Source: Gekko japonicus
Taxonomy: Eukaryota
Assembly (NCBI RefSeq): GCF_001447785.1
Contig: NW_015164680.1
Location: forward strand, 793,980 to 857,979
DNA: 64,000 nt
Reading direction: 5' to 3'
Positions 1 to 64,000 of the stretch are shown piece by piece. Position 1 is the stretch's first letter. Each line of letters starts with the position of its first letter. A program made the translations under genes and the position numbers. Below the pieces are notes generated by a model that was not told where the DNA came from, did not search any database, and saw only the letters and a program-made list of their open reading frames with translations.

Positions 1-599
1 TCTGCCTGAGACCCTGGAAAGCCACTGCCAGTCTGAGTAGACAATACTGACTTTGATGGACCAATGGTCTGATTCAGTATAAGACAGCTTCTCATGTGTA
101 TGATCTCTTCCTCCAGAAAATTGTGCACCACCCAAAGAGATAATGGCTTGGATCCAGAGAGCTCACTCCATGAGCAGAAGTACCTACTACTTGCACAATG
201 AGGGAGGTGTCTGATTTCCACCAATGCCCTCCCCGCAAAGAGTTCCAGTCCCCCATGCGTGCCACTCATGCTACTCTACAGAGGACCCTCCCCAGGGCTC
301 ATAGTTGGCTTTTCCAGTAGAGCACGGGAGCTGCAGCAGAAAATGAGAAAGTGTCATTGAGCAAAAAGCACCACCCTCACTTCTCCGCCTCCAAAGCTTT
401 CCCTCCTCAAAATAAAATAAACTCTCTTATAATTGTTATTGTTAACAATAATGGAAAATTTTCAGCAGGTTTCAGAGGAGCAACAACAGAAGTTTGCCAG
501 AGGGCTTCCGTTGTTCCTCTAGCAGATCTGGCTTTTATAACTACCACCAGGCTGTGGCAATCCAACTCTCTGCCTTTTACACTGATCTCCAGTTAGCAA

Positions 600-672
600 G
601 AATATGCCATGATGTGGTCCATGGGGTCGCGAATAGTTGGATTCGACTGTGTGACTGAACAACAACAACAAC
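600..672 (+). mobile_element. Bov-B/RTE extreme 3' end
   Basis: GTCCATGGGGTCGCGAA...GACTGAACAACAAC. Confidence 0.75.
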
Positions 673-1479
673 ATTGTAGCTCTGGATGAGGAGAAGCCTG
701 GACACTGTTGTCAAAAGATCAAATCTGGTAAGAATTAATTGGGATTTGGAAGTTTTGACTGTGAGGGTTCCTAATTAGTGAAGCGGAGGGTCTGTGTATA
801 GATTGCAGCTGCATGACAGCTGTCAGATAAAGAATATGACTGCACTGCATCTCAGTGAACTGTTTGATTTCAGAAGAAAACTGACGGCAAAAAATCACCC
901 AAACCAAACAGTAGTTGACATCAATTATCATTGGGCACCAAATATACACTTTTTTGGGGGAGACCCCACTGGGTTTTTAAGGCAAGAGGTGTTCAGAGAT
1001 GATTTGCCATTGCCTCCCTATGCAGCAACAACCCTAGACTTACTTGGTGGTCTCCCATCCAAATATTAACTAGGGCCTCCCTGCTTAACTTCTGAAATCT
1101 GATGATATCCAGGTTGGAGTAAGTATACATTAGCCAGTAGATATTCAGGATTAAAATTTGCATAGGAAAAGGAAGGGTGAGAGTTGTTTCAGATCTAATA
1201 ACAATCACAACTGGAGTTCTTTTGTATCCAGGAAACCATTTTCAACTTAAAACACACACAGAAACATCATCTCGTATTATCATTCATAGGGTTGACACCA
1301 GGCCTCCCTACTTGACATGCTAAAAACACACTGGCTGCCATAAAAAGCAAACCATGATCTTTTTCTTGCTATCACTTATATAGAAGTATAGCTCCCTGAG
1401 GATGTCTTGGCAGCCCTATATACCAGTATTCATTCATTCCTCACCCCATTGCACATCTCCGTGGCCACACAAAGTCAAC

Positions 1480-1790
1480 AATTATACTACTTTACACAGA
1501 GAGTTATTAAAATGTGGAATTTGCTGCCAGAGGATGTAATGATGGTCAGAGGAATAAACAATCTAAAAAAGGGGATTAGATTTATCCTCCATGAATCTAT
1601 CAATGGCTACTAGCCATGGTGATTGAGGGGAACCTCCATATTCAGAGGCACTAATTCTCTGAATCCCAGAGCCAGGAGGCAACATCAGAGGAAGGCCTTG
1701 TTGTTGGCTGTCCAGAGGAATTGGACAGCCAGGGTGCTGGACTAGAAGGACCACTGGTCTGATCCAGCAGGGCTCTTCTTATGTTCTTAA
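1480..1790 (+). mobile_element. CR1 LINE 3' end
   Basis: YYFTQRVIKMWNLLP RT C-terminal motif; (TTCTTATG)-type tail. Confidence 0.8.
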
Positions 1791-3499
1791 CCCCATTTAC
1801 CCAACAGTATCAGCAGACCATATTTTGCAAAATTGTGCTTGCTGTATCTCTTACTCCCCTTTTGTAAACATATATAGGAGTACCTGTAAGATACCCAGCA
1901 GTGCCCGCTGTGTGCCCTGTATGCAAACCATATTTTATATTGCACAAGTCAATTACACAGTAGCAGGCCATTATCAGCCCTTAAAAAGTACCAGGGGAAA
2001 GTATAAATGCAGAAGCAGTCAAAGAAGAGAAAGATGCTTGGTCAAACTTTATAGGATCCACAGCCCCTTAAATTGTATAAGATGATCTCCTAATTATCCC
2101 TTACTCTTCTTTCTAATGGGAACCCAAACCGGCTTACAAGATTGTTTCCCCCTCCACTTTTTGGTCCTGACGACCCCCCTGTGAGGTAGGTTAGGCTGAG
2201 AGAGTGACTAGCCCAAGGTCACCCAGCGAACTTGCATAGCAAAGCTGAGATCTGAATCTGGGCTGCCCCAGCCCTGGTTCCACATTTTGACCACTGCACT
2301 ACAGTGGCTAGTTCAGGGCACTTGCTTTGCACACAGAAGATCCAAGGTTTAATCTTTGCACCCCCAGCTTTAAGAAAACCTGCTGCAGGCTCAGGAGCTA
2401 GACTTCCTCAACACCTTGTTCAGCGTTAATTGGAACAGTCTTGGAAGAGCCTCCAAAGTTGTCGAGCCTATGGACACTTTTGACAATGGTTGTTTTGGGA
2501 AGAGGGGCCGATCACAAAATGTGGGGAGGTAGGCCATTTCCCTAAGAAAGAGGCAGCTATTTCTGAATGGGTGCTCCTATGAACCAAAACCTGATGACTC
2601 CTCAGCACCATCTGCTGCAGTGAAGTGGAGGAAAACTCAGCCAGGATTGGCTCTAGCCCAATTTGGCCTGAGCTCGTCAAAGCTTGTGAGCTAAGCAGGA
2701 TCAGTCACAGTCTGTACTTGGATGTCAGACCACCAAGGAAGACAGCAGTAGTTGCTCTGTGGAGGAAGGCACTGGCAAACCAAAGCCACCGCTGCTCCTC
2801 TCTTGCCTGGAAGACCTCATGATCGGGGTCGCTGTGCTGGTTGTGACTAGACAGCAGAGTGTTCTTTTGGGGAAGAAGCAAGTGGGCCCCCAGAAAAATA
2901 CTGACAGACACCCTATTGGCGATCAAAAGGCAAAATAAACTCACTGCAAAACAGGTCCTTATTTTCTCTGATGACTGCAAGCATGAGACAATTCACCCAC
3001 ACCAAGACGGGAGTTAGGGGGCGTCTTTTACTGGATTTTTTTTCCAGCAAGAAGGTACCCTGTAGCAGAACATGAAGCCCCCCCCCCTCAGAATTTTCTC
3101 CCAAATTCAGGGAAATTCCTTTTAAAACTCAAAATCAACTGGGGAATAACAACATAAACAGGAGTCACCAGCAGCAGTAGACAAAGGGGAAAGTTTTCCA
3201 TTCCCCATCCCCAGCCTCATTTCCCTTTGCCGGCTTCTTTCCTCTACAGTTGTTGCTCAAAGCAACCAGGCGCTCACAGGGGGAACCGTTTCCCGCGATC
3301 AACACAGTTTAGCCACCATTACTTTCCTCCTTCACAGCTCCTGTGTTCCATCTACCTGTCCTAAAGTTTGCTTTGGAGAGACCCAGGGAAAAACAATCAC
3401 ACCACACAAGCATGCATCAGTGTAGATGAACCCTTAAAAACACCGGAACCCCTCCCTTCCTCCTCCTCACCGGCTTTCTTCACCTGTTGCTCACCTTTT

Positions 3500-3600
3500 T
3501 CTCTTACCTGCATGAATAGGTAACGCTCTCGTTATAATCCTCTCCCACCTTTTCCGCCTCTTACCGCCTGCTGGGAAATGTAGTTCTTCCACTCGTGCAC
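3500..3600 (-). promoter_or_regulatory. Candidate divergent promoter/non-coding exon on the minus strand
   Basis: Minus strand reads GAACTACATTTCCCAGCAGGCG|GTAAGA (ZNF143-type motif 3571-3586 followed by a consensus donor); second donor CAG|GTAAGA near 3508. Confidence 0.4.
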
Positions 3601-5879
3601 CCCCCCCCGGTAAAGTCACTGTAACCCGAATTCTAATGTCCCCTCCCCCAATTTCAGCAAGTAATAAACTCCAGAGACATAGTCGATCACTCGCTTTTCA
3701 GCCTTCTTGCTTCCGTGAAGGAAGTGCCCTTTCTTTATCTGACTCGCGTTGGAAGGGTGTGTCATGCAAAATAGCCCCCATTTTCACAAAGAACTCCTTC
3801 TGAAGTCCATCACAAGTTTTCCCAACAGAACTGAAATCAGAGGAGTTAATGGGTGCCTTGAATTTGGGTGCTTTGAAAGTACGTAACGCTCCAGGAACAT
3901 ACAGATAAAGCGAGTCTAAGAACATAAAAGAATCATCTCAGCCGTTTTGCTAACCGTCTCGCTGAATCCTGTGCATATTTACAAAAGCAAAAGAAGGAGC
4001 TGGTCGAATTGGATTGCACCACTCCGGATTGCAAGCTATCTGCAGATTTCCTCTTTCGGTGAAAATGCCCTGAGAGAAGAAAGGTCTCCGTTAGGGTTTG
4101 CTAGATGGCTGAAAGTAGTAGCCCCGTGTAGACAAGCTAAAGGTTTACAGAACAATCCGAGTTGCATCCTTCTAATCTATTGAAGTAAATGGATTTAGAA
4201 GGGTGTTAATCCGTTTTAGGATTGCACCGTTAATCGTTTTATAGCTGCCACGTTTCTTTAGCTGAGAGTTTTGATGAACGGGGGGGAGGAGGGTCAGCAC
4301 GTGCAAACTTACCTGGCCTAAATAACGGGTTACACTTGACTTCCAGCCGCTTCAAAGCTAGAGAACCTCAGGCTGTTTAAAACAAAAACAAAAACCAAAC
4401 GGCAAACCTAAATTCGCCTCACACGGCCATCCGGAGCACGGTAACACCCTTCGAAATGCATTGAAGTCAGTTGGCTGAGAAGGGCGACGCTCTCTTCAGG
4501 ATGGCCCTGATAAGCACACCACATCCTGCCTACCTGGAACGAAAGGAAGTCATCCAGCACGCAAAACAACGAGAGCAGGTCAGCGTCTCTAGACGGGTTG
4601 AACCCGGGCTCTCTCCTGGACGATACAAGCAGAACTTTTTGTACAGGTTCGCATTGTTTTGTGGATGAAATTCTCGGCAGATTTGCAGGGGGCCAGTTGA
4701 TTAATTCACCGTCTGGGTTGTGCACCGCTGATGGAACATGAATGAAATAGGATTCTAAGGAGAGCAGCATTGCCTAGCAAACTAAGGCTGCAGTTTTATG
4801 CGCACCAGGGGGACAGGCCACCACAGGCCCACAGTCGTGAGACAGGCCAGGATCACGGGGTGGCAGAGACTATTGGTGGTGGAATGGGTGGGGTTTTTGG
4901 AGTGTCCTCTGTGTTTAAAAAAAGAAGGAAAAAACTTCTTACAAACAGAAAACAAGCACCGCAAAGAGACACAGCATGATCCTTCTCGTGCTATATTCGT
5001 TTTCTGTCTGCAAGGCTTTTTATATGGAATTATGTCCATACGTTCGGCATCAGAAATACCATACTGCGGAGGGGGGTGACCTGTTCCGGGACTCCTGCTG
5101 ATTGCTCAGCAGTTAAAGGCAAAAGGAGCCATTCCAGGAAAGAAAGAGAAAAAAATTAAAATCCCATTCCTTTTTTCTTCTTTTGGCCAAGCTCTATATA
5201 GCAGGCAGAAATCCAGCAGGTGAGGCCTTCGACGCTGGATTTTTTAAATAGCCTGTAACATTGCTGAGAGGCAAAACCGAGAAAAGGGATCTACCCCCAA
5301 GCAAGTGCGAATACTGTACTCTGCGAGAAAAGTTTTAATAGCACAGGGTAAAATTGGCATTTAATGTTCTGTGAGAGCGGTAATTACTAACTGCCGTTCG
5401 AATACATGCGGTCCCACTGCCTGGTGTTTTCACGCCGTGGCAACCTTTCCACACTTGTGGATGGGATGCTTTGCTAGAATCCAAAGCTTGCACGTTTGTA
5501 TAACAACAGCTTAGAGGCGTGGGGGGGGTGCGGATACCGCTGCTCGTGCTGGATTTCGGAATCTCAACACATCACAGTCTCTGTCGTTGGGGGGAGAGGG
5601 GAAGAATGCGACTCCCTTTTAAGCGACCGCGAATGACTCCCGACCTAAGCATATTTATGCACAAGTATGTGCGACATTGCTCCCTAGTAAACACATTAGC
5701 ACGCGGATGATAACGCAATGTTTTTCTCAGCTTCAACAAAGCTAGAAAGTCAAAGAGGCTCTGGGTCCATCACGACTCTTTGCAGCCCGCTGCAACTGTG
5801 TCCTTTGGGATCCATGGCTCTAGAAATGCCACATCGCATAAAATCGGACTGTTAAGTGGAGGAGGAAAAAAATGATTGG

Positions 5880-6134
5880 GGGGCGACGGACTACAGCTCC
5901 CAGCGTGCATCGGAAGAAAGGGAGGGGGAAGAGCGCGAGCGGCTCCGGCCACTAGTGCTCCGGCTCGGAAGAAGGCGGATCACGTGGGCCGGGAGGGGAT
6001 CGGAAGGTGCGAGCGACCCTCCGCTTATTGCTCTGGGATCGGTTCAAGTCCATATGGTGGGGGAATGTGGAGGGTCGCCGTTAGCCACGATGGCTGCACC
6101 CATTGTCTTGCCTCTGGCTGCCAGCTGCTAGGCG
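5880..6134 (+). promoter_or_regulatory. SLC37A3: CpG-rich promoter and putative non-coding exon 1 of SLC37A3 (donor GCG|GTAAGC after 6134)
   Basis: Local CpG/GC enrichment; ZNF143/THAP11-type motif ACTACAGCTCCCAGCGTGCAT 5890-5910; ETS-like CGGAAG at 5911, 5966 and 6001; E-box CACGTG 5981-5986; strong donor. The TSS is not resolvable. Confidence 0.7.
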
Positions 6135-8430
6135 GTAAGCGGCGGGGAAAGGTGGCTGCTTTTCTGTGTGGGTGGAATTCTTGGAAGCCTCGGGCTGGCC
6201 AGATAGGGCGAAAGAGGTTGATGGAGTGGGTAGAGGTTTCGTTTGAGTCAGCAGGTCTCTGGTTTTGTGAGATTGCTCGGGTGTATTAAATGAGGTTGGG
6301 TTTAAAAAAAAATTATTTTTTTTTGAAAAGGGTATATTTTTTATCTTATTTGTCTGGGTGTTCCAGATACAGATTTTCAGCCCAACCCTTTGGATGTTTA
6401 CTTGGAAGTCGGGTTGAGGAAGTCGTTTCTAGTCCATGCAGGCTTAATCACTGGCGTAAGCTTGTTTTGCCTCGAAACTGCCACGTTTTATTCTCCAAAG
6501 CCATTCTACTGCCCTTGCTCCTGTTCCTTGAACAGCAGTTTGTCAAGTAGGAAACCAGCAGTTGCTGTGCTTGTCATGTTTTCATCTCCATGATAGGAAG
6601 GGGGGGGGGTCACCTGCTAAATTGATGTGTGCTTGGATATTGTTTGATGTCACTAAAACAGCAGAGGAAGCAAAAAGCAAAAATAAATAAATAAATAGTC
6701 AGCTCTGGAGTTATTCCCTAGTAAACATGCTGTAAAATGTTAGGTTATGGGGGGAACTGTGACAGAAAGCTTCATAGTTTGATTAATCTTGGCAACAGCC
6801 CTTTACTGCAAGGCGTGCCCCAGCCTAAGCAAGAGCCTCTTTTGCGAATCTGATAACAGTATCACTTTCCTGATAAGCTGTCTGGCCAGTTCATAGGAGG
6901 CAGATGATACCTTCAGTGGATATCATTGCCAGCTTTTTGTTGCCGATGATCACTCAATGGGAACGTCTCATTTCCTAATCTCCAAAATACGGTTAGGAAA
7001 CTGGATGGTGCCTCCTCTGCTTTCTTCGCCATATTCTCTTGTAAGCAGATACCTGTTCCTTTTGTGGTTTGCCATATGGGGAGCCAACATGGCTCAATGG
7101 CGGGTTGCATATTTTGTATGCTGAAGGTCCCACGTTCAATACCTGGCATAGCTAGCTGAAAACTCTTGGGTTAGCAGGTGCTGTGGAAGACCTTTTTCTA
7201 CTCAGGACCCTGGAGAGTCGCTGCTAGTCAGAATAAACAACTCTGAACTAAAGGGGCCAGTGGCCTGGTTTGGCATAAGGCACCTTCATGTGTTGCCAGT
7301 GGGCTTAGCATTATAGCTGCACTGGAGCTGACTATAGTTATAGCTAACCTGGAATGCTCCGGACCTGCTTCAGTTAATGACTTGGAAGCAATATTGCCTA
7401 GTTCTATCCTTAGGTAACCCCGGTGCATGTGTAACCCAAGACACAGACATGCAAATCCCTGATCGGGAAGGGCCAGTTGGAGAATCTGCTTTGTACACAG
7501 AAGGTCGTTGGTTCAATCCCTAATATCTCCAGTTAAAAGGATCAGGGAGTAGATATTGTGAGTGATCTTTGCCCGAGTGATCTTTGCGGGTCAGTAGATA
7601 ACACTGACTTTGATAGACCAAAAGTCTGGTGAAGTATAATATGGCTTTATGGGTCTGTGATCTCCGGTATGATGTCTGAATTGAACCAGTATGTCAAATT
7701 GTGTTAGAAGAGATTGAGGAGCAGGGAACATGCCTTTGAGAATGTCTTTGTCTCTCCTCACCGTTCATCTTGGGGTGGAGGCGTATGCTGTGGTAAATCT
7801 TTCTCTTTTCTGTGCTTTGATAATGGTAGGTGCTCTATACTTTAGGACAGTATTATACACTATAATTGCCTAGAGAGATAGCGGTGGCGTTCTTCTTCTA
7901 TTGCTCATTCCTGACACAAACTCCTTTGTCTCCTGTGAAACTGCGTACTTGAACCTCAGATTGTTTACTTTCCTTCTTGACACGGAGCTTACGGTGACCA
8001 GATGCCAAGACTTTCTGTACCCAGGTTGCGTGGAACTAACTGGTTCCACGTAAACAAATGTCTGGAAGTGTTGGCAGCGTTACAGTTATTATTTCAGGGC
8101 TTCCAGGCCTTCGTCAGCAAGTCTAAACATGTTTAGACATTAGTGTGCAGAGAATGATATAAACAAGAAGTGTGCCATAAGAGGCTGCAGTTGTGTGACG
8201 TGTTAACTTTAATTGAACTTGTTAACTACTGCACCATTCTACTGGGCACTCTTGCTAGTGTGGTGTAGTGGTTAACGGGCTGGATTAGAAGATGAGAGAT
8301 TCCACTTCAACTCCTCATGTACCCATGAAGTTCACCGAGTGACTTTGGGCCACTCACTCTCACAGGATTGTTGTGAGGCCAAAAGGTGTGTGGGGTGGTG
8401 GTAGTGGAGACCATGAATGTGGCTCTGTAT

Positions 8431-8702
8431 GAGAGCCAGTTTGGTGTAGTGATTAGGACTCTAATCTGGGAGAACTGGGTTTGATTCCCCACTCCTCCAC
8501 TTGCAGCTGCTGGATGACCTTGGGCAAGCCATAGTTCTGTCAGAGCTGTCTTTGAAAGAGCAGTTCTCTCAGAGCTCTCTCAGCCCCACCTACCTCACAG
8601 GGTGTCTGTTGTGGGGAGGGGAAGGGAAAGGAGTTTGTAAGCTGCCCTGAGACTCCGAGTGAAGGGCGGAGTATAAATCCAATCTCCTCTTCTACTTCTT
8701 CT
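8431..8702 (+). mobile_element. Young tRNA-derived SINE with L2-like tail and (TTC)n end
   Basis: A-box TGGTGTAGTG(G/A), B-box-like GGTTTGATTCC; near-identical copies elsewhere in the window. Confidence 0.8.
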
Positions 8703-11131
8703 CTGAGATTCTTTGGAGGAAATGCAGAATAAAAATGTATGGATTTCTTTGCCTCTTTTTAAATAGTATTTATGTAAAGGTATATTAACCTCAGTAATCC
8801 ATGTATATTAACCTCAGTAATCCTTAGATGAGAATGACTAAGAGAGGCCAGTATTATTTTCTGTGTTGTGAAGACTGGCGTGAGAAGGGACTCTGAGTGA
8901 ATAGTGGCTTCCTTGAGGTTACCGTGGTTGAGGTGAGAGTTGAACTGGGCTCTTTGTGGCTCTCAGGCCTTAGCCACTGTGCCCTGCTGGCTCTTTCTCT
9001 ATTAAGACAGATGTCAGCCGATGTGGCAGCATCTGCTAGCCTGTAGTTGAGCAATCACATTGGCCCAAGTCTCTAAGATTCTGTTTTGAGCCTCAAGCTC
9101 TCATCTAGGAAGAGCAGGTGAAGGCAAAATGTCAAGGAGAACAAGTCAGAGTCAGAGCCCAGCCATATGCGAATGCTGAAATAAGCAGTAAGAGAAATAT
9201 ACTAGCCATGCAGTTTTAAGTATCTGTACAACTACCTAGTTGTTGAGTTAGGGAAAAAGGAAAGAATGCTTTTTTAACCCATACCCTGCTTAGCTAAGAG
9301 GTTCAAATGAGCTTGTCAGCAGTATTAATGCTTTGCATGCAAATATTTTTGCAAGAAAAATGACTTAGTGTGAGACAAGCAATTTAGTGGTATTCAAAGG
9401 GGAAGTGGATGGTGTTGTCTGATGGGTTCTCATTTGGTGCACTATTGAATTGTTAGTCAATAATTGGATGAGTTTTGTTTTTCTGTAATAACATAATTTT
9501 GCTTATTTATTTATTGAATTAAATTTCTAGACTGCCCTTCCCTGTAAAACAGGAGTTGGGGGATGTACACCAGTAAAACACATTCATAATTTAGATTTAC
9601 AGATTAAGAACAGTAAAAAACATGTGAGTTTTGCTTTGTTTGAGAGTCAGCATAGGGACAAGTGTTTTCTTTTGGTCATGGCCAATCAAAGACCAAAGCT
9701 TCTAAGCAACAATTATCTGTTATTTGCCCCCTTTTGAACCCCTTCGGTTGAACCCCAATTTTTTCTCTGTCAAATGACCTGCTTGCAGTTGTTGCTGTAG
9801 CAGCATCTTCCCGGACATGGTTTTCAAGATGAGAAGAGTTTTCTGCCCTCTACCAGGAGGAAACTGCTGAGGCCATCTGCCTTTTGACATACGAAGCTTT
9901 CTCAAGCTGCACCTGTGTTCATCAGAATCAGTTTTTGTGCAGGGTCATCATTAGTTCAGGAAGGAAAGCTTTCTTTCTTTCTTTCATGGTCCCTTTGTGG
10001 AAAACAGTATCCCAATTGTGCCTCAATTCTTGGAAGTTTGGAGCTGCTTTCTCTATCATGAAGGCTGAATGTTCCTCTTATCCCACGGTCAGGATGCTGG
10101 GCTGGCCCAGACTGCAGATAACAATCTGACCCTGTGTTGAAATCGCAGCATGATCTCCCTGCTTCATCTACCTGAGGTCCAGGTCCCTAGTTAACCCCCT
10201 GTTTTGGTCCTGTGGCGCGTTTCTTAATACCAGATGTGTGGTGGTTGAGTCCCAAGGAGTGGGAGGGGAGAGTATGTGAGTGTAGAGGCAGTGGTTGTCC
10301 CCCAGCCTTTCTGTGAGGTGAAAGGGAGAGCCTGGCTACATGTTACACTTCCTATGTGAGCGCAGCCCTACCACAGGAGAGTTCCATCTGCTGAAAAGTC
10401 TTGTTTCCTTCACCAGTAGACACACAAAGCTGGAGAGCATAAGGAAATCGTGCATGCAGTGAAGGAGGCGCTGCTGTGTGCCTTTTGGTGCCTTTTCTCC
10501 TTGTCAGCTAAAACGTCCTTATGATTTGAGGACAGCCAATGAGACCCTGCTCCGTTCTGCCTACACTTAGCAGGGCTTTTTGGGGTGGTGGCTCCAGAGC
10601 TGTGTAGTGCCCTTTCCCAAGAGAGTCACCTCACTCTGACTTTTTCAAAAGTTTCATAAAAACTTGAGGTTGTTTTTTTTCCAGAATAGGCTTTTGGGAT
10701 TCTGGTTTTTTGGAAAGCTTTCATCCTCTGCTACTCTCTAATACCATTTCATTTTTCTATGGTATTGCTATTCTGGTTTTTCAATTAGTTGTGTAATTTT
10801 TATTCTGTATATGGCCTTGGGAATTGTTGAAAGGTGGCTTCCCTATAAGTTGGTATAAACAAGCAATGATCTTCCCATCTCCTTCCCCCTCCTAGAAAAC
10901 ACTAGGCAGTAAAGCAGAGATAAAAGTAGGCATAGGTAAACATGGGAAGCCGAGAGGTGGCTTAGCTTCCTGCTTCCCTGTGTGTTTGCCTGTTATCTCT
11001 GCCTCTAGGAAGGCTTCAGCGTTATCAGCAGTTGAGCGTCTGGCTTAAAAGTGGCCTCTTTTAAGGTGCTGAATGTGTCCCTTAGCACTGTTTCCCAACC
11101 TGTGGGTCAGGACCCAAAAGTGGGTCATGAA

Positions 11132-11419
11132 CAGGGTTCCCTCTAAGCTGAATTAGTGTGAGCTAGCTCATATTTTTGTAGCCTCCGACTCACACATTTT
11201 TTGTCTTCGCTCAGGAAGGGTGGCTCCAGAGCAAACTAATTGATGCAGTAGCCAAATTGCTCGCTCACAACTTTAATGCCAGTAGCTCACAGACATCTGT
11301 TTTAGTTATTGTTGTATTGTTGTACGTTGTAAAATTAAAATAATGTTTTTAATTAAAAAAACCCCACAACAATGTAGAATTTTTTGCTCACAAGACTCCA
11401 CGGCTCAGAGGGAGCATTG
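11132..11419. mobile_element. hAT-type MITE (family A) nested in an older hAT-like element (about 11086-11939)
   Basis: TIR CAGGGTTCCCTCTAAG / CTCAGAGGGAGCATTG, perfect 8-bp TSD GTCATGAA; outer element ends CACTGTTTCCC / GGGAACCACTG. Confidence 0.8.
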
Positions 11420-12415
11420 GTCATGAAGCCTGTGCCAAGTGGGTTGCGGGCCAGCCCTACCTGGTGGCCCCCCCTGCCCTTTCCATTGCTCTCTTTTGTA
11501 TTTTGGAAACCGAGGTCTGATCCCTGGAAATAGTATCTTCCATGTCATGAATTAGTTGGCATTTGTTTCTTCACTGCATATACATGTTGATCAAGTAACC
11601 TGATGATTACTAGAGCGAGTTTCTTAGAATTTTAGGGGGGGGGGGTTTAGAGAGGGGTAATGGAGAAGGAGAGAGTGGTGAAAGGCTGGAATGTAACCTC
11701 CGTATGCAGAGGCTGCGTATGTCGGAATGCCACGGGCTTCGGACTCAAAGAGGGGGCAGCTGCCCCCTTTGTGCGGTGTGTGTTGGTTTCTCAAAAATGT
11801 GTGTTCAGCCATTGTAGAAAACAGAGTGCTGAATTAGAGCGGTGCCAAGGTCACAGTTTGCCTAGGGTCCCCAAAAACCTTTGGCCTGCCTTGGATGGGT
11901 CACCATACCAAGTAAATTTGGACTTGTGGGGAACCACTGTCTTATAGTAAAGCTCAGGCAAGCAAGAGCAGCAGTCACAGGCCCTTTCCCTGTTTCCCTG
12001 TTGGGGACACTTTCTTGGGGTTTTCCCTGTTGTCGCTGCAGTGACAACGGGGCTTCTGCACGGTGCATTTCCCTGCTTCATACCCCACGGGGGCCACCAT
12101 GCTCCTTTGTGACGGAATAAACTGGCTTCTGTATGTGCTACTACTGAGATTGGGTCCCACTATAGCCTATTGGTTATGAAAAAGAATTATTTGAAACGTG
12201 GCAGCTTACATCCGGATTACACGTCTGTATGGTTTATGGATTTCAAGATTTCTGTGGCTGATGGCTTTCAAGATCATAAGGAATTTCCAGGAACTATATG
12301 AGTTCACTCTATGATGAATGTATGTCAAGTTGGACTATGGAATACAACAGGAGTGAGACACACTGAAATTTTTGGGACTTTATTTCTCTGCACTACTGTC
12401 GCTTCTTGTATGAAT

Positions 12416-12761
12416 AAGGTAAAGGTAAAGGTTCCCTTGCTCAAAAGCCAGTCGAATCCGACTCTAGGGTTGCGGTGCTCATCTCCGTTTCAAAGCCGAA
12501 GAGCCAGCGCTGTCTGAAGACGTTTCTGTGGTCATGTGGCCGGCATGACTAAACACCAAGGCGCACGGAAGGCTGTTACCTTCCCACTGAAGTGGTACCT
12601 ATTTATCCACTTGCAATTTCTTGCTTTCGAACTGCTAGGTTGGCAGGAGCTGGAACTAGAGACGGGAGCTCACTCAGTCATGCGGCACACTCGGGTCTCG
12701 AACTGCCGAACTACCGGCCTTCCACAGCCTGCAGTTCAGCGTCTTAACCACTTGAGCCACC
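12416..12761 (-). mobile_element. Sauria-type SINE
   Basis: (ACCTTT)n tail, body GTCATGCCGGCCACATGACC; tRNA-like head GGTGGCTCAAGTGGTTAAG. Confidence 0.8.
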
Positions 12762-13811
12762 GCTTGTATGAATACCTTGGCCTTATCCTGTTACATGGTT
12801 ATTGAACTCGGCATTATAAATATTATTATTTTCATATATTTCTTTGTTTACTTTTGTGATTTCAGCCAGCTTTTTTTTGCACTTTGTACCATTTCATGTA
12901 CACTGGTTTCCCCTCCTTTTTTTGTTTTCCTTGAGATCTTTTAAAGCAAAACAGTAATATACTAATTACTAATCTAAAAATCTGGAAAAAGTCCTCCGGG
13001 GTTGGGGGTTGAAAGGGCCACCGTGGGGATGGAGATAGGGGGAAATGGTGCCAATGTCGGTGGGACTGGGAGAATCCAGAGTTTCCTGCCCACTTGTCAG
13101 CTGCCCCAGTTCTGCTGCGATCTGTCCATTGCAGGATTGGGAAGGGTCCCAAAGTGATGGGGGAGGGAATCAAGTAGGTGCAGGATTGCACCGTGATTCT
13201 GAGGGAAGCAGGGACAAAACATACGTCCCCAGTTGCATCAGTGCTGGGGTGTACTGGTTCCTTTGGGAGGAGTGGCTGAGCACTGTGATTGATGCAACCG
13301 TGTGCTCCATCTCAGCTGTGAGACCACACCCAGCAGTCTGCAGGTAGCCAGCCAAGTGGCCAATTTCAAGCCTGAGCAGAGGGGAGTTCTGGGGTTGCTT
13401 CCTCATAATTCCTTGGGACAGGCGTCTCCTTGTGAAAGAGGAACATAGGATCCCATATGCGACACCACCACATTATGAGTGCCTCTATATGGGTAAGCGT
13501 AAGTTAAGATTGTTGAAACGGAGCACAGCATCCAAGCTTCTTTCAGCGGAATGTATCTGGCCTTACAGTCCGTTCCTAAGCGTACTTACTTGGCTGCAAG
13601 TCCTGTTTTGTTTGCTGAAGCTTCTTTGCCAAAAGAGAATTGTTAGGATTGCAACTTCAACACTTTGATGAATGCTTTCTCCTCCTAGATTTTCCTCTTA
13701 CTTACTTACTTTTTTTTTCCCCAGGAAGAAGAAAGATGACGTAAGCCACATTCCAGCCTTAAGGGCAGAGAGGGCTGGGGGGGGAGTTGGGGTGGGACCA
13801 GAAGGAAAGCT

Positions 13812-13906
13812 ATGCCGGGATCTTTGAGGCGGCCGCCTGCAAACAGGGTCCTTGTGTCGCAGTTCACCCATCACCATGTTGCCGTGTTCCTCCTCACTTT
13901 CTTCAG
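13812..13906 (+). CDS. SLC37A3: SLC37A3 exon 2 coding part (exon 13725-13906): MPGSLRRPPANRVLVSQFTHHHVAVFLLTFF
   Basis: Acceptor tttccccag at 13724; in-frame upstream TGA 13737-13739 fixes the start at ATG 13812; donor AG|gtaggt. Confidence 0.9.
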
Positions 13907-16900
13907 GTAGGTGGCTGTGTTTGATTCTGTCCAAGAGCTGTTGTGTTACGATCTTTGGGGGCAACGTTAATATGCAAGATTGGGAGGGGGTCCCAAGCCC
14001 AAAGTGTGGCAGAGTGATTAGAGTGGCGGGCTAGAATCTGGGGGTAGAGGAGGCAGCTTCAAATCCCCACTCTGCTGTGGAGGGTTGCTGGGTGACCTTG
14101 GGCCAGTCACTCTCTCAGATTAACCCACCTCGCAGGTGTGTCGGGGGGTTAAAATGGAGGAGGGGAGAGCAATGATGTTTGGGGAGGAAAGTGGGGTCTA
14201 ACTGTCCACCTAAGCACAGATTTCTGGCACCTGCCTGGCCTTTTATTCAGTGGTTCTTGCCTGTATCATGGGGGGTTAAAATGGAGGAGGAGAGAGCAAT
14301 GATGTTTGGGGAGAAAAGTGGGGTCTAACTGTCCACCCCTTTTATTCAGTGGTTCTTGCCTGTATCAGTCCAGAACAGATAGCCTTCTGCAAGTGCTTTG
14401 GTGCCTGTGCTGACTCCCCTCCCAGTTGACTTTGCAGTAGACTGGCTGGTCTGGGCAGGTGGTCTGAAAGAGATTCAGAACTCCGTGCTGCGCCCTGAAT
14501 TCTGAGTAGCCCAGGCAAGCCCGATCTTGTCAGATCTCGGAAGTTAAGCAGGGCCGACCCTGCTGAGTATTGGGGTGGGAGACCTGGAAATGCCAGCAGC
14601 AGGAGGCAGGGGCAGGCATTATTCAGCCACCTCTCTGAATAACCTCCAGGATCTCAGTAGGGGTCAGTCACCAGAGGTCACCATGACTTCCAGGTGCGCG
14701 CACACACACACACACATGCACATAAAAATACCCCCAAAATAACATAAAAAAATAACTCAGTGCTACTTTTGTCTTGCATCCTGAAATCCCGGCTGAGCAG
14801 GAAACTGCTGGAAAAGGCTGCCTTAAACAGATCTTGGCAGTGATTCTGAGTGAGAATATTGGCATCTACTTAGGATCACCAATTTGCTGTGTGATATCGG
14901 TGTGGAGAGTGTAGCTTGTGATGAACAGGAATGCTTCCCCCCCCCTCCCGGGAGTGAATTCAGCCGCCCCCCTCTTCCAGCCGCTGCCGGTGGGTTTGGT
15001 TGCAAGAAGGAAAAGCATCCTTCTCTGCCAGGCTGTGAGGTGCCTCTTGGAGTACAGCTGATGATCTCCCCGGTCCAAATCTTGCTTTGGTCCTTTTGGG
15101 GAAGGAGGCGTATTGTTGGCGATGGGGCGCTTGGGTGGATGGGCAGCTGGAAGAGGCTGTTGGAAAGAGGCTGGCTGAATGCTGAGATGGATACTCTCTC
15201 ATCTTGGCCAAATGAATTGTTTGGGAGGGTGGTTTTTTGGGGGTTGAGTTGTTTTTTGTTGTTGCTTTGCCAGGAAACTCCATTCGTTTCTGCCTTGTGC
15301 AGAAAGAGGTGAGATTCTGGGGAGAATGTGTAGTCTCTCCTGGAACCGCTTTTCCTGAAAACCCCTTTACTGGAAACAAAGAGCACCAGGTGTCTCAGAA
15401 AACGAAGCCCTGTTCTGTGCAGTCTGAAGGAACTATCCTGTGTGTGATTTCCATCTCTGCCTCTCTCTTTATTCCCAGCTACTCTCTGCTCCACGCCTCT
15501 AGGAAGACCTTCAGCAATGTCAAGGTCAGCATCTCCAGCCAGTGGACCCCCTCCGACCTTAACGACACGGCCCTTAAACTCCAGCCGTATGAGGTGAGGG
15601 TAACAGGGTTACTGGACAGCTGGAGCTGGGGCCTGACTTCCAGGGGCTGGGGAGCTAGCCAGTAAGCAGGGGAATGACCATTCGGTGCGGACTGAGTATG
15701 TGAAAAGAGCCTTTATGAGTGCCGTTGGGTATGAAATTACTGGTGATGGACAAGAAGACTTTTTCATGTATTGTTTCGAGACTATGGAACCATCTCCACC
15801 TGGAAAGCTGGAGCTTGTCCTGTTTAAATGTGTCTCAAAAGCCTTTTACAAATAATTAATCCTGGTCTTTGACTATGGAATATCAGGGCCGTGGCTCAGT
15901 GGAAGAGCCTCTGCCTTGGTCCCTGGCGTCTCCAGTTAAAAGCACCCATTAGTAATTGATTTGACGGACTTCAGCCCGGAGAGCCACTTCCAGTCTGAAT
16001 AGTCAGTACTGACCTCGATGGACCGATCATCTGATTCAATAGAAGGCAGCTTCAAGAGTATTGTCTTCTAGGTTCTTTTGGGTGGAGGGGCCATGGCTCA
16101 ATGGTAGAACATCTCCTTCGCACGCAGAAGGTCCCAGGTTCAATTCCCCGGCGTCTCCAGTTAGAAGGACCAGGAAGTAGGTGAAGTGAAAGACCTCTAC
16201 CTGAGACCCTGGAGAGCTGCTGCCAGTCTGAGTAGAGAATACTGACCTTGATAGATTAAAGGTCTGGTTAAGTATAAGGAAGCTTCTTGTGTGTTCCATT
16301 TGCCAGTCAGAGACATAGTTGCTGCTTGCCACAGCTGTTGGGGATTATTTGATTCCCTTTACAGTTTGATAACCTTGTTGCGGTCCATTTTGGGAATACC
16401 TCAGTGGAAGAGGTGTTAAAAGGGTTTCGAAACCCGGTAATCTGTGCAGAGCCTCAACCCCCCCGTCCTTTTTCTTGCATCCGGTTGTCGGGGCCGCAAA
16501 GGGGGATGAAGCCGGCCTGATGAAACCCCTCGCCAAGTTTTTATCAATGAACTTTTGGAGTTCATCCTTCTCAGCCCGTCCCATAGCATAGATTCGCCCC
16601 TTAGGCAGTTTTGTCCCCGGCACAATTTTAATGCTGGGGGCGCAATTCATCCGCTTCCTCTTCCCCGAAAACCCTAGCCAAGTCTCGATACTCAGGAGGA
16701 ATGGAGAGCAGTTCCTCTTGGGCTAAGAGCTCTCCCGGGGTCTCGAGAGGGGTTTCCCCCCCACACTTAACGTCCCATCTGTGCTCATGGCATCTGGGAG
16801 AGAAGAATTGCACCCTCCCCTCTTCCCACAGTATATAAGGGTCATGCCCGTGTAGCCAGGGGGCCCCCAATACGAGGGGAAAGCGTGCTGCTGGGGTTAC

Positions 16901-19900
16901 AACAAAGGTTCGGGCTTCCCAGTGATCCCCCGCCTCCATTCTCAGCTATCATCCTGAAACAGGTGGCCCGAGCAATCCACAAACTTTTGCACTCGCACCA
17001 CGAAGTAGGAGAGCTCATCAGGATTCCCGTTGAACGTAGCTTCTATTAAATCCTTCGGGCGCGGCACCACCTGGCCCCGCGGGCTAGCCGGTCTCGGTGC
17101 AGGTATTGGGGCTTCTCCTGGTCTCGGGGCCGGCATGTCACCTGGTTGCGCCGGGGCTCTCGAGGCGGGCGCTGGTGGTCCCGCCGGCACGACTGGGGCA
17201 GCCGGGTGCCTCTCCAGCGCTTCCCCGACCGTTCTCGTTACCAAGTCTGGGATGGCCATGATGACCTCCTCCAGGGTCTGCTGTAGGTGCTGAATGTCAC
17301 GGTCAGCCACCTCCATGTGCTTGGCTAGTTCCAGTCCCTCGTCTGGGGACACCCAGCTACTCCGGGCCTTCGATCGCTCCGTCACCCATGAACTAGCAAC
17401 CGGTTCGAAGGGGGCTCCCAATGGAGGTAATCCCGCCGCAGCGGCGAGGCCCCTGTCATACAAGCTGTCTCTTGGGGGCCCCCCGTCAGTAGATAGGTCT
17501 CTGCCGTTGATTCGGGGTTGAACTGGGTCTGCCACTCTGTCCAGCCCGGTATCTCGGGGCCTGGGGAGTCAGGAACAGATGCGTCGAGGAGTACTTCGGG
17601 ATAGTCCCCCCCACTGCACCGGATAGCGGCGGCGTTGTAGACACTGGTACCGAGGCCGTGGTTACCACATCATCTGGCTCCTTGGGCTCATCCGGTTCTG
17701 TAGGCAAGGGTTTCCCCTCTCTGTCGCTCATCTCGGGTTGAGAGAGGCGCTGAGATAGGGAATGAAAGGATTCCTAACGGAATGTCGGGATCCACAGCAA
17801 GACAATGAAGTACACGCTTCTAGGAAGGTTTTACTTTTATTGAAAAGCTATAGATGCAGTAACATGAACACTGTTAGGAATGGCGGGGTACCTATGTGCA
17901 TAATAGGATATAGGGCTTTTGTATGCACCCCCCCACGTAGTGCCCAATTAGATGGGCTCCCGTGCGCGGGCATTTGGCAGATTTCTAACGGCTGTAGAAG
18001 CTGGGAACGTAAGAAGCTTCCCACAAAATCTAGACACACCAACTCCTCCACTGGCCTTGAGAGATATGCGTTACAGCAAAGAAGCAATTAAGCGCATGGG
18101 AAGGAATGCACAGCAATTAGAAACATACAGCACACTCACGGCAGCATAGCTGACAGTAGTAACCTTGAGTCAGTTAAACATTTACTCCGGTAAAACAGTG
18201 GTTGTGTGTCGCTGTGAGAGAGGGGAAAGGAAACCGGCTGCCTTCTGTACATCTTGCCTTCTAGGATTCTTTCCAGCTCTCTAGGGACTGGAGTTCCCTT
18301 TGAAAAGAAACAAGCGAGGCGGACAAGGCGTGAACAAGGCTGGCTGGCGTGGGAGAGGGCACTGAACAGAGTGGCAACCCCAGCACAGGGATGCCCAGAG
18401 CCGGAAGGCGAGTGGGTGTCTCAGGCTGTGGGTCAGGGCCAGTCTGGGGCCACGGGGAAGCTGGGATGGAACTAAAGCAAATGGCCCTGCTGCACCCTGC
18501 GGAGGGATAGGGGCCTGTTGAGGCTCCTCGGGAAGGCTGTGAAGAGGAATACAGGGACTTGTACTACTGTTCCAGTCCGTTTGGGTTGGGCGATGGACTC
18601 CTGCGGCTATACTGGCCCCTCTGTCCTAGGTTTGGTCGCAAATTTGAACTCATCTTGTCAGACCATTCCTCCATCCAGCTTAGTGTGGTGAGCTCTGGCT
18701 GCCAGTGGTTCTCCAAGGGCTCTGGCAAAGAGAGGATTTCCCCAGCACCTGTTGCAGGAAATCCTTATGACATGCCAGGGCTGGAACCTGGGAACCTCCC
18801 TGAGAACAAGGCTTGCGCTCTACCACTGAGCCACATCCCTTTCAGTGAACAGTTCTATAAATGCTTCATGTGATGGTTCAGGTGGGGTAGCCATGTTGGT
18901 CTGAAGCAACAGAACAAAGTTTGAGTCCACCGGCACCTTTAAGACCCACAAAGTTTATACCCAGAATTAAACTTTGTAGCTCTTAAAGGTGCCACTGGAC
19001 TCAAACTTTGTCATATTATTGTTGTATTTGCAAGGCAAGTTGCTTCATGTCTTGAATACTCACAACATGGAACTGTGGTTGATTCGTGCTTTTCATATTC
19101 ATAAAAACATTTTTTTTAAAGAGCAAACGACGCCTTAACCCAACACTCTGAGCTGTGCCTGTTATCGAAACCAAAGTGCAAAGAGGACTGCCCTCTAGTG
19201 GCAGGAGTCAGAGTTGCAGCAGTGGCTTTGTTTTGCTGATGAATATGCTCTAGTATTCGGTGACTGGCTGGTCTCTTGGTGAGGGCCACACGTCCACATT
19301 GAAGTGATGAAGCTGCCATTTCTGTCCCCCCTTAGTGGTCCGTACAGCAGTGTGAAGGTAGCTTATTCTGTCAGCAAATCTACAGTCCAACAGCTTTATT
19401 AGTTCTGTTTCTTCTCCCCGCAGCTATGGAACAGCAGCCATTTATTTCCTAACACCGGAGAAGCCACTCTCTTCCTTGGGACGCTGGACACCATCTTCCT
19501 GTTCTCCTATGCTGTGGTGGGTAGAACTTCTTTCCATACAAAGCCCAGGAGTGAAGACCAAGCCCACAAAGCGGGGGAATTCTTCCTTTTGTTACAAGTG
19601 GGGTTTTGTGCATCTCCAACCAGTGGAGCCCAGGAAACCTCATGGGATTGGCTGTGGGCTTGGCCTGCGACCCCAGAATATCAGAGCAGCCTTCGTGACT
19701 GTGTGGACGAACATCTGATAGGACAATTGAACAGAGGTGGACTGCTGGGGCCAGAGTAGGGGAGCTCAGAAGAGTTTTAGAGGGATCGAAATGGCCTTGG
19801 GATCTGAGCTGTTGCCCAAAATGATAGAACCAGCGTGGTGGTGTCGTTAGAACCCCGTTCAGCTGTGAAAGCTCACTTGGGCAATCGGTGCTCTGTCTCT

Positions 19901-22900
19901 GTTTATTGACATCCCTGATACCCCTGCCTTTCTCCCCAGTGGGGACCCAAAGCGCACCATTCTCCTCTCCTTCATTATATCCTCACAGCAACCCTGAGAA
20001 TCAGACTGAGAGTGTGCATGGCTGGTCCAAGGTCACCCAGCAAACTTCTAGGGTAGAGTGGGTGTTCAAATTGGGTCTCCCAGACCCTATTCCAATACTC
20101 TAACCCGGTAGTGTTAACTCTGTAGCTCACAGAGCGCTACATTGGGAATTACCATCCACTGCAGTTTGGTGTAGTGGTTAAGTGCGTGGACTCTAATCTG
20201 GGAGAACCGGGATTGATTCCCCACTCCTCCACTTGCAGCTGCTGGATGACCTTGGGCAAGCCATTGTTCTGTCAGAGCTGTTCTCTCAAGGACAGTTCTC
20301 TCAGAGCTCTCTCAGCCCCATCTATATCACAGGGTGTTTGTTGTGGGGAGGGGAAGGGAAATGGGTTTGTAAGCTGCTCTGAGTGAAGGGCAGGGTATAA
20401 ATCCAATCTCTTCTTCTTCTTCCGTCCCTGGCATGAGGCCTCTGGGAGGCTGGCAACTCACCTGCGCCTCCAGCAGCAGCTGTTTCAAGATGAGAACCAC
20501 CTGCCGACCATGAGCTCCATTGGGCAAGGGTCTTGCCTGCTTTCCTGAAACATGGGGCAGGTGCCATATTGGGAAACAGTGCCCAGGAGAGCCACCGGTG
20601 GAATATCAAAAGACACACGTGGCTCCTGAGCCACTGTGAGTGTGACTGCTCTAACCACTTCGCCATGCTGTCTCTCATATGGTGTGGATAAAATGTGGGC
20701 AGGAGGTTGGGTATGGTGCCCTGAGTTCCTAGGAGATATAACACAGATATAATTTGATGGTTCCTGGTTCTAAAGGGCTGGAAGCGGGGCTGTGCAAGTT
20801 CTGCTCATGTTGTGTTTTCAATATAAAACTTGCAGTGGATTCTTCAGATACCTTTTTAATGACTGACGTCTTTTCTTACGCATTAGTATTGTTCTCCCTT
20901 AGTTGGAATGGTAGGCTGTCAATGTTTCAGTGTTAATAGTTCAAAGAAACATTTCTTCTTGTTTCTAGCGTTTATTTTTGTCTATGTTAAGCTTTTCCTT
21001 TTCTCAGTACCATTTTTGCATGGTGATTTCCCGCTCCCATGCCCCAGTTAATCCTTGCAATAGGTCTTTGAGGTTGGTTTTGCTGAGAGACAGTGATTGG
21101 CACAGTCAACTTTATAGTTGGGCAGGGATAAATCTGTCTGGCACATGTTTATCCCACCCCTCCTGCAAAGAGCTTGGAACGACAGTATGCGATTCTCTGT
21201 TTTTACCCTCACAACAGCGCTGTGAGGTAGGCTTGACTGAGAGTGTGTGGCTGGCTCAATGTCACCTGATGAAATTCCGTGGCATAGTGGGGACTTCAGC
21301 CTGTATCTCCCAGGTCCCAGTCCAACACTAGAATTGCTGCCTCACGTAGGCTCAGAGAAAAACCAGGCCTTGAGAAGAAATGTGGGTCTTTCGCACAGCC
21401 CTAAACAAAGACGTGAGTTTAATCAGTTGCTTCATGTTGGCTTGTGTGGAACGAAGGCACCAAAGAGTTAAAGACTAAATTTCATTATGGCATAAGCTTT
21501 CATGGCCAGAATCAGTTTCGCCAGTGGCTTGAATGCTAAAATACAGTGGTGTATATATATTTTTTGTAGGGGCTCTTTGTCAGCGGGATCGTTGGGGATC
21601 GTCTGAATATGCGCCTGGTCCTCTCGTTTGGCATGTGCTCCTCTGCGTTAGTGGTAAGTTGGGAGACCTTCCCTCTGTCCACGTGGAGAACAGATTGGTA
21701 GCCCCTAAGCACCCTTTTTTATTTTGGGGAAGAATTTCTTTAGCGTTGTATTTGAATAGACTAGAAACCAGTGTTTTTAAAAGAAAAACCTATGTTTCTC
21801 AGTATTCTAACATAACAACATAGGGCCCACGTAAGAGTCTTTATGATTTTCGTGTTGCTGATTGCATCTGCTGGTCAAGAGAAATCCATAGTTTGTACAA
21901 TACCCCTGAATGTACCCATGTTTTTAGACAGTTACGTTTGAGTTGGTTAAACGGAACCAGCTAATACACAAGTTGGCCGCTTTACTTGAGTACACCATGC
22001 CTGTTTCTTTCTTGCTTTTCTATTTACCTTTTTTGCTGAGATCCAAGGAGAATTACAGCTAAAAACAAAGCAGAAAGAAGAGTATCCGTACCACTCCATT
22101 GTGATTGGGAAGAAATGTACTAAAACACATCATAATACATGCAGTAAAGCAGGAGTTACAAGACTGGAGAGCCAATGCAGTGAAATATTACATACAACGT
22201 TCCATGTAATAGCACAGATCACAGAATGAGAAAACAATGGAATAGACATGGCCTGATACATGCAGTGAAGACTGCCTTTAACTTCACTGACACGAACAGT
22301 AACCTTATTGTTCAGGCAGGCTTTTGAAAATCTACTGTGGCCTTTCTGTTGTGCAGTGAGACTTTTTTGACTTCTTCAAAGTGAAAGCTGATTCAGCTGG
22401 TAGTTTTCACCTAGGAAATGTTGGGGGTTCCCCCCATCCAAGTGTGTAGTAGGGTTGCCAGGTACCCCTTGGCCACTGGCAGGGGATGGGAGAGTAGGGT
22501 TGCCAGCTCCAGGTTGGGAAACTCCTGGAGATTTGGGGGTGGAGCCTGAGGAAGGATAGGAACCTCAGTGGGGTACAATGCCATAGAATCCACCCTCCAA
22601 AGCAGCCATTTTCTCCAGGGGAACTGATCTCTATAGTCTAGAGATGAGCTGTAATTCCAGGGGATCCCCAGGTCCCACCTGGAGGCTGGCATCCTTAGTG
22701 TGTAGGTAGTGGTATGACTTTCAAAATGATCCAAAGGGATTCTGGGAGTTAGCTGCTAGGGCTTATCGTCATCTGTATGACAGCCCCTGTTCCAGGTATT
22801 TCTAGGTTTGAAGGCATTTTAATTCTCATTCCTCCTTCCCCTTCTGTTTTCACTTAGTATCCCCCAAAATCTTGTCCTTAGTCAAGGCTTATGAGAGAAC

Positions 22901-25900
22901 CGCTTTCTTGCTGAGCAAGAATTGCCTCAAGCTGACCAGGCCAAGGAAGTTCTTGCAAAACGTTGTGCTGCCTAATTTTCTTTTAAGCCATCAATGATGA
23001 GTACAGGTATGCTCAGGCGAGCCGGACTAGTAACAAGTGGGCTTATATTGCAAAGCTGCCTTAAAACCTGGTGTTTACAGTGCCCCTTTCTTTCTGTCCA
23101 GGTGTTTGTCTTTGGGACGGTCTCGGAATGGCTGCATTTCTACCACAAGTGGTTCTACTGCTGCCTGTGGATTGTGAATGGCTTGCTGCAGTCCACTGGC
23201 TGGCCCTGCGTGGTGGCTGTCATGGGAAAGTGGTTCGGCAAAGCTGGGTATGTTGAGCGCCATCACCCACCTTTTTATTATTTTATCTTTCCTGTGTGTG
23301 TGTGTGTGTATGTATATATATGCATGTGAGACATTTTATTATCTTACTCCCTTTCTCGGTAACGTCCCTGAACTAACAACTTTGGTGCGCCTGGTCAAGG
23401 GAAGCGACCCATGAAGGGTTAACTGCTGATGCGTCTCCTGTTGTGGAGGAAGGAAAGAATGCAGTGGAAATCTTCCCTTCTCAGCACTCACCAGACCTGC
23501 TTCTGTCTCTGTCTTTTGCTGCCCAGGAGGGGTTTTGTGTTTGGCCTCTGGAGCGCCTGCGCATCGGTTGGCAACATCCTGGGAGCGTTCCTTGCATCCT
23601 CGGTTCTGCAGTACGGCTATGAGGTGGGTGGAGCTGCCTGCCACGCCCCTTCTGCACGGATAGGGACTGGCTGCATTCAGTAGTTACTTAGCATTCTTTG
23701 TGAAGGGGAAAATACACTAAGAAGTTGTGTTATGACAACAAAAGCTGTGTGGTGCGTGTATCGTGCCTGCTTTTCTAATGCTCTTGAGATTTTTCGTATG
23801 TGGCTGTTTGGAAGGAATCTGCACAACAGTTTCTGCTGTGTAGAAAGGCCTGGCATTTTTGCGAAGGAGGCCTCAACCACTTATTTTAAGATGAGGTTCC
23901 AAAGAGCCATGCATAAGAGATGCGTCTGTGCTTCTCTTCCCACTCCAGTATGCATTCTTGGTGACGGCATCGGTACAGTTTGCTGGTGGAGTTATTGTCT
24001 TCTTTGGCCTTGTGACGTCTCCCAAAGAAGTAGGTGAGTGAGAACAGATGACTTGGCTTCTCTCCCAACAAGCCAGCCTTCCAATACTTGATTGTTCCTC
24101 AGCTTGCTGTGCCCCCCAGCTCCTATTGCTGTGAAATGTGTTGTTTTGACAGTCAGTGTGGCACAGTAGTTCATGAGAAGTTCAAGGGCTTTGGGAGACT
24201 ACTCACCTGGTAATCTTGCACAAGTCGCCACCTCATGGAGTTACTCAGGGCCTAATCTTCAAGTTCTTGACAGAACAGCGCAGTGTAAATGTGAAAAGCT
24301 TCAAGCCCCATTCTTTATTTGCCACTTAGAGCAGTGGGACTGTTTCCCTGGCCAAGAATATCGGGCCAGTTCATAAATCTTATGTTTTCTTTCCCCCTGT
24401 GTGTTCCCAGCTCTCCCCAGAGATGCATTTGGCACAGACAGCCTGTCATGGCTACGGCCAAAGTACATCAGAGGCACTGGCTGTGATTGTAGCCATGGGG
24501 GGGGGGGGAGGGAATGTTTCCACAGTCATAAGAACATCAGAGATGCCAATGCTGGATCAGGCCAATGGCCCATCCAGTCCAACACTCTGTATCACACAGT
24601 GGCCAGAAATACCAGTGCCATCAGAAGGTTCACCAGTGGGGCCAGGACATTAGAAGCCCTCCCACTGTTGACCCCCCCAAGCACCAAGAAGACAGAGCAT
24701 CACTTGCCCCAGAGCCTCTATCTATACCTTGTGGCTAATAGCCACTGATGGACCGCTGCTCCATATGCCTACCTAATTCCCTTTTGAAGCCGTCCATGCT
24801 TGTAGCCGCCACCACTTCCTGTCACAGAAACTACTTCCAGAGACGCTGCAGTGAGACCCAGGTTGTGCACGTTCTGTTTGTAAATGCATTCTTGAGGCTG
24901 AGGCGCACGTTAGCGTCTCTGTGCAGATGCCTTCCCTGGGCCAGTTGGAACGCCCTGCACACAGGAAGAAGACTCTAAACAATCAAATTAGCACTTAGTA
25001 CTTAGTAAGTGTCGAGAGGGCTCCATAATCCTTACAACAGCCCTGTACAACAAACCCGTGGTGAAGAAAGAATAGCTAGCCTGTGGCCACTCTTGATGAA
25101 TTTTGTGGACGAGGTGAGATTTCGCTGCCTCCCAGATCACAGTTCACTTTTTTAGCTGCTGTGTTTCACCGGTTCCAAAACGGGTTTCCTTTCTCAGCTG
25201 GCTCCCGTGTTAAGAATGCTGGCTCCAGCAGGCCACCGGCTTAGCTTGAAGCCTGGTCCCTGTTGATGCTCATGAGAACAGTAAGCTCATGCTGTGTCCC
25301 TTCATCAGAACAATGTTGGTGGCTGAGGTTGTAATCTAAAATTAAATACCTCGTTTTGCATTTGCTCTGTGCGGGCATACGAGCTTAACTTCAGTGCACA
25401 TTTCCTCAGATCCTTATGTGCTAGTCTTGTGCGTTCTCTGTACCACCCAGCATTGCCCACGTAAGGGACTGGCTGATATTGGCACACCCACCCTGGAAAT
25501 GAAAAATGAGAAAAGAGCCCTTGGTTTTCTTAGGGGCTCTTCTTCAAGCTTAGCTTTGAGCTAGCTGGTTTGTGTGCACGCTTTTAGAAAATTCTTTCTT
25601 CTTCCAGTTTGGTGTAGTGGTTAAGTGTGCGGACTCTAATCTGGGAGAACCGGGTTTGATTCCCCACTCCGCCACTTGCAGCTGCTGGATGACCTTGGGC
25701 AAGCCATAGTTCTGTCAGAGCTGTTCTCTCAAGGACAGTTCTGGAAAGAGCTCTCTCAGCCCCACCTGTTGTGGGGAGGGGAAGGGAAAGGAGATTGTAA
25801 GACGCTCTGAGACTCTGAGTGAAAGGCGGGGTATAAATCCAATCTCTTTCTCCTCCTTCGTCTTCTTAGTCTGTTCTAATGGTCCTCAAATATGCATTCA

Positions 25901-28900
25901 CGGGCAACTCTGCCACTGGGAAATCCAACCCCAGTCGCTTAGGGAGTTCACGAATATGTTGTGTCTTCCCGTTAATGGCCAGACACTCAGAAAAGGCAGA
26001 GCTGCCCTTACCTGAATCGCCCATACAAGCCCCATCTCGTCAGATCTCGGAAGCTAAGTAGGGCCGACCCTGGCAAGTACTTGGAAGGGTGACCTCCAAT
26101 GAATACCAGGGCTGGGACGCAGAGGCATCCAATAATAATCCACTCCTCTGAAACATCCAAGCTCCACTAGGGGTCGCCAGACGTCAACCATAAATCCCAG
26201 TCATACACACCCATGCAAAATCTCACCAAAGAAAAAGGGAAAGGCAGAGCTGACAACGGCATGAGAAAGGATCGTACTTTTCATGAGCACTAGAAGATCA
26301 GGGGTAGAGACTGGTGACTCTCTCTGCAGAACAGCAGCTTGAAGAGTGTCTTAAGCCAAAGAGGACGATGGAGATATGGGAGAGCAAGTGAGCCGGTCGG
26401 AAGGGGAGGAACGATGACCCAAAAGAGTGAGCACGGACTTGTGCCAGGAGAGAGGGGATCTGGTTTGTTTTCAATTTTTCCATTCTGTGGATTCTAGGCC
26501 TCCCCGAAGCTGGCGAAGAGGGTGATGGTGTTGGGGCTGCTGAAGAAGATGTCAGTGAGCCCTTAATGGGTGGGAGCGACAACTACGACGAAGATGATCA
26601 AAATTACACCGTTCAGACTGCTGATCCGAGCAGTATCCCCCAACCCAAAGCTATTGGGTTTTTCCAGGCTTGTTGCCTGCCCGGTGTGATGTTGGTAAGG
26701 GATCCCTCTACCTTATATGTTGTCGAAGGCTTTCACAGCCGGAGTTCATTAGTTGCTGTAGATTATCCGGGATGTGTGGCCGTGGTCTTGGCATTGTAGA
26801 ACCTGACGTTTCAACTAATGATCCCTCTACCTATGTAATCTGAACACACCATGATGTTTTCCCTGGAGAATGCTGTAAGGCTCTAGTGAGAACAGGGCAG
26901 TGTCTCTCAATGCTTAGAGGAATTTATTTAACTTTGAGGTGCCTGGGTTGCCTGGGGTGTGTGTGTGAGAGAGAGAGCCTTTTCTGCATGCAAATCGTGC
27001 GCACTGCATTTTCTGTAGAAGGGCGATCAGTTTGTTCAGAGTTTCCCATTTTATCCTCCCCATGGTCCCATGAAGGCTTAAAGCCAACCAGGCAAGTTTC
27101 ATGGCAGAGCAGGGATTTGAACTAGCACCCCCTCCCCCGGAGGGCTTCCCGTCCAGCGCTCTGTCTGCCCAGCTCCCTGATGGTTTCTCCCTTTGGTCCT
27201 TCTTTCAGTATTCCTTGGCCTACGCCTGCTTGAAACTGGTGAACTACTCCTTCTTCTTCTGGCTGCCCTTCTACCTCAGCAGCAACTTTGGGTGGAAGGA
27301 GGCAGAAGCCGACAGGCTCTCCATCTGGTACGATGTCGGGGGGATTGTAGGTACGTGAAGCAAACTTCAGCTTTGGCTTTCTTGGGGCCTGGAAACTTAT
27401 ACTGGGGAAATGGGGGGGTCCCGACTCTGACAGTTTTTTTTTGGGTTGTCTTCACACCAAAACTCCCGACGATGGTTTAATCCCGCTTTTAAACCCTGGC
27501 TTGTCAGCAAGAAACAGTCCTTAGTGTGTTAGAAGTGACCGTGTTCATGCATTGCAACAAACTGTGGTCAGATTGAAGACTTCCTGTTCAGTCTCTGTTT
27601 GCATAGAGGAAGAGGAAAAAGGAGGCCGGGGGAGAAGTGCCTAAGTCTGAGAATGTACCAGACTTTGTTCATGATGTCTTAATGTACCCTCCTAGAAAGC
27701 TGTGATATCTTACTCCAGGTGAAACTGCAAGGCTGCTTAGGATGTTACCACCCCCCCCCCCAATGCCCTCTGCATTCATCAAATCATAAAGTTGGAAGGG
27801 ACCTCCAGGGTCATGTAGTCCAACCCCCGGCACAATGCAGGAAATTCACAAATACCCCCCTGCACCCCAGTGACCCCTGCTCCACGCCCAGATGATGACA
27901 CACACACAAACACCTCCAGGATCTCCAGCCAAATTGGCCTGGAGAAAAACTGCTTCCTGACCCCAAAGTGGCGATCAGCATTTCCCTGGGTGTATAAGAA
28001 GGGGCCACAAGAACTAAGCACTGGTGCAACCCTTCCTGCCCTCCCTCTCATGATCCACCTAAGTTCACAGAATCAGCATTGCTGTCAGATGGCCATCTAG
28101 CCTCTGTTCGAAAACCTCCAAAGAAGGAGAGTCCACCACCTACCGAGGAAGCCTGTTCCACTGAGGAACAACTCTAACTGTCAAAAAGTTCTTCCTAATG
28201 TTTAGCCGAAAACTCTTCTGATTTAATTTCAACCCATTGGTTCTGGTCCAACCTTCTGGGGCAACAGGAAACAACTCTGCACCATCCTCTATATGACAGC
28301 CCTTCAAGGACTTGAAGATGGTTATATCCCCTCCTGACTTGAAGGTCCTGTGTTCCCTTTGTTTCTGCAGGTGGCACCATCCAAGGCTTAATCTCTGATA
28401 TGCTGCAGAAGAGAGCTCCGGTGCTAGCCATTAGCCTCATCTTGGCGGTTGGGTCTCTCTTTGGATACAGCCGTGAGTCCTTTCCTGCTTTGGATGGGGA
28501 GTTGGGGGGGGGGTGCAGGCTGCTTGTCATCTTATCCAGAAACTGTAAACCAGAGCAGTTAAGTCTCAAAATGCAAGACTTTTTCTTTTGCTTTCTGGTT
28601 AATTTTGACCTGGCCATACAAAGCAGTCCACCCTAAGGATTTGCCCAGTTTCTATTTAAGCACTTAACTCCCTAAGAAATGAGAGAATTTTCCAGCCTAG
28701 GAGTGTCAGGTCACTGTTCTTGCAGGAGCCTGTCCTGCAAAGTCCGTCAGTGTGAGCCGAGCCGAATTGGAGGGGGTAGAGAGCCTTTACCGCTGTGGCA
28801 GATACGTGTTTTAAGGTTCTCATTCCCTCTTCCAGTGATGAATTCTGACTCTTGGGGGGCTTCGCTTTTTCTTCCCCATCTCTCTAGGGTCACCAAACAA

Positions 28901-31900
28901 CAAAGTCATCAATGCCGTTATCATGGCTGTCACAGGTAAGAGATCAGTGCGGCTTTTTCAGTATCCCTTTTAGACCTAGTGTCAGCAGAGGTAACACATA
29001 CTGGTACTGGCAGCCTCAAGAGCGGGGGCTCCTGATAATATAGGCCTACTAAAGGTGCAGCCCAGCAAGATTCTGTTCATTCTGTAAGGCTGTGGCAGTC
29101 AAATCTGGTGCCCCTCAGCATCAAGGAGAGAGGCTGCATAAGTCAAAGAGGCACTTTGGCGAGCAGTGCTGCTAAGAGCATTAGAAGGGTTGCTTCCGAT
29201 GCAAAAGTTTATCTCTAGCACCAGCCAGATGCCTCCGGGACGTCTGCAAGAGGGACACGCAGGCCAAAGCCTCCCCTTCCCCCGTTGTGTTCCCCAGCAG
29301 CTGGAATTTGTAGACTTATTACCTCTGATCATCTCACCTGTATAATTTTGTCCGCCCTTCCTCTGGGAAGTTCTGAGCAGTAATATGTGTATAACACACG
29401 CCCCCTTTATATTCACGGTACCGTGAGGGTCTGCGTGAAGTGCCTGGTCAGAGCTGCTTATAATTTTTCTGACCAGCCCGCTATACAAATCTACAGAAGT
29501 CTCTTCAGGGTATTTGTTTTACTTCTTTGTCAAGGGTATTTGTAAGGACCACTGCTAGTGTATTTGCTTCACCATTAAACAGTTAGGCACCACGGCTTGT
29601 TAACTTCAAAACAGAACAGGCTTTATTTACAGAAAACACAACAGGGGGATAGAAGCTTTACACGGAGGATAATTTGTTTCTTTTCGGGCTGAACTTGGTT
29701 TTTACTTAGGCAGAATGCTTGCTGCTTTTACTTTAACACAGATGTTAAACAGTTCACTACACCCTCTGATGATCACACCCTCCTGTACGAGTGGTGGATG
29801 GTTGATGGGCAGCAGAAGTTTGAATGGTGGTAGATGGTCGAAGGGTGGTAGAATTTTGAAGAGCAGTGAACGGTTGAAGGCTGGTAGAAGTTTGAAGGGT
29901 GGTGGAGAGTCGACGGGTGGTAGAAGTTTGAATGGTGGTGGACGGTCCAGTGGTGGTAGAAGTTTGAAGAGTGGTAGATGGTTGAAGGGTGGTAGAAGTC
30001 TGAAGGGCAGTGGATGGTCGAAGGGTGGTAGAAGTTTGAAGGGCAGCAGTTGGTTGAAGGGTGGTAGACATCTGAAGGACAGCAGATGGTTGAAGAGTGG
30101 CAGAAGTTTGAAGGGTATCATATGGTATAAAAGTGATAGAAGTCTGAAGGGTGGTGGTTGGTCGAAGGGTTTTTGCTTCCACTGTGATATGTCTGGCATC
30201 ACTACACTCTGAAAGATATGTGTAAAATCAGATCACTGACTTCTTGTACCAACAGTATTAGAATATCTTAACCAAATCTTAACCAAACCTTAACCAAACA
30301 AAGCCAGTTTGGTGTAGTGGTTAAGTGCGCGGACTCTAATCTGGGAGAACCGGGTTTGATTCCCCACTCCTCCACTTGCACCTGGCTGGATGACCTTGGG
30401 CAAGCCGTAGCTCTGATAAGAGCTGTCCTTGAAAAAGAGCAGTTTCTGTCAAGAGCTCTCTCAGCCCCACCTCCCTCACACGGTGTCTGTTGTGGGGAGG
30501 GGAAGGGAAAGGAGTTTGTAAGCCGCTCTGAGACACCTTTGGGTAGTGAAGGGCGGGGTATAAATCCAATCTCTTCTTCTCAGCAATTCAGGCATTCTCA
30601 CCACCCCCCATTTTACATGGTCCAATAGACATCTCCCAGCTCCATGTTGTCAGCTGCCGAGCAGTGCATGGTGTTGGTGTGGGGAGGCCTGGCAGAGCCT
30701 CTGAACTATCCACCTACCTGGTTACCTCTGGTAAATACGTTCTGCCTCCAGGCAACCAGCCCAAGGGTCTATTGTAAACTGGAAGAATCAGTTCTTTGTT
30801 CTTTCAGCCACCGCCATGTAGACTGGGGAAATGAGAAGAGGCAGTAATTTTTTTGTGGGTCTCTTTGTGGTAGTTTCCTATTCCTTATGCTCTCTCCTAG
30901 TGTTCTTATCCATCTCCCAGGCAGGGCTGAACTTTAGAGAACAAAATACTGGAGATATTGGGAAAGTCTGGCGAGTTGACACAGCTGGGCAGCTGTCAAT
31001 TCAGTGGCTCCTTACTGGGGGGGGTGACCTTGCAACGGGCACTGTCTTTAATTTAGGCAGACCTACCTCACAAAAACGGGAGATGTTTGTTGCCTCAAGC
31101 TCCTTGAGGGAAGGACACAATGGAAACATATGGCAGAACAGATATATTCCCAAACTTATCAGCCTAGCTGTACAAAAGAAGCAACAACTGGAAAGGGTTG
31201 TTATGAAGGGATGTGGCGTGATGTGAGGCTCTTTGAACCAAACTGATATATCCGGAACTGAAGCTCTCTGAGGCTGTTAAGGGCGGGAAAACATGAGAGT
31301 GTTGCCTGTAAGCTGTGTCAAGGGAACATGTAGAGGCAGGGAAAATGTCCTGGTAGAATGGGGCTGGCACATTGCTGGTAGCGCAGTCGCAGATGGAGGT
31401 AATGGTTTAAAAGAATAATCCACTTTTAATCTGGATTTTGTACAGCTGGGAAAGTCCACTAGAGAATGAAGTTGTGGTGGAAGTAAGGCAATGCCCTTTT
31501 AAACTGAGTACGATATTAGAGTGCCTGTGTTTTATTTTAACTAAAGTTTCAAAGTGCTTTTTAGCATGTTTCAAAGGTACCCTTTTGAATTCCCCATGGA
31601 AATCCCTTTAAAAAAAATGCTGCTAGTTGTGTGGATGTGATGCCTGGATTGGGTTTTTAGTGGTGTAAAAGGGACCCTGGAGAGAATCCCTGCCCCCCCT
31701 TTGACCAGGGGCCTTTGGTGTCTGCAGGGAGCCCTGATCCTGGGTGGCATCCTCCAAGGCCCCCAGACTGGAGGGGGGTGGTTACGGTTTGGCTAGCCTG
31801 AAAATCTTTCCATGCTCACTTCCGAGGCTGGGAAAAGGCCATGGTTTTTGAAAGCAGAACGAGGCACTCCTAAGTCCTTCTGTTGAGCACGCTGCTGTCA

Positions 31901-34900
31901 CACGCTGCGAAGTAGAAGGGTAATCCTACCAAACGCTCCCAGGTTTGTTCAGGGAAGCCCTCCCTGGGAATCACGCAAATGGTGCTGCCTGTGCCAACAC
32001 GGCCATTGCTCCGTAGTGGTTGCCAAGCCCACGTAATGAAGACGGTGTCCTTGGTTAGTGAAGCAATGCATGGTCTAACTGCAGATGGTACACAACTGTG
32101 TTAGAAGAGACACTTCCCTTTCTGGATGTGGGAAAGCCTCGTCTATACCTGCTCCTTTCCTCTTAGGAGCTCACGGTGACACACATAAACCCTCTCTCAT
32201 CCTCAAAAGTGCCTTGTGAGGTTGCTGATTTAGGCGGAGAGCGTGACCGTCCCAAGGCCACTCTCTGAGCTAAGTTGGGGGGCTTGAACCTGGTCATCTG
32301 GGTCCAATCCAACACTCTAGCCCAGTGACACTCACTCAGTGGCTCAGGAGCCACAGGTTCCCCAGTGTGGCACCTGCCTCATATTTCAGGAGAGTGGGCA
32401 AGGGTCCTTGGCTGGTGGGGCTTGTGACTGGCAGGCGATTCAAACCTTCAAATGGCCACTGGCAAAGGAACGGGCAAGCTGTGAGCCTCCCTGAGGTGCA
32501 GGCCTCATGGCAGGGATGGAAGCAAGTGTGGCTCTTTTGGTCAGTGGTAACTGGGAAATGTGGCTGTCCGCAAAGCTGTGGATGGGGTACCACTGCTCTA
32601 GCCACTGTACCAGGCCGGCCTTCCTCTGAAGATGTCTACGGCACACAACCGTGCCACATCTTTGGTTTGCATCCTGTACTTTTTTTCTGCCCTCGCCTGG
32701 ATAGCTCAGGCTGGCCCAGTCCCATCAGACCTCAGGAGCTAAGAAGGGTCAACCTTGGTCAGTATTTGGAGGGGAGACCTCCGAGGAAGTCCAGAGTCGT
32801 AGAACAGAGGCAGGCAATGGCGAACCACCTCTGAACGTCTCTCACCTTGAAAACCCCATGGGGTTGCAATGAGTCGGCTGCGACTTGACTGCACTTTCCA
32901 CTCCACCCCCCCCCCACACACACACTTCTTCCTCATGTGGATTTACTCTGCTTCAGAAAGGGATTGAAACCTGTAGGATTAGGATTTCCATAATCACTTG
33001 CCAGCCCGAATGTTCATTCTGATTTTTAAAATTGTAACAATCTGAGTTCGTGTCCAGGGAAGGTTTTGAATTGCATGCTGCCTTCTGAAATGGCATTTTC
33101 ACAACACACAGATTCACGAGGCTGGATTACCGGCCCCAGTACTGAATTTCTCGCTTGAAGGGTTAATGTCACTTCCTTTCTGTGACTCTCCCGAGAATTC
33201 CATCAAAACTAATGGTTTGCATAGTAGTGTACTTAAAGTCCTCTGGCAGCCAATGGCTGTAACACGCAGAAGCATCGTCTCACAATCCAACAAAGGAAAA
33301 AAAAATTAAAGAACTGGTTTTGGAGGGAAACCTTGTGTGGTGCAAGAAGGTAATTAAGATTCTGGTGAAGTCGCGAGTTCCTGTAACAAAGCGCCAGGGG
33401 ATTCCTCTGGGGCTGTAGATGGCTGCCTCATTTTCAGGAAGGTTTTGAACAGGCCCCAGGAATTGTACCAAGAAACTTTATTGGTAGTGCTCTCTGGTGA
33501 GAGGGGGTGGGGGTGGGGTGAGTCCCCGCTTGCTTTATACTGTCTCTGGGGTGGTTTTCCCTTGATGAGCCAATCATTTGCCCCCTCGCATGAAGGCAGC
33601 GTTGATGGTTCTCCGCGCTGTCATGTTGGCCATTGTCTGACACTCACAATGGAAAACATCCTCTGTAGAATTAATCGTATCGAGTGTGTTCACCTTGCCC
33701 ATTCCCTAGTTTTTTAACTTCCCCATTGCCTCAGGAACCGGGGCTTTGTGTCTGACAAATTGCTTCCTCCTTTACCTGAGTTATCGGTGACAATCCATTT
33801 CCATAGCAACCAGCTGAGATTCCACGAGTTGGGCTTTCTCCCCTAGTGGGAACCAAGCAGGTGGAGTATGCTGAAAATCTCAACAACAATAAAAGAAATA
33901 ATACAGAGAAGATGCGACTCCCCCCTTCCTTCGTTTGACCTGTCTGCGCTGTTGGAAACAAAGGGAGTGACAGAATGCTTCAGGGCAGAATCTATACATA
34001 GGTTTTTTTGATTTTACACACACAGGAGTGATAAAGCTCCCAAGAAATGCTTTCTGCATACAATTTAACATATTTGTGTTCTTTAAATGAGTGTTCCAGA
34101 ACTCTTTGGGTTTTGCATCTAAAGCTGCACATCCTTTAGGAAGCTGACTAGTGGTTTTGTTCTTATGTTAAATTCAATTTTAGTTTATGAAGCTGCATCA
34201 ACGTTTTGCGAAGTATAGAGATTTTTTTAAAAAATGAGGGGGAAACCTGGGGTAGCTCTATGGCAGAGCATGAAGAAAGAAGAAAAAGTCTCATTTGTGT
34301 GTTCTGCATCCCTTGATGGCCTTTCAACTCTCGAATGTGTTGTGTTTCTGTTTCAGTACCTGGTGTCCTTGATCCAAGAAAAGCTGGGATGGATGTGGGT
34401 TTTCTATTTCTTCATTTTAATGGTAAGGACCTTACTGCTGGATAACAGGTGGCAGCAGTGCCTTTCACCAGCTTCATTCCTTCCGGAGAGGGGGGAAGGG
34501 ATGGGCAGACGGACATCTAGATTAGATTACTACAATGTGCTCTACATGAGGCTGGCCTTGAAGATTGTTCAGAAACTACATTTAGTACAGAATGCTGTGG
34601 CCAGAATGCTGACTGACGTGGGTTGTGGGGACCATATCACTCCTGTCTTGTTCCCTCTACATGAGCTCCCAGTTTGTTTCCCAGGCCCAGTTCAGGGTAA
34701 TGATATTGACCCTTAAAGCCCTGTACTGCTTGGGGCCAGCATACTTTAAGGACTGTCGTCTTCCATATGAACCCACCCATCCATTCCGGTCATCTTCAAA
34801 GGCCTTGCTTCAGGAGCCCTGGCCATCTGAGGCTTGACAGGTGTCAACCTGAGAAAGGGCCTTCTTGGTGGTGGCATCAAAACTTTAGAACGCTCTCCCC

Positions 34901-35205
34901 AGGGAGATTCATCTGTCACCCTCTGTTGTTGTCTTCCACCAGCAGGTGAAGACTTTTTTGGTTTTTGTTTGGCACACCCACAACAACTGTTTTGATTGGC
35001 ATACCCAATCTCTTTTTCTACTGTGTGAAATAACTGTAGAACAGCTGCCAGAATGGCTTTGAACTGCACTGTGCCCTGGTCTCATGGTCCTTAATTCCAT
35101 TTCTTTTCACAGACGAGTTCAACCGTCCTGTTCATCACACCATTGATTGTGAGGGAAATAAGTGCGCTGCTGAGAGAGAGACCCGCACTCAGGTTGGCTG
35201 GCTGA
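13812..35205 (+). CDS. SLC37A3: SLC37A3 sugar phosphate exchanger 3 (MFS), spliced CDS join(13812-13906,15479-15593,19424-19516,21570-21653,23102-23247,23527-23623,23949-24033,26498-26694,27209-27350,28371-28472,28888-28935,[exon 13 not found],34357-34422,35113-35205)
   Basis: Exon translations match recalled vertebrate SLC37A3 (HHHVAVFLLTFFSYSLLHASRKTFSNVK, NGLLQSTGWPCVVAVMG, YSLAYACLKLVNYSFFFWLPFYL, LGWMWVFYFFILM). All introns are GT-AG and phases are consistent except across the missing exon. Confidence 0.96.
14490..14715 (+). mobile_element. 5S rRNA-derived SINE with (CA)n tail
   Basis: GCCCGATCTTGTCAGATCTCGGAAGTTAAGCAGGG...GGGAGACC resembles the 5S internal promoter region; other copies at about 26000-26215, 32690-32925, 2650-2850, and on the minus strand 990-1120 and 60440-60610. 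Confidence 0.75.
15479..15593 (+). CDS. SLC37A3: SLC37A3 exon 3: (S)YSLLHASRKTFSNVKVSISSQWTPSDLNDTALKLQPYE
   Basis: attcccag| acceptor, |gtgagg donor, homology. Confidence 0.95.
15886..16295 (+). mobile_element. Two adjacent copies of a second tRNA-derived SINE family
   Basis: GGGGCCATGGCTCAATGGTAGA...GGTTCAATTCCC head; related copies at 1-100, 7079-7292, 7475-7650 and 18650-18840 (minus). Confidence 0.7.
16417..18155 (-). mobile_element. Ty3/Gypsy (sushi/Tf1-like) LTR retrotransposon, internally deleted and 3'-truncated: 5' LTR 17783-18155, gag 17731-16942 (frameshifted), protease C-terminus and RT N-terminus 16939-16417
   Basis: LTR termini TGTCAG...CCGACA with AATAAA; gag motif FNGNPDELSYF; protease motif LVLGAPWLHGHDP; RT motifs PKGRIY...GFIRPASSPFAAP...KKKDGG/LRLCTDYR. 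Confidence 0.92.
18878..19010. repeat. Palindromic (probably Penelope-derived) repeat; 96-nt imperfect hairpin 18915-19010
   Basis: CAAAGTTTGAGTCC...GGCACCTTTAAGA arms in inverted orientation; related copies at about 36685-36862 and 56605-56700. Confidence 0.6.
19424..19516 (+). CDS. SLC37A3: SLC37A3 exon 4: LWNSSHLFPNTGEATLFLGTLDTIFLFSYAV
   Basis: ccccgcag| acceptor, |gtgggt donor, homology. Confidence 0.95.
20161..20421 (+). mobile_element. Same tRNA-derived SINE family
   Basis: Alignment by eye to 8431-8702. Confidence 0.8.
21570..21653 (+). CDS. SLC37A3: SLC37A3 exon 5: GLFVSGIVGDRLNMRLVLSFGMCSSALV
   Basis: tttgtag| acceptor, |gtaagt donor, MFS motif A-like GIVGDRLN. Confidence 0.95.
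22450..22698. mobile_element. MITE-like repeat with AGGGTTGCCA...TGGCA(A/T)CC(C/T)T ends
   Basis: Homologous copies at about 46676-46885, 47611-48185 (LTR-interrupted), 49206-49320, 56475-56602 and 61469-61688. Confidence 0.65.
23102..23247 (+). CDS. SLC37A3: SLC37A3 exon 6: VFVFGTVSEWLHFYHKWFYCCLWIVNGLLQSTGWPCVVAVMGKWFGKAG
   Basis: tgtccag| acceptor, |gtatgt donor, homology. Confidence 0.96.
23527..23623 (+). CDS. SLC37A3: SLC37A3 exon 7: RGFVFGLWSACASVGNILGAFLASSVLQYGYE
   Basis: gcccag| acceptor, |gtgggt donor, homology. Confidence 0.96.
23949..24033 (+). CDS. SLC37A3: SLC37A3 exon 8: YAFLVTASVQFAGGVIVFFGLVTSPKEV(G)
   Basis: actccag| acceptor, |gtgagt donor, homology. Confidence 0.95.
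24527..24822 (-). mobile_element. CR1 LINE 3' end
   Basis: CATAAGAACAT tail; matches 56161-56473. Confidence 0.8.
25605..25868 (+). mobile_element. Same tRNA-derived SINE family
   Basis: Alignment by eye. Confidence 0.8.
26498..26694 (+). CDS. SLC37A3: SLC37A3 exon 9 (acidic central loop): LPEAGEEGDG...PKAIGFFQACCLPGVML
   Basis: attctag| acceptor, |gtaagg donor, homology in the 3' half. Confidence 0.93.
26714..26819. mobile_element. Short Penelope-like fragment flanked by a 13-bp direct repeat
   Basis: GTTGTCGAAGGCTTTCACAGCCGG...CCTGACGTTTC; GATCCCTCTACCT at 26701-26713 and 26820-26832. Confidence 0.55.
27209..27350 (+). CDS. SLC37A3: SLC37A3 exon 10: YSLAYACLKLVNYSFFFWLPFYLSSNFGWKEAEADRLSIWYDVGGIV(G)
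   Basis: ctttcag| acceptor, |gtacgt donor, homology. Confidence 0.96.
27775..28335 (-). mobile_element. CR1 LINE 3' fragment (second subfamily)
   Basis: RT C-terminal motifs on the minus strand (AGGAAGAACTTTTTGACAGTTAGAG; WNRLPR); TTCCAACTTTATGATTT end. Confidence 0.8.
28371..28472 (+). CDS. SLC37A3: SLC37A3 exon 11: GTIQGLISDMLQKRAPVLAISLILAVGSLFGYS(R)
   Basis: ttctgcag| acceptor, |gtgagt donor, homology. Confidence 0.95.
28888..28935 (+). CDS. SLC37A3: SLC37A3 exon 12: SPNNKVINAVIMAVT(G), ends in phase 1
   Basis: tctctag| acceptor, |gtaaga donor, homology. Confidence 0.93.
29541..30254 (-). mobile_element. Solo LTR (714 bp) with internal tandem array
   Basis: TG...CA termini, perfect 5-bp TSD GTATT (29536-29540 / 30255-30259), minus-strand AATAAA near 29625. 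Confidence 0.75.
29790..30167. repeat. Minisatellite of 21 x 18-bp units alternating GGTGGTAGAAGTTTGAAG / GGTGGTAGATGGTYGAAG (36-bp higher-order period)
   Basis: Units counted directly; no indels. Confidence 0.93.
30302..30580 (+). mobile_element. Same tRNA-derived SINE family
   Basis: Alignment by eye. Confidence 0.8.
34357..34422 (+). CDS. SLC37A3: SLC37A3 exon 14: YLVSLIQEKLGWMWVFYFFILM (starts in phase 0)
   Basis: tttcag| acceptor, |gtaagg donor, near identity to recalled orthologues. Confidence 0.95.
34507..34980 (+). mobile_element. L2 LINE 3' fragment in intron 14
   Basis: SRLDYYNVLY...KLHLVQNAVARML...HITPVL motif. Confidence 0.8.
35113..35205 (+). CDS. SLC37A3: SLC37A3 last exon coding part: TSSTVLFITPLIVREISALLRERPALRLAG*
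   Basis: tttcacag| acceptor, PLIVREI motif, TGA 35203-35205. Confidence 0.93.
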   Translation, partial: TSSTVLFITPLIVREISALLRERPALRLAG

Positions 35206-38200
35206 CTGTCCTGGTCACTGTTACATGGAGCCCTTCAGGGAAGGCCAGCGAAGAGAGAGCGCTTATTGGAATTTCCCACGGTTCACGTGTACCTTTTGTT
35301 TTCTTTTTAACCATCTGCTGAGGTCAGAGTTGGTTGAAAATAACTCTGAAAGGATTTGCTGCTGGACGGTTGTTGATACGTGAATGGTTTAATCCATCTG
35401 AAGATGTGCTGTGGTCTTCTGCGGGAGTGTGCTTCTTGACGAGCTTGTTGACTGGGCCAGAGAGGATTGCTTTCTTTTCAGTTATACCTCACGTTCTCAG
35501 GGCCGGCTCGTGCAATCATCAGAATCGAACGGTGAAGATGTTCCCGGAATGGAGTGCTTCAGGTTGCTGGTGGCTGGGAACATACGTTGTGAATGTTTCC
35601 TCACAAGCCAAAACTCCTTGTCCCTAGAAAAGTGGTGTGTCTGGGAGAGGAGTTTAGGTTTGCCCTCTTCCTGTTGGGCTAGGCGGGTCTGTGTGAAGGA
35701 AGCTTTTATGGGTGGTTGGAAAGCATCCACGTGTACAACCTCTCCTCATGCAGCCACAAGGGGTACAGTCCAGGAAACACTTCAACTGCTCGTTTCTGTG
35801 TGAATTGGCCCTCCTAAATTCTTCGTGCCATCTGTCTACTTGCATTTTTGTGCTGTGTTCAAACACCTTACAGTGACCAGAGGCACAAAACTGACAGCCT
35901 TTTTTGCTACTTCTTTAGCAAATGGGGTAAAAAAAAGAGAGGCCCTTTTGTTACTTGACACTAAAGCATCACTTTCTGTCCACTTTGTGCCACTTGGTCG
36001 TTGGCTTTTTGGAAGCTGACAGAACCGGCTGTCTGCTTCCTGCCTGGCCCTATCATTACGAAGTGGACATCAGGAAACCTTGAATCTGTGGAAGCAGCCC
36101 AGGTCCTTACTAGCCTGCCAGAAGAAAGTAGAGGTTGTGTTTTTATTTCCGTTTTAAATATCTGTCCCATTCAGCTATCGTGAGCTGTTTTCTCTCCAAC
36201 AATGCCGGACACATTCCATGCTTGATGAATTCTTCTGTCGATGTGCCTGCAGTGTGAGAAATGAGGGTGTGTCTTTGGAGACGTGCGTACTAAGCATTTC
36301 TTAGAAAAAGTAGTCAGTTTACCATGGTCCTTAATTTTAAGGTGATTGTTGATGATAGGATTTTGAATGCACTTGAGAGACTGGTAGGAAAGGGGGGAGG
36401 GAGCTCTGAATTACCCGAGTGTTATCCATTTCTGAACAGCAAAAATGATTTGCTGTCCTGTGTTGGAGACACTTTGCGATCCTCAGAGGCCTGCTTCCTC
36501 AGTGAGGAATTATCCAAGAGAATATGGCTGATCTGTCCTTTCGTCTGCACCAAAGATTTTCTGCTGGTGAAACACGTAAAAAAGGATGGGGATGCTCTCA
36601 GAACTGTTGTCATGTTCTCTTTCTCACCCCCTCCCCCAGTCTAGTGTTTAATTAAGCTTCCCTTGTACCAAGTATCATTCTGCTGAGAGTCCAATAGCAC
36701 CTTTGAGACCGACCAAGATTTGGGGAGGTCTATGCTTTCGTGAGTCAAAGCTCCCTTTGTCAGAGATCTTGACTCTCAAAAGCTTATACTGTGAAAAATT
36801 TGTTGGTCCCTAAGATGCCCCTGGACTCGAATCTGGCTCTTCTACTGCAGACCAGCATGGCTGAAATTGCCCTCCTGAAATTATGCTGCGAGTCTCCCTG
36901 CTCCATTAATAGCAACCAGTGCTATGGGGTGAGAAAGTGCTTGGTGCAATGATGCTGGGACTTAAACAAGTTGAGCTAGACGTCATGGAGAACAAGGGGC
37001 GGCTTATTTCAGCGGCAGCCTTGCAGGGGTTTTTGCTTTATGTCATGTTTTAGGTCTGCCTTATAAATCAAGTCAGAGTAAAAAGCCTCACCTCCTTGGG
37101 TGGATTTAGTTCAGTGAATTCGGTCGCATAGCTTCCTGGTCCTGATTCAGTGCTGATCATCTGTCTGTGGCATCTAGAAAAGCATTGTGAGTTTGATTTT
37201 TGGGTCATTTGGTTGGCTGGCCAGTTCTCAGCCTGCTTTGGAAAAACTGAACATTGTACCTGAGGCCTTGACACCTCCTCACCGATTTCACTTTCGGCCC
37301 CCCACCTTCTTGCTGCTGAGACTGAGGGAGGAAGAAACACTTAAATTAGCTATACATTTTAGAGGGGAAAAAGGGATTCTTTCTCTCATTCCAAAAATGC
37401 CTTTTTTAAAAACACTTAAATGTACAGTAGTACCTTTTTAATTTATGAATGTAAATGTCGAATCATGTGACTGCGGTTGAGTGTACATAGCTGGTACTGT
37501 TTTCTGAATTGTGTGTTGCTCTGTTGTGCTGCTTCGTTTCCACAAGAAGCGATTGCTTCATTTTTAGACGTCTTTTAAAAGGCTGGATGTTTGGCTTTAA
37601 CCCTGATCATCCAATCAGTGAGGGGGTAGAGAAGTCATCATCCAATCAGTGAGGGGGTAGAGAAGCCATCGACTGGGTTTTCTCTTCTGCCTTTGCTCCT
37701 TCCCGTTTTGTGGCCATATCAGCTGTTCTATGTTCAAGAAAGAAGTTGGTTTGCCAAAGGGTTTCCTCTAATCGCTGGAATAACTTTAAAAACAAACCAC
37801 TTATAATAGTGTGGTTTTCAAGATGGGAAGTGGCAGACTCCAGAGTTTTAGGCTTTTTGTGAGTTTTAGGGTATGCTTCGCACAATCACTTTTTCTATCT
37901 CGTGCTGTTTTTGTAACTCAGTGGAGGAAATCTGTGCAGAACTGGGTCTTGTGAAAGGGGTCCAATGCTTGCTTAGCTCAGCTCCTCTGTCCTCACACTA
38001 CAAGCAGTTGTGTTTGGCCTACAGCTCCAGAATCCAAGTTAGACGTTTCAGTCCGAGTGAATGTCTCGACTGAGATAATTTATCCTGCCTCAGAATGGCT
38101 GCAGGGATTTCCACTCACAATGCAGACCGTGTCCTAGGGGAGCTTTGCAGCATACTGGATCCCGCAGGTCTCCCAGTACTGCCCCCTCCCTGCACAAAGA

Positions 38201-38620
38201 GCCCTCGCCTAATGCAGGAGACTCTTCCAAGAATGGGTGAGTCTCTTGTGTTGGCAGAAAGGCTCCTTGTGCCAGAGGGAAAGCACTAATGTCAGCAGCG
38301 CAAGGCCACAAGATCCAACCCACTGTGCTCAATGACTGACAATTGCCAATTAGGCACTTCCGCCCCAACTTTTGTTACCCTTTTTAGTATCTTCTGCTCT
38401 GTGTAGACGGGGAAATGCTTTGGTTCTGATGATTGTCCCAAATTAGTTCCACATGAATAAATTATTTTTGGCAAATTGGCAAATTTTCTGTGTGTTTGTT
38501 TTTGCTTGCGCCTCAGATCACACTGAAGACCGAGTGCCTCATTTTTGAGATCTTGGTGAAAATAATATGCACATGGTAAAACAGACTGCATATTAAAATA
38601 CCCATAAAAGTTAAGTGTTG
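35206..38620 (+). other. SLC37A3: Putative SLC37A3 3' UTR with candidate poly(A) signals AATAAA 38456-38461 and ATTAAA 38592-38597
   Basis: Repeat-poor stretch after the stop; ATTAAA is followed by a GT-rich tract. The end point is inferred. Confidence 0.5.
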
Positions 38621-39285
38621 CCCTGTGCAGATGTTTTGTTTTCTATTTGTGGTAAAGAGCAGCTCACACCCTCTCCATAGTTCACAGCATATATTGTGTG
38701 TGGGGGTGTTGTTTCTATTTTTTTAATTTTTAAAGTTTATTTCAACCATATTTACGTTACTACTGATATGAAAATATTATAAACTACATATACATTTAAA
38801 TATAATAAACAATTTAAGAACCTCTTTCATTTTTCAACAGGACATAATTTCAAATGCTTGTAACCCTTGTGGTATCTTGGGATTTGTGCAACTAAGTAAA
38901 TTTGCACAGTTTATACATTTCTTTTGCTTTATTTATCCAATCTATTTTTTTGCGGTCTTCTAAACTTTGACTTTCAGACTTTTGTTTTAATGGTTTTAAT
39001 GGATTGTTATAATATGTAAATCTGCTGTAGTCAGTCCGTGTGAATGTCTCAACTGAAATAATTTACCCTGCCTTAGAATGGTTGCAGAGTTTTCCACTTG
39101 CAATACAAACTGTGTCCTAGGGGTGCTTTGAAGCATACTGGATCAGGAAGCAATTTCCTTCAAGCCAATTTGGCCAGGGAAAGCAAGAAGAGATCTGTCA
39201 GGAATGCTTCTCAGACAACCAGTTTCTAGAACAAATATATATTGTTTATTGTTTATCCCATAGGTCCATATGCCTTTCTTTAAGG

Positions 39286-39459
39286 AAGAGCTCTGGGGCC
39301 ACTGCATTATTTCATTCCTCGAGTAACATTATATTGTTGCTGGAGGAATACCTTCCCTGTCCCCATAAGATCCCAAGAATACTGCAGGTTAGACTTATTG
39401 GTAGTGATGAGCTGACTGCACTTATCCCCTGTTTGGTTTGGCTCAACAAATGGGAGTTG
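39286..39459 (+). repeat. 174-bp direct repeat, copy 1
   Basis: Matches 43513-43686 with 3 substitutions. Confidence 0.95.
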
Positions 39460-39461
39460 CT

Positions 39462-39995
39462 GGAACTTCCGGTTGATGGCGGCGCGCTAGCAGACTCACC
39501 TCCCGGACCTCCCGGGGGTGAAGCTGCGCTCCAGCTGAAGGAGGGGGTGCGCAGGTTCGTCACCCGGAATTTTTAAGAGTCCAATTGGGAGGGCCAGAGG
39601 AGGAAGAAAAAGAAGGGGAGGACAGTAAGTCCAATGGCAAGATGGACTCGGATTCTTCCGGAAAGGACTCTCTTTCAGAGAAAGGGGCTGCAGCTCCTAA
39701 AAGTCCTTATAAGCCGTGGAAGAGATGGGGCAAGGAGACGTGAAGGCTGAAGGACTCTGAGTTGTGCCTTGGAATAATTTTGAAATGAAATGACTTGGGG
39801 TCAGTAAATTTTAAGAACTGAAAAGTTAATGTTAAATTTGACTCAGTTTGTAAAGGGATTAGCGGGATTAAGACTTGATGTTTGTTTAAACTGATCAGAA
39901 GATCTCCTCTCTTGGGTTTTTAGTTAGTAGTGGGTATCTTTCTTTTATCCCATAAATGTAGTCCCCCTTCCCATTTTCTGTTGTAGTTTGTAGAA
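39462..39995 (+). mobile_element. Short non-coding L1-derived element (5' end plus 3' tail)
   Basis: Starts GGAACTTCCGGTTGATGGCG with CpG-rich leader; 39899-39993 is homologous to the 3' tail of the minus-strand ORF1 element (revcomp of about 40403-40497). Confidence 0.6.
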
Positions 39996-40076
39996 GCCAA
40001 CTGGAACCACAATATTATCTATTGAGGTGCATTGTTGTCTTAATGTCTTGGTGATTTTATTGGTTTTAATGGATTG

Positions 40077-40410
40077 TTATAATATGTAAATCTGCATTCA
40101 TTGCAGATATATGTTAGAACCTGCCCTGAGCCTACAATGAGGGGAGAATGGGATATAAGTCTAATAAAATTTTAAAAATTAATTCTGTGTTTTTTTTATA
40201 AATCTCCATAGGGTTATTTTTTTATTTTGCATATACTACAACCTTATAATATGTAAATCTGCATTCATTGCAGATATATGTTAGAACCTGCCCTGAGCCT
40301 ACAATGAGGGGAGAATGGGATATAAGTCTAATAAAATTTTAAAAATTAATTCTGTGTTTTTTTTATAAATCTCCATAGGGATATTTTTTTATTTTGCATA
40401 TACTACAACC
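40077..40410. repeat. Tandem duplication 2 x 167 bp
   Basis: 40077-40243 vs 40244-40410, about one mismatch. Confidence 0.95.
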
Positions 40411-42084
40411 TACAAAGAAATATAGGGGAGGGACTATAACTAAGGAGAAAGAAAAGCAAACCACACTAAACTAAAACCCCAAGAGGAGGAGATCTTTTCA
40501 CTGTTAGTAAACATGTTAGTATAATTAGTTTTATTATCACAATATACTTGTTGAGTTCTTGCTTATAACAGTTCGCTTCTTATATGCTATTTTGTTAGTT
40601 GTTTTGAGAGAAGTCTCTGATCATCTTCTTAGCCTTCATTTTAAAAGGCCATTTTCCAAGTCCTTCTGCCTTTACTTCGGCTTTCTATCTCTAAAATCGT
40701 ATACCACTCTGGCAGGTCCCGCACCCTTTTCTGCCGCAGAATCCTCTTCCGTTCCTGAGGTAGCAGAGTCACTCGACTTCGATTCTCCCTCTTTGGACTC
40801 ATCATCTGTCCCCAACTGGCGTTTCAAAAATTCTTTAGCTTTTAAAAGTGGAATCTATCTTCTCTCTTCTATCGTTGATCTTAAAGATGACACCCTCTGG
40901 GACCGCCCATCTGTACGATATTCCATTAGTTTGAAGAAAAGAAATTAATTCCTTGTAATTTTTCCTCTTTTGTCTAATTTCAAATGGAATGTCCTTTAAA
41001 GTTTTAATGGTAACATTTCCCATTTTCAGTGGGGTTGCTGATGTTGCTTTTAAGATGGCATCCCTGGTTTGTCTTCTTGAAAACTTGACCACTATTTCTC
41101 CAGGTAGGCTATTTTTTTAATATAGTTGGAGTATGCCCTATAGGCTATCTCCATTTCGTTTACAAGTTCCTCCGCTGTTAAGCCTACTACTGGAGCGATG
41201 ATCTCACTAAGCACTTTCTTCAAGTCTTCCCGATCTGTTTCAGGAACCCCCTGAAACCTGGGAATCATGTTAGCTTTTTCCATCTGAAGCTGCAAGACAC
41301 GGTTCTCTTGGCAATTCTGCTTCATTTCAACCTCTCCCATCCTTTTCTTCAACTTCTTACTTGTGGTGTCAATCTCTTTAATTTTTTCGTTTGCCTGCTC
41401 CACTTTTTTCTCCGTCTCGTTCAGCTGGAGCTGCTGTGCCGCCAAGTTTTTATTCATCACGGTCAATTGCTGGTTAATACCATTGAGTTGTTCCATCACC
41501 GGCTTGAGCATATCCGCCAGGAGTTTGAGGACATCTGCTCCCTCTTCCGGTCTCGGACTCTGCCCGCCCGGCTTTGTTTTAAACTTTCTCTGCTGGGCTG
41601 CCATCTTTCCCGTTTTGTTTACAATTTCTGCCGCTTCCCCTCAACTCGGAAAACTCGCCAAATGACTTTGCAGATCAGATAAGTCTCTCAAAACACTTTC
41701 GGTTTACTTCCTCCCCACTCCCCCTTCGTGTCCGTTAGCGCTCTTTCGCAAAAGAGGCATCCCTCTTTGCAATCTCTGTTTCCAATCGCGGGGGGGATAG
41801 CTTTTCAAACTACTCCGTTTTATTCAGAACTCACGTTCATTGCCGGCCAGTTCAACTGACCACGCTCGGTTTTTCACCATTCCACTTGATCTCCGGCACT
41901 TGTCCCGGTCAGTCCAGCTTGTGCCCGTCGGGGCAGAGGGGAGCCTCAATTCTCCGGCATTATGCCATCGAAGACGCTACCCCTCAAAAGCCCCCTGGCC
42001 TGGAGCCTATCGCAAAGGCTCCGTGGGTGTGCGATTCGCCCTCCTCCGTCAAGCAAAAATAACTAGAGAGAAACCAGATGTTCC
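40385..42084 (-). mobile_element. L1-clade element with 5' UTR and ORF1 only (HAL1-like); ORF1 41604-40672 with two frameshifts
   Basis: Coiled coil followed by RFQGVPE...VKFSRRQTRDAIL...KDIPFEIRQKR...YRWAVPEG (L1 ORF1p-type RRM/CTD); AATAAA plus A-run about 280 nt after the stop; no ORF2. Confidence 0.8.
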
Positions 42085-42359
42085 AATTTGAGTGTAATTT
42101 CTCTAAGAACTGGTTCCAAATAGAAATTACAGAATAGTGGTAAATCTACAGGTATTTTAATCCCTAAGTACCTAATTACTGCCAAAGGGATACTTTATGT
42201 AACCATTTATCTACATTTAAATCTTCTTTCATTCTATTAAATAGAAGTGCTTTGCTTTTAGAGCTATTTAATTTATACACAGATATTGCAGCATACTCAT
42301 CAATTACTTTCAAGAGTTTCCCATTAGATTTATTGATGTCTAACATGACAACATTACGG

Positions 42360-42525
42360 TGGGAAGGTAACAGCGTTCCGTGCGCCTTGGTGTTTAGTCA
42401 TGCCGGCCACATGACCACGGAAACGTCTTCGGACAGCGCTGGCTCTTTGGCTTTGAAACGGAGATGAGCACCGCAACCCTAGAGTCGGATTCGACTGGCT
42501 TTCGAGCAAGGGAACCTTTACCTTT
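42360..42525 (+). mobile_element. Sauria-type SINE, 5'-truncated
   Basis: Matches the 12416 copy; ACCTTTACCTTT tail. Confidence 0.8.
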
Positions 42526-43512
42526 AACATGAAAATGGCTAATTCATTGGCATAAAGACTCGAAACAATGATTTTTGATCTCCTCCCCCACAATGTTTGG
42601 GATTTACATACAGCCTTTGTGTATTTGCTCCGCTTCACCATTTTGTGTTTGCACAGATCATGTTGTGTGAGCCTGTGTGCCATGCATTCTCTGTACACAT
42701 GGGTCTCTGTACACATGACATCTAATGAATGAGTGTCAGGGGCACATGCATAATGCATCAGAGGGATTCTCACTCACTACATGCAGAAGAATGAGGTCTT
42801 CCTATGGAAAATTATGGCTGTGAATGAGGTCCACATCTTGGTTTTATATCTTAGTAGTTCAGAGTGAGTTCCAGCAGTTTAGGGTTATTTCCCCCCCATA
42901 CGGTATCTCAGTGCCTTTAACAGTTCACATGTGAGAGGTGCTGCTTCCAGCACCAAGATCTCCACATAGAGGATTTTTGCATGGAAAAGGTTGTGCCATT
43001 GAAATAGTTGTCTGTTAAAGCACAGAGTTGCAAATAGAAGGAAGAGAGGGTAACCTTATAGCCAGGGCTTGGCAAATCCCAGGCTCTGGGCTGCCCCAGC
43101 AGCTAGAAATCTCATTGCGTTGTCTTCAGCAATGACTTCATTACCGTGGCAGCAGTCCTTGGCAGAAGTGAAATTATAAATGAAACTGAAGCTTTGTACA
43201 CCAGTCTGCTTTACTGGAGGTCATAAATTGCATGTGATAAAAGTTTTTATCATTGCTTGTTGATACTTCACCATTCAGTGAAGTATCATAACCAGCTGCC
43301 GTCTAGACTGACTTCAATATTCAGTTCAGTGGAACTTTTAAAAAACACAGAATTATGAGCAACTGGAAAGGATAGGTTATGGTTAAAGAGTTGGAGGGCT
43401 TTTTTTTTTGGTAACCAAGGCTACTCCTACATTTATATATGGCAATACTTTTTGTCATAACTTTAAACTATGAAGTGTTTAGGGTAAGGTTTTGTGGTAG
43501 CAACATGTAGTA

Positions 43513-43686
43513 AAGAGCTCTGGGGCCACTGCATTATTTCATTCCTCGAGTAATATTATATTGTTGCTGGAGGAATACCTTCCCTGTCCCCACAAGATAC
43601 CAAGAATACTGCAGGTTAGACTTATTGGTAGTGATGAGCTGACTGCACTTATCCCCTGTTTGGTTTGGCTCAACAAATGGGAGTTG
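43513..43686 (+). repeat. 174-bp direct repeat, copy 2
   Basis: Matches 39286-39459. Confidence 0.95.
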
Positions 43687-43882
43687 TTCTATCCCCTCCT
43701 CTCAGTCAGGAAATTGTGTGGTTAATTCTGATTCCTGTTTGCACCGGAATACTGCTGTGGTTGCATCCAAAGCACAAGGGGAGGTCGGAAAACTTTGTCT
43801 ACTGTGCCTAATGTATGGCTTTCAGCTTGCCCTAGCAGCGTTCCACCAAAAAAGAAAATCATACTGAAAGCTTACTGATTAT

Positions 43883-44167
43883 AAGAAGAAGAAGAGAAGA
43901 GATTGGATTTATACCCCGCTCTTCACTTGGAGTCTCCGAGTGGCTTACAAACTCCTTTCCCTTCCCCTCCCCACAACAGACACCCTGTGAGGTGGGTGGG
44001 GCTGAGAGAGTTCTTGACAGAAACTGTTCTTTTTCAAGGACAGCTGTGCCAGAGCTTGTGACTGACCCAAAGTTACATCAGCAGGTGCAAGTGGAGGAGT
44101 GGGGAATCAAACCCGGTTCTCCCAGATTAGAGTCCACGCACTTAACCACTACACCAAACTGGCTCTC
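43883..44167 (-). mobile_element. Same tRNA-derived SINE family
   Basis: Reverse complement of the 30302 copy. Confidence 0.8.
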
Positions 44168-44169
44168 CA

Positions 44170-44995
44170 GAACATAAGAGAAGCCAATGTTGGATCTGGC
44201 CAATGGCCCATCCAGTCCAACACTATCACACAGTGGGCCAAAATGCCAGGTACCATCAGGAGGTCCAGCAGTGGGGCCAGGACACGAGAAGCCCTTCCAC
44301 TGCTGCCCCCCCCCCCCAACAACAAAGANNNNNNNNNNNNNNNNNNNNNNNNNNNNNNNNNNNNNNNNNNNNAGAATACAATGCATCACTTGCCCTAGAC
44401 TGAGAGTTCCTATCTATACCTTGTGGCTAATAGCCACTGATGGACCTCTGCTCCATATGTTTATCCCGTTCCCTCTTGAAGCTGTCCATGCTTGTAGCCG
44501 CCACCACCTCCTGTGGCAGTGAATTCCATGTGTTAATTGCTCTTTGGGTGAAGAAGTACTTCCTTTTATCTGTTCTAACCCGACTGCTCAGCAACTTCAT
44601 TGAGTGCCCACGAGAAAAGGAGGGAGAAAAGCACCTCTTTACCTGCTCTATCCCATGCATAATCTTATAAACCTCAATCATGTCCCCCCTCAGCCATCGT
44701 TTCTCCAAGCTAAAGAGCCCCAAGTACTTTAACCTTTCTTCATAGGGAAAGTGTTCAACCCTTTTATCATTCGAGTTGCCCTTTTCTGCACTTTTTCCAA
44801 TGCTATAATATCTTTTTTGAGGGGTGGTGATGACCAGAACTATACACAGTATTCCAAATGAGGTCTCACCATCAATTTATACAGGGGCATTACAATACTG
44901 GCTGATTCGTTTTCAGTTCCTTTCCTAATAATCCTCAGCATACTGTTGGCCTTTTTTATTGCAGTCACACACTGTCCCAACATTTTCAGTGAGTT
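44170..44995 (-). mobile_element. CR1 LINE 3' fragment spanning an assembly gap
   Basis: GLFSLEKRWLRGDMIEVYKIMHG...RKYFFTQRAINTWNSLP. Confidence 0.9.
44329..44372. other. Assembly gap (N run)
   Basis: 44 N. Confidence 1.
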
Positions 44996-45239
44996 ACATC
45001 CTTAAGCAATACCAGCTTTGATGAAAGAGGAAACCTGAAACTGAGTTTTCACAGGTCTAGCCCTCCATCAGCTACCTGCTAATCAGCTAATCACATGGGA
45101 TTTTTACATTTCCTCTAAAAACAGGACACTTGAACTGTATGATGGAAGAGCACTTCTTGCACTTTACTATGACTGGTTGCCAGATATTGGTTTGAATGTC
45201 TTTCCAGAGTTGTATCTGAATCTTCAGTCTTAGTACTGT

Positions 45240-45425
45240 ATTGTTGTTGTTGTTCAGTCGCACAGTCGAGTCCAACTCTTCGCGACCCCATGGACCAGAT
45301 CATGCCAGGCCTTCCGGTCTTCCGCCATCCTCTGAAGTTTGCTCAACTTCATGTTCGTTGCATCTATGACACTGTCTAACCATCTCATCCTTTGCCATCC
45401 CCGTCTTCTTTGACCTTCAATCTTT
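45240..45425 (-). mobile_element. Bov-B/RTE 3' end
   Basis: KIEGQRRRGWQRMRWLDSV...DRKAWHDLVHGVAKSWTRL; (CAA)n tail. Confidence 0.88.
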
Positions 45426-46411
45426 TGTATTGTATAAGTATTAATAATCATTACACAATTTTTGGTATAATTTGTATTTATCAACTACAATAAGATGTGA
45501 ATTCATAATTAGTAAGCTTTCACTGTGATTTTCTTTTTTGGTAGCTCATTTCCATGATTTTCTTGTTATTCTTTACTAGTTGCGTTCCAAGCAGGAGTGA
45601 TCAATAGCCCTTCTATTTGGATTGCAAGTTGTTTGCAAATTGCATATTCAAATACTTAGTGTTTGTTTTGAAAAATGCTCTGTGCATGCATGTTTTTACG
45701 GTGCTCCTTGTGTTCCTTATCTGTCATGGCTTTTTATCTCCACCATTCCAGCCTTGCCCATTTTGCCTGACAGCCAAAGCTGAGCATGGGTTCATTTGTA
45801 CAAACTGGGTTCCCACATTTCTTGCACTGCCTCCTGGGAACTACAGTTTCATCTGCTTGGGTCTGAGCACGCCACAGTGTGATAAAAGCTGCCACCTGTG
45901 CATGCCCATAACCAGCTCCTGTGTGCAAATGTAGCTGATTTTCAGTGGTGTATGCCCTGTCTGTCGTGGTGGTGATTCTGGGCCAGACCTAATCCAAGCC
46001 ATGTACTGAATTGCAAACACGCATCAGTCAGCCACCATGCTGAATGCTGCTTTTTGTGCAGGTGCAAAATTACTTGCAACGCTGCTTGCTTTGGAGGCAA
46101 TCAAACGTGATATTCACTGGTGTAAACAGGGTAAATTGGATTGGTGATTGCTCTTTTTTGTGTAAAAATGGGAACAGCCTGGCTCATAACAGCCTGCTGG
46201 ATCAGACCAGTGGTCCATCTAGTCCAGCATCCTGTCTCACACAGTGGCCAACCAGTTCCTCTGGACAGCCAACAACAGGGCAGAGAGGCTGAGGCCTTCC
46301 CCTGATGTTGCCTTCTGGCTCTGGGATTCAGAGCATTAGTGTCTCTGAATGTGGAGGTTCCCCTCAGTCACTATGGTTAGTAGCCACTGATAGACCCGTC
46401 CTGCTGGAGTC

Positions 46412-46617
46412 CATAGTTCCCTCTAAGCTGAGTTGGTGTGAGCTAGCTCAGAGGTTTTTAGCCTCCGGCTCACACATTTTTGCCTTAGCTCAGGAAGGAG
46501 GGCTCCAAAGCAAACTGATTTATGCAGCAGCCAAATCGCCCGCTCACCACTTTCATGCCAGTAGCTCACAAAGTACAATTTTTGCTCACAAGACTCCACA
46601 GCTTAGAGGGAACATTG
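46412..46617. mobile_element. hAT-type MITE (family A)
   Basis: Same TIRs, perfect 8-bp TSD CTGGAGTC. Confidence 0.85.
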
Positions 46618-47801
46618 CTGGAGTCTATCCAAGAATCTATCTAACCCCCTTTTAACGCTCCAGCTACTTGAGCAAAGGGTAGACTCCTCCCACTCTTGAG
46701 ATTTCCTGGAATTACAGCTGATCTCCATATTGAGATCAGTTTCCCTGGAGGAACTGGCCATGTGGGACGGTGGGCTCTGTGGCATTACATCCCTGCTGAC
46801 CCCCCTCCCCTCCTCGAACCGTCACCCTTTCAGGGCTCCACTCCCAGATCTTCTGGAATTCCCCAACCTAGCGTTGACAACCCTATCCTGCCCTGTTTGC
46901 CTTTGAGCCAGGATTATTGCACAATGGCTGCATTTTGATAAAGCTTTTGCTCTGATCCTGGCCTCCTCTGAAGCAGATGGGCTCCCCACGCCCCCCCCCC
47001 CAAGTCTTTTCCGTTTTCATCTTAGCGCTTGTGGGTCTGCCCGGTTTCCTGTCTGCTCATAAGCTTGCTTTGCCTGAGGAACAGAGGCTGGGATGATTAA
47101 TGGCTTCTGATAACACTGCCAAGAACACACCTGATACTCTCCCTCTTGCCTGCCCCCCACATTTATCTGCCCTTGGACATCTGTGCTCCTTGTGTTCCCG
47201 TGTTGTTCCTCGGGTGTTCATCTGCCGCACGTACTTTCCATGCTCAGGCGAGAGTCGGCTCATGACCGATCCGGCTAATCACATTTCTTGTGTTTTTGCA
47301 TTACAGAACGGGAGGCGATTTTGCTTTGGGGGGGAGATTCTTAGTCACACCTCTGGGTGCTCCCTTACATAGCAAAGGAGGCTGCTGTGCCAGTAATTCC
47401 TGTTCTTGGAAAGCAGTGATTGTATTATTCCATCTCTCGGGGTCTCCGCTGAGTGTCTTGAACTGCTTGAACTTTCTAATGCATCACGCACAGGATTCCT
47501 TCCCTTGGGCTTCACCGACTACACTCGGCTCATCAGGTAGAATAAAAGCCTCGCGTCTGAGCTGAGCCAAATATATTATTTAGCGGCGACAGCTACTGAA
47601 TCCCCTGAAGAAGGGCAGCCAGGTATCCTCTGGCCGCCAGTGGGGGGCAAAGCTCCAGGTTGGGAAACTCCTGGAGATTTGGGCATGGAGCCTGGGGAGG
47701 ACAGGGACCTCGCCACAGAGTCCAGTCTCCAAAGTACCCATTTTCTCCAGGGGAACTGATCTCTGTAGTCTGGAGATGAGCTGTAATTCCAGGGGATCCC
47801 C

Positions 47802-48149
47802 TGACGGTGTGTGAAGCCGAAAAGTAGCAGAGCACTCTGTTGTCTTTACAGAGTATGTACAATTTATTTACAGAGAATATATACAGTTTGTAGCAATTCA
47901 GGACTCCAACCATCAAAGTGCTACGCAGAACAGCAGTAACCATATAGGCAGTGAGTTAACAAGAACTGGTTACAATATATACAGGTTTAGACCAATCAAG
48001 AGTACAGTCCTGTACAATTGCTGAGTCACAGTGACACCTACAGAAATGATGCAATCTAGAGTCATATGATCACTCAGCTGTCAGCCTAGATAGAACACCC
48101 TGTCTACATGACTTGCTGTGATCTTGACAGCTATCTGTATATGCTGACG
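47802..48149 (-). mobile_element. Solo LTR (348 bp) inserted in a MITE
   Basis: 5-bp TSD TCCCC (47797-47801 / 48150-48154); termini TGACGG...CTGACG; host MITE sequence resumes exactly on the other side. Confidence 0.75.
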
Positions 48150-48439
48150 TCCCCAGGTCTGACCCGGAGATTGGCACCCCTATCCTTAAGTCTCTGATCC
48201 CTGTCGTGTTCTGAAGACTGCTGTGCTTCTCATGTCTTTAAAACATCCTTCTAGCCAGTAAAGCTAATTGACAAAGTAGGCATGATCAAGACAGGTCTGT
48301 GATTGGGTCTCTTGGTTTTGTTCATTTAAAAAAGTCTAAAAGCAGCTGGGGGGGGGGGGGGGGGGGAAAAACAGGGGTTTTAAATAAAAAAACTTCCCCC
48401 CCAGACACGGTGGGGGTGGGGGGGGGGGGGACAGGGGGG

Positions 48440-48644
48440 NNNNNNNNNNNNNNNNNNNNNNNNNNNNNNNNNNNNNNNNNNNNNNNNNNNNNNNNNNNNN
48501 NNNNNNNNNNNNNNNNNNNNNNNNNNNNNNNNNNNNNNNNNNNNNNNNNNNNNNNNNNNNNNNNNNNNNNNNNNNNNNNNNNNNNNNNNNNNNNNNNNNN
48601 NNNNNNNNNNNNNNNNNNNNNNNNNNNNNNNNNNNNNNNNNNNN
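48440..48644. other. Assembly gap (N run) with a low-quality poly-G left flank
   Basis: 205 N. Confidence 1.
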
Positions 48645-49317
48645 CCAGAGCAAACTAATTTATGCGGTAGCCAAATTGCTTGCTCACAGCTTTAATGCCA
48701 GTAGCTCACAAAGTAGGATTTTGCTCACAAGACTCCACAGCTTAGAGAGAGCATTGATTATATGCCCAGCTGACTTTTTAAAAAGTGGAACAACTGTCCT
48801 GCCTTCTAATCTAGTCGCTCCCTGGAAACTAAAAAGACTAGTGGTGGTGGGTTGTTCAAGAGAATACAGTAGACTACCCATGTCCTGCCATTCTACTGAA
48901 TAAAAAGTTTATTAAAATAAAATATTTATACCCCACATCTCCTTTCTGGCTCTAATTGGAAGCTTTCCTCCATCCTAAGAAGACTAGCTATTTTTCTACG
49001 AAATGGCCCCTGTTTATACCCCACATCTCCTTTTTGGCTCAAATTGGAAGCTTTCCTCCATCCTAAGAAGCCTTCCGTCAACATAAAGCAGCTCTTCTGT
49101 TGGCGAAAGAACAGCTTAAGTTGGAGAAAGGCTACTTGGAGTATGGTTGGTTCTATGGCACCGTCAGGCTCGTAGTCAGGAATTGTATGGTAAGGGGGCC
49201 TGAGTTAGGAATGCCAACCTCCAGGTGGGACCTGGGGATCCCCTGGAATTACAGGACATCTCCAGACTTACAGAGATCAGTCCCCCTGGAGAAAATGGAT
49301 GCTTTGGAGGGTGGACT

Positions 49318-49872
49318 CTAGAGCATCCCTGACAGGTGTTTGTCCAGCTGCTGCTTAAAGACGGCCAGTGAGGGGGAGCTCACCACCTCCCTGGGCAGCT
49401 GATTCCACTGTTGAACAAGTCTCACTATAAAAATGTTTTTCCTAATATCCAACCAGTACCTTCCTGCCCTTAACTTAAACCCATGATCGTGAGTCCTATC
49501 CTCTGCTGCCAACAGGAACAGCTCCCTGCTTTCCTCTAAGCGATAGCCCTTCAAATACTTAAAGAGAGCAATCCTGTCCCCCCTCAACCTCCTCTTCTCC
49601 AGACTGAACATTCCCAAGTCCCTCAGCCTTTCCTCATAGGGCTTGGTCTCCAGGCCCCCGATCGCCCTGGTCACTCTCCTCTGCACCTGCTCCATTCTGT
49701 CCACACCCTTTTTGAAGTGAGGCCTCCAGAACTACACACAATACTCCAGGTGCAGCCTGACCAATGCAGTGTACAGTGGGGCTATCACATCTTGCAATTT
49801 GGATATTATGCCTCTGTCGATACACCCCAAGATTGCATTAGCCTTTTTTGTCACTGCATCACACTGGCTGCT
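49318..49872 (-). mobile_element. CR1 LINE RT C-terminal fragment
   Basis: EQVQRRVTR...YEERLRDLGMFSLEKRRLRGD...WNQLPREVV. Confidence 0.9.
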
Positions 49873-50900
49873 ACTTCAACAAGATGTGTCCAAGGCTGCT
49901 GATAAGTCTAGTAAAAGCAGCAGAGAGGCATAGCCTTTATTTACATTTAGATGGAGGTCATCTACTAGGGCCACCAGTGCTGTCTCCATCCCATATCCTG
50001 GCCTGAAACTGGTCTGAAAGGTCTGCAGAAGATGATTTATCCAGGAAGGCCTGAGATTGGTCTGCAATTGCTTTTTCTATAATTTTGTCAAGGAATAGCA
50101 AATCAGAGACTGGGCAATAATTGAGTGCATCATTTTTCTGTAGCAGTGTTTTTTAAACCAGTTGGGAGTACTACTTGACACAGCAATCACCTTTGAAAAT
50201 CAGGTGGCTGCTGTGGTTCAGAGTGCTTTCATCCAGCTTTGGCTGATGCGCCCGCTGTACCTGTTCCTGGCTTAGTCTAATCAAGCCACAGGAATCCATG
50301 CCTTAGTTACATCCAGACTGGACTACGGCAATACGCTCTACTTGGGGCTACCCTTGAAGAGTGTTCACAGGCGGTAACTAGTGTAGAATACTACAGCTGG
50401 TCTACTGGTTGGGGCCAGTTACTGGGATCATGTGACCCCAATCCTACAGCAATAACATTGGCTTCTGATCTGTTCCCAAGCCCAATGCAAGGTGTTGGAT
50501 TTGACCTTTAAAGCCCTATGTGGCTTGGGATAGGGTAACTGAAGGACCTGCCTTCTCTCATACAGGAACTAAGATTACAGGGAGAGGCCGTCTTGACTGT
50601 TCCATCAACCAAAGAGGCTGACATGGTGACTACACACAAGGGAGGGCCTTTTCAGTGGCAGCCCCACAGTTATGGAACAACCTCCCCAGGGAGGTGCGCC
50701 TGTCCCCCTCACTGTTGATCTTTAGGAGGCACCTGAAGACAGTTTTATTCATGACGCCATTTGATTCGTTCTTCTGTTAAATTATTGATTTTAACTAGTG
50801 GCTTTATGTATTTTATGGTATCTAATTATTGTTTACATTGTAAGCCTCCTTGAGTCCCTGTAAGTTAGAAAGGCAGCTAAGAAATGTTTTAAGTAAATAA
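49873..50900. mobile_element. L2 LINE: inverted RT segment (minus, 49873-about 50160) joined to a plus-strand 3' end (about 50160-50900)
   Basis: Minus: FRPGYGMETALVALVDDL...LLLLLDLSAALD; plus: LGVLLD...SRLDY... and L2-type tail ending GTAAATAAAATA. Confidence 0.75.
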
Positions 50901-52779
50901 AATATGTAATGGACAGATGCCTGTCTGATTAATGGCTTGAGGAAAGATGACTGGCAATATGTTTCAGTGAAAGACGAAACTTCTGCTTTGGTAGCATGGT
51001 CTTTTAAGTTTTGCCTTTCCTGGGTTTCCTCCCCGTGGCCCTTTGTTGCATGTCCTTCCGTCTTGTGACTGCAGCTCTTGTAAATAAAACTCTTGCTTGC
51101 CCCGAGTCTTTGCAACAGGATAAAAAGGCTCTGAAACACAAGCAGGATTCCTCTCTAAAATTGTAACTTACTTTGACAATGGCATTTCCTGGAGATGAGC
51201 CCTCTTCAGGCATTGTGTTTCTGATGTTCCTGTGTTGTACAGGAGAAGAGCATGTAACACATGATCATCTCAGTACATGCATATGCATACCCCCCCCCCC
51301 AAAAAAGCCCCACCAATGGTGATGGACATTGAAGGCAGTGGGACTGGGGAAATTATTTATGAACTGCATGTAGGAGAGACTAACAGGCATAGATGTTGCC
51401 CTGCTTGTGGGCTACCCAGAAGCATCCAGTCAGGTGCTGTGGGAATAAGGATGAGGAACAAGATAGGCCCTTGGTCCGATTGAACAGGGTATACTTATAC
51501 CAAGCCTTGTTTTATCAGTAAGTACCTTGATGATGGAAAGCAAAAATCATCGGCTTCTTTTTCAGTGGCATTATATCCCAACTACAGCTAACTGCCTGTG
51601 GTCCCAGTTCTGGGACTATTCCTCTAAGGATACCACGTTTATTGAGACCTATACAGTTCCATATAATATTATACAAGGTTTCTGGCAGGTTGCTATACAA
51701 GATATGCATCATAGGTGAACAGCAGATGTTGTTGAACCTGTTGAACCTGTGGCCCTTTGGGGAATTTTAGGAACAGGTAGTGGCCACTAGTGGGGTGGGA
51801 ACAACCACAAGATGGCTGCCATATGGATTGAGTCACTCTAATAACTAAGTGTTCAACAAAATGTTTAGAGGTTCCAAGCCTCCTTTCCAAATAGGCTCTC
51901 CCCGAGGACACCAAGGTGATGTCTCTCAGACTCTTCTGAAGCACCTCCTACTCCAATGAAGTAGAGGAAACCCAGCGTTAGATGCTTCCTTTGGGGAAGG
52001 AGCAAATGGGCACCATGAAACACTGGCAGATGCCACGGTGCCGTGGGCTCTCCCACATTTGACATCATCGATGTAGAAGCTCTCTGGTTCAATTCCTCAT
52101 GTCTCCAACCAAAGCATCTGTTCTGTTATGGAGCAGTTTTTTTCTTCCTGAAACCCTGGAGAACTGCCACCAGAGTAGATGGACAAGTGCTTTGATTTGG
52201 CTGAAGTGTTAATAGCTAAAAACTGGCAGATCAATATGAAGAGTATGGAATGGAATGCTAGTGCAAAACAGCAACTATAGTTAGATCTCAGATGGGGAGA
52301 ACTAGAGTCACGTTTGACACTTGGGAGGATTCTGGGAAATTCATAAACTCTTGGAATGCTAAGCTTCCGGAAAATACAGCTGTTGTCCACACTGTAAGTG
52401 GAAATACGTTAGCATGGCATGTTGTTTGCCACTAGAGAACACGCACTGGGGATATGTCTCAAAAGTTTTTTGTTTGTTTTTTGGCTTGGTATAGTGGATA
52501 TAAAGTTATTGGTCTGCTGTCCACTTGATTTATTTTGTATACTTTAAAAATTGTTAACATAAAGGATTAAACAAGAATTAGGCCCCAGGCAATAGACTGC
52601 AGCAATACTTGTTGCATTAGTATTAGAGCATTTTATCTGCTGTTAAAGGACTCCACCCATCCTTAGCTTCGTTAGGCATCCACTAAAGAAAAGAATACCA
52701 CAAGGAGTTTTGACTCTGTCAAGGGGCTAAACTCCTGGCAGAGTCACTTAAGGCAGAACGGTCACAGCTGAGGGGAGTT

Positions 52780-53320
52780 TTATGGATAACTTGGACTGCC
52801 AAAAAGACAAAGGGGTGGGTTCTGGGTCAAATCAAGCCTGAGCTCTCCCTAGAAGCTAAAATGACTGAACTGAGGCCAGTGTTCCCTCTAAGCTGAGTTA
52901 GTGTGAGCTAGTTCCCAGTTTTTTAGCCTCCGGCTCACACATTTTTATCTCAGCTCAGGAAGGATGGCTCCAGAGCAGACTAACGTATGCAGTAGCCAAA
53001 TCGCTCGCTCACAACTTTCATGCCAGTAGCTCACAAAGTAGAATTTTGGCTCACAAGACTCCGCAGCTTAGAGGGAGCATTGATTGAGGCTATCGTACTT
53101 TGGTCACATGATGAGAGGACAAGAGTCACTGAAAAAGACAATAATGCTAGGAAAAGAAGAAGACCCGAGATGGATTGACTTAATAAAGGAAGTCACAGCC
53201 CTCAGTTTGCAAGACCTGAGCAAGGCTGTTAACGATAGGTGGTTCTGGAAGTCATTAATTCATAGGGTCCCCATAAGTCGGAAGGGACTTGATCACACTT
53301 AACACACACATAACACACAA
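52780..53320 (+). mobile_element. RTE LINE 3' fragment interrupted by a MITE
   Basis: LRLSYFGHMMR...SLKKTIMLGK...RWID motif. Confidence 0.8.
52877..53082. mobile_element. hAT-type MITE (family A) inserted in an RTE fragment
   Basis: TIR CAGTGTTCCCTCTAAGCTG / CAGCTTAGAGGGAGCATTG, TSD ACTGAGGC/ATTGAGGC; partial copies also at 48645-48757 and about 62467-62600. Confidence 0.85.
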
Positions 53321-54289
53321 AGAAAGCCTATCCAGGATTGTATCTGATGGCAGCAATGATTGTGGAGCAGCTGCAACCAAAGTGGCAGGCTTGTGCTTTG
53401 GATGTACTGCACGAATGGGTAAGAACCACTTCCAGAGGCAAGGAGCAGAAGCTTGCTATCAAGGCAAGTTAAGAACCCCAGCGACATCTGACTTTCCAGT
53501 GGTTGCTCTACTGACACATGTTGAAATGGACTAAGTTCCTGGGCACATGCCAAATTGCTTTGAACAGGGACACAGGTACTCTTAAACAAGAGTCTTGCAG
53601 CATCCTGAAAGCTACCATGTTTTTATTGCAGCATAAACGTACACAGACGCTTTGGCAGACGCATGTAATGGACATGTCTGGACAGATCAGTTTATACAGA
53701 AAGTTCTAGAAAAAGTTGTGAACCACAGGGTCAACGTGTCTTGAAGTGCAGGTGGTTGCCTTGAAGGCCTTTCCCAGCAGTGTCATCATGGGCTCATTCT
53801 GCCATCTGTTACTGGCCAGTGGTTATTGAACAAGAAAGATGTCCACCCTAGCCACTGAAACCATCCCTTAGGTGTTCAGCCTTCACGTGGATCAGCACCC
53901 ACAATCCATGGACAGCACTTCACACTGTTTTCTGCTGCCCCGGATGCAAGTAGAGGTTGGCCTGACTCAGTGTGAGTCACTCCTTGTTATCTTCTGTCTA
54001 GATGTCTTGGTTAGCTTGGCTTTCTTCAGGCCTGCTTCAGTGTTCAGACTGGAAGAACAGGGTGATGACCCGGAAATAAGGATGACACAGTAGGGAAAAA
54101 CCCCCAGCAGGCATCCTTGCCAGGGTGGGGCAAACAGCACTGCCAGCAGTTGGCCCTGTACTGTCTCTTATCTCTGTCTCTATCTCTAGCGGGCATGAGC
54201 TGAGGGTGTGACTGGATTGAGCTGTGGATGCCAGGTGGGCACTGGGTGTGCTTAAGATATTCTGCAGACACAGCTGCTGTGCATAGTTT

Positions 54290-54571
54290 AGTTCAAGACC
54301 CGGGTGCCGCAAGACGGGGTGAGCTCCCATCTCTAGTTCCAGCTCCTGACAACCTAGCAGTTTGAAAGCAAGACATTGCAAGTAGATAAATGGGTACCAC
54401 TTCAGTGGGAAGGTAACAGTGTTGCGTGAGCCTTGGCGTTTAGTCATGCCGGCCACATGACCACGGAAACATCTTCGGACAGCGCTGGCTCTTCGGCTTT
54501 GAAACGGAGATGAGCACCGCGACCCTAGAGTTGGATTCGACTGGCTTTCGAGTAAGGGAACCTTTACCTTT
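54290..54571 (+). mobile_element. Sauria-type SINE
   Basis: Matches the 12416 copy; ACCTTTACCTTT tail. Confidence 0.8.
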
Positions 54572-54749
54572 ATCCCCTCAATGGCAGTGTGTATTTCAGC
54601 ACAGCCACCCTTTCTTGTTCCAGTAGCCAGGCTTCTGGGGGAAAGGTAAGAAAACCTGTACCCAGTTAGATGTGGTGTGGAAACTGCATTAAGGTGTAAA
54701 ACCTGAACCAATAAAAGAGGTCAATTGGAATTAAAGTGCTTAAGGAACG

Positions 54750-55048
54750 CTCCGGATCAAATCAAGCCTGAACTCTCCGTAAAACGACTAGAGTGAGGAA
54801 ATCATACTTTCGTCACACTACGAGAAGACAAGAGATGCTGAAAAAGACGATGTTGCTAGGAAAAGTTGACGGCAGCAGGAAAAGAGGAAGACCCAACTTG
54901 AGGTGGATTGGCTCGATCAAGGAAGCCATGAGGGCCCTCCACCTGGCTGTTGATGAAAGGATGTTTTGCAGGTCATTAATTCATAGGGTCTCCATAAGTT
55001 GGAAGCCACTTGGTGGCACTACACACACACACACACACACTCACACAC
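54750..55048 (+). mobile_element. RTE LINE 3' fragment
   Basis: KTMLLGKVDGSRKRGRPNLRWIGSIKE; (CA)n tail. Confidence 0.82.
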
Positions 55049-55962
55049 GGAATGCTAGGCCATTATTTTGACTCAAGACAGCCACTTTACACCAATGGAG
55101 TGACCTGGAAGGAAAGAGGAAGTTCCTCCAGATAATTTTCAAAGCCCTCTTCAGATGTCCTATCTAGGGAGAAAACAACATACGTAGCAGTGGGTTATAA
55201 ATGAATGCACTGGCCCTCCCACCCATGGGTGATTGCCGGAACATAAGTACAGCGCTTACGAATGAACAAAGTGTAGGCTCAATCTTTGTGACTGTGAACA
55301 CAGCTTTTCCGACCGTTTCCAGTCAGAGAGGAGTAGGCACGGGTTGGCCTCAACTCAAAATGGAGCATGCCAATCTGGCAAGCTTTTAAAAGGAAAAACT
55401 AAGAAAAACTCTCCTTTTAGAACTCTTTGCCTGGGGAAATCTGTCTGGCCCTTCTTGGAAGAGCCTTCCTCAGTAGCTTGACAAGCAAGCTACCCATTAC
55501 ACTGGCCCCTGCATATTTCAGCAAACAAAGCTTTCCTGCTATTATTACTCCGAACGTTACCATGCAGGATACTTCTGTTACCTTTGCCGCATTGCATATC
55601 TTGATTCACCAGTGAAATGCAGCTTCAGGTGGGTAGCTGTGGAAGAAGATTTGGTTTTGACACCCTGCTTTTCTCTACCTTAAGGAGCCTCCAGGTGGCT
55701 TACAATCACCTTTACCTTCCTCTGCCCACAACGGGCGCCTGAGAGAATTCTGGCTGTGACGGCCCCAAGGTCCCGCAGCAGGCTTCATGTGTAGCAGGGG
55801 TGGGGAATCAAATTCGGTTCTCCAGATTAGAGCCTGCCACTCGTAGCTGCTACACCATGCTGGCGCTCAAGCGGCTGTCATAGGTAGTGTTGCCAGTTTC
55901 CAGGAGGAGGGTGGAGATCTCCCAGAATTACAACTAAACTCCAGACTACGAAGTTTAGTCCC

Positions 55963-56473
55963 ACTGGAGAAACGACGGCTGAGGGGTGACATGATCGAGG
56001 TTTATAAGATTATGCATGGGATAGAGCAGGCCGAGAAAGAAGTACTTTTCTCCCTTTCTCACAATACAAGAACTCGTGGGCACTCCATGAAACTGCAGAG
56101 CGGTCGGGTTAGAACGGATAAAAGGAAGTACTTCTTCACCCAAAGAGTGATTAACACATGGAATTCACTGCCACAGGAGGTGGTGGTGGCTACAAGCATG
56201 GACGGCTTCAAGAGGGAATTGGATAAATATATGGAGCAGAGGTCCATCAGGGGCAGTTAGCCACAAGGTATAGATAGGGGCTCTGGGGCAAGTGATGCTC
56301 TGTCTTCTTGGTGCTCGGGGGGGGGGGTCAACAGTGGGATGGCTTCTAATGTCCTGGCCCCACTGGTGGACCTCCTGAAGGCACCTGGTATTTTTGGCCA
56401 CTGTGTGACACAGAGTGTTGGACTGGATGGGCCTTTGGCCTGATCCAACATTGGCGTCTCTTATGTTCTTATG
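55963..56473 (+). mobile_element. CR1 LINE 3' end
   Basis: MIEVYKIMHG...RKYFFTQRVINTWNSLPQEVV; CTTATGTTCTTATG tail. Confidence 0.9.
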
Positions 56474-57850
56474 AGTGCTTTGCAGGGTGGAATCTATGAT
56501 ATCACATCCCTGCTGAGCTCCCCCCCCAAAAAAACCCTTGCCCTCCCCAAGCCCCACCTCCAAAATCTCCAGGAATTTCCCAACCCAGAGCTGGCAACCC
56601 TAATAGCAGAAGAACAAAATTCAAGTCTGTTAGCACCATAAAGATCAGCAAAGTGTTCCAGGGTATAAGTTTTCCTGAGTCAAATCTCACTCTGTCAGAC
56701 AAGCAAGGCAGACTACCTGTCTTCAGTCTCTTCAGACAGGTGTTCTTTTTTGTTCCTTACAGGTCAAGGAGATTTGTGGAGCCATAAAATAACCTCTTGT
56801 TAGCTGGTTTTCTCCTAAAGTGGAGTGGGAGGAGGGAAGGTGCTCCAGTGGAGTTCCTTTTGCTTGGACTGAGTCCACGGATGAATCACATTCACAGACT
56901 TTTGAATGGAGGATAATGTAATCTGGGCAATTACTCGGAATGAGATGTTATCCCTTGTGCTACGGCGAGACCGGCATTCACCCCTTTGTACCAGCTATTG
57001 AGGATGTTCTGAAAAGTATGCTGTGAGCCAAAGATATAGTGATTTGACTGTACTGTCAAAGCTTTTCTGTCCAAATTGTGTGACTAATAAAGGGCCATTT
57101 GCATGCTCACCGTCAGCTTGCTCATGCTTGGCAAATAACTGTTCTCATGCTTAATCACTTTTAGTAATCGTATCTCCACTACACACTTTAAGTACTCATT
57201 CATTCATTCACCCCAGGAAACCCCTTTGGGAGTGATGAGGGATTCGTAACAGAGAAGTTTCAGCAGCCTTACCAAACGACAATGTCCAGGATTCTTTGGA
57301 GGAAGATAAAACTGATATAAACTCCGTACTGGTCTTTAGTGCCAACAGGCCAGTAGACAGCTCCATTCAATACGTATCTTCTCTTTCTCCAAAGAACTCA
57401 GGACTATACAGATCTACTTCATCCTGGCTACCTTTATGAATTCATAAAGTTATGAAACTTTATGAATTGGAGCTGCTGTCGCCACTGTGGTGATAAAGGG
57501 TCAGGAAGGTCATCTATTAGGTCTGCCCTTGATTTCTAGAGCTCTAGAGCCACATGTGGCTCAGTATGGGGCCAAATACGGCTCTTTAAAAAGGGGAAAT
57601 GAAATATTAAAGTTGAAGTATGTAGGATAGGAAGATGGGATACTAGAATATACAGTATGTGAAGGGAATGGCAGGCACAGATTTTTATGGAACTAAAGGG
57701 CATCTTGGAGATGCTTTACAGAAAGGGAAATGATAGAACTGAACAGTTGCCAGTCATCCAGATATGGACCACGCAGAGTGAGCCAGCGTGGTGTAGTGGT
57801 TAGAGCATTAGACGAGTATCTGGGAGACCCAGATCGGAATGCTTGTCGGA

Positions 57851-58162
57851 AATTCACTGCCACAGGAAGTGGTGGCGGCTACAAGCATGGACGGCTTCAA
57901 AAGGGAATTAGATAAGCATATGGAGCAGAGGTCCATCAGTGGCTATTAGTCACAAGGTATAGATAGGGGCTCTGGGGCAAGTGATGCTCTGTCTTCTTGG
58001 TGCTCGGGGGGGGGGGTCAACAGTGGGATGGCTTCTAATGTCCTGGCCCCACTGGTGGACCTCCTGATGGCACCTGGTATTTCTGGCCACTGTGTGACAC
58101 AGAGTGTTGGACTGGATGGGCCTTTGGCCTGATCCAACATTGGCGTCTCTTATGTTCTTATG
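57851..58162 (+). mobile_element. CR1 LINE 3' end inserted in an old SINE
   Basis: Near-identical to 56162-56473. Confidence 0.85.
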
Positions 58163-58866
58163 CCTGCTCTGCCATGGAGCTTGCTGGGTGGCCTTGAAAG
58201 AGTCACACACTCTTAGCCCAAGCTCCCTCACAGGATTGTTGTGATGATAAAATGGAGGAGAGGAGAACAATGCAAGCAGCTTCGGGTCCTCATGGGGGAG
58301 GGAAAGTTGAGGGTACAACTGAAGTAAATGAATCAAGAAATAAACCATGCACAGATTTTTACATGTGCACCGGAATAATTGCAGAGGGGACTCCTGTGTA
58401 TATTTACTACTAATTTTTGTGTACTGCTTCCTAATTGTTTGGGCTGTGGGCAGTTTTCTGGATTATTAATCAACCTGCAAATGATCAGTACTGCTAAACT
58501 GCAGAATTCCAGTTATGCTCATGGGCTTTCTTATGCTGGCTCTCTGTTGAGCTCCTGCTTTGAGTTACGATGTAGTTTGTCTCTTCGGTTGTGAATGGTT
58601 GCAGGTCCTTGTTTTGTGTGGCCCTGTCTGCACAGGTCCCTATACAAGACACCCAAATGCAGACAGTGGAAGGCTTGGGTTTGTTCAGAAGTGCAAGGAA
58701 GGGAGGAATTGGGAACATCTGAGCCAGCTGAACAAGACCTGTGGCTGAGCACCTGCCTCTCTCCTTCTTGCAAGTAATTTCAGCCCAGGCTTATCCAAAA
58801 GGCTCTTGCCTCCTAGCCTGCAGTTCAGCCCCATAGCCACGGTGGGGCATCGCGGGGCCACACCCC

Positions 58867-58975
58867 AATAATAATAATAATAATAATAACAATAATAATA
58901 ACAACAGCAATAACAACAACAGCAACAATAACAACAGCAGCAACAGCAACAACAACAACAATAATAATAAACAAC
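58867..58975. repeat. Compound trinucleotide microsatellite (AAT/AAC/AGC)n
   Basis: Direct reading. Confidence 0.97.
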
Positions 58976-59052
58976 AGCCATGCCCCACAAAACACTATCT
59001 CCAAAGTTTAAATATTTTTAACGTCTAAATATAGCCACGGTGCTCTGCACTG

Positions 59053-59308
59053 AGTCCTGCCTGTCCTGCCTTCTCCTCCAGTGTGCCGGGCCAGCAGAGC
59101 CTTCTCCAGCTGGCTGGTGTGCCCGCCTTCTCCTGAATCGGCCAACCCTCACCAGCAGCTGAATTAGCCGCGCCAAGTCCTGCCTGTCCCGCCTTCTCCT
59201 CCAGTGTGCCGGGCCAGCAGAGCCTTCTCCAGCTGGCTGGTGCGCCCGCCTTCTCCTGAATCGGCCAACCCTCACCAGCAGCTGAATTAGCCGCGCCAAG
59301 TCCTGCCT
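59053..59308. repeat. Tandem duplication of a 123-bp GC-rich unit
   Basis: AGTCCTGCCTG recurs at 59053, 59176 and 59299. Confidence 0.93.
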
Positions 59309-60664
59309 GCACTGCCTTCTAGACACCACTTAATGTTTTAAAAAGCGCTGGGCTGAAGTCTGGCGGAAACCATCCCCCTTCAGCCCGTGTCCATGTCCCC
59401 CTTGGATCATAGTGCATAGTGGGGACACGCCCTGCATGTACTCAGAGCCGTTCTTAGATCACGTGTCCTTGGCCTTCAGCTTGGATTGTGCAAAGTGGTG
59501 TGGTGGCTGTGAGCCTAGCCACCGAGGCAGCCCCTTCTCCTAACCGCCCCTGGTGCCTTCCTGTTGCCGCCTGGCCGCACTCCCTCCCACCTCCTTGCCT
59601 CCTCTCCTGCCCCGTCTTGGATTTCAAGTCTCAGTGCAGAGATGAGAGTGAGTAAAGCATCCCGCCCCTGTGTCAGAGGAAGGCGTTCCCTGCTCTGGGC
59701 TGGCTGGGACTGACGTGACAGGCTGGTCAGCTAGCTCTGAAGCATCCGGGGAGAGGGGGCTTGAAAGTGGCCCTTGGACCAGAGTCATTCTCCCGCTGTC
59801 ACCCACACAGGACAACTCATTCAAATTTGAGAAACTATTGCATAAAAGGGCTTTGGGTTACTATTAGGAACCCCACTTGAAGGCCCGCAACTGGGTGAGT
59901 GGCAGTTCAAAGTGGCTGGATGAGTGAGTGAGCCCTTTTATTATTGTGTTTTTAATTTTTGGTGCCACGCCCCAACAGTTTCCCCAGTGGCCCCCCCCCA
60001 CTGAAAATTTCCTGGCTACGGGCCTGCTGTGGCTTGTAACCTGCAACTCCTGCATGAGCCTGGCTGCCAGAACCAGTACTAGCTAAGCCACTTAGGACAA
60101 TTTTATACCCAATTGTCCTAAGTGCCTCTTTGTATATCTCTGTTTGTTTCAGTTGTGGAGGGGTATATGCTATATGTAAACTGCTTTGAGGTCCCAGAGT
60201 TGGAGAAAAGCAGGTTATGTATAAATTCACGTAGGCTCAGAACATGCACTGCGTACCCTTCATTTTTTTCTGGGTACAGTTCATGCATTTGAAGTCCACT
60301 AGGATGTACACAAATGGGCTTCTCTGCACAGGGGAGGCCAGGGATGGGAACGTCAGGTTTGATCCTGGTTCCCCCCTCTCCATGTACAGTTCTGCATACC
60401 TTTGACTGACTAAAGAGGGATGATTGGTTTATTTGTGTGTGTGTGTGTAAAGTGCCATCAAGTCACAGTGGACTTCTGGCAGCCCAAGCAAAGGGTTTTC
60501 AAGGCAAGTGAGAAGCAGAGGTGATGTGCCAGAGCCTTCCTCTGCAGAGTCTTCCTTGGTGGTTTCCCATCCAAACACTGACCCTGCTTAGCTTCTGAGA
60601 CTGGGCTACCATGTCACTTTGCCTCCCACTGATTGGCTTAAGGGTATTTATATAACGCCTCTCC

Positions 60665-61024
60665 CAGGGCATTTTTTGTAGAAAGAGCCCAGCAGGAACT
60701 CATTAGCAAAACAGGCCACACCCAACAGCAGAAATTGATTAGCATATTAGGCCACACCCCAACAGTTCAGCACATTCGCATATTAGGCCACAACCCCCTG
60801 CCTTCCCTTGGTTTGCCTGGGTGTCCCGTGGCTGCAGGGAGCCCGGGCAGGCTGGCCCTTGGACAAGCCGGAGAAGGCGACCCCCGGCCCGCCTGCCTCA
60901 GAGTCGCTCTCCAGGCCTTTCCTCTGTAGCCATGCACGCAGAGGTTTTGGATGTAGTGGGCGTGGCCAACTCTGAAGCCAGCCGGAACTCCGTTCCTGTG
61001 CGTTCCTGCCCAAAAATAGTCCTG
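60665..61024. mobile_element. hAT-type MITE (family B)
   Basis: TIR CAGGGCATTTTTT / AAAAATAGTCCTG, perfect 8-bp TSD GCCTCTCC. Confidence 0.8.
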
Positions 61025-62619
61025 GCCTCTCCAGAGACCTGCTCGGGATGTGTGTGTGTGTGCGTGTGTGTGTGTGTGGCTGTGAGGGTTCACAAATAAA
61101 AACAATATCTTAAAAACAGCAACATAAACTATTCTCATTAAAGACAAGCCAGGGCCGCAAAAATAGCATGAAACTACGACTGAGTAACTTAAAATATCCA
61201 CAGATTCATAGAAGTGTTCCGATTAGAAGTGAACAACAAACAGCTGAACGAGATAAAACTCCTCGGTAAAAAACTTGGGTAAAAATGAATTGATTTGGCC
61301 TGGTGCCTAAAAGGCAGTAAAGTAGGCACCAGAAGGTCCTCAAGGGGGGGCATTCCAAAGACGATGGGCCACCACTGAAAATACCCTGTCTTTAGTCACC
61401 GTTCTACAGGTGGGGGGCACAGAGAGCAGGGCTTGGGAAGCAGATATTAAATGGTAGGCTGGTATCATTAGGGTTACCAGCTCTGGGTTGGAAAATGCCT
61501 GGAGATTTTGGGGGTGGAACCTACAGAGGGTGGGATTTGCGGAGAGGAGGGACCTCAGCAGGATACAATGCAACAGAATCCACCCTCCGAAGCAGACATT
61601 TTCTCCAGGGGAACTGATCTTGGTTGTCTGGAGAGCAATTATAATAGTGGGGGATCTCAAGGTGCTACCTGGAGGTTGGCAACCTTAGGTATCATGGTTC
61701 TTCCTTACTTCAAAGAAACTTGTGTAATAGATTCAGGCGGTGAAAACAGGAAATGTGCAAGATATTTCAGACCAGAAGGACTGTGTTTCCTGGAAAGGAC
61801 CAGTAAAGAACAACATCCCCTTCCCCAGCCTGGAGGAATTCTGCTTTCACACAGGGGCACAAAAATGTCCCACTGTCTGCCTTGGGAGCAGCAGCAAGAA
61901 GGCATGGAAGTGGGTGGCAACAGCTCTGCCTGCAGCCACACAGCACTTCCTTCTCCAGCTGGCATCAAAGGAGGTTTTTTAAAGAGGAAAGACCCTCTTG
62001 GCCTTAGGAATTCTGCTCAGAACGTTTGCGGGGGGCGGGTGGGGTGTGTGTGCTTTCTGCGTTGTGGAAGCAGCCTGTGCCTAAAGCAAAACTGAAGGAC
62101 TATTTGAAAAGTTGTGATGCTTTCAGAAGAGACTTCCTAATCGATCCACCAATCTTAAAACCAAGATGAAAAGGTGACTCAGCACTGGCACTCTCATTCA
62201 TATTTGGGTGAGGCGGCTACATAATCCAGAAACTCTGGAAGTGGAGCCCAGGGCCAAGCCAGACATGAATTAAGCAAATTAATAATAAATATAACAAAAA
62301 TAAGCTACTGGGGTCCCTACTGGGGAGAAGAGAACAGATGTTTATAATCAATATATACTAATTATATTCATACAAATATAAAAGAAGTAGCTTCATTCAT
62401 TCCTTTCCTTGTTGTGCTCTATAGGTGGGCTGCTTCCATAGGGATGGGGTCGGAGGCCTATCCCGGGATGCTCCTTTGTGAGCGACTGGCATTAAAGCTA
62501 TGAGTGAGCAATTTGGCTACTGCATAAATTAGTTTGCTCTGGAGGCATCTTTCCTGAATGAAGATAAAAATGTATGAGCTGGAGGCTAAAAAACTGTTAG
62601 GTACCTTGCACTTAGAGGA

Positions 62620-63180
62620 AACACTGGACAAAACCCAGGTGCCCTCAGGAGGTCCACCAGCAGGGCAAAAACTCCAGGAGCCCTCCCACTCTTGCCCCCC
62701 AAGCACCAAGAATACAGAGCATCACTGCGCCAGACATAAGAACATAAGAGAAGCCATGTTGGATCAGGCCAGTGGCCCATCCAGTCCAACACTCTGTGTC
62801 ACACATCAGCCAAAAATGCCAGGTGCCCTCAGGAGGTCCGGCAGTGGGGCCAGAACACCAGAAGCCCTCCCACTGTTCCCCCCAAAGCACCAAGAATACA
62901 GAGCATCACTTTCCCCACACTGAGACTTCTTATCTATACCTTGTGGCTAAGAGCCACTGGTGGACTAGCAACAGCACAGAAGGCCTGCCCCTAGCACTGC
63001 ATCAGCCTAGTATTGTAAGGTAAGCACAAAAATCCATATACAAAAGATAAATACACTGTGTCACACATCAGCCAAAAATACCAGATGCCCTCAGGAGGTC
63101 CAGCAGTGGGGCCAGAACACCAGAAGCCCTCCCACTGCCCCCCCAACACCAAGAATACAGAGCATCACTTGCCCCACACC
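62620..63180 (-). mobile_element. Three partial CR1 3' UTR copies in tandem
   Basis: Repeated CCCTCAGGAGGTCC...AAGAATACAGAGCATCACT at about 62640, 62825 and 63088. Confidence 0.75.
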
Positions 63181-63244
63181 GGGATGGGGCCTGCAAGGCC
63201 TAGCGAAGGCTGCTCCAGCAGCCTTACTAGGCAGAGACCAGGGG

Positions 63245-63600
63245 GGCCTTCGTTCAGTCCGCTCCGGGCGGCCAAAACGAAGCAGGAAAAGGGGGTGGGG
63301 GCTTCATTCAGGCCGCTCCGGGCGGCCAGAATGAAGCAGGGATGTGGGAGCCTCGTTCAGGCCGCTCCGGGCAGCCAGCACGAGCAGGGGTGGGGGTGGG
63401 AGCCTCGTTCAGGCTGCTCCGGGTGGCCAGCACGAGGCAGGGATGGGGGGGCTCGTTCAGGCCGCTCCGTGTGGCCAGCATGAGGCAGGGACAGGGGGGC
63501 CTTGTTCAGGCCGCTCCGGGCGGCCAGCATGAGGCAGGAATGGGGGGGGCTCATTCAGGGTGCTCTGGGCGGCCAAAACGAGGCAGGGACGGGGGCCTCA
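63245..63600. repeat. GC-rich minisatellite, about 40-bp unit (CTCGTTCAGGCCGCTCCGGGCGGCCAGCAYGAGGCAGGGA...), about 7 copies
   Basis: Direct reading. Confidence 0.88.
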
Positions 63601-64000
63601 ATCTTTCCCAGAGCGCGTGGCTCCGCTTGGCTCAGGGAAGATCGAGGACGGGGCGGGGAGGTCTTGCCTGGGCCACAGGGAGCCGCCGGAGGCAGGGGTG
63701 TGGCAGGAAGAAAGCCTACTCACCGTCCTGCTTCTTCCTCGTCCTGCCACGAAATGAGGGCTGAAAGGAGAGGGCTATTGGAAGCAGGGGGCGGGGCTTC
63801 GTCATGAGCCTGCCCCCTGCATGCATCACTCCCGGAGCGCTGGTCCGGGGCGCTCCGGCCCCATCTGAGTCCTGTATAGATCCAAGTAAAATAAAATAGA
63901 GACACACTTCCCCCCCAAAATGTAAATTGGAGCCCAGCAAGTATGTTACGCCCAACAGAGGCTTCGCAGTCTGAGTGTTGCTACACTGAAAGTGGGTGGA

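Follow-up and report, generated by a model that had tools for sequence, protein, structure and literature searches.

A gap-free assembly mis-join very probably accounts for the missing SLC37A3 exon 13 of Gekko japonicus

Exon 13 of SLC37A3 (51 codons) has no tblastn counterpart on either strand of the window, the whole 64 kb stretch of Gekko japonicus DNA analysed here, and its absence very probably stems from a chimeric mis-join, free of N, in a draft built from short reads. A true gene loss is most likely not the cause: the replaced stretch of intron appears to have held exon 13, and the gene is therefore probably intact in the animal. Exons are numbered as in the preliminary description of this DNA.

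When residues 301-351 of Gekko kuhli SLC37A3 (P0037), the corresponding 51 aa, served as the query, the top tblastn match in the 64 kb window had an E-value of 0.27 at 29% identity and lay outside the interval between exons 12 and 14; as a sensitivity control, the same type of search recovered the 16-codon exon 12 at an E-value of 2e-4. A diverged exon 13 hidden inside the interval, which the preliminary description had named as a refuting finding, is thus ruled out. Its claims of a missing exon and of an interval without N were borne out as well, the only N runs of the window lying at 44329-44372 and 48440-48644, and it was right that exon 12 ends in phase 1, that the next exon starts in phase 0 (the splice sites of the two exons being canonical) and that exons 14 and 15 are intact in the canonical frame. 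The gene is assigned to SLC37A3 by high identity and colinear exons relative to named SLC37A3 proteins. The RefSeq model of G. japonicus (P0039 in our homologue set) finds its counterpart in thirteen coding exons of the window, most of them being 91-100% identical to G. kuhli, and the model contains an MFS_1 domain (PF07690) that scores 119.9 bits, above the curated cut-off. Among relatives with a solved structure, SLC37A2 (9ucm) is the nearest. According to PMC6021172, SLC37A3 (sugar phosphate exchanger 3) is the lysosomal partner of ATRAID in mammals. Compared with known SLC37A3, the 51-aa segment is missing only in the assembled copy, and the protein itself gives no sign of difference. Our literature search returned no paper pairing SLC37A3 with gecko, and SLC37 does not occur in the main text of PMC10776941.

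Table 1. Features of the SLC37A3 locus and of the suspect block (positions in the window)
Feature	Positions	Strand	Remarks
SLC37A3 exon 10	27209..27350	+	142 nt; 100% to P0039; canonical splice sites
SLC37A3 exon 11	28371..28472	+	102 nt
SLC37A3 exon 12	28888..28935	+	48 nt; ends in phase 1; GT donor at 28936; canonical splice sites
LTR-like multi-copy repeat end	29541..29788	-	TG...CA from 29777 to 29541; AATAAA and purine-rich tract adjoining the junction
Junction at which public DNA contigs part from the window	29788..29789	.	X1 record 3, X2 record 11
Orphan chitotriosidase-like last exon with ~90 nt of upstream intron	29789..30301	-	Likely foreign to the locus
High-copy SINE, likely Squam3B3	30302..30580	+	Putative right-hand switch point of the mis-join
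SLC37A3 exon 14	34357..34422	+	66 nt; phase 0; canonical splice sites
SLC37A3 exon 15, coding part up to the stop codon	35113..35205	+	Match of X4 record 24 begins at 35112

The roughly 50-aa segment is conserved, as the preliminary description had maintained. Among 182 proteins of at least 340 aa, 168 with both flanking parts were counted, and 167 of these keep the segment, including four named geckos. P0039 alone deviates: this RefSeq model, built on the very locus studied here, fills the missing segment with intron DNA (a read-through together with 15 codons at 30629-30673), and its MFS_1 match ends at profile position 305, compared with 328 in intact relatives. Among the best 120 of 651 and the best 120 of 356 matches, none was a G. 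japonicus protein containing the segment, a blank that carries no weight.

Lengths and depths in contig set X4 fit a transcript that includes the exon. We guess the contigs of this set to be RNA, and record 24, which matches 35112-36000 at a depth of 121.3, is likely spliced: it has a 265-nt overhang to the left of exon 15, which divides into 65 nt of exon 14, 152 further bases and the 48 nt of exon 12. The length expected for exon 13 is likewise 152 nt (51 codons minus one base). This figure presumes that record 24 starts exactly where exon 12 does, as is backed by the intronic contig of record 18, which ends at 28917, 30 nt into that exon; a start up to 18 nt deeper in exon 12 would give an insert of 152-170 nt. 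In a depth bookkeeping over five bins, a model of exon 12, 152 new bases and exon 14 predicted 20.1/31.4/0/0/26.6, and 18.8/34.6/5.2/5.0/33.7 was observed against a background of 3-7. The same bookkeeping rejects exon skipping, for which bins one and two should have shown 32.2 and 19.3, as well as intron retention and the RefSeq patch. Contig depth is a poor measure by the tool's own warning, and the argument is one of lengths and summed depths, from which the 152 extra bases appear to be exon 13. The raw RNA run X21, with exon depths near zero (0.2-3), is uninformative. These data also bear on a lineage-wide loss of exon 13 in G. japonicus, with the transporter remodelled through exon skipping or the RefSeq replacement exons. 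The absence of the exon from the window and the RefSeq model P0039 are all that speak for it; this reading is extremely improbable given that the skipping and patch models both fail the observed X4 depths, that the congener G. kuhli and the three other named geckos retain the segment nearly unchanged, and that the patch residues consist of intron read-through and a stretch (30629-30673) with contig depth at background level only.

Public G. japonicus DNA contigs from two samples of one study (X1 and X2) place a break inside the interval. Outside 29789-30301 both differ from the window by ~1.3%, and they therefore do not come from the sequenced animal. The two runs depart from the assembly at one fixed point (2/2): X1 record 3 (1600 nt) starts to match exactly at 29789, after 1,065 unmatched bases of its own, and X2 record 11 (757 nt) does so at the same base, after 281 unmatched ones. 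The junction found in the window is absent from the listed pieces of both samples. To the right of it, the 29789-30301 piece shows no difference to X1 over 535 nt or to X2 over 446 nt, compared with 72 differences in 5,333 nt (X1) and 63 in 4,878 nt (X2) elsewhere (Poisson P of 7e-4 and 3e-3, respectively, for a piece without differences), though such runs do occur by chance, as in X2 record 14 (0 in 264). Listed contig pieces bridge 3,971 of the 5,421 positions between exons 12 and 14, leaving four stretches without a bridging piece (29134-29818, 30293-30587, 32625-32889 and 34152-34356), so exon 13 could sit in one other than the first. A second X2 break, at 31739, is ruled out as the site of a mis-join, being crossed by X1 record 5 and X4 record 22. 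All of the joints listed (15 of 532) have one end in the SINE, and 24 of 2,797 loose ends are listed; the lack of an exon 12-14 joint among them carries no weight, as repeats swamp the listing.

The sequence that begins at the break likely does not belong to the SLC37A3 locus. On the minus strand, 29790-30209 aligns to residues 555-713 of the chitotriosidase-1-like protein XP_056700837.1 of Euleptes europaea (52% identity, 159 columns), a GH18 protein (PF00704) with which it has in common a C-terminal Ser/Thr-rich exon and the same non-repeat start. An 11-residue non-repeat anchor at the exon start is identical to the Euleptes protein at 8/11 positions and scores 44, the highest of 127,936 window 11-mers (runner-up 32). 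The splice acceptor lies just upstream of 30209, and acceptor and reading frame are intact. The Ser/Thr-rich array at 29791-30170 (36 bp x 10.6 units) is part of this exon and the break falls at its edge, which disfavours a collapse within the array itself. Unlike the Euleptes gene, the window has the last exon alone, cut at 29789: nothing in the window matches residues 1-552 of XP_056700837.1 (best E 0.97), and with the catalytic-domain exons not found there, this is an orphan piece and not a nested gene. Searches of the ESM Atlas and Pfam gave nothing for the repeat ORF, and a literature search on gecko chitinase/CHIA gave no relevant paper by title. One might suppose that the chitinase-like copy truly resides in the SLC37A3 intron as an old duplicated fragment, and that the assembly dropped only a block of at least 1,065 bases with exon 13 at 29788|29789, in which case the absence of the exon would still be an artefact. 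The contig breaks are equally compatible with an insertion at 29789, and X2 record 11 has a depth of 69 compared with ~40 in its neighbours; against this, X1 record 3, at 62.7, lies inside its neighbours' range of 52-74 with no signal of a second copy, the piece has zero differences compared with 1.3% on each side, and its intact frame and acceptor are unlike those of a decaying orphan copy. We regard such a simple collapse as very unlikely.

The suspect block is flanked by multi-copy repeats, with depth peaks at 29408-29708 and 30302-30580. The bin 29408-29708 reaches a contig depth of 2263 (X1) and 1712 (X2) against ~40-125 in neighbouring unique bins. By its anatomy (TG...CA ends, a polyadenylation signal and a purine tract), the repeat at this left edge is a putative LTR; no second copy that could be its paired LTR is present in the window, and no target-site duplication was seen by eye. 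The SINE on the right, with extreme contig depth, has four other window copies at 83-89% over ~275 nt and a partial fifth. It is likely Squam3B3, judging by length, CTT tail and copy number relative to the published description; PMC7983390 gives ~180,000 copies in G. japonicus and rare target-site duplications, and the two elements are alike in measuring ~270-280 nt, ending in a CTT tail, being present in very many copies and seldom showing such duplications.

The preliminary description had left two branches, mis-assembly or a real deletion. We favour the former because both DNA samples break at 29789, the chitinase-like exon looks foreign to the locus and the likely RNA contig has 152 bases to spare. 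The short-read contig would have stopped at the LTR-like repeat near 29788, and the gap would then have been closed from the right, via the very high-copy SINE and on into sequence flanking a different copy of it, located at a chitinase locus, inserting ~0.5 kb of foreign DNA and losing the true block. This route through the SINE is a proposed one, and no contig displays a switch there. In PMC4673495 and PMC10776941, the earlier G. japonicus draft is described as Illumina/SOAPdenovo/SSPACE with a contig N50 of 29,574 bp. False gene and exon losses are common in short-read vertebrate drafts according to Kim et al. 2022 (PMC9516821); as in the cases given there, a coding segment next to repeats is missing and the annotation has been made to work around it, but the present interval is free of N and the block has seemingly been replaced by DNA of another gene.

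The deletion branch fared worse. Apart from a lineage-wide loss, it comprises an ectopic recombination or repair event between repeats that swapped the exon 13 block for a chitinase exon fragment in the sequenced animal, giving a segregating natural null. In such an allele, likely a null, direct splicing from exon 12 to 14 would cause a frameshift and append an aberrant tail of 91 residues; with the new stop 209 nt beyond the final exon junction, decay of the transcript would not be expected. The junction has no N and the compared samples are other animals, ~1.3% different, as such an allele would allow, but it requires two repeat-bounded breakpoints as well as DNA inserted from a different locus, the junction is missing from the listed pieces of both DNA samples, exons 14-15 are still intact in the canonical frame, and errors of this kind abound in short-read drafts. 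We consider it very unlikely; if it were real, the allele would amount to a natural knockout of a lysosomal transporter about which little is understood.

With a mis-join as the preferred explanation, the practical lesson is that an interval without any N may be a chimeric join all the same, and that a stray exon from a different gene, lying between repeats, flags such a join. Damage may also have reached the corresponding chitinase locus of this draft. The RefSeq protein XP_015264795.1 carries ~50 spurious residues and is for that reason unsuited to selection scans, gene-loss catalogues or structure work.

The preliminary description had reported SLC37A3 exon 13 missing from an interval that contains no N, between an exon 12 ending in phase 1 and a next exon starting in phase 0, and each of these statements was borne out. 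When the 51 residues of this segment in Gekko kuhli (residues 301-351 of the protein P0037) were searched against both strands of the window, nothing matched (best E 0.27); a search of this type does detect the 16-codon exon 12, at E 2e-4. Exon 10 (27209-27349), used as query, retrieved SLC37A3 proteins from across vertebrates. Of 182 fetched proteins with at least 340 aa, 168 had both flanks, and the segment is kept in 167 of them (82 of 83 in an earlier count on a smaller protein set). In four named geckos and two other close relatives it is identical to that of G. kuhli or differs by a single change. The sole exception among the 168 is the G. japonicus RefSeq model XP_015264795.1 (P0039). 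A lineage-wide loss, with which that one model would agree and the retention in the other geckos would not, is exceedingly improbable. Direct splicing from exon 12 to exon 14 would shift the frame and give 91 aberrant residues.

The RefSeq model agrees essentially base for base with the window's exons and includes three stretches that match the window but occur in no other homologue (see table); it was therefore derived from the same sequence as the window. Exon 13 is replaced in it by intron-derived residues, patching a hole.

Features around the exon 12 to exon 14 interval, with RNA contig (X4) depth for stretches private to the RefSeq model
Feature	Position	Description	Depth in X4
SLC37A3 exon 12	28888-28935	ends in phase 1	
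Model-only stretch	28936-28946	intron read-through after exon 12	background only
SINE, very high-copy	30302-30580	right of chitinase-like piece	
Model-only stretch	30629-30673	15-codon piece	background only
Model-only stretch	about 34255-34356	intron sequence directly 5' of exon 14	background only
SLC37A3 exon 14	34357-34422	starts in phase 0	

Elsewhere in the gene, the window has Lys in the motif directly before FGKAG (23102-23248), either a base error or a real variant, where all six other proteins of one comparison set have Asn. The CpG-rich sequence at 4001-6000, upstream of the first coding exon, is likely a promoter or non-coding first exon. Two GC- and CpG-rich open frames inside an SLC37A3 intron (16348-17568, minus strand) gave no Pfam match at E 0.01; in appearance they resemble what is left of gag and of protease/RT in a Gypsy-type LTR retrotransposon. 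A 182-aa coiled-coil frame at 41095-41640 (minus strand), whose Pfam matches are only weak coiled-coil ones under the cut-off, resembles a LINE ORF1.

Four of 24 sequence runs were compared with window 27000-36000, among them two guessed-DNA contig sets (X1 and X2) from one study, whose samples are not independent of each other. In one X1 contig (record 3; 1,600 nt) the match to the window begins at contig base 1066 and covers 29789-30323; in one X2 contig (record 11; 757 nt) it begins at contig base 282 and covers 29789-30234. Both samples therefore have other DNA on the left side of 29789, with a length of 1,065 bases or more. The matching parts show no difference from the window; the remaining pieces listed show 72 differences in 5,333 bases and 63 in 4,878 (Poisson P 7e-4 and 3e-3). 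X2 record 14 likewise shows none (0 in 264). Together, the long pieces listed (24 of about 338,670) bridge 3,971 of the 5,421 interval positions, leaving four stretches unbridged, and among these pieces 29789 is the only site where two samples positively depart from the window. We consider a real private rearranged allele very unlikely. Both DNA samples differ locally from the window by about 1.3%. At 31739, X2 record 12 departs with 367 unmatched bases and X1 and X4 contigs continue across, likely an insertion polymorphism; X1 has two neighbouring deletions relative to the window, of 13 and 12 bases, in 33562-33590.

To the right of the break, on the minus strand, there is an acceptor directly upstream of 30209, after which a Ser/Thr-rich reading frame stays open as far as the junction; it is composed of a 36-bp array (10.6 copies). 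Among 1.84 billion representatives the frame had 57 matches, mostly low-complexity look-alikes, the second being a chitotriosidase-1-like GH18 protein of the gecko Euleptes europaea (residues 555-713 aligned, 52%). The two share a non-repeat start (8 of 11 residues) whose score of 44 is the highest among 127,936 window 11-mers and among the 57 matches (next 27), and residues 1-552 of the Euleptes protein are unmatched within the window (best E 0.97). We therefore regard 29789-30301 as a lone chitinase-like last exon in an SLC37A3 intron; where this draft assembles the true chitinase gene, the piece may be absent or duplicated. The SINE on its right agrees in length and tail with Squam3B3 as given in PMC7983390, and the multi-copy repeat on its left appears LTR-like by its anatomy. 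A simple collapse, in which the chitinase piece would really belong to this intron and the absence of exon 13 would still be an artefact, is very unlikely.

In the guessed-RNA contig set X4, record 24 (3,420 nt, depth 121.3) aligns to 35112-36000 and extends a further 265 nt leftward, starting exactly at the exon 15 edge; because of this position and the depth of only 3-7 in intron pieces, it behaves as a spliced transcript. Subtracting the remaining 65 exon 14 bases leaves 200. An intronic contig stops at 28917, 30 bases inside exon 12, and at word length 31 such an end indicates that the graph branches at the first base of the exon. Removing the 48 exon 12 bases gives 152, which is also the length of 51 codons less the one base that lies in exon 12; the insert would be 152-170 nt if the branch sits deeper in exon 12. 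Depths in five bins (18.8, 34.6, 5.2, 5.0 and 33.7) are fitted, among the models compared, only by exon 12, new bases and exon 14 (20.1, 31.4, 0, 0 and 26.6 before background). Under exon skipping, bins one and two would have 32.2 and 19.3; intron retention would give 27 and 80 in bins four and five, and the RefSeq patch would give 18 in bin three and 68 in bin five. Thus this contig, RNA by guess, has putative room for 152 bases. Exon coverage in the raw RNA run X21 was too low to be informative, and the joint and loose-end tables of the contig comparison were dominated by repeats.

Between the two readings left by the preliminary description, real deletion or silent mis-assembly, the break at 29788|29789, the foreign-looking exon and the room in the RNA favour the second. 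Very probably, a short-read contig stopped at the LTR-like repeat, and the gap was bridged by way of the SINE, a putative switch point, into a different locus; the true block, holding exon 13 at a putative position in the intron, was lost without Ns. False exon losses of short-read vertebrate drafts, as reported in PMC9516821, work alike. The earlier G. japonicus draft is described in PMC4673495 as a SOAPdenovo and SSPACE assembly of Illumina reads (contig N50 29,574 bp), and a long-read assembly is recorded in PMC10776941. Our search found no literature on SLC37A3 in geckos; genome-paper supplements could bear on the gene model. The function of SLC37A3 is known from mammals (PMC6021172). The exon 13 loss is very probably not a real feature, and as an SLC37A3 orthologue the gene is ordinary.
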